A stretch of 64,000 nt of DNA, taken from positions 3,224,001 to 3,288,000 of the forward strand of contig NC_081332.1 in NCBI RefSeq assembly GCF_022539665.2, written 5' to 3'. Of the stretch, positions 1 to 64,000 are shown in pieces. Below the pieces are notes generated by a model. It saw nothing but the letters and a program-made list of their open reading frames with translations, was not told the DNA's origin and made no database searches. Each line of letters starts with the position of its first letter. Position 1 is the stretch's first letter. Source of the DNA: Daphnia carinata. Lineage: Eukaryota. Made by a program: the position numbers and the translations under genes.

Positions 1-3000
1 ATGAATGATGTTGTTCTTCAATACATACCATTTCGAATCGATGTTCATGGTGATTCATTTTATTTTCTGTTAATTCTGCAAATAATTTAATTTTTAAATG
101 AGACAATTCTTAGGCTCACCAGGTGGCACTTGCAAATATCGATCATGAAATTGTTGTTTACTTTTGTTGTCTGCTAGTTAAAATCGCATGCAGGTTATTG
201 CCAACGTTTAGGGAAAACGCAGCAACAACTTACCACTTGATACAACGGCTGAAAGATACACACACCAACGCTGAAATGGGTAAGTTTGCCACACTTTTGT
301 TTTTCATCCATTCGTTTATTTATCGCCGTATGCCATTTGAGAGCCAGAACAAAATAACTTGTCCTTTTGCTATTTGTCAGGTGTACACTGTATCTGTTTT
401 ACTCTTTTGTTTTTCAACACTTTCCTCATCTTTTTGGTTTATTCAATCTTTTCTGGAGTGTTTGCTTTGAAAGGCTTCTTTTTTTCTCTCCTTTGCAAAT
501 ATGCCCTAGCTTCACTGTTGCTTATTCTGTGAACAGTTATTCAAACATGGCATACAGAGTGCTTTAGAGCTTTAGTTAATTCAGTTCAAGGTCTTCCAGG
601 ATTTCCAGGCATAACTTTTCCTTGGTGGCACAGATTAGAAGTTGAAAAGTCAACGGAAAAAGTCTTTTGCTTTTTTTCCTTTTATGATACACATAATAAT
701 GCCTGAGTCTATATATATTTTCGTGCGGAGTTCCGACATTTGGTTTTTGTTTAGTTCGGTTCATTGGGCGAAAGCTTATACATGATCGATGTGTAAGAGG
801 ATCTCTGTCGTAAAAAGAAAAATCTAAAACAAAAAGAAATTCATGAACTTTGCAAGGCTGAAACCCGAACTTTCTTACCTTAATTCTCTGTAAATGTCAA
901 CTTTGCCTCACGCAGGTTGGCTCAGCTCGCAAACATCAATCATGTTTTCGATACTATTTGAAACTCTACTTGAAAGTCGACCCCATTGCTCCCTAATTAC
1001 TAATTATTCATGTAAAGCCTTTCCCTGTGATATTTGATTTGATCTCACGTCGCATCAAATGATATGACAGTTTACTCCTCCATCCCACATTTCGTACGAC
1101 TTGAATTTTACAGCTCGCTCAAATTGTATTACTGTCGTTTCTTTCTCCCTCGTCAACGAAAAGAAGAAAAGAATCTTTACTTTTTTCAGAAAGGACTGCG
1201 TGTTGTCGACATGCAGAGCCTTGTAATAATCGCATTAACCCCAGCTGCATCCGTTCCACACAACTTCCCACATTGTATACGTCACCAATTATCGACTTAT
1301 TTTCGAGGTCAGGGCAGTTCGAGTCGCCCTCTTCTTTTATTTTTTCTTCCAATGGATAAAACCCATCGTATTCTGAAACTCAATACTCGGGCAGTGAAGT
1401 CCAGCCTGTACATCCACTGATTGCCGGGCACAGTAGAAAAAAAAGAGCAAAGAAAAGTAAATTGGGAACCTTTATTGCAAGTCCACCAAACCTTGGCTTT
1501 CGAACACACACACACATACAAAGACGCGAAATAAAATTAAGTCTTAAAGTATATACTGTATACTGTAGGTCAGCGAAGTAATCTTCAATTACTTGCACAC
1601 GAACGGTGGGCAACATTTGTGCGTGAGCTGAATGACTTTTCGGCGACAGCAACTCACCGCCGCTTTGCTCCATACATCAACGACCTAATGAGTTGACATG
1701 TCTCTCCTTTTTTTTTTTTTTTTTTTTTTTTTTTCCAATTCTTCTTCTCGTCAACCGACACACTCACACACACGCGCGCTAAAGTCACTACAATAAATAA
1801 AAGAAAGGGAAAAGGAAGCTGTTGTTTTATTGATTGCTGCGGGATCGTGACTGGGCAGGAAGCGCGTGGGCAAAACAATCAACTGTTTTCGGTAGGCCAG
1901 CATTATATGGCTATTGGCAGGGGCAACGAATCGAGCCTTTGGTCTTTGATGTCTTTCGCCCGCCCTTTTTTCATTCTTGCTGATGTCCTTAGATTCTCAA
2001 TATAGGAAGATCCCCCCCCATCCTTTCTGATGAGTGGCCTGCCATTTACAATGAACAGGGATAGAGTTTATATCAGGGGAAAGGGCGACACTATCATCGA
2101 AGAAAGAATCGTCTTTTTATTTCTTCCCCCTAACTGTAGACGAGTACGATATAGAAAAGGGCGAGAAGGAGACGCAGATCAGGTTACGTAACAAGGTGCA
2201 CATTGGGAAAAATGTCTCTTTTTGCGGATTGATCGCTTGCTGAAGCCGTTTTTCCTTTGTTCATTTTGTTTGCCGGTTAGCTTCCAGCGAAAGGAAATGG
2301 CTCGAAATCTACTTTGAACAGGACCTTTTATTTTATGTTTCTATTTGCGGCCAAAAGTTTCGGAATCACGTCGTATTGATTTGATTGATTTACACGGAAT
2401 TATGCCGCTGGTCCAACCTTTTCTGGCGTTGCTTCGACTGATCTATTTGATGTTCCGTTTGAGGGGAATGGAAATAATAATAATAAAAAAAAAAGATAAG
2501 AAAACAAGATCTCAAGTCTCGTTCCTGCAATTCCAAAGTTTCATGTCGACGCCGTGATGAGCGGCCCCCCATTTTTTTCCGCGTTGGAATTGGGCAATGG
2601 TCCAAGCATTTGCATGGACCAGCTTGCGGATTCCTTGCAACTGTCCCGATCTTTTTTCCCACTTCTTTCTTTGTATTTCCAGTTTGTTGCAAGCCATTTT
2701 GAGTATGCGCGAATTACTGTTTTCAAAGTAAGTAGAAGTAAAGATTTTCTTTTTACCGAAGCGATTACGTAAACGACAAGGGAAATGTTTCATTTTCGGT
2801 CTACTTGCCTTTGATACGTACAGGTTAGATAACGTTTTTTTTTTTTTAGCTTCTTGTTTCTTTTATTTAGTCCAGAAAGCAAGGAGAGTAAAAGTAAACA
2901 TTGAAAACTGAAAGTGTGTGATGTTGCGTATGAATTAAGTGTCGGAAGAGTGGAAAGCCAAGAGCTTTTTATAACGAACTGAGACAGTACAGAGAGCTTC

Positions 3001-6000
3001 CTTTTTTTTTCTTTTTTTTTTTTTTATGTCCTTCATTAACAAGTCAAGAAAGTGCCCCTTTTTTGGAAAATGCATTTCCTTTTGAGAGACTTCAAAGCCT
3101 ACAGATTTCTTTCATTTCTAGCGAGACTGTTTCTTTTTCTGGGAATGAAACCTTGCAGAGTAGAAACCGGACACCATGTTTTTTCCATCGCTGTCCATTT
3201 TCTTGTCTTTCAATTTGTTTTAGTATTACTTTTGTATTTATTTGTGCCACTGTGGGCATAGCAACGCGATGGCTGAAACTGCATTTCTTTTGGTTATCGA
3301 ACCCATCCTTGTTGTACCCGAAATGCTAGACGCACGAGCAGTGAAACTAGGCAACAACCGTAATTGCGTCATTCACTTTGATTCGGGAGTAGTGATACCC
3401 GTAGACTGAGAGTACCTTGTCATTATTCTTAGCCACTTTGTCCCCACCAACCGCCATCTTACATCAGTTCCAATTTAGGCAATTAGAGCGGTCGGCAGTT
3501 TCTATTTTAACTAGTGTGATCACAAGCTACCTCGATCAACCAACGATAATCTATGACATTTTATCGAATTTCTCTTTTACTTAAAAAAAAAGTGTTTTTA
3601 TCGCAAGACTAATTGTATTTCAGTGGCCTAAAATGTGGAATTCTTTTGACGAATGTCTTTCAGTACCCACCGCCTTCATTAGTTCTTAAAAATAAACCAA
3701 CGCGATAAGCTGGAACCATGCCTTGGCATCTCTTAATTCTTCAAGAAATGAATAACGGAGTCGTGCGAATGCACCAGAAATAAAAAAATGAGGATAAAAA
3801 GAAATGAGGAGGAATCGGATTTTCTGCGACCTACTTCACATCGGGAAGGGACAGTTCATCTCTTTTTTTTTTCCATTCGTGAGCCTATCGTTGTGCCTCT
3901 GCTAACAAATAAAAATGCCCTCATATGTTGCGTGACTCCTCAGATCTTGTTGTGCGTTATGTCCTAGTCGTAGAATGGCTTCCACGCGACAATAGGAAAT
4001 GGAGGACGAGCGAAATATTTATATGCCAGCCCGGATGCGGACAACGAGTACATTGCGCAATTTGCAAAGCTGTAGAGAGCATTTCGAGTTGGTAAAAGCC
4101 GCTGAGCCGCTGTGCGTCACCCGTGACTCGAACCAGCATTACAATATCAAAAGAATCCGCTTGATGGCTAAATTTTCTCCCATCCGGTTTGCTGGGCGGA
4201 ACGTTTTTTTTTCTCTCTTTCGTTTTTGCGGTTGAAATTTTTGCGTAGGTGATTCATTGTGTTGCTTCAGGACTCCCGCTCCGGCCTTGTTGTTTTTAAC
4301 TTTTATAGAAGAATCGTTCCTATAGATGAATAAGATCTCAATTTGTTGGAGCGAATGAAATCGGCAGTTGTGTTCAAATTGTTTTCATGCGTTTCAGCTT
4401 GCCTCGTAATTCATGGACGCGTTCTGTCGGGTCCAATAAAACATGTTCAAATATTTATAGGCGTCGGTCGTTAGTTTATGCCCAATGTAATTTATGTACA
4501 TTGAAACTCTTTTTCGAACGCCTTTTCTTCAGCGTTTTTCGCTCGGCTGCGCTGTACATGTAGATCTCGCCACCGGGAGCGTTTCTCGATCTTTTGCGCG
4601 TTATTTTTTTTTTTCTTTCTGCCTTCCTATTCCGCAAAATGCCCTCCGTGCCACGCCTCCTGCATGAATTCATATAATATTTAGATTGAGCAGCCAAGAG
4701 AAAAGCGAAGAAAAATGACGATTCATTTCTCTCTTCCGCTCGTTTCTCTTATTCTCCGTCCGCATCGTCGATGAAGACTCGAGTATATGATTCGATTACG
4801 GCATCAGCTTCAGCCATCATCATCGCAGCGGCGGATGCAGAAGAAAAGAAAGACAGAGATATGATACGGAGGAAAGCGAGGACGGCCCGTGCCTGCTGGC
4901 CCAGGCCATCATGAATAATTCACGAACAAAAAAGAAGGCGATCGTTTGCGGCAGCCAGTTTTCTCTTTCAGCCGGAATCATCCGCACACACATCCACAAC
5001 GACCTCCGTTGTTGCCTGGAGACAGTGTGACGTGCGCGCTGCTTGTATTGTTCAGCTGGGCAGATGGTGAACGCAGCGTGGGCAGGAAAAACATTTGCGG
5101 AGCGCACCAAGAGTCGACAGAACTTCTCCGTAAAAAACCAAATTGTTTATTTTTATTTTTTTTTATTCAGCGCTTGTTTTTTAAATTGTGAATTTGATTA
5201 AGTGGCTTTGTTCCTCTTCTTTCAGGTCTCTATTTTTGCAACGAATAGATACGGATACGGATATGCTACGTTTTAACATAATGAAAATTCAAGTGATGTG
5301 TGTTTGCCGTTTCTCTGTTAGGGTTGTAAAAGAGCCCGCAATCTCAGCGTTGGTCCAATCTCATCAGCCAATTGACGAACCAACCGAATGGGTGACAAAC
5401 CGAATACTGACGCCTACGCTGAGTGCAGCAAACACGTACATACTTTTCGGCCAGCCTTCCATCGAGTCTTAAATGGATCTCCTAACGTCCAATTAGATCG
5501 GATACGTAAAATACTTAAGAATGTTTGAGATTTCCGAGAAGTTTGGCAGCTGAACGTATGAGAATAAAACGGAGTTAAGGTGGAAATCGGCGAAGAAGAG
5601 GATGGCATGTTCTATTGTAAGTGCAGAGAAAGAGCGCATTTATTTTAGATTGTCAACCCATTGTTATTTTCAAAGGTAACTGCGCTGGAGGCCCACGATT
5701 TATTGTTACGACGTCGACGCGGAATCGCTGCAACATACAAGTTTAATCGCGGTGAGTTCTATCATTTTTACTGTGAAAGAGTCCATTTACTGTCAAAAGC
5801 CATTTTGTTTAGGCACTTTGTAAAAAAACAAAAAAAGGAATATTATCCTTACGTAATACGGTTACCTTTTGGTTTGTCCATCCGCGTAATGCTGATGTCG
5901 GCGGTTGATAATAGCGCTCCATTTATTCCGCTTCGAGGGTAGATTTGGCCATCAATCGATTAGCATCTGAAAGGCTGGCTTGCTTTTTTTTAAACAAGAG

Positions 6001-8639
6001 GGGGAGCTGCGCCTGGTGTTGGCTGATTCATTCGCCTTGTAATGCTTAATTGAAAACTGGTAAATGGAAAGTTTTCGATCCGACGTAGACTTGCATCAGC
6101 GGAGATGCGGACAAAATAGAAAAAAAAAAGTTTAAACAGCAGTTGTAGTGGAAGCGAAACGAAAATGGGAGGGGGGTTGAGGGCGGCGTTGCTGTAACTA
6201 ATTGGGCAAACTATATATAGCGACAGGAAGGAACTGGCGGCCTGGAATTCATTGTGAACTCGTCGGACGCGTTGATTGGTCTTGCGTCTTTTTCTCTTTT
6301 TGTTCGGCAGTACAAGACGATTATATCGTATACATGTGTGGGGAGGGAAAATAGCTAATCGCTTGCCACGCTATTTTGTACGGAAAGAAAGAAAAATGGG
6401 CGACGATCGATCGACATGCATTGCGGGTTTGTGGCAAAAGAAAAGAAAAAAAGAAAACAAAAAAATTTCCCTTTTTTTTCCTGATTTTTCTCTTTCACGA
6501 ATAGCGGGGATTTACCGGTACTACCGTAAGCCAGCCGGCGTGGAGGAAATAAAAAGGGAAAACACACCCCGACAGCATCGCTTCGTTGAGCCGTTGCAGA
6601 TCGATGGCTGCCAATTCAGCAGGAGGAGTTCCCACTGTCTGTATATGTATACATTCTTTCTCTTTTCTCATACACAGACTTGACGTTTCTTTTTGTATAG
6701 ACGAAAAGAAAAGAGCTTCGCAGATTGGCCATGTGCTTTGCGGGATGGAGTGTGTGTGAGCTGGATGTAGCAAAGGCGAGGCAATGAATGGGCACAGTGG
6801 GTGAATGATGTTATATTGTTCCAATTCGATGATTTGGCGCCAGGGAAGGACGGCCACAGGAACTAGGAGCTTTTATCCTCTCCCGTTTTGCTGGCCTTCC
6901 AAATAATAAACGATGCTTCGTAGAGTTGTATTAAATGTAAGGCGACGGTTAAGGAATAGCCAAAAACTGCCGAACGGGCGGGGTTGCGCTCAGCATGCGT
7001 TGCCTTTATTTTCGTCTCCTTTCTCTTTTGTTGTCTCTTTTTGTTTTCCTTTTTTTTATTGTTGTCTTTTTCATTCTTCTTATCATTTTCCACTCTACTC
7101 ATCCTTTCTACCCCTCTGAGGCTGTATTAAGGCTACGGGACGGAAGAGACAACTATACGGCCAGTCCAACGAACTAGCAAGTCACAGTCCACCGCTGGCT
7201 TTTCATTAGCTCTACAATATAGACGACGATTTCAAACTGGCTGTCATCAAGGCTTCTTACATAGCCTATAATGATAGCTCCGTCCCTTCTGTTTGGCCTT
7301 CCGCTTTCCTGGCTTGTTTGGATTGCCTGTGCCGCATTCACTACATTTATTTTGGTTGCCGAGGAAAATAACATTCCGTTAGTCCGCGTCCTGGTACCAT
7401 TTATATTTTTTCTTCTTTCTCTTCTTCCCAATGTCAATGTGCTCGTTGATGCTATGAGCTTCGTTAGCGATTCAAGCCCCGTAGCCTCATCTCCCGAACG
7501 TCGTCGTTCCTTCTTTTGATGCAGCCAAGGCTCTCATCATCAGCCGTTCCCGCTTGTTCGTGTCGTGGAGGCGGAATGCCTGGACTTGTATTACAAGCAA
7601 AGCAACACCCGCATAATTTGTATATTGGGCCAGCGACCTTCATTTTTTTTTTACCCAAAAAAGAAAATCATTCGTTTCAGTTTAGTGTTCTATAATTGAT
7701 TGTGCAGTTCAACTCTTCTACGGTTCATGCATTTAACCACATGCTGTGGAAGAGTTCAAACATCTTTGCGCTGTCAATATCTCTCCTGCTGGACGGAGGA
7801 AGGAGTGAAGACTCTGTAATTTCCTTCTTTCTCTCTTATAGTTTCTGCCTGCACTTGTGTAGGTTTTCTTCCGTCAGACTATTCATCATCATTTCGTATA
7901 GACATAGCATAGATAGAGGCCGCTGCAAATTCTGACGTTGAAACTTTTTGCTGATTTTTTTTTTGCCCTCCCCTAAAAACGGCGTCGGATGATGATGAAG
8001 CTCTTGTCAAAACCCAAGCTCCGGTAGAGCTACATCGTTTTCTTACGCCCCTGTCTTCCGTTAAGCTATGTATAGCTAAACAGAGAGCCCTCTCTAATTG
8101 GAAGATTGAGAGGAGGAACAAGGAAAAGAAAACAATTACTGATCAATTGATCTAACGTTTCTGCGCCTTGAAACATTTTTTCTTGAAACCTTTTTTTTCT
8201 TAGCTTCCTATTATTTTCCAACCAATGCTAACTAACGGGTATACATAAATACAATCGTAAAACCACGTCTTTTACTTGTACCTCTGCAGACATTGAGCTA
8301 AGAAAAAAAGCACAAAATAAACAGGCCTTGTCTCAAAATGGCAGAAGGCATGGCACCAAAGAAATTGAAAAATGGCTTTAAGTTGTTTCATCGAGTAAAA
8401 ACATGTATCAAGACATAATTATAAGCAGTATAATTTCACCTTTCGGAATCACGATACTAGAAACAAGCAATAAGAATCTTTTTGAGTAATCTGAATTACG
8501 AAAATGGCTGCGGTATAACTACTTTGTTTGCGTATGATTCAAAAACTTCACAAGTGAAGGCAAAAGTAACATGACAGTTTGAATCAGCGTTCAATTTTGG
8601 GCCCAATGTATGGTTCTTATTGAATTCTAAGAGATGTCG

Positions 8640-9290
8640 CATTTTCATGATTTTCGCCAAAATGAGAAGGCCTAAAAATACGTTATTTAGATTCGAAATT
8701 GATCGCTGATCACGAAAATCGGGTATATTTTTATATTGGGCTTATAGATTTTGAATTAACCGTAAAAAACTAAAAGTCGGGCTTATTTTGTTGGGCTTAT
8801 TTTATCGGGCTTAAAATTTGTCCTATTCAAAATTAATATCATTAAATCTCGATAACTATATATGATTCTGATTCAAAATTTAACAAGGAACACAAAAATG
8901 GAAGTTGTTTTTAAGTAGAGTCTATAGTCAGTGATGAATTTTTTAAGTAGACGTCTGGAATTGGGCCTTTAATTTCTATCGTACTTCTATTTGTATTTTA
9001 AATAACTCGAAAGCCATGAATTGTACAAAAAACAAATTTCATTTTATGATTCTTATTAAATTTAGAATCTAAATAATGTATAGTTATCTAGTTTTATTGA
9101 TATAATTTTTTTAGGTAAAAGTCGGGCTTATTGCTTTGTCGGGCCTTAATTTCTATCGTACCTACTTTTATATTTGAAGTAACTCAGAAACCATGAAGTC
9201 TACATAAAAACAAGTTTCATTTTCGTGAGTCTTATTAAATTTAGAATCTAAATCATATATAGTTATCTTGCTTTATTGATATTAATTTTT
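8640..9290. mobile_element. Non-autonomous AT-rich foldback/MITE-like relic with internal ~180 bp repeats
   Basis: Direct repeats at ~8962-9110 and ~9140-9290, with an inverted copy at ~8830-8925. The 8660-8795 part recurs inverted at ~29610-29730. It truncates the SLC4A11 pseudogene. Boundaries are approximate. Confidence 0.55.
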
Positions 9291-9292
9291 TT

Positions 9293-12159
9293 TCTGTGGC
9301 TGAAGAAGCTAAAAATATCCTCTTTACACATAATGCTGGTATGTAGATAAACCATTAAATGCAGTGCAATTTGGAGCAGGGCCTTGGTTATAATGTCTTC
9401 TCACATTCAAGCCTCAAGTAGAACAACTCAGGCTACATACAGCCCCAAAGACAAAATAAATGCCAGTTTTGCCTACGATGAATCTTGGATGTGCTTGGTG
9501 TAAGTAACATTGTTCTTGCTGATATTGAACCCAAAAATACCAGGGATAATTTTCTTTAGTGGCAAAATTCCATCACCTGTGCAGCGGCACGTGGCCATCA
9601 AGCATCCAACGAATATGGGAACGAGTTGCAGTGATCTCCAACTTTTTGTGCTCGTACTCTGTCCAACTAAAGAGCTAATGACATCAAACAAGTTATATTG
9701 TATATTCTGTGAATCAAAAGTACTTTACACACAGCAAATGGTAGAAAGGAACAAAGAATGCATTGGAGACGGGGTGTACATTCGCTGCATTGTTTATCAT
9801 CTACGCTGTCAACTGGTGGAACTAGCTACAGAAGAAGAATTCAAGCAGCTTACTTTCAATCGAACGCGAGAATTGATTAAGGAACAGCATCAGAGTCGTT
9901 CAGCCGTTGCTATCTAATTGAACGCCCTCGTTGAACCACCCAAAAGCACCGCAATGAGTAACGTGGGTTTTGCATTTCGATATGGTTCGTTCACAGACAT
10001 TTCTTATGCAGCTAATTATATTCCGTTATATATCAGAGAATCGGGAGACTTGTCAGTCTGAGCAAGGCATCCGTGAGGATCTTTCACGTCGACTACCGCA
10101 TTATGTATCGGACTACGTCGATGGCATAGTTGGAGTCAAGACGCCACAAAAGGTTCTTTCTACCACTTTTTTCTTCTATTTTGCCTGTTGACATCCGGCC
10201 ATTGCGTTTGGAGTCCTCAACGATCACAACACCACGGCAAAATTGATAAATGAAATGAAAGAAACCCAAAACTTTGATGATTGATGATTTTAACATTGTT
10301 CTTCTATTAGGTGTCAAAAAGGTGATCATGGGGCAAACGATTGGTGGCCTGGTTTTTGCTGTATTTGGTGGCCAGCCACTGTTAATTCTTTTAACTACTG
10401 CACCTCTAGCACTCTACATAAATGGTTTCCCATTTTTCAATGGATAATTGGGTTTTGATCGTCATTTAAGCGTTTATTTTTGACATCAGTTATTTCCAAC
10501 ATCTGTGATGATTTCCAGTTGGATTTCTACGCAATGTATGGCTGCGTTGGCCTTTGGTGTGCCTTTTTCCTTTTGCTCTTTTCGCTTTTCAACGTCTCAC
10601 GATTGATGCGTTGGTGTACCCGTTCAACGTAGGACATTTTCGGCCTTTTCATTTCGATTGCATTTTGCGTTGATGCTTTTCGGGACACTGCTAAAAGTAA
10701 ATAATTATAATAATCATTTTTAGAGTATATTTCTTACGTATGATTTTATTTTTTCAGATTTTCAAAAGAATTTCAGTTCTCCCCAAAATGTTTGGGCGAT
10801 GTGAACATGACGGAAGGCATCAAATCATCGTTGACTTATTACTTTGTGAAGGAAAATAAAACAAACAGCTTAACGGCAGAAACACTTGTTGCGGCCATCG
10901 AAGTGCCAATGACGATTGTATGCAACCAGGCCAGCTCACTGCTGTTCCTTTTATTAATGTTCGACACCGGCTAGGCGTTTCCATCTTTAATTTCAAGAAC
11001 ACGTATGGACGCATGATTTCGATGCAGAAATCTTTACAAATTGATTAAATTTATTGGATTTTTCAAGGAGTTTGCTCTCCGCTGGATACGGGAAGCCCTG
11101 GCAGATTACGCTTTACCCATCGCCGTCGTCACGATGAGTTTTGTTGGTTCCTATCTCTTCCAAGATGTCAAAAGTAAATTGATTATCATTTCAGCAATAA
11201 TCGTCCAACCAGTTATGTCTTCTATTTCATTACAGTTGAGTCATTCCGTTATGATGACAGTGAAAATGTATTCTCTTTGACACCGTTGGATCGCCTTCCT
11301 GGACTGGCCATCGTCGGAGCAATGGGTTTGAGTTTTGCCTTGTCGCTGCTAATTTTGATGGACCAAAATATTTCATCGGCGATGGTGAACACACCACTCA
11401 ACAAGTAACACTGCGGCAGTTGTTTCATTTCGCTCAGTTGTTTCATTTCGCTCCTTTCACGTATAATCCTGTTTTTCAATCTCTCCCACCAGTTTAAGAA
11501 AGGACCGGCATACCATTGGGATTTATTTGTCATGGCCATTTTGACTGCTGCATTGTCTGCTGTCGGATTACCATGGATGCATGCACTCGTACCTCACTCG
11601 CCACTTCACGTCCGTGCGCTGGCCGGTGTCGAGCAACGTGTTCATCAAGGCCACGTCTATCAAAATGTAATTCTCTTTGCTTTAGATAAAAAATTGGACT
11701 TCAGTCTTAAATAAGATTTCTTTAGGATTGTCCGAGTGAGGGAGACCCGACTGACGGTTCTATTTTCGCACATCCTCATTGGTTTATCGATTCTGTTGTT
11801 GCCCTACCCGTTGACCTACATCCCGCCGGCCATTCTCAACGGGCTTTTCCTCTATGTGGCCATCACCGGATTCGACGGCAATCAAATGTTTGAACGCATC
11901 ACACTCTTCTTTACGCAGAAATCTGCTTATCCGCCAAATCACTACATCCGCGGGTGTTCCACAGCGCAAAATCCACCAGTTCACCGTATATCAATTAGGT
12001 CAGCTTATGTTGATGTGTCTGTTCGGTTTTGTGCCCCGGCCTTACATGAAGATGATTTTCCACTTGATTCTCCTTTCGCTATTACCAATTCATCACATGA
12101 TTATCACCCGACTAATTGGTGATCGTTTTCTTTCGGTCCTTGACAGTAGCGAACATTAA
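9293..12159 (+). pseudogene. SLC4A11: SLC4A11-like (borate/bicarbonate transporter family) pseudogene, intron-containing, 5'-truncated
   Basis: Exons translate to SLC4A11-type motifs: [137 protein letters not shown]. Lesions: TGA 10189-10191, TAG 10630-10632, frameshift near 11950. Confidence 0.9.
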
Positions 12160-12709
12160 GCAATTTACTGAATGTTATTTTTTTTCTTTTTACACAATGT
12201 ATTGTACAGGACAGAATATACTGTACTTGGTACATGCCCACGTTGATCGGATCGATTCTCGGGGTGATCAGGCGGGCTGTTTTTGTTTTCGGGGTTTCTC
12301 GTGCGGGTTATGCGTTACTGTTTGGCTGTGTTGTATCTGGTTTTGTTCGTGTCGTATGTCGGTGTACGTAAACCAGCTGCAAGCGATAAATTGTTTACGA
12401 AAATGCAATCATTTTTCTGGCTGATCATCGGAAGGCTTTTTTTTTTATAATGTGGTTTCATCGAATCCGCCATCTTCTAAAATGACGACAGGGTTATCGG
12501 TGTGGCCCAGGAACTGAGCCATGCCACCGCCTCGGTGTAGAAAATGTCTCTGACATCCCGCGACTGACCCATTCCAGGCATAGAGGAGGGTGGTGAGCCC
12601 CGGATCACAGCCAATCAGGTGTTTAGTGCCGGCTACTGCTTTCATTTCGCATTACGGCTTATTTGGAAAAGTATGACAACAAAGCATGAGGTATTTTCTG
12701 GCGCTTAAC

Positions 12710-13070
12710 CAGCCAATCCACTTCTAGGGATATTACCCTATTTAGGGGGATTTAAGGAAAATTTTTGGAATCTAGGATGTAGTTTTGGGAATCTAGGGTT
12801 TCAAGGATTGTCCAGGGCCTATTTAATTTTCTTGGGATTTCTGGGGATTTTGAGATTATTGACCCAACCGCTGTTGCCTTTGGCGCCTCTATGCAACTTC
12901 AAAAGTAAAATGTTCCTCAATAAGAGCCACCAAGCGGGCAACGTTGAACGGTGTGCTTTTCAGAAAGTAACAGGGATTTTTCTAGGGATTTTATTTTTTT
13001 TAAATAGGGATTTGTGTCCCCAGTCTGGCAACGTTCTAGGGATACCACTTTGCGGAAAGTGGAAACACTG
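12710..13070. mobile_element. hAT-type MITE, 361 bp, with 8 bp target-site duplication
   Basis: TSD CGCTTAAC at 12702-12709 and 13071-13078. Imperfect TIRs CAGccaaTCCACTT / AAGTGGAaacaCTG. Internal TAGGGAT subrepeats. Empty site (CGCGTAAC on the minus strand) at 51247-51254 in the right arm. Confidence 0.85.
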
Positions 13071-13789
13071 CGCTTAACTGACAAGAAAGAAAAAGGCTTT
13101 CTTCATTCGGACGCAAAATTTTTAGTCAAGAGGTGAGAAAAAAAAATATCTGGTACCGTAACATAGGTTAGGATTAACGTATAACTTAACCCGTAGATTC
13201 CTACAAGTAATTTCCGTTCATTGGCCTGTCTGACAAATACTGGTTATTTCCATCTCTTGTCAGCCAAAAATGAAGCATGGCATTCAAAAGAGCCGTTTCT
13301 TCTGTGAGTTAACATCCAGCATAAGCAAGGTGAGCTTAAACATGTGGATCTTTTGTAACTGCTTATAAATGATATTTTGAATTGGTTGTGTCAGTCACAG
13401 GGTGTGGGGCTTTGCTTCCCATTTGTGGACTGGCATTATTCATGTGCAGTGAAAACATAAATTAGGATGAAGAGAGTTGCATGGGTTGTGATCACTCTGA
13501 TCATCCTCTAGGTCTATGTGGCTAAAATTTAAAAATATTGCAATTTCTAAATTTTTTGGTTTTATGTTTTTCATAATGCACCACAACATAAGTTATTTAC
13601 CAAACAAAAGACTAGATATGGTTGCAGAGAAACGAGCCATTTGCTGCACTTGCATTCAGGTAATCTTAGCAGCATTTTATTGAAATTTCAGCATATTTTT
13701 TCCAGCTCGAACACTTGGCTGGTTACCTGATGATAGATAGATTAACTTCTTTTTCTTTATCTGTTGCGCAGGACTTAAGGGGATATAGA

Positions 13790-13892
13790 AAAAGGCACCT
13801 GCTAATGTATCTGTAAGATGCGGTGTAGCCATTTTACATCTTCAGTACTTACCACATTCATATTACATTGATCCTTACTTTGCTAATAGCAT
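13790..13892 (+). pseudogene. Degenerate PHD-finger relic (older paralog at ~31375-31465)
   Basis: The paralog reads CICKMWPSTYHIH..IDP..NG, resembling the CHD3/4-type PHD core CCDTCPSSYHIHCLNPPL. It is frameshifted. Confidence 0.35.
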
Positions 13893-14957
13893 TGAACATC
13901 ATTTGGATCAACAAGTAATGATAAAGGTAAATATTGTCTTTTTCTTGTATGACATTGAAATTTAAAAATTACATATATATTAAATAAAACAATACAAAGC
14001 ACGTTGTCATCGTTATGTTATAGGTAATTGCGTGACATGGACATGTAAGTTACGGAATTGCTTAGTAATATTCTTACCCAGTTACAAGTTAATTTATTTC
14101 ATTAAATTTATAAGTTATTTTTCTTGGTACCAAATCAACGCCATTTCAAAGAAAAAATTGTATTTACATGCAAAAGTACCAGAATAATATGACAAATATT
14201 GACAATGATAATTATTCTTCACAGGTAACAGTGATTTGCCAACGCCATCTCTATCACTAAAGTGTACTGGCGGTTTAGTACTGAACAGCCTGTGCTGGTA
14301 TACTTTTTGCTTAAATTTAGAGAACTTACAGTCCATCATATTCCAATTTATTTATTGCGTATATTCTAATCAGAACTAATTTAATTGCCTTAAATTCAAT
14401 TCACTAAACGTTCATTTGGGCCCTTGCGTGTAAAAATTTTACAACAGGGCGATGTTTATAACAATTCCGCCTATTGGGCTTCCTCTCTTCTCATTGCCAG
14501 TGAACGGCCAATCATCAACGACCTTTTGTGTACTGAACTACAGGCGTCTGCAAAATTCCATACGGTGTGGAACGAAAAAAGTGCTCGTGTTGGAGGTGTA
14601 AAAAGCCGTAAGAATAATTTCTCATTTTCTTTTTTTTTTCGTTATGCAAGTGAGCTTAGATTTTTATCTTTTACCACGTTTTTGAACTGTTGGTATATTG
14701 GTATGCAAGATGAAACTTAATTGAAAACATTTTCTACTGTGTTTCCCATGCTTATTGCAGTGTCTTCAGTTGACCCCTAGAATCCGGGAATTAGTCACGC
14801 ACATCTAATCTGACTTGAATCTTTCAGGTTGCGTGGAAGGATATTATGAAAAAGACTTAACTTTCACCGTAGCCTTCCCAATCCAAGTGATTTTCGTCTT
14901 GCCTGAAATAGTGAAGGAAAAAAGGGGTCACATCAGGCTTCATCTCCGCTCAGTGAC

Positions 14958-15451
14958 ATGGACGATGAAGAATGCATTGTTGGGAAAATTCTCGGTCTGA
15001 GGTTAGTTTGGAAATTTATCTAACTGTGTACATTAATATAAATTGACAGTCTTGTGATTATAACTTAATCTGAAATATCATATTAGGAGAAGGATGGTGA
15101 AGTTGGGTACTTGCTGATAGGAATTGGTGTTTAAAACGATGGCAATACTTGGGAGCCCAAGAAAATCTTTATTGTAATAATTTGATTGCAGCATTTGAAA
15201 GCAAATGTCTATCGTTGACTGAGAATCCTGAAAACAAGCTAAGCCAAGAGAAGAAAATTGTGAAGAAAAAAAGAACTAAAGCACAGTTTGTTTCAAATTC
15301 GTAACTAGAAGCAATGAACATCAAGATGTGGTCAGGAAATCTATAGTTTTCTAGATGTCACTATGGATGCCCAGTCTTCCAACAGGATTTGATCGAAATG
15401 TAGAGGCGGAGAAATTTTAGGAGTGAGCGATGACGGTGGCGAAACTATATA
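14958..15451 (+). pseudogene. HP1/CBX-like pseudogene (chromodomain plus start of chromoshadow domain)
   Basis: Exon 1 MDDEECIVGKILGLR, intron 15002-15086, then EKDGEVGYLL..NTWEP/ENLYCNNLIAAFE (chromodomain), a basic hinge, and GFDRNVEAE/ILGVSDDGGE (chromoshadow start). Contains stops and frameshifts. Confidence 0.8.
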
Positions 15452-15717
15452 GGTAACCGTTTCGTTTTGTGTTTTATTAAAACTTCCCCATGTCATTTTC
15501 AGATATTTTTTTTTTAGATAGTTGTACGGATGCGTAAAGAATGATGATTGCAGGGCAAGAGAATTTTCTTTTATACAATACTTTTCTATTTTTATTGTTA
15601 TAAATATTGTCTTTTTAGCCGTTGAATGTAGCTGGAACAGAACACATTCGAATTGCAGCATCAGGATATCAGGGTTGCTGGACGATTAAATGTCGCTGTG
15701 TGTGGATACAGATATTG

Positions 15718-17042
15718 TGTCTCGTTTTTAACCCTAAATTATTTCTGGGATAATAACTTTACTATTAATACTATAAATTAGATGAATAACACTTGAACAG
15801 CTTTTCAGGTTCTAAGAAACAGTTAAGATAATCGTGTATTTTGTATACATTTCTTTATAGCCTATCACTAATGTAAATTCTGATGCTGTATATAAGGTCG
15901 TCCCGGGGTTGGTAATCATATTATGCAATATGTGATTTAATGTTTTAGTCCAAGCTTGACCGGAATCACTAACATATTGGATGAAAACTACCATATTAAA
16001 CAATTGGTAAGTGAAATAATAGTAATAAGAAATGTAAAGTACATTGCCAGTAACAAATGTTTTATCCCACTAAATGGATAATAATTGTACTAATATTTAT
16101 CCACCGTTTAGCTTTGTAACCCGTAGACTTTTTACTTTGCTGATGTTTTAGTGTTCAGGACAACTTGGTGTGTGACATAACATACAAAACAGTTGAAATA
16201 TAAAGTAGATCCAGATGTGCATCGAAAACTTTTCGGCAATGTTTTGCAGGTACAAGAACTACACTAACATATTTTTATGGTATTGATAAAGATTGTCAAT
16301 GCTTAATAAATTTACATTCAGGAGTAGGAGGTCAGTGTGAATTAACGTACATGATTACGTGATGAAAACCAGCAATAATGCAACCTAGCAGACACAGTGA
16401 ACATACACTATGGTACTATAATTTTTTTTAATAACTAGTGGTACTTAACAATTTTCAATTCCTCATTTGATGCAGGTTGAAAGACGGTCCGGGCAAACTC
16501 TTCAGCACCTACCCGCACACGGACTGGAAAATGGTCGTTCCTTAAAGAAATGGAATACTATCGGTAAGAGTTTGAATTGATTCAAAATTAGTTTGCTAAC
16601 ATAGATTTAGAGCTAATTTAATAGAAGTTAAGATATCTTCTTACTTTCTACAATTATAAGGACAATGAAGTACAATTATTATCCATGTAGTGGGATAAAA
16701 CATTTGTTACTGGCAATGTACTTTACATTTCTTATTACTATTATTTCACTTACCAATTGTTAAATATGGTAGTTTTCATCCAATATGTTAGTGATTCCGG
16801 TCAAGCTTGGACTAAAACATTAAATCACATACTGCATAATATGATTATCAACCCTGGGATGACCCTATATAAAGCATCAGAATTTACATTAGTGATAGGC
16901 TATAAAGAAATGTATACAAAATACACGATTATCATAACCGCTTGTTAGAACCTGAAAAGCTGTTCAACTGCTAGTCATCTAATTCATAGTGTTAGTAGTA
17001 AAGTTATTATCCCAGAAATAATTTAGGGATAAAAATGAGACA
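15718..17042. repeat. Internal ~370 bp inverted repeat (15718-16091 vs 16669-17042)
   Basis: Near-identical mirror ORFs 15812-16003(-) and 16757-16948(+). Confidence 0.92.
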
Positions 17043-17177
17043 AAAATCTTAATTTTAGTACAATCGATGAAACTCTGTGGCAGCATTTTGAGTCCGGTGG
17101 CCGAATTTTCTCCGCAACTGTGGCCCGAAAAAAGGATCCGAAAAACCCTGGTCAATATTTGTCTATGGGTTATGGAT
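17041..17177 (+). pseudogene. RBM19: Captured 137 bp RBM19 exon fragment (RRM)
   Basis: Encodes [45 protein letters not shown]. Colinear and ungapped with 52496-52632(-), 15 differences by manual count. Confidence 0.93.
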
Positions 17178-17884
17178 GTTTTATCCCACTTGTGTAGTTA
17201 TTAGCTCTGCTGTTGCCCAGTTTCGGAATTTTATTGCACATCGTTCCCTGTCGAAATTGTCTGCTTCGTGCTGAGAACCTGTATTTACGAAAAATACCTT
17301 GTCATCGTTGTTTTGTCGTAGGTAGTTGTGTGGAATGGGCATGTAGCTAACGAAATATTTTAGTAATAATATTGTTACCCGGATTCAAGTTGAATTATAT
17401 TCATCAAAATGATAAATTTTTTATTATGCTTGATACCAAATTAACATGATTTCCAAGAATAATTTGTATTTCCATGCAGGAGTACCAGAGTAATGTGACA
17501 AACATTCACAATGGTGATTACTCTTCACAGAGCTAACATTTAGTATGCTACTATTATATGTTTTATAAATTTAGTTATAATTTAATTCAGCTTTTTATTT
17601 AGTGGAATATAATTTATTTCAGTTTTTCTGATGCAGTTTGGAAGCCACTTGGAGTAAACTTTTCGTCAGGTACTCACAAAAAACAGATTGGCAAATCTAA
17701 CAAATGGTATGCAATGGGTAACAGTTTTATTACAGTTGGAAATAGTTTTTCCAAACATACATTCCGAACTCATTTTTAACACAGGTAACATATACTTGCA
17801 TCACATGTGGGTGGGTGAGATTTTGTTCCAGGAATTTCAGGCGTTGCGACTGAAAGATTGGCGAGCCAAAGGACGCCCTGCCCT

Positions 17885-17944
17885 GTTTACCACAGCGTTG
17901 AAGGATTGATGTATCCACTGCAAAATCGCCACAGCTGGAACGTT
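17885..17944 (-). pseudogene. Captured sideroflexin fragment
   Basis: Reads NVPAVAILQWIHQSFNAVVN; the copy at 32433-32492 reads NVPAVAIWHWIHQSFNAVVN. Matches the sideroflexin motif PAVLFWQWINQSFNAVVN. Confidence 0.7.
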
Positions 17945-20944
17945 TGTATCGGCGACAAGCACCCACCAGCAGCAGACGAAGTCCGAAGTGTGTGTACGTG
18001 CACGTGTGACTCGTTTGCCAACATCGTAATTCTCGAGCGAAAAGCGAGTATTTCGAGATTATTGTTGAAGTTGTGGGCAGTTCTTGGTCCATGTGTGATT
18101 CAACGTAAAGGTATGTGCAGCTTGCAATCGCCCAGTTTCTTGCTTTCCCATTTTTCCTTTAACAGTTTGACGCTTTCGACGTAAATACCCCGAGGAAAAG
18201 CGTCTTGCATTAAGTTGTTGAAAGTGTGGGTGAAGGACCGATTTTTGTAGCGTCATCCAAAGCTATTAGCAATGCTGTTGGATGTCAGTATCATTTACGT
18301 TATTGCCTAGACTTTCATTGCCTTCTAAAATCGTCTGCTCGACGAAACTCTATTTGCAAAAATGCTTAAGTATCTTTCAGTGTTACTCCTGTTGAAGCCG
18401 AGGTGAATAGCTGAAACGCAAGTATCATTTCATCTCTTTTTTGCCTCATCATTGTACGGAAACTATGTTGGTAACCCTTTGTTTTGCGTTTTTGTGTTTT
18501 GTTAAAACTTCCCATATCATTTTCAAGTGAAATTTTTATTTGTTTTTAGGTAGCTGTACGGATGTGTAAAGAATGGTGGTTGCAGGTCATGAGAGCCATT
18601 CCTTTATACAATACCTTTCCATTTTTATTGCTTTAATTTTTGTCATTTTAGCCGCTGAATGTAGCTGGAACAGAACACATTCGAATTTTAACGTCAAGAC
18701 ATCTGGCTGGTTGGACGATTAAACATCCCTCTGTGGGGACACAGACATTGCGTCTAGTTTTTATCTGTAGATTATTTCTGAGATAATAACTTTGTCACCA
18801 ACACCGTGACTTTGATAACCAGCAGTTGAACAGCCTTTCAATTCCAAACAAAAGGAGTCATGGTAATTGTATGTTTTGTATACATTTCTGTATAAACTAT
18901 CACTTATCTAGATTTACTCAATTGACATGACACTCTATATGGCTGGCATTGGAGTAGCTAATGCTGTTCATATGCAGAATATGTCACTGAGAAGGGGTTC
19001 TATTATGGTAGGAGTACCATGTTTTACTACAGGCTGACCAGAATCACAAACACATTGATTGAAAACTATCATCAGTTCCAACAATTGGTAAGTAAAATAA
19101 TAATAGTAAGAATACAAAATTGTAATAATATTCTAATGGTAAGAAAATACTTTGGAATTGTTGTTGGGAAAAAACGACAATTTATAATATAAATTGGAGT
19201 ACCAAACGTATTGTTTACTACCATATGGGTTACGTAATTATTAACATTAATATATAATTTTTCGTAGTTATTGTATTACAGAAGTATTGAAAATTTATTT
19301 TTTAACTTGTTTATGGTAAGGTACAATATATATCAACTTTGATTGTTTGTTATCCTACCAAATCGAAAATAATTGTACTTTTTACTTTGTTTAATTGTAC
19401 TTTGTAAATTATAGGTTTTTTTTGCTTTGCTTATTTGTTAGTGAACAGAACTATTTTTTGGCTTAGTGTAACATTAAATAATTTAACAGTTATTCAAAGT
19501 CGAACAGTTGAAATATCAAGTAGATTCACATATGCAGGTAATACGTTAAAATAGTGTTTTGCAGGTACAAGAATTACACATACATATTTAAACTTTATTG
19601 ATAAGATTTTCGATGTTTAATAATTTCTATTTACATTCAGAAGTAACCGGTTAGTAATGTGAATTAAAGGACATGACTATATGATGAATACCAGCAGTGA
19701 TGAAACCTAAGAGTAGCAACAAACATAAAAAGTATGGTACTATAAATTTTTTAAATAATTAGTGGTACTTAAGAAATTTCAATACCTCATTTGCTGCAGT
19801 TGAAAGGCAGCCAGAGTAAACACACCAGCATCTACTCATGGATTGAAAGGGTCGTTCCTAAAAGAAATGGAATGCTATTGGTAACAGTTTGATTTAATTA
19901 AGAATTAGTTTACTAACATAGATTTAGAACTAAGTTAATTGAAGTAGAGATATCCTCTAACTTTCTACAATTAAAGAAGACAATGAAGCTAGTTAGCATA
20001 AATTCAACTTACCTGATAAGCGAATCGATCGACGATGGTGATATAGTTGTGGTACATCTGTAGAGGCAAGACTCCGAACGAATGTTAATATCTATCATCT
20101 AGACGACGCCTTAAATACTCGCAGACACGTGTCACATTATTGCTTTCCAGGAAGTAGAGCGTAGGGTAGAGGGACCTAATTCTGAAGGTCGATAGGTTGA
20201 AGGACAAATTTTTATTTCCAGGTGAGCCCGAGGTATAGCCATTCCCCATCGATTGACCTTAGGTTACTTTGAATTTTTTTTTTTGATTTTTTTTGTTTGT
20301 TTCCAAGTGCCTAAAACAGACGAAGAACCTCGGGCATACACAAAAAGGAGAGGGAAGGGGGGAGGAAGAAAAAAAAAAGAAGCTAGAAGCTCAGTAGCTC
20401 TTTCACCTGCACGCGGTGCACTAGTGTAGATTTGTTGCTTGCAATCCACGTCTAATTATTCCTAGAACTTTCGCACGTGCTCTTAGCTTTCGCAAATTGT
20501 AGATTCATCAATAACGCACTGCATCAGCACCTGGGTTAGCCTCTGCACTGGCCTTGATTAGTTGGGTAGTATAAGTCTAGATGAAATAGATTAAGTTAAG
20601 GATAAGTAGGCCTAAAGTTAAGTTAAGAGTAAGGCGTAAGCGTAGTCCACCTCAATTCGTTACCTTTGCACAACACTATCTCAGCCATTTTCTTTCACTG
20701 TTTTATGCAATTATTAACCGTAGTGGTCGTTCGCAAACTATTTTTTTCCTTACAAACAATTGTACATTTCAACTTCTTAACACAATTTACACATGAACCG
20801 CCAATCCGGCCAATTTAAAAAAAAAAAAAAATTTTTCTCCATGTAACTGTAATTCGTGTACCTGATGTCTGTTAAAATTAAGATGAAATTTGTTGCTGTT
20901 CAAATGTTAAAACAAAATTTTTTTTTCTCGTTTCTGTACAATCA

Positions 20945-22700
20945 GCAGGGTAATCTCTGGGGCTGAAGGGCAACGAAGATCGCCGTCGCAGCCATTGGAA
21001 TACCGCCCAGGATTCTGAGGTATATATTTAAAAACTCGGTATCTCATCATGATTTTTTCTTTAAATTTTATGTGCCTAGGAAGGCCATAGCTCCACTGAA
21101 GAGGACCTTTGGACAACGAAGGTCATCACCAGGATTCTAGTCCAAAATTCCAAGGTATTCAAAAAATTGAAGTGCATTACTATTCTATGTAGTAATTTGT
21201 GTATAGGAGGTTTGGCAACGCTACCGATGAGGATTACTGGACGTCGGGGATCACCGCTGGAGCCGCCAAGGATTGCCAGGTATTACTTTCACAATTTAAA
21301 GTGTTTAATCGTGTTTCTTTATGTATTTAGGACGGTCCACATCATCTCCGAGGTGGGCCACTCGACAACGAGGTTCGCTTTCGAAGCCTCCTGGAATTAT
21401 CGCCCAAAATTGTGAAGTATTTAATTGAAAGTCTTAGGTTGTGATCTATGATTTTATTTTGTTTTTATGTATTTAGGAGGGCCTCACCATCATCGAAGAG
21501 GATGCTGGACATCGTGGATCGCCGCTGGAGTAACAAGATCGTCGCAATGGATATTTAAGGTATATGTTTTACACGTTTAAGTGTCTAAACATGTTTTTTA
21601 AATGTATTTAGGATGGCCCACATCATCACCGAAGAGGGTAACTGGACAACGAAGTACGCCATTGGAGCCACCAGGATCGTCGCTCAAAATTGTCACGTAT
21701 TTTATCGAAAATTTTTACTGTCAATTCATTAACCATTAATTTAATTTGTTTTTATGTATTTAGGAGGGCGCCATCATCGCCGAGGAGGACCATTGGACAA
21801 CGTGTTTCGCCGTCGGATTCACCAGGATGATCGCCCAAAATGGTCAAGTATTTAATTCAAAGTTATAAGTTTTACATTATGATCTCATTTTGTTTTTATG
21901 TATTTAGGTGGGCCGCACCATCATAAGAGAGGATGCTGGACATCGAGATTCGCCGCTGTAGCAACGACATTGTCGGCATGGGTATTGTGGGTTTTTTTAA
22001 AATTAACGCTAAGTGTTTAATCGTGCTTTTTGGGCTTCGAAGAGGGCTTCACCACCACCAAAAAGGACGCTGGAGCATCGATATCGTCGCCGTGGATGTT
22101 TCAGGTATATCACTTACTCGTATAATTGTGTATTCATGTTTTTGTTTTGTAATTAGGAGGGTTCCATCATCGCCGAAGAGGATTACTAGACTACGAGGTT
22201 CGTCGTCGGAGCTACCAGCATCGTCGCCCAACATTGTCAAGTATTTCATTGAAAGTCTTAAGTCTTACACCACTAATTTATTTTGTTTTTTATGTGTTTA
22301 CGAGGGCGGCATCATCGCCGAAGAGGATCACTGGCCAGCGTGGTTTGCCGTAGGAGGCACCAGTATCGTCACCCAAAATCGTCAAGTATTTCATTCAAAG
22401 TTATACGTTTTACACTATGATCTCATCTTGTTATGTATTTAGAAGGGCCATACCACCATCTGAGAGGATGCTGGACATCGAGAAGCGCCGCTGGAGCAAC
22501 GAGATTATCGCAATGGATGTTTCAGGTATATTTCTTTACATGTTTATTTGCCTAACCATGTTTTTTTATGTATTTAGGAGGGCTCCGTCGTTGTCGAATA
22601 GGACCACTGGACGTCGTAGGGTGTCGTTGGAGCAACGGAAATCGCTGCCCATCCCGTCGTACACGCCCATTAGGTCGATGGGGAAAAAATATGGTACGGT
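20945..22700 (+). repeat. Tandem micro-exon array: ~13 GC-rich ~70-85 nt exons separated by ~60 nt AT-rich GT-AG introns
   Basis: Period ~140-146 bp, consensus tttatgtatttAG|GAGGG..CATCATCGCCGAAGAGGAT..CTGGAC..|GTAT. Copies at ~35492-37250 (+) and 42303-43383 (-). Confidence 0.85.
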
Positions 22701-24726
22701 TGAGTATTGCCTAATTGGCATTTTTCTACTTTATTCCATGTTACTCGTGTGTTTTACAAATATGTTGCTCTTGTCCTATATTCCTTACCTTTATTTTTCC
22801 TTATGCATGACGGCTTAGTTTTAACTTTGACTGAGCACGCAAATTCACTACACCTGTACCCGACGGTTCACTCACGGTTTGTTTGCTTTTTTGCACCGGG
22901 TTGGGGTTAGCGTATCAGGTAATGTAGGCCTGCTCACATTGGTTTCAGGCCAAGGATTTAGTTGGTGCAGGTTTACTAACACTTACTACTTCTAAAATAA
23001 AAAGTAAAACAAAATAAATCTATTTTATGTCTGCATACTCTTCTTTTGAGTATGGTTTCTTGACTTGAGTAATATATAAATCGCGTGCGATCGGGTTGTA
23101 AACCCCGATTTGACAACCCGACAAAACGTGATGGGGCAGCAACCGTTCCGACCTGTCGCATAGGCAAGAATGAAAAACCCGCTGAACAAGAAATCGGTTC
23201 GAGCGATACGGGTTAGTGAGGTATAGTTCAGCATGCGACTATACAATACTAATATGTAAAGCCTTGACCACAGAAATCACCGGAGTCTTAGAAATCCTCC
23301 TTGATCGCGGAATTCAGACCAGAATCGTGAGTTGCATTTCATTTAATTCATTTCATTTCATTAAAAAAAAAAAAATAAGCTCAGTAGCTGGTTTACCTGC
23401 AAACGATATGCATTAATGTAGATCATCGCGGCAAAAGACGGTGTAGTGATTCAGAGAATTTTCATACGCCCATGTAGTTTTCGTCTACAAGCTGGATATG
23501 TTCTTTTTTTTTTGTGTACAAACTGGCTAGAATGACAAAGCTGTTAAATGAACTAGGAATTTGTATATTGGAAAGTGGGGCATACTATGCTGGATTTAAA
23601 ATTAATGCCCAACGAAGAAAGATATTAGGGAAAGATTATTAAGAAAGGAAATTATTCACAAAATATATCTTTCTGATTGGGTTTATTTAATACACCAGCC
23701 CAGGGGAAAGGAAATGATATTGCTAAAAATAATACAAATAATCGATGGAAAATATATAGCACTTCTAACGAGTGGGATGGGGGATATTGGTACTTCATTA
23801 ATTGTTGACTGTGAATCTTGATTAATGATAAGTATATAGTTACGTCATTTCGCTGTTTAATAGTTGAACCGTATAAATCGGTATTTTAAAAATTATAGGG
23901 GTTTAGCTTATTGAAAATGTATTACAAATTAAATATGACGAACGTTAATAGTAATGACGCTTAATATTATATTAATGTAATTTTATGAATACTAATCGCC
24001 TTCAAAAAAAATCATCGCTTGTGTTCGGGTTGCGTGTCCGATAAAAATGAACATGGAGTTAATAAAAAACAGCTTATTACTCGCTACACAAATTGTGATC
24101 CAACGGGCGGTTTTATTAAAGAAATTAGATGTTTTACAACGCTGTTAAACATGTTTCACATGAAGCTACTGAATCTTATCCGTGACATTGCAGAAAGTTG
24201 TTAAACTGTGGCAAAACTTGTACTTAGGTTTAACATTGCATAACTCTGTCAAAATGTAATGTTATAATATCAGTAAAAAAAATTTAACTTATCTTGCAAC
24301 AAATGAAACTATGTGACGTCAACAAATGTACACTGTCTTGTGCAAAGAAACTCTTCATAGAAAAACTGGGTGATAAAAACTTAAGTTCTTGTATGTAGTA
24401 CTTGTAAATTTTGTGGGGTTTGTCTCTCGTTGAATTTATTGTTTTTTTATTTTTTCTGCTGTCTGTATGTGTTGTGTTTTGATGTCTCCTTTGTCCTAGC
24501 GTTTGATTTGCGAAAGGTTAGTAAGTTTTAATGTAATGACGATTATATTGTGATTTAACCTCGTGTATATTAGAAGTACCGATTTAAGTTTTCGTTTATA
24601 GTCTGTATTTTTATCACCAGGGAAACATATACATATTCATTTTACACAATTTATTATAACTGAAACATTTACACAATTGACACTACATACAACAACTATA
24701 CACAATTTGACACCCATTGAATTTTC

Positions 24727-24797
24727 CGTAACTATAGGGTATTGAACCCTAATATTCGGCGTAGCTTGCCGATGCTCAACCATTGAGCTATAATCAC
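24727..24797 (-). tRNA. tRNA-like gene, full cloverleaf, anticodon position GCT, non-canonical anticodon loop and short variable arm
   Basis: GTGATTA TA GCTC AATGGTT GAGC A TCGGC AAGCTAC GCCGA ATAT TAGGG TTCAATA CCCTA TAGTTAC G: all four stems pair, and A and B boxes are present. Confidence 0.65.
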
Positions 24798-24864
24798 TTT
24801 CCATTTCAATGTTTTATACCTTGAGTCAACACACGAAAATATTGTATAGTTAATGTTTTAATCT

Positions 24865-25323
24865 TGCTATACTATTTGTCAGTCTGACCAGTAAGTGTAT
24901 GTGTATCATGGCGTATATGTAGAGGTTCCATTTACGGTGTCAGAAGTTTGAGGTTCAAATCCAGTAAGGTATAGAAATAACAAAAAGCATTAATTAAACG
25001 TAACAAATTTTTACTATTACTTATATTTTAACATTGCTATAGTATTTGGCAGTCTGACCAATTAATGTAAATATATCATGGTATGTCTGTAGAGGGTCCG
25101 GCTACGATGTCAGAAGACAAAGGTTCAAATCCATTAAGAGGTAAAAAACGAAAATTTAACAAACTGTCTTATATTTTAACTGTCACTCAAATATTTGAAA
25201 ATGTGCAAAAGATGACGCTTCGCTATATCATTGGTTAGTCTGACCATACATTTCAAAAATGTTATAGCGTATGTGTAGAGAATTCGGCTACGGTATGAGA
25301 AGACTAGGTTTCAAATCGTAGGC
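24865..25323 (+). repeat. Three tandem ~170-185 bp units, each with a leader plus a degenerate tRNA-derived body
   Basis: Each unit has GCTATA..AGTCTGACCA, an A-box-like TRGYRT..TGTAGAG and a B-box GGTT(T)CAAATC. Confidence 0.65.
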
Positions 25324-25442
25324 ATTGCTAAAGTTATCGGAAAACACGCATTAAATACTTTTATGTTTATTATGTAATATTTGTTGAATATGTGTAATAG
25401 GTTGTCTAAAGATGACTTGCAAAAATGGTTATCAGCAGAATG

Positions 25443-25514
25443 TGACTCATGGCTCAATGGTAGAGCATTGGCTTCGTAAGTCGAATGATTTGGGATCGAT
25501 CCCCAAAAGAGTTC
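25443..25514 (+). tRNA. tRNA-like pseudogene, anticodon CGT (Thr-like), imperfect acceptor stem
   Basis: D-stem GCTC/GAGC, anticodon arm TTGGC TTCGTAA GTCGA, T-arm TTGGG ATCGATC CCCAA. Copies at 39522-39593 (+) and 40481-40552 (-). Confidence 0.6.
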
Positions 25515-25699
25515 AATCATATAATAATTCATATGAACGATGTATCAAATTCTATACATTGCATAAGGTTTGTAAAACTGCAACTGCTATGCAACAATTG
25601 CAAATGTAGAAACCATCATGATATTTAGAATTCTATCAAATGATTCAAATGTTGCAATATATATGCAGCAATGCAAATACTGTTATTAAATTTTCCTCC

Positions 25700-25862
25700 T
25701 TTACCACCAGATGCCGTTATCACGAAATCATCTAAAGTTTGTGACCTTCATTTTGACGACGACGCCATTGTTAGAAGTCGTCTGTCGATTGTGGACGGGA
25801 AACCAACATCAGTCGTCGTTCGTCCCGTTCTAAAACCTGGAGCTGTTCCCACAAAGTTTCAG
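25700..25862 (+). pseudogene. THAP zinc-finger C-terminal half (transposase- or THAP-protein-derived fragment)
   Basis: ITKSSKVCDLHFDDDAI...RPVLKPGAVPTKF carries the C-x2-H-F and LKxxAVPTxF THAP signatures. The N-terminal half is missing. Confidence 0.8.
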
Positions 25863-26487
25863 AGCATTGTTTATTTGTGAGTTTAAAATCTCGTTCGGAT
25901 GTTCCCTGAAAATCATTAGCAGTTTATGGTAAACGTATTGTTTCTTTCCGCCATGACATCGAAGTTTTTTCTCTTTCTGTTTTCTGACGCATTCGTGCAC
26001 GGTCATGTTGCATGTGCTGTCCGCAGGTAGCGTTCATACTGAACGAGTACTGAATAACCTCGTTAGCCTTGTCTTTAGCCAAGACAATACATCCTTGTAA
26101 CCAAGTTTCCGATATTGTAACTTGTTAACTGTTAGTCGTGAATGCCTTGCAGGAATCTAGTACGAAACTTTTACTCAATACACCCAAGAAAAGCGGATGT
26201 AGCAGATATTACAGTATATCTTGACATTTCTTTGTTGTGTTAAAAAATAGCAGACAGCCTGCTATTGCTTTTGATTAGCAATTACCAGTGGATTAATAAT
26301 CGGTACTTTGTTGCACCAGATGTTTAGACCTGCAGGTTGCCAAACGATAGTTAATGTTAACATAATAAAGGTAAACACAAAAAGCATTTAATTAACTGTA
26401 GTTTTTATTAATCGAAAGCGTTATCTTGCATACGGCATTACAAATCATTCTTTAATTTTCATCATCGATTAACGAAGACGTGGCACA

Positions 26488-29339
26488 TCACTTTTCGGGA
26501 ATGCCAGACGAACAGGCAAACGTCAGACGAGGATTTGAGTCTGCTGGGAAACCGAACCCCATCTCAGTAAGTTCGTTCTTATGGTAAATCTGCCAACATG
26601 CACGTCCATTTGCCTCAAACTTTTTTCCTGTATAGTCTTTAACAATGTACAACATTGATTGGCCTTGGCTACAATCTCGGCAGTCTGGTTGGCAACGCAA
26701 AAATTACTGTATTCTGTCTTAACGTTCTTGTCTAGCCATTGCCAGTGATCACCCGTCGTTAGGTCGAAGAAACCTCCTGTCCAAAGCAGCCTACGTTCTT
26801 GATCCGTTTTTTGGAATGGTGTACTCTTATTGTTCCGTACAGCATTATCGACGAAAATGTCTTCACATCTCGACCCGATCGTGAGCCAACTTGCATCGTT
26901 TTGGCAAACCTCCTGCATTGTCGAATACGGTACGCGACCAGAATACAAACTTAAGTTGCCATTTAACGTCGTGCTAACGTGACTCGTTTTACTGTAGGCA
27001 ACTTTTGGCACGAAGGTGAATCTTATTGTCGTTACGACAATCAGAGCCACGATCAGTGGCACAAGAAAAGTAAAGCAAATGGCTGTGATTGAGGTAATTG
27101 ATCTACTTTTGTTTTTGGTGTCCTGTTTCTGGAGTTTAGTTTGTTTTCTGTTTTTTTTTATAGGTACGTGAATCTGTTCGCCTGTGTGAGACCTGAGTGG
27201 TGGTGGAACGTAACTTTGTGCTTCATCGTCTAGGGCAATGATTTCATCACGTGGTGTTCGGGAATATAAGAGAAATTGGGCCACGATGGAAACGACACAG
27301 AAGAAAGAGTGCAAACCAACGAGGAGAGTTATGACAGCCGAATCTCCGACTAGTACTAGTTCGTTTTCAACCATCAGGACGTTTTTGTAAAACAAAAGGA
27401 CGCTCTGGATAACTAGCATGAGCAAAACGAATAGGATTGCACAGCGATGGACATTGGCACCGGAGTAAGTTGGCTGATATGTTTGAACCATTGTATAGCG
27501 ATCAATGATATATCCAATTGCCAGACACAGGACGCTTATAGCTATGATGGGGGGAAACGTGAAATATCCCACGCACGTTATGACAAACTGCGCCACCAGT
27601 TGGGAATAGCGTTCTCCGATGTTGAACCTGTCACGCAGAAATGGACTGTCTGCCTTGGGAGATTTGGTTAAACGCAGCCACAGTCTGTTTACCCATTGCG
27701 TTACTCGAGGTAAAACGAAAAAACTGTGAGATAAATTCCATTCAATGACGGAGATTGCCATTTCAGAGCCCAAGTCTGGCCGGAAAACGCACTGCAGCCG
27801 AATCCAGTGATTCAAAACGTTTGGATCTGTTTGAGTCCAGATGATGGAATTCCAGATGTCCTTGAAGTTGAGCATGGGTAACACGATTTCAGACACCACG
27901 ATAATGATGAATGAAGAGAAAAAGAGTCCTAAGTGAGCACTGGATTTTCTCATGTGATCCACTTGGAAGGCTGGACAGAGGCGAACAATTACCAAGAAAA
28001 CTATTGTCAAAATCGATTTCGAGTAACGTAGAACAGCGTAGAAGATGTTTTGTTTGTCGACTAGGAGTTTCAGCGATTCGACGAATATCGTGGATCCTGC
28101 TAGGGGTAAGAGAATGCTGAAAAAGTATTGGATAATCATTTTTAATAGACAGATGTGGCTGCCCTTTTGATGCAGATTGGACCATACGATATCACGAGAT
28201 GGTGGAGCCCATTCAACTCGCCAACCTCTTAGTGTCCGGTGATTGATTAAGTATTTGCTTGCTTTCACTGCATGCTCTCGTGTTCTGAATGTGACGAAAG
28301 CTGCAGTGGCTGGATGGCTTGTTGATGGCTTCTCCATTAGCTTGTGGATAATACTTATTCCAGTCACAATATCAGCATTGTTGTCTCGGAAGTATGACCT
28401 CAAATATTCCTCGGTGCATTTTTCGTAATTGATCCGTGAGATGAGCAGTGTCCGTATTGTTTCACCGTTGCCCATAATGGTTTGGTTTCGGTACAGATGA
28501 TAGGAAAAGGTAACGACGCTATGCTGAAAAACCACCCACAAGCATAAAGCTGTTCTTATTACATTCCAGGTTGAAAATATTCGCATTAGTAAAACCGTGA
28601 TTACCATTAAGAAAGATGGTATCAAAATGGCTATCAAGCAGAGTTGAAAACTGAGTAAAGCCAGTCCGTCTGTTCCTTGCTGTTCCGTCAAATGTCTAGC
28701 GATGTCACCCCAGATTCTACGGGCCGTACTTCTCATCGAGGCCAGTGTTCCTTCTCCTACGTGCTCCATTTCGTCGTCTTCTTGGCTATGGGCGGATTCA
28801 GTGTCATTGTGACAGTAGGAAAGCGGATTATCGTAGGTTCGAAATAAAAATTCTCCCACTCCAGAGATTCCTAGGACGATTAACAGTGTTAATATATAAA
28901 ACAAGATTGTCTTATTCAATAAAAACACTGTGATGTTGTTGAAAACTCCCTGATCTGATGGGCAGTTTCGTGTTAGCATTAACTCGTTTGACGGGTCATA
29001 TGCCTCAGTTTCAAGGAGTTCCAGAATAACCTCCATGATCCCATCAATACTCACTCTTGGATTCATTTCGTGAATTTTTCGCACATCGCTACAAGTGAAA
29101 TGCGTTCCATCACGTGTTGACAAATAGATAATGTCAAGTAATTGTCTTCTATCTAGCGACGGGAGAATTCCATTCGATGGTGATGATGGTGTATATAGTG
29201 GATTTGAGATGTCTGGGTTTAGTGTGGAAAATTCGGCTACCCCTCGAAACCCAAAAACGGCTGCGACCACTAGGTATCCAAAGAATACTACTAAGGCCAA
29301 AATTGCAAGAATAGTCTTGCATTGTTCTTTCCTATTCAT
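26488..29339 (-). CDS. Intronless OSCA/TMEM63 (CSC1-like) channel fused to a C-terminal TM plus C-type lectin-like domain, with probable 1-nt frameshift near 26700
   Basis: 962-codon ORF 26523-29411, first ATG at 29339. TMEM63 motifs: GTDGLALLSFQ, RTLLISRI, AFVTF, WRVEWAPPSRDIVWSNL, LQCVFRPDLG, FNIGERYS, IDRY, YVPPPL. Then a TM and a lectin-like part (EVCQ..LTIGS, LWTGG, WQWLD, YSNF). The adjacent frame (26488-26700) supplies QPD...ACW...LTFAC. Confidence 0.85.
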
Positions 29340-29609
29340 GTTCAGAGGTTGAAAGTATGCCGCGTATATGCTGGAGGGATATCGATCTAGGGATCCTAAG
29401 AAAGTATCCACTCAGTGTATGTCTTACGTGATAAAAATGTGCGGGTGGCAACTGCTAAATAACTCATGGCAACGAAGTAGTTAAATGACAATTCGATAAC
29501 AGATTTAGTTTTCTTGTACATCAATAAATGTTGCATCATTTCGCACATAGCTCATTAATTGGTATTTATTTTGGCATGGAATTCATGGTTTTTGTGTAAA
29601 TTTTACGCA

Positions 29610-29810
29610 CGACAAAATAAGCACGACTTTTAGTTTTTTACGGTTAATTAAAAATCGATAAGCCAATATGAAAATACACCCGATTTTCGTGATCAGCGAT
29701 CAATTTTGAATCAAAATAATGTATTTTTAACCAAATCTAGAATTTGACGAAAATTGAAAAAGTGAGAAAGCCTTCTTGCTTTTTCATTTTTTTGGCCAAA
29801 TTTCAAATTT
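29610..29810 (-). repeat. Inverted copy of the 8660-8795 MITE-like sequence
   Basis: Shares TTTTAGTTTTTTACGGTTAATT and CCCGATTTTCGTGATCAGCGATCAATTT with the reverse complement of 8660-8795. Confidence 0.75.
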
Positions 29811-31744
29811 GGCTTACAATACGCATGTCCTGAAAGAAACTAACAAATCCAATGAGGAACGAACAGTCGACAGGGTGTCGAAGAGGAACCCGTAGTCAAG
29901 CCAATCGTTCTCGCCGATCAACCATATAAGGATAGTCGTCTTAAAATTCCTGGTTTACTAAATTCAAAGTTGGTAAAAAGACTGAAAGATTTATGTGTTT
30001 CTTTTCTAATAATGATAGGCTGCCAAGAAGCAAGGCTCAATGGCATCGGGGACGAAAAGGCTAAAAACCACCAACTTGTTGAAAAAGAACAGACAACTTA
30101 GACAAGTTTTAGGGGATGTTGGATCGCTCATGCGGATAGTGGAAGGATACACTGCTCATCTTTTCAAGTATTTGAAACTCCATGGAGGTCATGCACAAAA
30201 AAGCAATAAATAAGGTAATTACATGTATTATACATGTTGTTGCATATTGTGCATACTGTTGCACGATGAAGAAATCTGATGTAGAAGCTACATGTTACCA
30301 ATCAGTTGCTGAAATAGGAGAAACTTTGATGAATGGTTTTTGTCATCAAGCTGTTGGTAACTGAGCTAAGGACATTCAAAGCGCTGCTGTTTTCCCTATT
30401 TGTACCTTTGGACTTTCCACACCAGCTTCTGGTCTTCCTATTCTATAAGTCTGTCTGATAGGATGGCAGAGACAGCAAGTAAGCAACCAAGTTTTTAATA
30501 CTGTACTTCAAAAAGTGTTGAAACAAATCTTTTAGGAAACAGTGTGTTGAGTGTAGTGACTAAGAACCTTTTCAACCATGGAGTGATGACTGGGATGTCA
30601 TAAGTGTACTGTGTCAACTCTCGAACTGATTATTCATTGCTGATTTCCATGTTTGGATCTGGATGAGCTAGTCGCTTAGCCAAGCCTTTCTATTCATCCA
30701 TAACTTTTAAGGAAATTTTTGTCTCGAACCCAAATAGGTTTTTCTAGGTATGCAATGTGGCTTCATTACATAACCTGGCATTATGTTGTCCAAAAAGAAG
30801 CCTAGTACTCCTGCTGTGCTCGTGCTCATGAGAACAGTGACTATCTAACTGAAGATATGCAATCGCCTGTAAATATCAAGATGGGCTTTCATCCATTGTG
30901 AAGGGGAAGGTATGGAAACAATCTTCTCTGAAATTTATCAGTAACACCATGATTTTATTTTAGTGAGTTTAGTGAGAATTCTTTCATCAGATGAATTTTT
31001 CAACTCTAACTTCTACCGTTTATTCATTATTAGTTTTTCTTTATTACTGTTGATTTTTCCTTTGATTATGCCATAATAGTTTTCTTTCATTTGCATTGTA
31101 GGAAAGTGAACTATCATGGGGGGTGATCTTCATACCAAGGATGCTGTGTGTGTCCTCTCAGTGATCCTAGGTCAATACTGAGGGGATCTAATAAAGGGCT
31201 GTAATGGTTGCAGAAAAACGAGCCATTTGCTGCAATTACGTGCAGGTTATCTTAACAGCATTCTTCCATTGGAATTTCGGCCCATATTGTCTAGCTCGAA
31301 GACAGGGCTGGTTATCTGATGCTTGATAAATTAATTTCTTTATCTGTTGCACAGGAATAGTGGATACTTGGGATATCAAAACACAGCTGCTGATGTATCT
31401 GTAAGATGTGGCCTAGCACTTACCACATTCATATCACATTGATCCTTACTTTACTAATGGCATTAACGGACAATTAGATAAGATGTAAGGCAAGCAATGT
31501 TACAGGAATTTTTTCTTATAGGATGAATTTAAATTTTTTTCTTTTACAGAAGTGTTGATCAAAGTTATCTCTTTGACTTTGTGGAACATTCGGGTTTGAC
31601 GTTAAACTTATCAGAAGCGAGTGTGATTAAGAACAAGAAAATCACGGGTAAGAAAGATTGTGCAGCATGGCTTATTAGCATGGCATATTATGGCAGATTT
31701 CTTTCGATACCGTTGTCTTTTACCGTCGTTTTTATACCGTCATA

Positions 31745-34700
31745 TAGTTATTAACTCTGCTGGTGCCCAGTTTCGGAATTTTATTGCACATCGTTCCCTG
31801 TCGAAATTGTCTGCTTCGTGCTGAGAACCTGTATTCGCAAAAAATACCTTGTCATCGTTGTTTTGTCATAGGTAGTTGTGTGGAATGGGCATGTAGGTAA
31901 CCAAATATTTTAGTAATAATATTATTACCCGGATACAAGTTAAATTATATTCATCAATTTGATAAATTTTGATTATGCTTGATACCAAATTAACATGATT
32001 TCCAAGAATAATTTGTGTTTCCATGCAGAAGTACCAGAGTAATGTGACAAACATTCACAACAGTGATTACCCTTCACAAAGCTAACATTTAGTATGCTAC
32101 TATTATTTGTTTTATAAATTTAGTTATAATTTAATTCAGCTTTTTATTTAGTGGAATATAATTTATTTCAGTTTTTCTGATGCAGTTTGGAAGCCACTTG
32201 GTGTAAACTTTTCGTCAGGTACTCACAAAAAACAGATTGGCAAATCTAACAAATGGTATGCAATGGGTAACAGTTTTATTACAGTTGGAAGTAGTTTTTC
32301 CAAACATACATTCCGAACTCATTTTTAACACACTAACATATAGTTGCATCACATGTGGGTGGGTGAGATTTTGTTCCAGGAATTTCAGGCGTTGCGACTG
32401 AAAGATTGGCGAGCCAAAGGACGCCCTGCCCTGTTTACCACAGCGTTGAAGGATTGATGTATCCAGTGCCAAATCGCCACAGCTGGAACGTTTGTATCGG
32501 CGACAAGCACCCACCAGCAGCAGACGAAATCCGAAGTGTGTGTACGTGCGCGTGTGATACGTTTGACAACATCGTAACTCGAGCGAAAAGCGAGTATTTC
32601 GAGATTATTGTTGAAGTTGTGGGCAGTTCTTGGTCCATGTGTGATTCAACGTAAAGGTATGTGCAGCTTGCAATCGCCCAGTTTCTTGCTTTCCCATTTT
32701 TCCTTTAACAGTTTGACACTTTCGACGTAAATACCCCGAGGAAAAGGCGTCTTGCATGAAGTTGTTGAAAGTGTGGGTGAAGGACTGATTTTTGTAGCGT
32801 CATCCAAAGCTATTAGCAATGCTGTTGGATGTCAGAATCATTTACGTTATTGCCCAGACTTTCATTGCCTTCCAAAAAATCGTCTGCTCGACGAAACTCT
32901 GTTCGCGAAAATGCTTAAGCATCTTTCAGTGTTACTCCTGTTGAAGCCGAGGCGAATAGCTGAAACACACGTATCATTTCATCTCTTTTTTGCCTCATCA
33001 TTGTACGGAAACTATGTTAGTAACCTTTTGTTTTGCGTTTTTGTTTTTGTTAAAACTTCCCATATCATTTTCAAGTGCAATTTTTATTTTTTTTTAGGTA
33101 GCTGTATGGATGTGTAAAGAATGGTGGTTGCAGGTCATGAGAGCCATTCCTTTATACAATACCTTTCCATTTTTATTGCTTTAAGTTTTGTCATTTTAGC
33201 CGCTGAATGTAGCTGGAACAGAACACATTGGAATTTTAACGTCAAGACATCTGGCAGGTTGGACGATTAAACATCCCTCTGTGGGGACACAGATATTGCG
33301 TCTAGTTTTTATCTGTAGATTATTTCTGAGATAATAACTTTGTCACCAACACCGTGACTTTGATAACCAGCAGTTGAACAGCCTTTCAATTCCAAACAAA
33401 AGGAGTCATGGTAATTGTATGTTTTGTATACATTTCTGTATAAACTATCACTTATCTAGATTTACTCAATTGACATGACACTCTATATGGCTGGCATTGG
33501 AGTAGCTAATGCTGTTCATATGCAGAATATGTCACTGAGAAGGGGTTCTATTATGGTAGGAGTACCATGTTTTACTACAGGCTGACCAGAATCACAAACA
33601 CATTGATTGAAAACTATCATCAGTTTCAACAATTGATACGTAAAATAATAGTAATATTACAAAATTGTAATAATATTCAAATGGTAAGTAAATACTTTGG
33701 AATTGTTGTTGCGAAAAAACGACAATTTATAATATAAATTGTAGTACCAAACGTATTGTATACTACCATATGGTTTAAGTAATTATTAACATTAATATAT
33801 AATTTTTCGTAGTTATTGTATTATAGAAGTATTGAAAATTTATTTTTTAATTTGTTTATGGTAAGGTACATTATATATCAATTATGATTGTTTGTTATCC
33901 TACCAAATTTAAAATAATTGTACTTTTTACTTTGTTTAATTGTACTTTGTAAATTATAGGGTTTTTTTTTGCTTTGCTTATTTGTTAGTAAACAGAACTA
34001 TTTTTTGGCTTAGTGTAACATTAAATAATTTAACAGTTATTCAAATTCGAACAGTTGAAATATCAAGTAGATTCACATATGCAGGTAATACGTTAAAATA
34101 GTGTTTTGCAGGTACAAGAATTACACATACATATTTAAACTTTATTAATAAGATTTTCAATGTTTAATTATTTCTATTTACATTCAGAAGTAACCGGTTA
34201 GTAATGTGAATTAAAGGACATGACTATATGATGAATACCAGCAGTGATGAAGCCTAAGAGTAGCAACGAACATAAAAAGTATGGTACTATAAATTTTTTA
34301 AATAATTAGTGGTACTTAACAAATTTCAATACCTCATTTGATGCAGTTGAAAGGCAGCCAGAGTAAACACGCCAGCATCTACTCATGGATTGAAAGGGTC
34401 GTTCCTAAAAGAAATGGAATGCTATTGGTAACAGTTTGATTTAATTAAGAATTAGTTTACTAACATAGATTTAGAACTAATTTAATTGAAGTAGAGATAT
34501 CCTCTAACTTTCTACAATTAAAGAAGACAATGAAGCTACTTAGTATAAATTCAACCTACCTGATAAGCGAATCGATCGTCGATGGTGATATAGTTGTGGT
34601 ACATCTGTAGAGGCAAGACTCCGAACGAATGTTAACATCTATCGTCTAGACGACGCCTTAAATACTCGCAGACACGTGTCACATTATTGCTTTCCCGGAA

Positions 34701-37700
34701 GTAGAGCGTAGGGTAGAGGGACCTAATTCTGAAGGTCGATAGGTTGAAGGACAAATTTTTATTTCCAGGTGAGCCCGAGGTTATAGCCATTCCCCATCGA
34801 TTGACCTTAGGTTACTTTGAATTTTTTTTTTTTGGTTTTTTTTGTTTGTTTCCAAGTGCCTAAAACAGACGAAGAACCTCGGGCATACACAAAAAGGAGA
34901 GGGAAGGGGGGAGGAAGGAAAAAAAAAGAAGCTAGAAGCTCAGTAGCTCTTTCACCTGCACGCTGTGCACTAGTGTAGATTTGTTGCTTGCAATCCACGT
35001 CTAAATATTCTTAGAACTTTCGCACGTGCTCTTAGCTTTCGCAAATTGTAGATTCATCAATAACGCACTGCATCAGCACCTGGGTTAGCCTCTGCACTGG
35101 CCTTGATTAGTTGGGTAGTATAAGTCTAGATGAAATAGATTAAGTTAAGGATAAGTAGGCCTAAAGTTAAGTTAAGAGTAAGGCGTAAGCGTAGTCCACC
35201 TCAATTCGTTACCTTTGCACAACACTATCTCAGCCATTTTCTTTCACTGTTTTATGCAATTATTAACCGTAGTGGTCGTTCGCTAACCATTTTTTTTCTT
35301 ACAAACAATTGTACATTTCAACTTCTTAACACAATTTACACATGAACCGCCAATCCGGCCAATTTTTTTAAAAAAAATTTTTCTCCATGTAACTGTAATT
35401 CGTGTACCTGATGTCTGTTAAAATTAAGATGAAATTTGTTGCTGTTCAAATGTAAAAAAAAATTTTTTTTTTTCTCGTTTCTGTACAATCAGCAGGGTAA
35501 TCTCTGGGGCTGAAGGGCAACGAAGATCGCCGTCGCAGCCATTGGAATACCGCCCAGGATTCTGAGGTATATATTTAAAAACTCGGTATCTCATCATGAT
35601 TTTTTCTTTAAATTTTATGTGCCTAGGAAGGCCATAGCTCCACTGAAGAGGACCTTTGGACAACGAAGGTCATCACCAGGATTCTAGTCCAAAATTACAA
35701 GGTATTCAAAAAATTGAAGTGCATTACTATTCTATGTAGTAATTTGTGTATAAGAGGGTTGGCAACGCTACCGATGAGGATTACTGGACGTCGGGGATAA
35801 CCACTGGAGCTGCCAAGGATTGCCAGGTATTACTTTCACAATTTAAAGTGTTTAATCGTGTTTCTTTATGTATTTCGGACGGTCCACATCATCTCCGAGG
35901 TGGGCCACTCGACAACGAGGTTCGCTTTCGAAGCCTCCTGGAATTATCGCCCAAAATTGTGAAGTATTTAATTGAAAGTCTTAGGTTGTGATCTATGATT
36001 TATTTTGTTTTTATGTATTTAGGAGGGCCTCACCATCATCGAAGAGGATGCTGGACATCGTGGATCGCCGCTGGAGTAACAAGATCGTCGCAATGGATAT
36101 TTAAGGTATATGTTTTACACGTTTAAGTGTCTAAACATGTTTTTTAAATGTATTTAGGATGGCCCACATCATCACCGAAGAGGGTAACTGGACAACGAAG
36201 TACGCCGTTGGAGCCACCAGGATCGTCGCTCAAAATTGCCACGTATTTTATCGAAAATTTTTACTGTCAATTCATTAACCATTAATTTATTTTGTTTTTA
36301 TGTATTTAGGAGGGCGCCATCATCGCCGAGGAGGACCATTGGACAACGTGTTTCGCCGTCGGGTTCACCAGGATAATCGCCCAAAATGGTCAAGTATTTA
36401 ATTCAAAGTTATAAGTTTTACATTATGATCTCATTTTGTTTTTATGTATTTAGGAGGGCCGCACCATCATAAGAGACGATGCTGGACATCGAGATTCGAC
36501 GCTGTAGCAACGACATTGTCGGCATGGGTATTGTGGGTTTTTAAAAAATTAACGCTAAGTGTTTAATCGTGTTTTTTGGGCTTCGAAGAGGGCTTCACCA
36601 CCACCAAAAAGGACGCTGGAGCATCGATATCGTCGCCGTGGATGTTTCAGGTATATCATTTACTCGTATAATTGTGTATTCATGTTTTTGTTTTGTAATT
36701 AGGAGGGTTCCATCATCGCCGAAGAGGATTACTAGACTACGAGGTTCGCCGTCGGAGCTACCAGGATCGTCGCCCAACATTGTCAAGTATTTCATTGAAA
36801 TTCTTAAGTCTTACACCACTCATTTATTTTGTTTTTTATGTGTTTACGAGGGCGGCATCATCGCCGAAGAGGATCACTGGCCAGCATGGTTTGCCGTAGG
36901 AGGCACCAGTATCGTCACCCAAAATCGTCAAGTATTTCATTCAAAGTTATACGTTTTACACTATGATCTCATCTTGTTATGTATTTAGGAGGGCCTTACC
37001 ACCATCTGAGAGGATGCTGGATATCGAGGATCGCCGCTGGAGCAACGAGGTTATCGCAATGGATGTTTCAGGTATATTTCTTTACATGTTTATTTGCCTA
37101 ATCATGTTTTTTTTTTAATGTATTTAGGAGGGCTCCGTCGTTGTCGAATAGGATCACTGGACGTCGTAGGGTGTCGTTGGAGCAACGGAAATCGCTGCCC
37201 ATCCCGTCGTACACGCCCATTAGGTCGATGGGGAAAAAAGATGGTACGGTTGAGTATTGCCTAATTGGCATTTTTCTACTTTATTCCATGTTACTCGTGT
37301 GTTTTACAAGTATGTTGCTCTTGTCCTATATTCCTTACCTTTGTTTTTCCTTATGCATGACGGCTTAGTTTTAACTTTGACTGAGCACGCAAATTCACTA
37401 CACCTGTACCCCACGGTTCACTCACGGTTTGTTTGCTTTTTTGCACCGGGTTGGGGTTAGCGTATCAGGTAATGTAGGCCTGCTCACATTGGTTTCAGGC
37501 CAAGGATTTAGTTGGTGCAGGTTTACTAACACTTGCTACTTCTAAAATAAAAAGTAAAACAAAATAAATCTATTTTATGTCAGCATACTCTTTTGAGTAT
37601 GGTTTCTTGACTTGAGTAATATATAAATCGCGTGCGATCGGGTTGTAAACCCCGATTTGACAACCCGACAAAACGTGATGGGGCAGCAACCGTTCCGACC

Positions 37701-39610
37701 TGTCGCATAGGCAAGAATGAAAAACCCGCTGAACAAGAAATCGGTTCGAGCGATACGGGTTTGTGGGGCTGATTGGTCTCACAGTTTTCCTCAACGGATG
37801 TGTTGCAACGCTGTCTCACAAACGTCTGCACACGAGTTCTCACCTCAGTTTTTTTAGTGCAGTGAAGAAAGTTATGCAAACCAAGGATATCGGTACATAT
37901 TTGACAATTTCATGTTAACGATTATTTATTTAGATGTTGTTATTTAGATGTTTAGCTTATTGAAAATGGATTACAAATTAAATATATGCCGAACGTTAAT
38001 AGTAATGACGCTTAATACTATATTGATGTAATTGTATGAATACTAATCGCCTTCAAAACAAATCATCGCTTGTGTTCGGGTTTCGTGTCCGATAAAAATG
38101 AACATGGAGTTAATAAAAAACAGCTCATTACTCGCTACACAAATTGTGATCCAAGCCGGGCGGTTTTACTAAAGAAATTAGATGTTTTACAACGCTGTTA
38201 AACATGTTTCACATGAAGCTGCTAAATCTTATCCGTGACATTGCAGAAAGTTGTTAAACTGTGGCAAACCTTGTACTAAGGTTTAACATTGCATAACTCT
38301 GTCAAAATGTAATGTTGTAATATCAGTAAAAAAATTAAACTTATCTTGCAACAAATGAAACTGTGTGACGTTAACAAATGTACACTGTCTTGTGCAAAAG
38401 AAACTCTTCATAGAAAAACTGGGTGATAAAAGCTTAAGTTCTTATATATGGTACTTGTAAATTTTGTGGGGTTTTTCCCTCGTTGAATTTATTGTTTTTT
38501 TATTTTTTCTGCTGTCTGTAATGTTGTATGTGTTGTGTTTTGTTGTCTCCTTTTTCCTAGCGTTTGATTAGCGAAAGGTTAGTAAGTTTTAATGTAATGA
38601 CGATTATATTGTGATTTAACCTCGTGTATATTAGAAGTACCGATTTAAGTTTTCGTTTATAGTCTGTATTTTTATCACCAGGGAAACATATACATATTCA
38701 TTTTACACAATTTATTATAACTGAAACATTTACACAATTGACACTACATACAACAACTATACACAATTTGACAACCATTGAATTTTCCGTAACTCTGTGG
38801 TATTGAACCCTAATATTCGGCGTAGCTTGCCGATGCTCAACCATTGAGCTATAGTCACTTACAATTTCAAGGTTTTATACCTTGAGTCAACGCACGAAAA
38901 TATTGTATAGTTAATGTTTTAATCTTGCTATACTATTTGTCAGTCTGACCAGTGAGTGTATGTGTAGCATGGCGTATGTGTAGAGGCTCCAATTACGGTG
39001 TGAGAACTTTGAGGTTCAAATCCAGTAAGGTATAGAAATAACAAAAAAGCATTAATTAAACGTAACAAATTTTTACTGTTACTTATATTTAACCTTGCTA
39101 TAGCATTTACACTTTGCTATACTATTTGGCAGTCTGACCAATTAATGTATATGTTTCATGGCATGTCTGTAGAGGGTCCGGCTACCATGTCAGAAGACAA
39201 AGGTTCAACTCCATTAAGGGGTTAAAATGAAAATTGAATAAAATATATTATATTTTAACTGTCACTCAAATTTTTGAAAATGTGTAAAAGATGACGCTTC
39301 GCTATACCATTGGTTAGTCTGACCATACATTTCAAAAATGTTATAGCTTATGTGTAGAGAATCCGGCTACGGTATGAAAAGACTAGGTTTCAAATCGTAG
39401 GCATTGCTAAAGTTATGGGAATACATGCATTAAATACTTTTATGTTTATTATATTATATTTATTGAATATGTGTAATAGGTTGTCTAAAGATGACTTGCA
39501 AAAATGGTTGTCAGCAGAATGTGACTCATGGCTCAATGGTAGAGCATTGGCTTCGTAAGTCGAATGATTTGGGATCGATCCCCAGAAGAGTTCAATCCTA
39601 AAATAAATGA
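31745..39610 (+). repeat. Second, direct copy of the unit (31745-37761 matches 17195-23214; 37949-39610 matches ~23901-25530)
   Basis: Colinear with scattered substitutions. Duplicated ORFs include 20907/35424 and 22417/37141. Confidence 0.95.
38788..38858 (-). tRNA. tRNA-like (GCT) copy 2, weakened T-stem
   Basis: Paralog of 24727-24797. Its mirror copy is at 41216-41286 (+). Confidence 0.5.
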
Positions 39611-40044
39611 TTCAAATGAACGAATAGTATCTTCAAAGTATTCTGAAATTGCAATTGCTATGCAACAATCCCAAAAGTAAAATACATGATATAAAATGAA
39701 TTTCTATACAATGCATAAGTTTTCTAACGTTCATTTACTATCATCTGTCTATACAGAGGACAATGGCTTACGGTTAAAATCCGTTGTAAATTATACAAAT
39801 TTCTAGATACTCTATAAAGAGTGACATATCATATTTACTATGCTACGGTTAAAAACCATTATAAATTATACAAATTTCTATATACTCAATAAAGAGTAAC
39901 ATACCATATTTATTGAAATTTTTTACTTTTTTCGAGATTAACATTTGGTAAAATATCCGTTCGCGTGCTTCGCACGAAGTTACCCAACTCGACTGGCCCC
40001 GTGGAATCGTGACACCTGGGAAGGTAGGAAGACTGTGGAATCGG

Positions 40045-40118
40045 AGACCTGACTGGGAATCGAACCAGGAAGCTTCGAGTTGGGAAGCGGACGCTTTGCA
40101 TTTCTGGCATCTGCCCCC
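40045..40118 (-). ncRNA. Degenerate tRNA-derived (SINE-head-like) sequence in the palindrome spacer
   Basis: Minus strand reads ..TCCGC TTCCCAA CTCGA AGCTT CCTGGTTCGATTCCCAG, with a perfect B-box and a CCC anticodon-like loop. Confidence 0.45.
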
Positions 40119-40289
40119 CTATATCCCCCCACTAGGGTAAGGTTTTCTATTGACTTGCGCGCACTGTTCTGTTATGTAAGTGTTAAAGACTTAAACTTTC
40201 CTGAAGTGTCACAAGTATCTCAATGGTAGAGCATAGACATAGTTATATGGGATTTGAACCCACGCAATTCAACTATGTTCGTTGTGCAG

Positions 40290-42202
40290 AAAGGAAAATT
40301 TAATAATAGTTTTTGCATTTAGATTGCTGCATATATATTGCAATATTTGAATCATTTGATAGAATTCTAAACATCATGATGGTTGCTGCATTTGGAATTG
40401 TTGCATAGCAGTTGCAGTTTTAGAAACCTTGTGCAATGTATAGAATTTAATACATCGTTCATTTGAATTATTTTAAGATTAAACTCTTTTGGGGATCGAT
40501 CCCAAATCATTCGACTTACGAAGCCAATGCTCTACCATTGAGCCATGAGTCACATTCTGCTGACAACCATTTTTGCAAGTCATCTTTAGACAACCTATTA
40601 CACATATTCAATAAATATAATATAATAAACATAAAAGTATTTAATGCATGTATTCCCATAACTTTAGCAATGCCTACGATTTGAAACCTAGTCTTTTCAT
40701 ACCGTAGCCGGATTCTCTACACATAAGCTATAACATTTTTGAAATGTATGGTCAGACTAACCAATGGTATAGCGAAGCGTCATCTTTTACACATTTTCAA
40801 AAATTTGAGTGACAGTTAAAATATAATATATTTTATTCAATTTTCATTTTAACCCCTTAATGGAGTTGAACCTTTGTCTTCTGACATGGTAGCCGGACCC
40901 TCTACAGACATCCCATGAAACATATACATTAATTGGTCAGACTGCCAAATAGTATAGCAAAGTGTAAATGCTATAGCAAGGTTAAATATAAGTAACAGTA
41001 AAAATTTGTTACGTTTAATTAATGCTTTTTTGTTATTTCTATACCTTACTGGATTTGAACCTCAAAGTTCTCACACCGTAATTGGAGCCTCTACACATAC
41101 GCCATACTACACATACACTCACTGGTCAGACTGACAAATAGTATAGCAAGATTAAAACATTAACTATACAATATTTTCGTGCGTTGACTCAAGGTATAAA
41201 ACCTTGAAATTGTAAGTGACTATAGCTCAATGGTTGAGCATCGGCAAGCTACGCCGAATATTAGGGTTCAATACCACAGAGTTACGGAAAATTCAATGGT
41301 TGTCAAATTGTGTATAGTTGTTGTATGTAGTGTCAATTGTGTAAATGTTTCAGTTATAATAAATTGTGTAAAATGAATATGTATATGTTTCCCTGGTGAT
41401 AAAAATACAGACTATAAACGAAAACTTAAACCGGTACTTCTAATATACACGAGGTTAAATCACAATATAATCGTCATTACATTAAAACTTACTAACCTTT
41501 CGCTAATCAAACGCTAGGAAAAAGGAGACAACAAAACACAACACATACAACATTACAGACAGCAGAAAAAATAAAAAAACAATAAATTCAACGAGGGAAA
41601 AACCCCACAAAATTTACAAGTACCATATATAAAAACTTAAGCTTTTATCACCCAGTTTTTCTATGAAGAGTTTCTTTTGCACAAGACAGTGTACATTTGT
41701 TAACGTCACACAGTTTCATTTGTTGCAAGATAAGTTTAATTTTTTTACTGATATTACAACATTACATTTTGACAGAGTTATGCAATGTTAAACCTTAGTA
41801 CAAGGTTTGCCACAGTTTAACAACTTTCTGCAATGTCACGGATAAGATTTAGCAGCTTCATGTGAAACATGTTTAACAGCGTTGTAAAACATCTAATTTC
41901 TTTAGTAAAACCGCCCGGCTTGGATCACAATTTGTGTAGCGAGTAATGAGCTGTTTTTTATTAACTCCATGTTCATTTTTATCGGACACGATACCCGAAC
42001 ACAAGCGATGATTTGTTTTGAAGGCGATTAGTATTCATACAATTACATCAATATAGTATTAAGCGTCATTACTATTAACGTTCGGCATATATTTAATTTG
42101 TAATCCATTTTCAATAAGCTAAACATCTAAATAACAACATCTAAATAAATAATCGTTAACATGAAATTGTCAAATATGTACCGATATCCTTGGTTTGCAT
42201 AA
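40290..42202 (-). repeat. Inverted copy of the tRNA-cluster end of the unit (40480-42202 mirrors 37872-39600; 40290-40480 mirrors 25520-25700)
   Basis: Reverse-complement match read directly. ORF 40463-40684(+) mirrors 25311-25532(-). Confidence 0.93.
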
Positions 42203-42302
42203 NNNNNNNNNNNNNNNNNNNNNNNNNNNNNNNNNNNNNNNNNNNNNNNNNNNNNNNNNNNNNNNNNNNNNNNNNNNNNNNNNNNNNNNNNNNNNNNNNN
42301 NN
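42203..42302. other. Scaffold gap, 100 N (true size unknown)
   Basis: Run of exactly 100 N. Confidence 0.99.
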
Positions 42303-45300
42303 CACGATTAAACACTTAGCGTTAATTTAAAAAAAACCCACAATACCCATGCCGACAATGTCGTTGCTACAGCGGCGAATCTCGATGTCCAGCATCCTCT
42401 CTTATGATGGTGCGGCCCACCTAAATACATAAAAACAAAATGAGATCATAATGTAAAACTTATAACTTTGAATTAAATACTTGACCATTTTGGGCGATCA
42501 TCCTGGTGAATCCGACGGCGAAACACGTTGTCCAATGGTCCTCCTCGGCGATGATGGCGCCCTCCTAAATACATAAAAACAAATTAAATTAATGGTTAAT
42601 GAATTGACAGTAAAAATTTTCGATAAAATACGTGACAATTTTGAGCGACGATCCTGGTGGCTCCAATGGCGTACTTCGTTGTCCAGTTACCCTCTTCGGT
42701 GATGATGTGGGCCATCCTAAATACATTTAAAAAACATGTTTAGACACTTAAACGTGTAAAACATATACCTTAAATATCCATTGCGACGATCTTGTTACTC
42801 CAGCGGCGATCCACGATGTCCAGCATCCTCTTCGATGATGGTGAGGCCCTCCTAAATACATAAAAACAAAATAAAATCATAGATCACAACCTAAGACTTT
42901 CAATTAAATACTTCACAATTTTGGGCGATAATTCCAGGAGGCTTCGAAAGCGAACCTCGTTGTCGAGTGGCCCACCTCGGAGATGATGTGGACCGTCCTA
43001 AATACATAAAGAAACACGATTAAACACTTTAAATTGTGAAAGTAATACCTGGCAATCCTTGGCGGCTCCAGCGGTGATCCCCGACGTCCAGTAATCCTCA
43101 TCGGTAGCGTTGCCAAACCTCCTATACACAAATTACTACATAGAATAGTAATGCACTTCAATTTTTTGAATACCTTGGAATTTTGGACTAGAATCCTGGT
43201 GATGACCTTCGTTGTCCAAAGGTCCTCTTCAGTGGAGCTATGGCCTTCCTAGGCACATAAAATTTAAAGAAAAAATCATGATGAGATACCGAGTTTTTAA
43301 ATATATACCTCAGAATCCTGGGCGGTATTCCAATGGCTGCGACGGCGATCTTCGTTGCCCTTCAGCCCCAGAGATTACCCTGCTGATTGTACAGAAACGA
43401 GAAAAAAAAATTTTGTTTTAACATTTGAACAGCAACAAATTTCATCTTAATTTTAACAGACATCAGGTACACGAATTACAGTTACATGGAGAAAAATTTT
43501 TTTTTTTTTAAATTGGCCGGATTGGCGGTTCATGTGTAAATTGTGTTAAGAAGTTGAAATGTACAATTGTTTGTAAGGAAAAAAATAGTTTGCGAACGAC
43601 CACTACGGTTAATAATTGCATAAAACAGTGAAAGAAAATGGCTGAGATAGTGTTGTGCAAAGGTAACGAATTGAGGTGGACTACGCTTACGCCTTACTCT
43701 TAACTTAACTTTAGGCCTACTTATCCTTAACTTAATCTATTTCATCTAGACTTATACTACCCAACTAATCAAGGCCAGTGCAGAGGCTAACCCAGGTGCT
43801 GATGCAGTGCGTTATTGATGAATCTACAATTTGCGAAAGCTAAGAGCACGTGCGAAAGTTCTAGGAATAATTAGACGTGGATTGCAAGCAACAAATCTAC
43901 ACTAGTGCACCGCGTGCAGGTGAAAGAGCTACTGAGCTTCTAGCTTCTTTTTTTTTTCTTCCTCCCCCCTTCCCTCTCCTTTTTGTGTATGCCCGAGGTT
44001 CTTCGTCTGTTTTAGGCACTTGGAAACAAACAAAAAAAATCAAAAAAAAAAATTCAAAGTAACCTAAGGTCAATCGATGGGGAATGGCTATACCTCGGGC
44101 TCACCTGGAAATAAAAATTTGTCCTTCAACCTATCGACCTTCAGAATTAGGTCCCTCTACCCTACGCTCTACTTCCTGGAAAGCAATAATGTGACACGTG
44201 TCTGCGAGTATTTAAGGCGTCGTCTAGATGATAGATATTAACATTCGTTCGGAGTCTTGCCTCTACAGATGTACCACAACTATATCACCATCGTCGATCG
44301 ATTCGCTTATCAGGTAAGTTGAATTTATGCTAACTAGCTTCATTGTCTTCTTTAATTGTAGAAAGTTAGAGGATATCTCTACTTCAATTAACTTAGTTCT
44401 AAATCTATGTTAGTAAACTAATTCTTAATTAAATCAAACTGTTACCAATAGCATTCCATTTCTTTTAGGAACGACCCTTTCAATCCATGAGTAGATGCTG
44501 GTGTGTTTACTCTGGCTGCCTTTCAACTGCAGCAAATGAGGTATTGAAATTTCTTAAGTACCACTAATTATTTAAAAAATTTATAGTACCATACTTTTTA
44601 TGTTTGTTGCTACTCTTAGGTTTCATCACTGCTGGTATTCATCATATAGTCATGTCCTTTAATTCACATTACTAACCGGTTACTTCTGAATGTAAATAGA
44701 AATTATTAAACATCGAAAATCTTATCAATAAAGTTTAAATATGTATGTGTAATTCTTGTACCTGCAAAACACTATTTTAACGTATTACCTGCATATGTGA
44801 ATCTACTTGATATTTCAACTGTTCGACTTTGAATAACTGTTAAATTATTTAATGTTACACTAAGCCAAAAAATAGTTCTGTTCACTAACAAATAAGCAAA
44901 GCAAAAAAAACCTATAATTTACAAAGTACAATTAAACAAAGTAAAAAGTACAATTATTTTCGATTTGGTAGGATAACAAACAATCAAAGTTGATATATAT
45001 TGTACCTTACCATAAACAAGTTAAAAAATAAATTTTCAATACTTCTGTAATACAATAACTACGAAAAATTATATATTAATGTTAATAATTACGTAACCCA
45101 TATGGTAGTAAACAATACGTTTGGTACTCCAATTTATATTATAAATTGTCGTTTTTTCCCAACAACAATTCCAAAGTATTTTCTTACCATTAGAATATTA
45201 TTACAATTTTGTATTCTTACTATTATTATTTTACTTACCAATTGTTGGAACTGATGATAGTTTTCAATCAATGTGTTTGTGATTCTGGTCAGCCTGTAGT

Positions 45301-48300
45301 AAAACATGGTACTCCTACCATAATAGAACCCCTTCTCAGTGACATATTCTGCATATGAACAGCATTAGCTACTCCAATGCCAGCCATATAGAGTGTCATG
45401 TCAATTGAGTAAATCTAGATAAGTGATAGTTTATACAGAAATGTATACAAAACATACAATTACCATGACTCCTTTTGTTTGGAATTGAAAGGCTGTTCAA
45501 CTGCTGGTTATCAAAGTCACGGTGTTGGTGACAAAGTTATTATCTCAGAAATAATCTACAGATAAAAACTAGACGCAATGTCTGTGTCCCCACAGAGGGA
45601 TGTTTAATCGTCCAACCAGCCAGATGTCTTGACGTTAAAATTCGAATGTGTTCTGTTCCAGCTACATTCAGCGGCTAAAATGACAAAAATTAAAGCAATA
45701 AAAATGGAAAGGTATTGTATAAAGGAATGGCTCTCATGACCTGCAACCACCATTCTTTACACATCCGTACAGCTACCTAAAAACAAATAAAAATTTCACT
45801 TGAAAATGATATGGGAAGTTTTAACAAAACACAAAAACGCAAAACAAAGGGTTACCAACATAGTTTCCGTACAATGATGAGGCAAAAAAGAGATGAAATG
45901 ATACTTGCGTTTCAGCTATTCACCTCGGCTTCAACAGGAGTAACACTGAAAGATACTTAAGCATTTTTGCAAATAGAGTTTCGTCGAGCAGACGATTTTA
46001 GAAGGCAATGAAAGTCTAGGCAATAACGTAAATGATACTGACATCCAACAGCATTGCTAATAGCTTTGGATGACGCTACAAAAATCGGTCCTTCACCCAC
46101 ACTTTCAACAACTTAATGCAAGACGCTTTTCCTCGGGGTATTTACGTCGAAAGCGTCAAACTGTTAAAGGAAAAATGGGAAAGCAAGAAACTGGGCGATT
46201 GCAAGCTGCACATACCTTTACGTTGAATCACACATGGACCAAGAACTGCCCACAACTTCAACAATAATCTCGAAATACTCGCTTTTCGCTCGAGAATTAC
46301 GATGTTGGCAAACGAGTCACACGTGCACGTACACACACTTCGGACTTCGTCTGCTGCTGGTGGGTGCTTGTCGCCGATACAAACGTTCCAGCTGTGGCGA
46401 TTTTGCAGTGGATACATCAATCCTTCAACGCTGTGGTAAACAGGGCAGGGCGTCCTTTGGCTCGCCAATCTTTCAGTCGCAACGCCTGAAATTCCTGGAA
46501 CAAAATCTCACCCACCCACATGTGATGCAAGTATATGTTACCTGTGTTAAAAATGAGTTCGGAATGTATGTTTGGAAAAACTATTTCCAACTGTAATAAA
46601 ACTGTTACCCATTGCATACCATTTGTTAGATTTGCCAATCTGTTTTTTGTGAGTACCTGACGAAAAGTTTACTCCAAGTGGCTTCCAAACTGCATCAGAA
46701 AAACTGAAATAAATTATATTCCACTAAATAAAAAGCTGAATTAAATTATAACTAAATTTATAAAACATATAATAGTAGCATACTAAATGTTAGCTCTGTG
46801 AAGAGTAATCACCATTGTGAATGTTTGTCACATTACTCTGGTACTCCTGCATGGAAATACAAATTATTCTTGGAAATCATGTTAATTTGGTATCAAGCAT
46901 AATAAAAAATTTATCATTTTGATGAATATAATTCAACTTGAATCCGGGTAACAATATTATTACTAAAATATTTCGTTAGCTACATGCCCATTCCACACAA
47001 CTACCTACGACAAAACAACGATGACAAGGTATTTTTCGTAAATACAGGTTCTCAGCACGAAGCAGACAATTTCGACAGGGAACGATGTGCAATAAAATTC
47101 CGAAACTGGGCAACAGCAGAGCTAATAACTACACAAGTGGGATAAAACATCCATAACCCATAGACAAATATTGACCAGGGTTTTTCGGATCCTTTTTTCG
47201 GGCCACAGTTGCGGAGAAAATTCGGCCACCGGACTCAAAATGCTGCCACAGAGTTTCATCGATTGTACTAAAATTAAGATTTTTGTCTCATTTTTATCCC
47301 TAAATTATTTCTGGGATAATAACTTTACTACTAACACTATGAATTAGATGACTAGCAGTTGAACAGCTTTTCAGGTTCTAACAAGCGGTTATGATAATCG
47401 TGTATTTTGTATACATTTCTTTATAGCCTATCACTAATGTAAATTCTGATGCTTTATATAGGGTCATCCCAGGGTTGATAATCATATTATGCAGTATGTG
47501 ATTTAATGTTTTAGTCCAAGCTTGACCGGAATCACTAACATATTGGATGAAAACTACCATATTTAACAATTGGTAAGTGAAATAATAGTAATAAGAAATG
47601 TAAAGTACATTGCCAGTAACAAATGTTTTATCCCACTACATGGATAATAATTGTACTTCATTGTCCTTATAATTGTAGAAAGTAAGAAGATATCTTAACT
47701 TCTATTAAATTAGCTCTAAATCTATGTTAGCAAACTAATTTTGAATCAATTCAAACTCTTACCGATAGTATTCCATTTCTTTAAGGAACGACCATTTTCC
47801 AGTCCGTGTGCGGGTAGGTGCTGAAGAGTTTGCCCGGACCGTCTTTCAACCTGCATCAAATGAGGAATTGAAAATTGTTAAGTACCACTAGTTATTAAAA
47901 AAAAATTATAGTACCATAGTGTATGTTCACTGTGTCTGCTAGGTTGCATTATTGCTGGTTTTCATCACGTAATCATGTACGTTAATTCACACTGACCTCC
48001 TACTCCTGAATGTAAATTTATTAAGCATTGACAATCTTTATCAATACCATAAAAATATGTTAGTGTAGTTCTTGTACCTGCAAAACATTGCCGAAAAGTT
48101 TTCGATGCACATCTGGATCTACTTTATATTTCAACTGTTTTGTATGTTATGTCACACACCAAGTTGTCCTGAACACTAAAACATCAGCAAAGTAAAAAGT
48201 CTACGGGTTACAAAGCTAAACGGTGGATAAATATTAGTACAATTATTATCCATTTAGTGGGATAAAACATTTGTTACTGGCAATGTACTTTACATTTCTT

Positions 48301-51300
48301 ATTACTATTATTTCACTTACCAATTGTTTAATATGGTAGTTTTCATCCAATATGTTAGTGATTCCGGTCAAGCTTGGACTAAAACATTAAATCACATATT
48401 GCATAATATGATTACCAACCCCGGGACGACCTTATATACAGCATCAGAATTTACATTAGTGATAGGCTATAAAGAAATGTATACAAAATACACGATTATC
48501 TTAACTGTTTCTTAGAACCTGAAAAGCTGTTCAAGTGTTATTCATCTAATTTATAGTATTAATAGTAAAGTTATTATCCCAGAAATAATTTAGGGTTAAA
48601 AACGAGACACAATATCTGTATCCACACACAGCGACATTTAATCGTCCAGCAACCCTGATATCCTGATGCTGCAATTCGAATGTGTTCTGTTCCAGCTACA
48701 TTCAACGGCTAAAAAGACAATATTTATAACAATAAAAATAGAAAAGTATTGTATAAAAGAAAATTCTCTTGCCCTGCAATCATCATTCTTTACGCATCCG
48801 TACAACTATCTAAAAAAAAAATATCTGAAAATGACATGGGGAAGTTTTAATAAAACACAAAACGAAACGGTTACCTATATAGTTTCGCCACCGTCATCGC
48901 TCACTCCTAAAATTTCTCCGCCTCTACATTTCGATCAAATCCTGTTGGAAGACTGGGCATCCATAGTGACATCTAGAAAACTATAGATTTCCTGACCACA
49001 TCTTGATGTTCATTGCTTCTAGTTACGAATTTGAAACAAACTGTGCTTTAGTTCTTTTTTTCTTCACAATTTTCTTCTCTTGGCTTAGCTTGTTTTCAGG
49101 ATTCTCAGTCAACGATAGACATTTGCTTTCAAATGCTGCAATCAAATTATTACAATAAAGATTTTCTTGGGCTCCCAAGTATTGCCATCGTTTTAAACAC
49201 CAATTCCTATCAGCAAGTACCCAACTTCACCATCCTTCTCCTAATATGATATTTCAGATTAAGTTATAATCACAAGACTGTCAATTTATATTAATGTACA
49301 CAGTTAGATAAATTTCCAAACTAACCTCAGACCGAGAATTTTCCCAACAATGCATTCTTCATCGTCCATGTCACTGAGCGGAGATGAAGCCTGATGTGAC
49401 CCCTTTTTTCCTTCACTATTTCAGGCAAGACGAAAATCACTTGGATTGGGAAGGCTACGGTGAAAGTTAAGTCTTTTTCATAATATCCTTCCACGCAACC
49501 TGAAAGATTCAAGTCAGATTAGATGTGCGTGACTAATTCCCGGATTCTAGGGGTCAACTGAAGACACTGCAATAAGCATGGGAAACACAGTAGAAAATGT
49601 TTTCAATTAAGTTTCATCTTGCATACCAATATACCAACAGTTCAAAAACGTGGTAAAAGATAAAAATCTAAGCTCACTTGCATAACGAAAAAAAAAGAAA
49701 ATGAGAAATTATTCTTACGGCTTTTTACACCTCCAACACGAGCACTTTTTTCGTTCCACACCGTATGGAATTTTGCAGACGCCTGTAGTTCAGTACACAA
49801 AAGGTCGTTGATGATTGGCCGTTCACTGGCAATGAGAAGAGAGGAAGCCCAATAGGCGGAATTGTTATAAACATCGCCCTGTTGTAAAATTTTTACACGC
49901 AAGGGCCCAAATGAACGTTTAGTGAATTGAATTTAAGGCAATTAAATTAGTTCTGATTAGAATATACGCAATAAATAAATTGGAATATGATGGACTGTAA
50001 GTTCTCTAAATTTAAGCAAAAAGTATACCAGCACAGGCTGTTCAGTACTAAACCGCCAGTACACTTTAGTGATAGAGATGGCGTTGGCAAATCACTGTTA
50101 CCTGTGAAGAATAATTATCATTGTCAATATTTGTCATATTATTCTGGTACTTTTGCATGTAAATACAATTTTTTCTTTGAAATGGCGTTGATTTGGTACC
50201 AAGAAAAATAACTTATAAATTTAATGAAATAAATTAACTTGTAACTGGGTAAGAATATTACTAAGCAATTCCGTAACTTACATGTCCATGTCACGCAATT
50301 ACCTATAACATAACGATGACAACGTGCTTTGTATTGTTTTATTTAATATATATGTAATTTTTAAATTTCAATGTCATACAAGAAAAAGACAATATTTACC
50401 TTTATCATTACTTGTTGATCCAAATGATGTTCAATGCTATTAGCAAAGTAAGGATCAATGTAATATGAATGTGGTAAGTACTGAAGATGTAAAATGGCTA
50501 CACCGCATCTTACAGATACATTAGCAGGTGCCTTTTTCTATATCCCCTTAAGTCCTGCGCAACAGATAAAGAAAAAGAAGTTAATCTATCTATCATCAGG
50601 TAACCAGCCAAGTGTTCGAGCTGGAAAAAATATGCTGAAATTTCAATAAAATGCTGCTAAGATTACCTGAATGCAAGTGCAGCAAATGGCTCGTTTCTCT
50701 GCAACCATATCTAGTCTTTTGTTTGGTAAATAACTTATGTTGTGGTGCATTATGAAAAACATAAAACCAAAAAATTTAGAAATTGCAATATTTTTAAATT
50801 TTAGCCACATAGACCTACAGGATGATCAGAGTGATCACAACCCATGCAACTCTCTTCATCCTAATTTATGTTTTCACTGCACATGAATAATGCCAGTCCA
50901 CAAATGGGAAGCAAAGCCCCACACCCTGTGACTGACACAACCAATTCAAAATATCATTTATAAGCAGTTACAAAAGATCCACATGTTTAAGCTCACCTTG
51001 CTTATGCTGGATGTTAACTCACAGAAGAAACGGCTCTTTTGAATGCCATGCTTCATTTTTGGCTGACAAGAGATGGAAATAACCAGTATTTGTCAGACAG
51101 GCCAATGAACGGAAATTACTTGTAGGAATCTACGGGTTAAGTTATACGTTAATCCTAACCTATGTTACGGTACCAGATATTTTTTTTCTCACCTCTTGAC
51201 TAAAAATTTTGCGCCCGAATGAAGAAAGCATTGTTCTTTCTTGTCAGTTACGCGCCGGGAAATGCCTCATGCTTTGTTGTCATGCTTTTCCAAATAGGCC

Positions 51301-51465
51301 GTAATGCGAAACGAAAGTAGTAGCCGGCACTAAACACCTGATTGGCTGTGATCCGGAGCTCACCACCCTCCTCCATGCCTGGAATGGGCCAATCACGGGA
51401 TGACAGAGATATTTTCTACACCGGGGAGGTGGCAGGGCTCGGTTCTTGGGTTACACCGATAACCC
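42303..51465 (-). repeat. Right arm of the large inverted repeat; includes mirror HP1 relic (48876-49369), RBM19 fragment (47149-47285) and sideroflexin fragment (46382-46441)
   Basis: Reverse complement of 12491-22025 without the hAT MITE. Confidence 0.97.
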
Positions 51466-51721
51466 ATTTTACATAACAAACATAATACATAATAATAATA
51501 ATGAAAAGCCCTAATGAATAATACCTTTTACATAGCACACAAGCTACGAACTGACAAAGACACTGCTTAAAGTTATTCTTCTCCGGTACACTTCGTAGAA
51601 ATTGACAAAAATTGGAAGTTTATACAAACGAAAGTTAGCCAAACACAACTTTTACTGTAAAGGTTGTATTACTTGACGTTTAGTGGAATTACAGTGAGTT
51701 TTTGCTGCGAAACAAAAGAAC

Positions 51722-54700
51722 TCAATCAGATTCTTGTCCATTGGATGCTAAATCCAACTTCTTGTTCCGTTTCGTCGGAGGTCCTATCATAGAAGGAAAA
51801 AAATTAGTTTCGTAACACAATAGTATGATATAGAGTTTTGCCTTCTGAAAAGTGGGAGGTAGTTCTTCTTCGAACATCTTCAACCGTGTCCTCGCTGGCT
51901 GCCCACTCTAGTACTAGTCGTCTTCCATACAAATGTGTGCTTGCCGACAAACTTTCAAATGCCCTCTAGAAAAGCCCAAATTTTTTTTTTTAATTTGTAT
52001 GACAAATAGCGCCCGAGGTCAACAGTACCTTCGCGTCTTGTTTGGTAATAAAATCAATAAACGCAAATCCGCGATGGGATTCATTTCCGGCCAACTTTTT
52101 CGGTAAGCGAACAGCCTTCAGTTCACCAAACGGCCTTGATAATAGCGAAGAGTAATGTTAGAAATCATAAGTTTCATGAATTAACAATCAAACCATTACT
52201 TGAATAGTTCCTTCACTTCCTTTATGGTGGCTTCAAACGGAATATTTCTGACCAGCAATTTACTGGAAATTGGTTCTTTATTTTTCGATGAAGTTTTTCT
52301 TGCCGTAGCAAGAGTTTCCTCCTTATTCTCCGCTCGACTCGAACGCTGGAGAAATTATGTTAATTGGCACGTCAAGACAACTTCAAATCAACTAGCAACT
52401 TTATACCTTCAATTCAATGGCATGTCCATCCAAGGTGGAGTTTTGCATCTCTTTCAAAGCTGTAACTGTTGATTTTTTGGATAAAAACTGGACAAATCCA
52501 TAGCCCATAGATAAATATTGACCAGGATTTTTCGGATCCTTCTTTCGCGCCACGGTTGCGGAAAAAATTCGGCCACAGGACTCGAAATGCTGCCGCAATG
52601 TGTCATCGGTTGTACTAAAATTAAGGTTTTTGATGAAGAGTGTCGTGTCTTTTTCAGGCTGTTCTTCAACTTTATCCGAAGGAATCGGATTATTTTCTTC
52701 CAAAGCGGCAACGGCTCCCTCGTCTTTGACTGCGGCATTTAGTATTGTTAAGTTTTTCACTCTACTATTTTGCATAAAGTGCTGTTAACGCCGCTTACCT
52801 TTCAGTTTGTTTTCAATAGGTGTAGACACAGCTCGTTGAGCAGCCGTTCGAAAAACGTCCACTGGAGCCCATTCCAGATAAAGAGGCATATGTCGAAACT
52901 TTGAATAGGCCAGCTTCCGGAAAGCTGCTTTTGCTTCGGTTGGTTCCAGATATTCAATAATACCAGTAACGCCGCGTGGAGGTAAGAGAACCCGGCCTAG
53001 TTCACCAAAAGGACTAAAAAGATCTCGAAGCTCTTCGACATTAGCTTGGGCGTCCAAATTTTTTACCAAAATCACAGTTTTCGAGCGCTGCTTTGGTACC
53101 TATAGAACATTCACAGTTAGGAAAATATAACAAAGAAAATACTTGGGAAAATTAATTACATCTTGAAACGCGTTTAATTCGATCCCATTTTCAAGAAGGA
53201 ACTGTTTTGTCTCTGCAACCAGTTGCGTTTCGCCGAGGGCCAAACGTACTGCTACACTCTGTTGCTGCTGCTGACCGTCTCTGCTTTCCAACAAAACCTG
53301 CGATTCACTAAATTTACTGAAATTATGTTTTAAATAATGCCTTTTCAGTTTTCACCTGCTCCTTGGTAGTCGCATACCGCTCAGCCATCAAAGTAGCGAC
53401 CGCATTAGTACCGAGAAACAAGGTGTTCCAGTTGTGAGCTGAAGAAGCTTTATTTTTCTGGTCTTTTAACTTCTGTTTCTTGTAACTAGTACCTTCAGCA
53501 TCTGAGTTTAAGAATGGGTGCAACCGATGTAAATTAAACAGTTATTGTTTTGGAATCAGGGACATGTTACCGTCATCATCTTCTTCACTTGGTTTCGGTT
53601 TTCCTGCGATTAGATGTAACATTCTCCCTTGAAACGCAGTTCCGTCGAGGGCCGTGTGGGCTCTGACGGCGTTTTCTGGTATGACATACGTTACGAAGGC
53701 AAATCCCTATACAAAAAAATAATTATAAAAATTGTTGTTTTCAAACGAGACAAACTGACCTTGATTTTTCGAGAATATTTATCAATTGGAAGGTGCGTCT
53801 CGGCTAAAGGCCCATATCTCGAAAACAGAGCTTCCAAATCCTCTTCTGTCACCGTATAAGCGAGGTTACGAATAAAAATTCTTCCCGACTCGGCCACGGT
53901 CTCTTCCTTCTTCATGTCGTTTTCCTGTCGAATCCATGCTTCATTTTTCTTTTGGATCTGTGGGTGTTCAATAAGTTTTGCCTTTTTTTCAGATTTTACA
54001 ACACTGATCCTGTGGCCGGCTTTAAGGAAAACAAGTGAAATGGGAATCAACGTGACAAAAAGCAGACCGGAAAATTGCAATACCATGGAAACTTCGATGC
54101 TTATTGAGGGCTTTTTTCATGTCTTTTTCGGAAGAAAATCCAACGTATGCAACACCTTTGACTTTAGGAGGTAGCCGTATCGAATCTAATTTGAGAGGAG
54201 CAAAAAACTCTTTGATGTCCTTTTTCTTAACTTGACAAGAAAACCCCCTAACTTTCAGATGCATGTAATCCTTAGGGGTTTTGGCTACTTTCACAGACAG
54301 TTTTGATGGTTTGTCAGTCTCTTCCTCCCCAGGTACAACTTTGGATTTAAGGTACTGTACAAAAAAAAACAAAAAAAACATAATGATTCTCAGCCAAAAC
54401 AACTACCATGAATGTAAACAGACCTCCAAATCACTAAGCTCCTTTTTGTGTGCAATTTTATCTGTCACATCAGCTTCTTCATTTGTATCGCTGCCATTAT
54501 TTGTTGGAATAGGTTTTGTTGCTGAACCATCTATACCATCATTGTCCCAAATCTTGTCTGTTTGGCCGCGAGAATGTATTTCCCGAAATTCCGCAAATTC
54601 AGGATCTTCAGGTAAGCTATTTGTATCCTGCTTTTTTGCTGGTTTCACATTTTTAATAGGCATAGAAGCAGGAAAAACTTCGGTGGCCTTTTTTCCTTTT

Positions 54701-55131
54701 CTTTCTTTAGTACTCTCTCCCAAGTTTACACATCTTTCAACCTGTCACATAAAATCACAGTGGGAAAAAATAGTTTAGGCCTTGTGAGGTTCAACACAGG
54801 CAGGACTCAACAGAAAATACCTGAATTTTACATGATCCCACAAAGGTATTGTTGAAATAGGTTAGAGCTGAGTCTGCTTCAGCGTCATTCTTGAAGCCAA
54901 TAAAGCCAAAATGTCGAAAGTTTCCATCTTTGTCGTACTTAAGTTGAACGTCTGTGACTTGACCTTTCTGACTAAACGTGTCTTTTAGTTTCTGTGCTGA
55001 TACCTGAAATCATCATAACAATTGTGAAAATTATTCATAGCTTTGCATGCAATGATGACAAAACAAGTCTTGGTTAAAAACAATGGATTACTTACTGAAC
55101 TTGGTAAATTTTTAACAATAATTCTCGTCAT
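51722..55131 (-). CDS. RBM19: RNA-binding protein 19 / Mrd1 (multi-RRM ribosome biogenesis factor), multi-exon
   Basis: ATG at 55131 begins [10 protein letters not shown]. Later exons: [90 protein letters not shown]. The stop at 51722-51724 assumes a final GC-AG intron. Confidence 0.95.
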
Positions 55132-56460
55132 TTCAAAGAAACCAAGCACTGCTTACATAGTAATATAATACTCAATAAACTATTAATTTCCTGTTTCTGA
55201 ATCTTTCAGGTTTGCTTCACAACGAGAATACAACGGAATCGGTGCACAGCACGTGGGACCTGTAAATTTCAACAACACAGACTGCCAAAAGTAGCGTAAT
55301 TCATCGTCTGCTCCATCCTGCGTTGCCAGCTGTTTACTTAAAACTCTGCTCTGCGCAAACGCAAGCGCAACCCGCCAGACCAACATGTAGCTAGGTGGGG
55401 ATGGACCCGGCGTCAATTTTGTACAATTTTTGGGCGAGCGGTTGGAATCGTTTCAGGTTTCAGTGCAGTTTTTTCGGATCTGTGGGCCCCTTGCTTCCTG
55501 TCCATGGACATTTGGGGCGGTTTCAGCAAACAAAGCGGTGCCAGGAAAAAAGAAAACCGGTTCCAAATTCCGGTTACACACCTCGATTACACCGGTTTCT
55601 GTCCTGTTCACCCAAACTTTTATCCTGACAACCAAATAAAACTATAAAAGGACAATATTTTATTAGATATATTTCTTTTATTTTCCCAGCGACGAGTTAA
55701 TTCAGAGTTTTTAAAATACACACAGCACTGAACATTTTTATGACAACTTGATCAGAAACAGTCAAATGAGAGCTAACACAACAGATGAAACAAATACAGT
55801 GAATTTTATACAGGTTTTTAGAACAATATACGACAGCATTTATATAATCATATGTATATATATATGTATGTCCACTGTAATACGAGAGAGCAAAAATATT
55901 AAGAAGAAAATCGATCTAACCAAATTGTGCTCGTCACTTTTCAAAATAAAATTTTAAAAAATCAGCCATCAGCTGCACAAGCAGTGCAGAACTTCCACAT
56001 CGCAATTTTTTTTATATAACTCGATTCTGGCATTGTTGTCAGCGGGATAACGCAGCGTTATTAGGTTTGTCACGTATTTAAAAAAAAAAAAAAATGTCCC
56101 CTTTGCTTTCTTAAAGTTGACTTGTGAGTTGGCCGTTAAGCAAAATTTACAAAAAAAACCACGACTACAAAAGACGTGACATTTTCAGTACTAGAACGGA
56201 TTGGTTTTAGATTAATCAGACGTAGGCTAGTATTTTTATAAGGTTAATACTCTGCTGTATAGCCTCCCTACGGTATATAATACGACAAGTGTCATATACG
56301 TGCGGGTCATGAAGAGAAGAGAAAAACGAATGGCAAAAAATTGGAGAAACATTAGATCGGGTTGGGAGGGGGCACTTTTTTTTTTAATAGTTTGGCACGT
56401 ATCACAGTTGTTGGGACAAATTCCATCGCAGATTCCTAGAAGTCCAGGTGGAACGTGCCG

Positions 56461-59400
56461 TTAACGACGAGGCACATCCAGCGAAGCTCCAGCTGCGTTG
56501 CGTTTACGGAATCTCATGGCTGTGGGGTCGTCTGCTAGCATGGGATAACTCCAGAGCGATTGCTGCAATTCCGGCCGGTACGTCGGGAGGTGGCCGTCAC
56601 GAGATAGCTGTTCCATCTCAGTCTGCGTCATGAGGAATGTGTTGATACCTCCACGGCGGGCCAAGATTTGCTCGCGGTGCCACGCTCGTCGAGCGGCCAA
56701 TTTGACAGAGTGCCGCCAGAGCAATTCCGTTTCGGCGCCCAAATCGGTCCCGTAGATGACGACAAAGTTGCCGTGGCCGGTAGCGATCTTGATCTCCTTG
56801 GCACCCGTGTCGGGCGTGTCGTGCATCGTCAGATTGACGTTGGGTCCCAGCCGACGCAGAGCGGCCATATCTTCGGCCACTTTGATTCGGACGTTGTCCC
56901 CGCGTTTGAAAAAGTGGAACGTGTCCTGGCCGTGACCGTGGCCGGGCAACGTCAAATTGAGCCAACGGGAGTTGTTGAAGACGTTGGTGAACACGTCCCG
57001 GATGACCGGATCGGCCAGCGAAGTCGACGAAACGATGGCCCGTCCGTCGGAGCTCCTGGACACGAGAATGCCTCGGCCCAGCGTCGACGGAGCCAGTGCA
57101 AAGCGGATGCTGTTCAACTCCAGTTTGTCTGCGTTGGGAGTGGAACACCTTGACGAGAAATCGGTGAACTCGTGCAGCGCTTTGCGTCTCTGATTCAACT
57201 CCAAGAGCCGACTGGTGGTCAACATTGGTGGTTGTCTGACGATCGATTTGCTCGCAACAAGAGCGTTATTTTCATATTCGTAAGGTGATGGGATCTTGGG
57301 CAACTGGTATCCCATCCGATTGAGCCATTGCGGATAGCGGCTGCTGTGAGACAAGCGGAGGGCGCCAGTCAGACCAAACGCGTCCAAGTTCACGGGATCA
57401 TTGCCGGGTAATCTGTACAAGTGGACCAGCTCGGGCTGGTAAGTCATCTTCGTCGCTCGCTGCCATTCGGGATTGAGCCATTGGCCGATGAGGGGATCGT
57501 AAATGCGGTCACCGCGGACGTGAACGTGTCCCGTGGCCGGATCTGCGATGCCTCCGCACCAATCAATCGGCATGTAAAGGTACGGATTCGAATCGTAGAC
57601 AACGTGTCCGTAAGGAGAACGGACCAACTCACGAACTACTTCGCCCTTTTGGCTGAAAACGACCGACGGAGTGCCACAGCGATCGCCCGTGGCAACGTAG
57701 TAGCGATGACGCAAGATTTGGAAGTGCATCAGATGGTCGAATTCGTCGTAGGTCAACGTCGTCAATCGAAGATCCCGCGGGCTAAAGATGTGACTCACTT
57801 GATATTTACGTTGCGGATTGGCGTAGAAAAACTGCGTCACGTTGCCGTGCTGATCCCGCCTGCCGACAAGACGTCGGTGGTGATCGTAAAAGTACCTCAC
57901 ATCGAACATGCCTTTTTTCTGAGCGCGGACGAGGAGTCCGGATGAAGACCATTGGAATTTCTCTTCCCTGGCATTCTGGATGACATTTCCGGCGTCGTCG
58001 TACTGGTAGGCGCCTTCACCGAATTTGATGAGCCGATCGAAAGCGTTGTGCTGCATGGGGATCGAGTTGCCTCTGTAGGTCAATTTGGCCAGGTTGCCGT
58101 GCTGGTCGTATCCGAATCGCCAGGATTCCGGAGCGTCGACCGAGACCAATTGGCCGTCGGCGTCGTAAGTCAGGTTCTTGATGTTGACGTAAGATTTGAG
58201 ACCGAGATAACGAGTGTAAGTGCGCGTCTGATTGATCTTGCCTGCAGCGTCGTAATTTAATTCCATGCGGAAGACTTCTTCGTTGTGCAAAGTCAACGAG
58301 GAAGCGGACAGCTCCAAATGCGGGTTCAACGTCCGGGTAAAAATAGCCGTTCCGTCGAAATAGGAGGTTTCATTCGGTCGCAGCCGCGATATCTTAAACT
58401 GACCCATCTGTTCCAACGAGCCCGTTTTGGTCTGGTAACTGAGCGGCCAATCGGCCAGGATTTGTCCACCAATTCTTCCTTTAATGCTGGAAGCCCTCAA
58501 CAAGGAATCGTAGCCGTAAACGAATTTGAATCCAGCCAATCCCGTTTTGGCTCCGTAGTCCGTCTTGTCTTCCAGAATCATTCCGGCGCTGTTGGCCGTA
58601 ACGTCCGAACGCAATTCAAACTCCCGTTCAGTGACGGTAGTCGTCGTAACGCCGTCCACTTCAGCTGAAGAGTCGATGCGACGATCGCCACATACCTCCT
58701 CGGCCAATCGCGATCCGCGGTACCGATAGACGATCCGTCCGCTTTCGCCGGGGAACATAACCAATAGCTTCCGGCCTTCCGAATCGTAATGTTCGACGTA
58801 TGCGCTCTGGCTAGATGCGCTCGTACTGCTGCCCGGTGGTAAGTAGACCAACTTGTAGTAACCCATGGAGGGTTGGACAGAGAAGCTATGACGGCCGTTG
58901 CCGGACGGGAGCGTCAGCGATTTAAGGCCTCCAGACTCGTCGTAGGCATAGCTGAACGATCGTCCACTGGCCAATGTAATCTTCGTTGGCTATTTAAAAA
59001 AAAAAAAACGATAAATTTAAAGAGAAACACTTTATTTTACTAACATTCGAAAAGTGCATCTCACCACGTCGTTGGGACCGTAAATGATTGTCCTCGATCC
59101 AGAATTGCCAGAATCCGAGCGAGATCGTGTTTCGGCCAGCAATCCTCGAGTGTCGTAACTGTAGATTTCCTGACGTTGACCCCACATCCAGCTCTGAAGA
59201 CGGCCATTTCTGTTTAAAACATGTTCCAAAAATCATTAAAGCGTTGCAATTTTTAATTCAAAATCCAAACGAAAAGTACTAAACGTACCCATCGTAGTTG
59301 TAGCGAATGCCGTGGAAACCCGGTGGCAATCGAAGTTCCTTCAAATGTCCTTGCGAATCGCAGTGAAGTCCCATCACCAACTGGCGGTCGTTGTCGTACA

Positions 59401-62400
59401 GTTGCCGCCCGCCAGTTTGACTGTCCACCTCGGCGACAAGGAATTTGGCACCGTTGATCCTAATCGATTTGTCTTGCGAACGACTGCCGCTGCTTCCAAC
59501 CCGAACGCTTGTCGTCCATTCGCCGCGCATCGCCGAACCGCCAGACAGTTGCAATCTCTCCGACCATCCTTCGGTGCCGCCTTGCAACACGGGCTGGAAG
59601 CTGAACTGGTTGTCACCGGCCCATTCAACGAGCGACGTGCCATTCTTCATTAAATTGTAAACCATTCTGTTCTCTCCTGATTGAATGGCAGGGCCCGAGA
59701 TGATCAACTCAACTGGATTGTCACGTTCCAAGGAAATACGTATGTTGGACGAAGTGGCAGCCGTGTCAAACGTGTACCGTTCACCGTCCGGAAGGACAGT
59801 TTGAACGAGCCTTCCGTTCTGATCGTAGCGATAAATGGTGGTCAGTCCGTCCGACTCTGTCCGGCCAATCAATAATTTCGATGTGGTATCGTAATCGAAT
59901 AGAGCGAAGCAATTGTTGGACGAGTTGATGTGCGTCAAGGCGCCCGTCAAACGGCTGATGGTCAGGTGGCTCTTGACGGACGCGCTCGTCTCGATGGCCT
60001 GGATCAGCTGATCGCCGCCGGATTCGCGGACAAAGTCGACTTTGTTGCCGCGCGAATCGATGATGGCCATGAGACGGCCGGAAGGGCCGTTGCGCGTGTA
60101 CGAGAACGTCGTCTTGATGTTGCCGCTGACCGGTTCCTTGGTCGTCACGTGCTGGCCGTAACGATTAAAGACCAGAACCTCGCCGGCCGCCGGCCAGTTG
60201 ATGGAATATTCACCGGAAAGCGGATCCGGTTGCGGATTGACGTAATCCAGCGAGAAAATCTGCAGCATTTGCTTGTCGGCGACGTAGACGGCACCGTCGG
60301 GCGAGACGGCCATCGTGCTAATCGAGCTGGGAATCTGGCACGGCTGGCCGTCGCCGGAAACGCATTTCAGCTGTTCGCTGCGACCGCTCGAGTCCGTCTC
60401 GATCAATCGGGTCGAATTGACTCCCGGTTTCTCCACCAGGTAGAGCTGGCCAGCTGGGCCGAAAGCGAATCCGGTGATGTGGCTGGCCGACGTTTGGGGA
60501 GCGGCCGATTGGGCGGCGCAGTGCTGCGGTTGGCCGGCAGCGACTTGGACGAACTGCGAGGCCGTCAATTTGAGGACGACGTTGTTGTCGATCCAGTGCA
60601 GAGTGTTGTCGATGGGATTGAGGGCCACTTGAGTCGGCCACAACGGCTGAATCTGGGCCGGTCTCACGGCCATATTGCACGGAGCCGGTTGGAGTCCGTA
60701 AATGGGGTTGGCCGGACGTCCGACTAGAGTGCGGATGATTCCGCTGCCGTCGACGTAGCGGACCGAAGTGCCGTCGGCAAAGTACAAGATGCGATCGGGT
60801 GAGACGGCGACGCCCTTGGGGAAAACCAGACGGGCTTCCAGGGCCGGGCGACCGTCTCCGCACATTTCGGGATCGGCGGGCAGACAGGGCTCGCCCGATC
60901 CGACGACGACTTCGTAATTGTTGTCCAATCCGGCTTGGGACGACGGAGACGACGGATTGAGAATTTGTTCCTCGTTGACGGCCGCCACCCGCAGGATCTG
61001 CTTCCTTTCGCAGTCGGACAGGTAGAGGGATCCGTCGATGGGCGAGACGGCCAAGTAATAAGAGTAGGAGACCTGACCAGTGGGTAAGTGAAGGACAGTA
61101 AAGACGCGGCCTTCAGGAGTCACTTTGCGAACCAAATTGAAATCGCCGACGTAGAGGGATCCGTCGCCGGCCGAAGCCATGGCCACCGGATTGAGGATCT
61201 TGGCGTAGGCGCTGGGCGAGGCGGCCTGGCATTCGACGCAAGTCAGGGATCGCGGCGATCCGGTGCCAATCATCAAATTCAACTGACGCGGCCCGGATCT
61301 CAAATCCATCTGACCTCCGTCGCCTCTAAAGAGGACGTTCTGTCCGGCGATGAAATGGTGATGGACGTCCACATTGAACTCGCCTAAAGCGGAGATGTTG
61401 GGCGCGAATCCGGCCATGGGTGCGACCAGAGTCTGCCACGAAGTTGGGCATCCGTCGATGGAACTTTGATATCCGACGTGGACATAGGCTTCCGTCCGTC
61501 CGTGGATCTTTTGTCCGTAAACATTGTGCCGGTCCCAGGCGAAGGCGTAAGTCAAATTAGCTTCGGCTTCGAGCGTCACTTGAGTGACGGTCCCTTCGAC
61601 GACGAGCCGAAGGTGGACGTAGCCAAGTTGAGCCGGGATGCCGCTGGCGGGCGTAAGTCTAAGCCTGAGCAGCGAGTGATAGTTGATGGCGTTTTCCGAG
61701 CGATAAACCAATTTATAATCGGCCATTCCCGGTATCGGCACAACTTCCTGCAAAACTTGTTTATCGGCTAGCAAGAGACCCAGTTGTCCGTCGCCGGATT
61801 GGTGCTGGAATTCCGCGTCTTGCGCTTCCAAAACGCTCGGCTGAATCATTTCCATTTCGTCGATACGACAGTGCGGCTTCTCGCTCGTCAGCTTAGAATT
61901 ACGCTCGCCAGAGTTGCTCGACGTGAGACTGTCGCTGCTGTCCCCGAGTCGGAGAACGACTTTGTCCAGCACGACGATACGATTCCAAGCTGCCCAAACG
62001 GTCCTCATTTCAGGCCGGTACGGATTCCGTTGAAACTGCAGCGTTACGGCTCCACCACCGTTCACCAAAATGTCAAACCTGCACATGAATTTCGCCGAAA
62101 ATAAAATACTTAAGCCGTAAATAAACGCTCATTTTGGGGATATTGATCCGCTTACCATCCGCCGTGACGTGTAAGAGTGAAACCCAAACGAGGATGACGA
62201 TCGACGCTGACACGAACACCCACCACGCCTAATCCTTGTTGAGACAAGACTCTTCCGCGTAATACTGCCACTCTCCTGAAAAAAAAAAAAAGAAGTTCAA
62301 AAGAACACGCAAGAAAAGCCATGAAATCGCAATCCTTCGACAAACAACAATCGCTTCCAAGAAATTCCTTACTTATCGACGTATTCGTCCTTGTGGGCGT

Positions 62401-63060
62401 AGCTTTGAACGGCGTTGTCTTCGACGAGAAACTTCACCCGCTGATAGAAACTGCTGGTGCCGCTGTTGGATAGGGTCGGCTTACGGGCGGCGATGTCGGC
62501 CGGATCGGCGGAGGCGAGGCACATCAGATGGTCGGTGCAGGACGGATTGGAACAGCAGTCGCTATCGGCGCAATCCGTCAGTCCGTCGCCGTCGTTGTCC
62601 TTGTCGTCGCCGCATTCCGTTTCCGTCATGATGGAACAATCGGATCCGGTCCAGCCGGGCGCGCATTCGCAGCTGAACTGGTTCGTCTGCAACAAGCTGT
62701 TGATTCCGCTTCCGACTTTGCCGCTCTGCAAGCAAACGCCACGGTTGTTGCCACAATTGCCAGGACACCCGTCTGCAAAGCACCCCCGTGAAAATCCGTT
62801 CATTATCACCGGCTGATTGTCTTAAGTTAATTAAGATTTGACGGTGCGGGGTTGATCTTTACCGAGCGTGCAATGACGTCCGTTCCATCCGCGGGAGCAG
62901 ATGCAAGTTCCGTTGACGCACTGTCCGTGCTGGCTGCATCGGGGATCGCACGACGTCGACACCAGGTGGCAACGGGAGCCGGTCCATCCTGGCGAGCAGA
63001 CGCAGCTACTGTTGACGCAACGGCCGTTCTGTCCGCAATCCGATTGGCAAGTCAAAAGGG
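56461..63060 (-). CDS. Teneurin (probably Ten-a-like), 3' exons; 5' exons not identified and probably beyond the window
   Basis: Exons ~63060-62863, 62772-62373, 62275-62156, 62078-59289, 59209-59065, 58989-56461. Contains EGF repeats 6-8, [36 protein letters not shown] propeller, YD/RHS repeats (YDPLIGQW) and C-terminal YPMLADDP. Confidence 0.95.
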
Positions 63061-64000
63061 CTGCAAGGTCGTCAATGAAAGAAAACGATGAACATTGCAT
63101 TACAAATAAAAATGAAGCCATCAATGGTAGATCAGAAGGTCAAATTAATATGTTCCCCCAACTTCTATTCGGTCGATCATCTATTATATTCCAGAGATAA
63201 TAAGACGAGGGAACTGGGAAATCAATTTCGCTCCACTGCCAACACAACCGCCCTCCCTGCCGCACACGGATGGCTCCTTGCTCATGATTTTTGTTTACCA
63301 AGTGTCACACCCTAGAACACTAGGTCTCCTACGAGGATTGGACAACTGAAAAGGATTACTTTGTGGCAACACGCGCGCGTGCAGATTGACGAGATTTTGC
63401 TGCATGCGTGCCGGATACACACCCTGCGGTATACTGTCGGATGCGATGTTTGCTGAGCGCGGCTAATCCGCTGGAGAGTGGTTCTAAGGGCGAGCATGTT
63501 TACCCAAACGCTCTACTGCAAACGCCACTCTTCCCCCCTTCCCATTTTTTTTTTTTTTTTTTTTCTGCTGATTGTTGACTCAACGCTTTGCTCGCTGTAC
63601 CTGACCGTGATCCTTCCCCATTCGGAGGACCAACAAAAAAAAAAATAGAACTCAATTTCGTGATCGAATCTAATAAAAATGCGGAGACACAAGACCTTGA
63701 TCGTAACGCAAGGCTCTGGACAGCAATGGCAGGAGAGAAAAACCATAAGACGAAAATTGGAGTGCTGTGTTACTATTGTGATATCTAAGTATATCCAATG
63801 AAGAAAAAAAAAAAAAAAAAAAAAAAAAAAAGAAGAGACGAAACAAGCACACGGCTTGATATCGTTCTCTTTTTTTTTCTGTTTGGGTGGTGTTTCGTCA
63901 TGGTAGCGAGATCTTCCTTTATCTTTTCCCTTTTAGGGTTTTTTTTTTTTTTTTTTTCGTTCGTTCCTTTGTTTGAGTTAGTCCATCCATCTAAAGCGAA

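What the first reader, a model, noticed from the sequence alone, without database searches (positions are those of the whole stretch)
26488..29339. Intronless OSCA/TMEM63 channel fused to a C-type lectin-like ectodomain: candidate glycan-tethered or ligand-gated channel
Seen: a long ORF with ordered TMEM63 motifs. After the usual end (YVPPPL) come a basic linker, one more TM (ITAICFTFLVPLIVALIVV) and a lectin-like fold (helix-1 Cys, LWTGG, WQWLD, YSNF). It has no intron in 2.8 kb, whereas the RBM19 and SLC4A11-like genes here have introns every 100-400 bp. It stays open amid decayed cargo. Known: OSCA/TMEM63 proteins are mechano/osmosensitive cation channels, and I know of none with a CTL domain. 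Inference: a retro- or virus-derived chimeric receptor-channel that may couple extracellular ligand or matrix binding to gating.
Basis: partly seen in the sequence, partly recalled or inferred. Interest (0 to 1): 0.88.

Follow-up and report, generated by a model that had tools for sequence, protein, structure and literature searches.

The report
Lectin-capped TMEM63 channel in water fleas
Water fleas carry a conserved gene that joins a distant relative of the stretch-activated TMEM63 ion channels to an extra membrane helix and a domain predicted to have the C-type lectin fold, which would sit outside the cell and likely lets an outside binding partner control the channel, although the copy in this window is broken by a frameshift inside that domain.

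Summary
The fusion is real and old, but this copy is broken. The 938-codon ORF (29339-26523, minus strand) encodes a divergent animal-type TMEM63, an extra TM helix and a C-terminal domain. The same architecture is in Daphnia magna and D. pulex (86% and 58% identity) and in four unnamed full-length proteins 30-36% identical to D. magna; channel and tail each form one clade. An alignment-based model of the intact D. magna tail is a C-type lectin-like domain (CTLD; Z 13.0), without the Ca2+/sugar motifs. Codons are under purifying selection (dN/dS about 0.2). No support for viral origin; expression and gating untested. My searches found no paper describing it. Best reading: a tethered, protein-ligand-coupled TMEM63, analogous to polycystin-1.

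The parts
26523..29339 (-). Long ORF, 938 aa (P0001): TMEM63-TM-CTLD fusion gene, in the ancestral frame to about aa 893, out of frame after
29250..29339 (-). N-terminal hydrophobic segment (aa 10-28), likely a signal peptide (inferred; a similar segment starts P0008, P0021, P0005, P0075, P0077, P0078)
28962..29156 (-). Fusion-specific N-terminal ectodomain (aa 62-126) with C83 (fused members only) and C126 (family-wide)
   Evidence: an HMM of this segment hit only fused-family proteins among 220; C83 in 10 of 10 fused members that cover it
27270..28928 (-). Divergent TMEM63 core, TM0-TM10 (aa 138-690); short TM1-TM2 loop; cytosolic beam helices deleted; TM6 Glu replaced by Val
28176..28322 (-). 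Pfam PHM7_cyt match (aa 340-388)
   Evidence: E 2.4e-9, 38.1 bits, cut-off 27
27090..27269 (-). Cytosolic linker (aa 691-750), YxPP motif then basic stretch; least constrained part
   Evidence: 25% identity to L001, dN/dS about 0.6
27033..27089 (-). Extra TM helix (TM11, aa 751-769) that would carry the tail back outside
   Evidence: hydropathy; present in all fused members
26659..27014 (-). CTLD, part before the break (aa 776-893): C812, C825 (fused members only), WTGG, C881
26658..26659 (-). Frame break: 13 nt fewer than in L001 (position uncertain by a few bases)
26488..26658 (-). CTLD, part after the break (56 codons and stop, in another frame): YIVKD strand, CW, FxC
   Evidence: 84% identity to D. 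magna 897-954
26404..26409 (-). AATAAA 79 nt after the ancestral stop, possible polyadenylation signal (weak: 1.2 per kb in this window)

Best explanation
This is a conserved, intron-free Daphnia gene that joins a divergent TMEM63 channel to an extra membrane helix and a domain predicted to have the C-type lectin fold, which would face outward and likely acts as a protein-binding tether that couples an outside ligand or matrix to opening of the ion/lipid groove; the copy in this window carries a frameshift that would leave that domain unable to fold. Steps. Shown: architecture, conservation, single origin, purifying selection, the break. Predicted: CTLD fold; topology (signal peptide, N-ectodomain out, TM0-TM10, cytosolic linker, TM11, CTLD out). 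Inferred: the fusion arose by appending a whole type II TM+CTLD gene to the cytosolic TMEM63 C-terminus, the one place where its N-in/C-out topology fits; the CTLD binds protein rather than Ca2+/sugar; the two cysteines found only in fused members (C83, C825) form a disulfide that latches the CTLD onto the N-ectodomain ahead of TM0, so that binding or pull on the cap is passed to the channel; in Daphnia this would replace the lost beam helices as the input. The pore is remodelled rather than dead: the acidic residue has moved from TM6 to TM7 or to an earlier turn of TM6.
For: Architecture in 5 of the 150 listed 50%-identity representatives (P0002, P0075-P0078) and in named D. magna and D. pulex proteins; a sixth lineage by overlap of P0068 with P0048. 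Fused channels one clade 100/99; fused CTLDs one clade SH-aLRT 99, with two fragments inside. Tail model pLDDT 74, pTM 0.75; best Z 13.0, rmsd 2.8 over 138 residues to the thrombomodulin CTLD, CD93 12.6, ties within 1; all 47 listed Foldseek rows are CTLD proteins. Stand-alone relatives of the tail are single-TM proteins with the TM before the CTLD and several reach Pfam Lectin_C near its cut-off. dN/dS window vs L001: 0.29/1.47 overall, 0.23/1.83 in the CTLD, 0.19/1.57 in TM3-TM10. C825 in 12 of 12 fused tails, 0 of 40 stand-alone domains with a residue there; C83 in 10 of 10. Beam span 18-19 aa in 6 Daphnia-type rows against 75-78 in P0075-78 and 76-91 in 4 of 5 unfused rows. hTMEM63A W613 column is E or Q in 12 of 12 fused, Y559 column small in 11 of 12. 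Precedent for CTLD-dependent activation in another channel family: PMC7728438, section 8 read.
Against: No expression, localisation, ligand or current was observed; read searches gave nothing. The TM6 Glu that sets OSCA1.2 conductance (PMC6235563 passages) is absent in 12 of 12 fused proteins against 56 of 71 ordinary ones, so the protein may not conduct ions. The same pore changes occur in 12 unfused divergent relatives, so they predate the CTLD and are not evidence of coupling to it. P0075-78 keep the beam, so CTLD gain did not require beam loss. Beam swaps in OSCA1.2 had only small effects (PMC11003742 passages). The C83/C825 pattern comes from one origin, so the rows are not independent; either Cys could instead pair between subunits. 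No Foldseek row reached E 0.001. dS is near saturation and rests on one pair of sequences.
Confidence: 0.5

Rival explanations
1. A non-conducting receptor or a lipid scramblase: the TMEM63 body has given up cation conduction, and CTLD binding triggers lipid scrambling or signalling through the cytosolic domain.
For: TM6 Glu lost in 12 of 12, Y559 lipid-gate column small in 11 of 12; TMEM63A/B scramble lipids and W473/Y559 gate them (PMC13013810 passages); long branch from ordinary TMEM63.
Against: An acidic or polar residue sits at the W613 ion bottleneck in 12 of 12, TM6 Arg kept in 12 of 12, TM7 Tyr in 12 of 12; E531A lowers but does not abolish OSCA1.2 current.
Confidence: 0.22
2. An ordinary tension-gated channel whose CTLD only anchors or sorts it (adhesion, targeting to a sensory or epithelial site) without acting on the gate.
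For: The CTLD hangs on a poorly conserved 60-aa linker and its own TM helix; P0075-78 keep the beam helices.
Against: Two cysteines and an N-ectodomain appear only with the fusion and are invariant over 30% identity; Daphnia forms lack the beam.
Confidence: 0.22
3. On origin: the fusion arose in, or came from, a large DNA virus of arthropods, where intron-free TMEM63-like and type II CTLD genes lie side by side, and was domesticated in Daphnia.
For: Intron-free in the window and in L001; long branches; most relatives are unnamed metagenome-type records; other agents' notes report OSCA genes in giant viruses (untested, algal type).
Against: 0 confirmed relatives in 6 of 6 viral-contig scans (exact-pattern searches of limited reach); viral CTLD models match the tail no better than cellular ones (E 4e-3 or worse, 8-13% identity); L001 flanks hold no other long ORF; the channel is nearer animal TMEM63 than plant OSCA.
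Confidence: 0.12
4. On the break: the 13-nt deficit is an assembly or consensus error (or one haplotype) and the animal has an intact gene.
For: The copy shows little decay: 41 changes unique to it against 31 unique to D. magna (p 0.24; 1 of 5 outgroups gave p 0.02); the piece after the break is still constrained (dN/dS 0.26/1.62); the region has a 100-N gap next to a 99.9% 9-kb inverted duplicate.
Against: A clean 13-nt loss outside a homopolymer is not a typical sequencing error (own knowledge); no GT-AG pair longer than 33 nt lies between the invariant FC and YIVKD motifs, so splicing is unlikely to bridge it; the gene sits in repeat-rich DNA where duplicates decay.
Confidence: 0.3

Closest known systems
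Animal TMEM63A/B/C (CSC1-like; PDB 8k0b, 8ehw, 8ehx) of the OSCA/TMEM63 family
   Same: Homologous TM3-TM10 and cytosolic RRM-like domain (profile E 3.9e-16 to 8k0b); IRLxCxFxPD motif, TM6 Arg, TM7 Tyr; hydropathy fits TM0-TM10.
   Different: Signal-peptide-like start, new N-ectodomain, a twelfth TM and an outer CTLD; short TM1-TM2 loop; TM6 Glu, Y559 and W613 replaced; beam helices deleted in Daphnia forms; no introns.
Polycystin-1 / polycystin-2 complex (PMC7728438, abstract and section 8 read)
   Same: Works-like analogy: a CTLD in the same polypeptide as a channel subunit, needed for activation.
   Different: No homology of the channel (TRP-type fold, recalled); PC-1's CTLD is in a long cleaved N-terminus, here it is C-terminal behind its own TM helix.
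Thrombomodulin / CD93 CTLDs, struthiocalcin, RegIII (top structural matches)
   Same: CTLD fold with four core cysteines; Z 12.5-13.0, tied.
   Different: 10-16% identity; extra helix after the third Cys; WT(G), YIVKD and CWQ motifs; type II orientation. That these bind protein or mineral without the classic Ca2+ site is recalled, not tested.
Unnamed type II TM + stalk + CTLD family (P0044, P0046-P0054, P0088, P0095, P0107, P0132 and others)
   Same: Same divergent CTLD subfamily by sequence; TM precedes the domain.
   Different: No channel; lack C825; often a Thr/Pro-rich stalk or a second CTLD; source organisms not named.

Membership tests
OSCA/TMEM63 | Sequence homology over the TM3-TM10 pore domain | tested here: met
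   PDB sequence search E 2.4e-13 (single) and 3.9e-16 (profile) to 8k0b
OSCA/TMEM63 | Cytosolic RRM-like domain (Pfam PHM7_cyt) | tested here: met
   10 of 10 members of A2; window E 2.4e-9
OSCA/TMEM63 | Pfam RSN1_7TM and RSN1_TM above cut-off | tested here: not met
   No hit for the window protein or A2; P0076 only 16.3 bits against 28.7. Read as divergence, since homology is shown otherwise
OSCA/TMEM63 | Eleven TM helices TM0-TM10, C-terminus cytosolic | tested here: inconclusive
   Hydropathy and alignment fit TM0-TM10 plus one more; TM6/TM7 are weakly hydrophobic; no full-length model
OSCA/TMEM63 | Pore-facing TM6 acidic residue (OSCA1.2 E531, hTMEM63A E571) | tested here: not met
   0 of 12 fused, 56 of 71 ordinary rows; role from PMC6235563 and PMC10319725 passages
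OSCA/TMEM63 | Beam-like domain (two membrane-parallel cytosolic helices) | tested here: not met
   18-19 aa span in the window protein and 5 Daphnia-type relatives; 75-78 aa, so kept, in P0075-78
OSCA/TMEM63 | Mechanically or osmotically activated cation current / lipid scrambling | not testable with these tools
   needs patch clamp and scrambling assays
C-type lectin-like domain (fold) | CTLD fold | tested here: met
   For the intact D. magna tail: Z 13.0, rmsd 2.8, 138 aligned; Foldseek probability 0.93-1.00, best E 5e-3
C-type lectin-like domain (fold) | Four core cysteines | tested here: met
   12 of 12 intact fused tails. The window copy keeps only the first two in frame
C-type lectin-like domain (fold) | Complete domain in the window's own reading frame | tested here: not met
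   Break at about model residue 119; strands E126-132, E146-150, E169-175 lie in another frame
Ca2+-dependent C-type lectin (carbohydrate recognition domain) | EPN/QPD and WND motifs (recalled definition) | tested here: not met
   CW is followed by Q in 12 of 12 fused tails, no WND; an xPN after FC varies (EPN 1, QPN 2, SPN 2, none in 7 of 12)
Ca2+-dependent C-type lectin (carbohydrate recognition domain) | Pfam Lectin_C above cut-off | tested here: inconclusive
   No hit in fused tails; stand-alone relatives reach 17-22.6 bits against 22.6; language-model look-alikes are Lectin_C clusters, 0.94 and 0.92
Virus-derived (endogenous viral) gene | Closest relatives in viral genomes, viral neighbours | tested here: inconclusive
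   6 of 6 viral scans empty but short-reach; no long ORFs beside the gene in the window or L001; context of P0075-78 not available
Retrocopy | Intron loss against an intron-bearing parent, poly(A) tail, target-site duplication | tested here: inconclusive
   Intron-free in window and L001; no parent DNA or genome held; no poly(A) run seen after the stop; age would have erased such marks

The most novel reading that the evidence does not exclude
A first ligand- or tether-gated branch of the OSCA/TMEM63/TMEM16 superfamily: a 12-TM receptor-channel whose disulfide-latched CTLD cap has replaced the cytosolic beam as the gating input, so that a bilayer-tension sensor has been rebuilt into a receptor (for cuticle, matrix, microbes or a partner cell) in Daphnia and related unnamed lineages.
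Probability: 0.3. Interest if true: 0.9.

Novelty: new variant of a known kind. Interest (0 to 1): 0.7.

Why it matters
OSCA/TMEM63 channels are described as opening through membrane tension and lack structured ectodomains (PMC6235563 passages). A natural, long-conserved member with a built-in ectodomain, and a sub-branch that has deleted the beam-like domain whose role is still unsettled (PMC11003742 passages), gives ready-made constructs to ask whether this fold can be gated by a tether or ligand and whether the beam is needed at all. The intact D. magna protein is in public databases as 'uncharacterized' or 'RRM domain-containing', so the architecture has been invisible to Pfam-based annotation. 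The broken copy here may be a natural loss-of-function allele.

Tried and rejected
Single-sequence AlphaFold2 of the window's own tail gave pLDDT 29.5: uninformative, not used. Pfam and PDB sequence searches of the tail gave no significant CTL hit (best echicetin E 0.5). Complex prediction of N-ectodomain (58-137) with CTLD (776-950): no verdict, score 0.00, alignment not used by the tool. Six viral-contig scans and one genome-contig scan confirmed no relative; PHROGs gave one weak low-complexity hit in 10 proteins. The metagenome scan confirmed 1 locus of 591 pattern matches. No genome is held, so copy number and synteny are open; L001 flanks show no real similarity to the window flanks. Read-based checks of expression and of the break could not be made. 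A second protein-atlas look-up for taxa did not complete. Rejected: chance ORF; splice rescue of the break; long-dead pseudogene; classical Ca2+/sugar lectin; window-specific chimera. Earlier-findings look-ups by sequence, place and words found no note on this fusion.
Full report
Observation. The minus strand holds one ATG-to-stop ORF of 938 codons at 29339-26523, far beyond chance (longest 193 codons in 200 shuffles). It matches Pfam PHM7_cyt (E 2.4e-9) and, by sequence, solved TMEM63 structures better than plant OSCAs (8k0b E 2.4e-13; OSCA E 2e-6). Hydropathy shows an N-terminal hydrophobic segment, the channel helices and one more helix at aa 751-769. The neighbouring RRM and bicarbonate-transporter genes are in short pieces, but teneurin in the same window has ORFs of 801 and 935 codons, so long exons alone are not exceptional.

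The copy here is broken. The first homologue search returned 5 proteins among 7995 scored candidates, and their clusters contain D. magna XP_032794754.2 (P0008) and D. pulex EFX68006.1 (P0021); the window is therefore a Daphnia close to D. magna (86% identity; inference). All five relatives continue past EIVAKA with a conserved tail that the window protein lacks. That tail is in the window in another frame, ending at the stop at 26488-26490, and the DNA is 13 nt shorter than in L001 at 26659/26658. In the model of the intact domain the break falls before three strands and two of four core cysteines. No GT-AG pair longer than 33 nt lies between the invariant FC and YIVKD motifs. The break is recent or an artefact: changes unique to the window against D. 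magna are 41:31 (p 0.24; one of five outgroups p 0.02), and the out-of-frame piece is still 84% identical to D. magna. The gene lies in a 3.9-kb single-copy island in a region that is 81% within-window repeat, next to a THAP remnant (21.8 bits, under the cut-off), with an N gap beside a 99.9% inverted 9-kb duplicate. Reads could not be obtained and no genome is held.

The fusion is old and selected. A profile search of 1.84 billion representatives gave 229 hits at E 0.001 or better, of which 150 were listed. Of these 150, 5 carry both channel and tail (P0002 and four new full-length proteins, P0075-P0078, 30-36% identical to P0008), 102 channel only, 42 tail only, 1 neither; 79 hits were not seen. 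A further lineage is inferred from P0068 (TM3-TM10, 30% identity), which overlaps P0048 (TM and tail) in the same cluster. In an IQ-TREE tree of 46 channel domains (12 fused, 12 divergent unfused, 22 picked from the other 71 that cover at least 240 of 325 columns; 19 of 102 short rows dropped) the fused rows are one clade, 100/99, beside divergent unfused TMEM63s (92/94; long branches, so this placement is unsure). In a tree of 56 tail domains (16 partial or weak ones left out) the fused tails are one clade, SH-aLRT 99, with two fragments inside. Seven of the 12 fused rows are Daphnia-type near kin, and the aligning HMM was built from these groups. Codon comparison of the window with L001, the only other DNA held and also intron-free, gives dN/dS 0.29/1.47 overall, 0.23/1.83 for the tail before the break, 0.26/1.62 after it, 0.19/1.57 for TM3-TM10 and 0.78/1.31 for the linker (near saturation, one pair). 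The organisms behind P0075-78 are not known.

The tail has the C-type lectin fold but not the sugar site. Pfam and PDB sequence searches do not recognise it. AlphaFold2 on the intact D. magna tail with a 24-row alignment gave pLDDT 74 and pTM 0.75. All 47 listed Foldseek PDB rows are CTLD proteins (by title; CD93, proMBP and DEC-205 by recall), probability 0.93-1.00, none at E 0.001. The exhaustive aligner gave Z 13.0, rmsd 2.8 over 138 residues to thrombomodulin's CTLD, with struthiocalcin, CD93 and RegIII tied within 1; 54 of 48,161 chains reached Z 8. The language-model atlas returned Lectin_C clusters at 0.94 and 0.92, and several stand-alone relatives reach Pfam Lectin_C near its cut-off. 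The WND position is WQ in 12 of 12 fused tails and the EPN-like position varies, so Ca2+-dependent sugar binding is unlikely (motif definitions recalled). Stand-alone relatives have one TM before the CTLD: a type II gene appended to the cytosolic C-terminus of TMEM63 yields exactly this topology, which is my inferred route of fusion.

Fused members share a signal-peptide-like start and an N-terminal ectodomain; an HMM of it hit only fused-family proteins among the 220 held. C126 and C517 are family-wide; C83 (10 of 10 fused rows covering it) and C825 (12 of 12 fused, 0 of 40 stand-alone domains) are not. After the expected pairs, these two are left over on the same side of the membrane, which suggests a disulfide latch between the two ectodomains; this is an inference from one evolutionary origin. 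The span that holds the beam helices is 18-19 aa in the Daphnia-type rows, 75-78 in P0075-78. In the pore, the column of hTMEM63A E571 is hydrophobic in 12 of 12 fused rows against acidic in 56 of 71 ordinary rows; the Y559 column is small in 11 of 12; the W613 column is E or Q in 12 of 12. E531A lowers OSCA1.2 conductance 1.6-fold (PMC6235563, passages); E571 and W613 hold a lipid plug (PMC10319725, passages); W473/Y559 gate lipids and W613 ions (PMC13013810, passages). The 12 unfused divergent relatives share these pore changes, so they predate the CTLD.

Mechanism. Most likely (0.5) the intact protein is a surface TMEM63 whose CTLD cap binds a protein or matrix partner and passes binding or pull to the groove, much as the CTLD of polycystin-1 is needed to activate the polycystin channel (PMC7728438, abstract and section 8); that is an analogy, not kinship. 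Rivals are a non-conducting receptor or scramblase (0.22) and a tension-gated channel that the CTLD merely anchors (0.22). On origin, retroposition and read-through fusion in an animal genome is favoured over a virus (0.12): six viral scans were empty and viral CTLD models match no better than cellular ones, though these tests have short reach. Other agents' notes of giant-virus OSCA genes, one lacking the beam, are untested leads about algal-type channels.

Novelty. Searches of the held library found no description: accessions, 0 papers; TMEM63 with Daphnia, 2 papers, one checked by passage and about trout tmem63b, the other seen only in the listing; TMEM63, paralogs, arthropod and C-type lectin together, 0; Lectin_C with PHM7_cyt, 0; broader searches showed nothing relevant among the 20 of 216, 20 of 41 and 15 of 1,143 papers listed. 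The superfamily survey PMC5868767 has no 'Daphnia' or 'lectin' in its main text (passages; supplements not looked at). The D. pulex immune survey PMC2685406 mentions C-type lectins once, for scavenger receptors (passage). Subscription papers, InterPro and TCDB were not searchable. The proteins are in databases as uncharacterized. Verdict: a real, undescribed domain architecture of a known channel family; function untested; the window's copy frameshifted. Interest 0.7.

Noticed in passing
window 13070-22025 and 42303-51255: An 8957-nt inverted duplicate at 99.9% identity that ends at the 100-N gap (42203-42302); a recent duplication or a scaffolding artefact.
   Followed up: partly
window 17195-25619 and 31745-39690: Direct repeats (6 kb at 97%, 1.7 kb at 92%) on either side of the TMEM63-CTLD gene, which is present once between them.
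   Followed up: partly
window 25644-25880 (+), with related copies near 23900-25700, 37900-39700 and 40300-42100: Remnant of a THAP domain (Pfam E 3.3e-4, under the cut-off), suggesting a decayed P-element-like transposon; whether the repeat copies include the THAP piece was not checked.
   Followed up: partly
window 21300-22800 and copies at 35850-37200, 42340-43100: Tandem units of about 550 nt, 67-79% alike; one ORF has a weak 7tm_6 (odorant/gustatory receptor) hit, E 0.0035.
   Followed up: no
window 11250-12160 (+): Bicarbonate-transporter (HCO3_cotransp) fragments in overlapping frames 11715-12119 and 11815-12156, which look frameshifted.
   Followed up: partly
window 56461-63200 (-): Teneurin gene with very long exons and the usual C-terminal Tox-GHH domain.
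   Followed up: no
proteins P0082, P0085, P0087, P0093, P0101, P0103, P0122, P0163 and P0115, P0125, P0151, P0185: Unnamed, highly divergent unfused TMEM63 groups that lack the TM6 Glu and mostly carry an acidic residue at the W613 position (11 of 12); an undescribed-looking branch in its own right.
   Followed up: partly
proteins P0044, P0046-P0054, P0088-P0219 (CTL-only rows): A large unnamed family of type II membrane proteins with Thr/Pro stalks or acidic N-termini and one or two divergent CTLDs; several share near-identical N-termini with diverged CTLDs, as in a diversifying receptor family.
   Followed up: partly
window 8673-8799 and 29604-29729: A 127-nt element at 90% identity in inverted orientation, one copy 265 nt upstream of the gene's ATG.
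   Followed up: no
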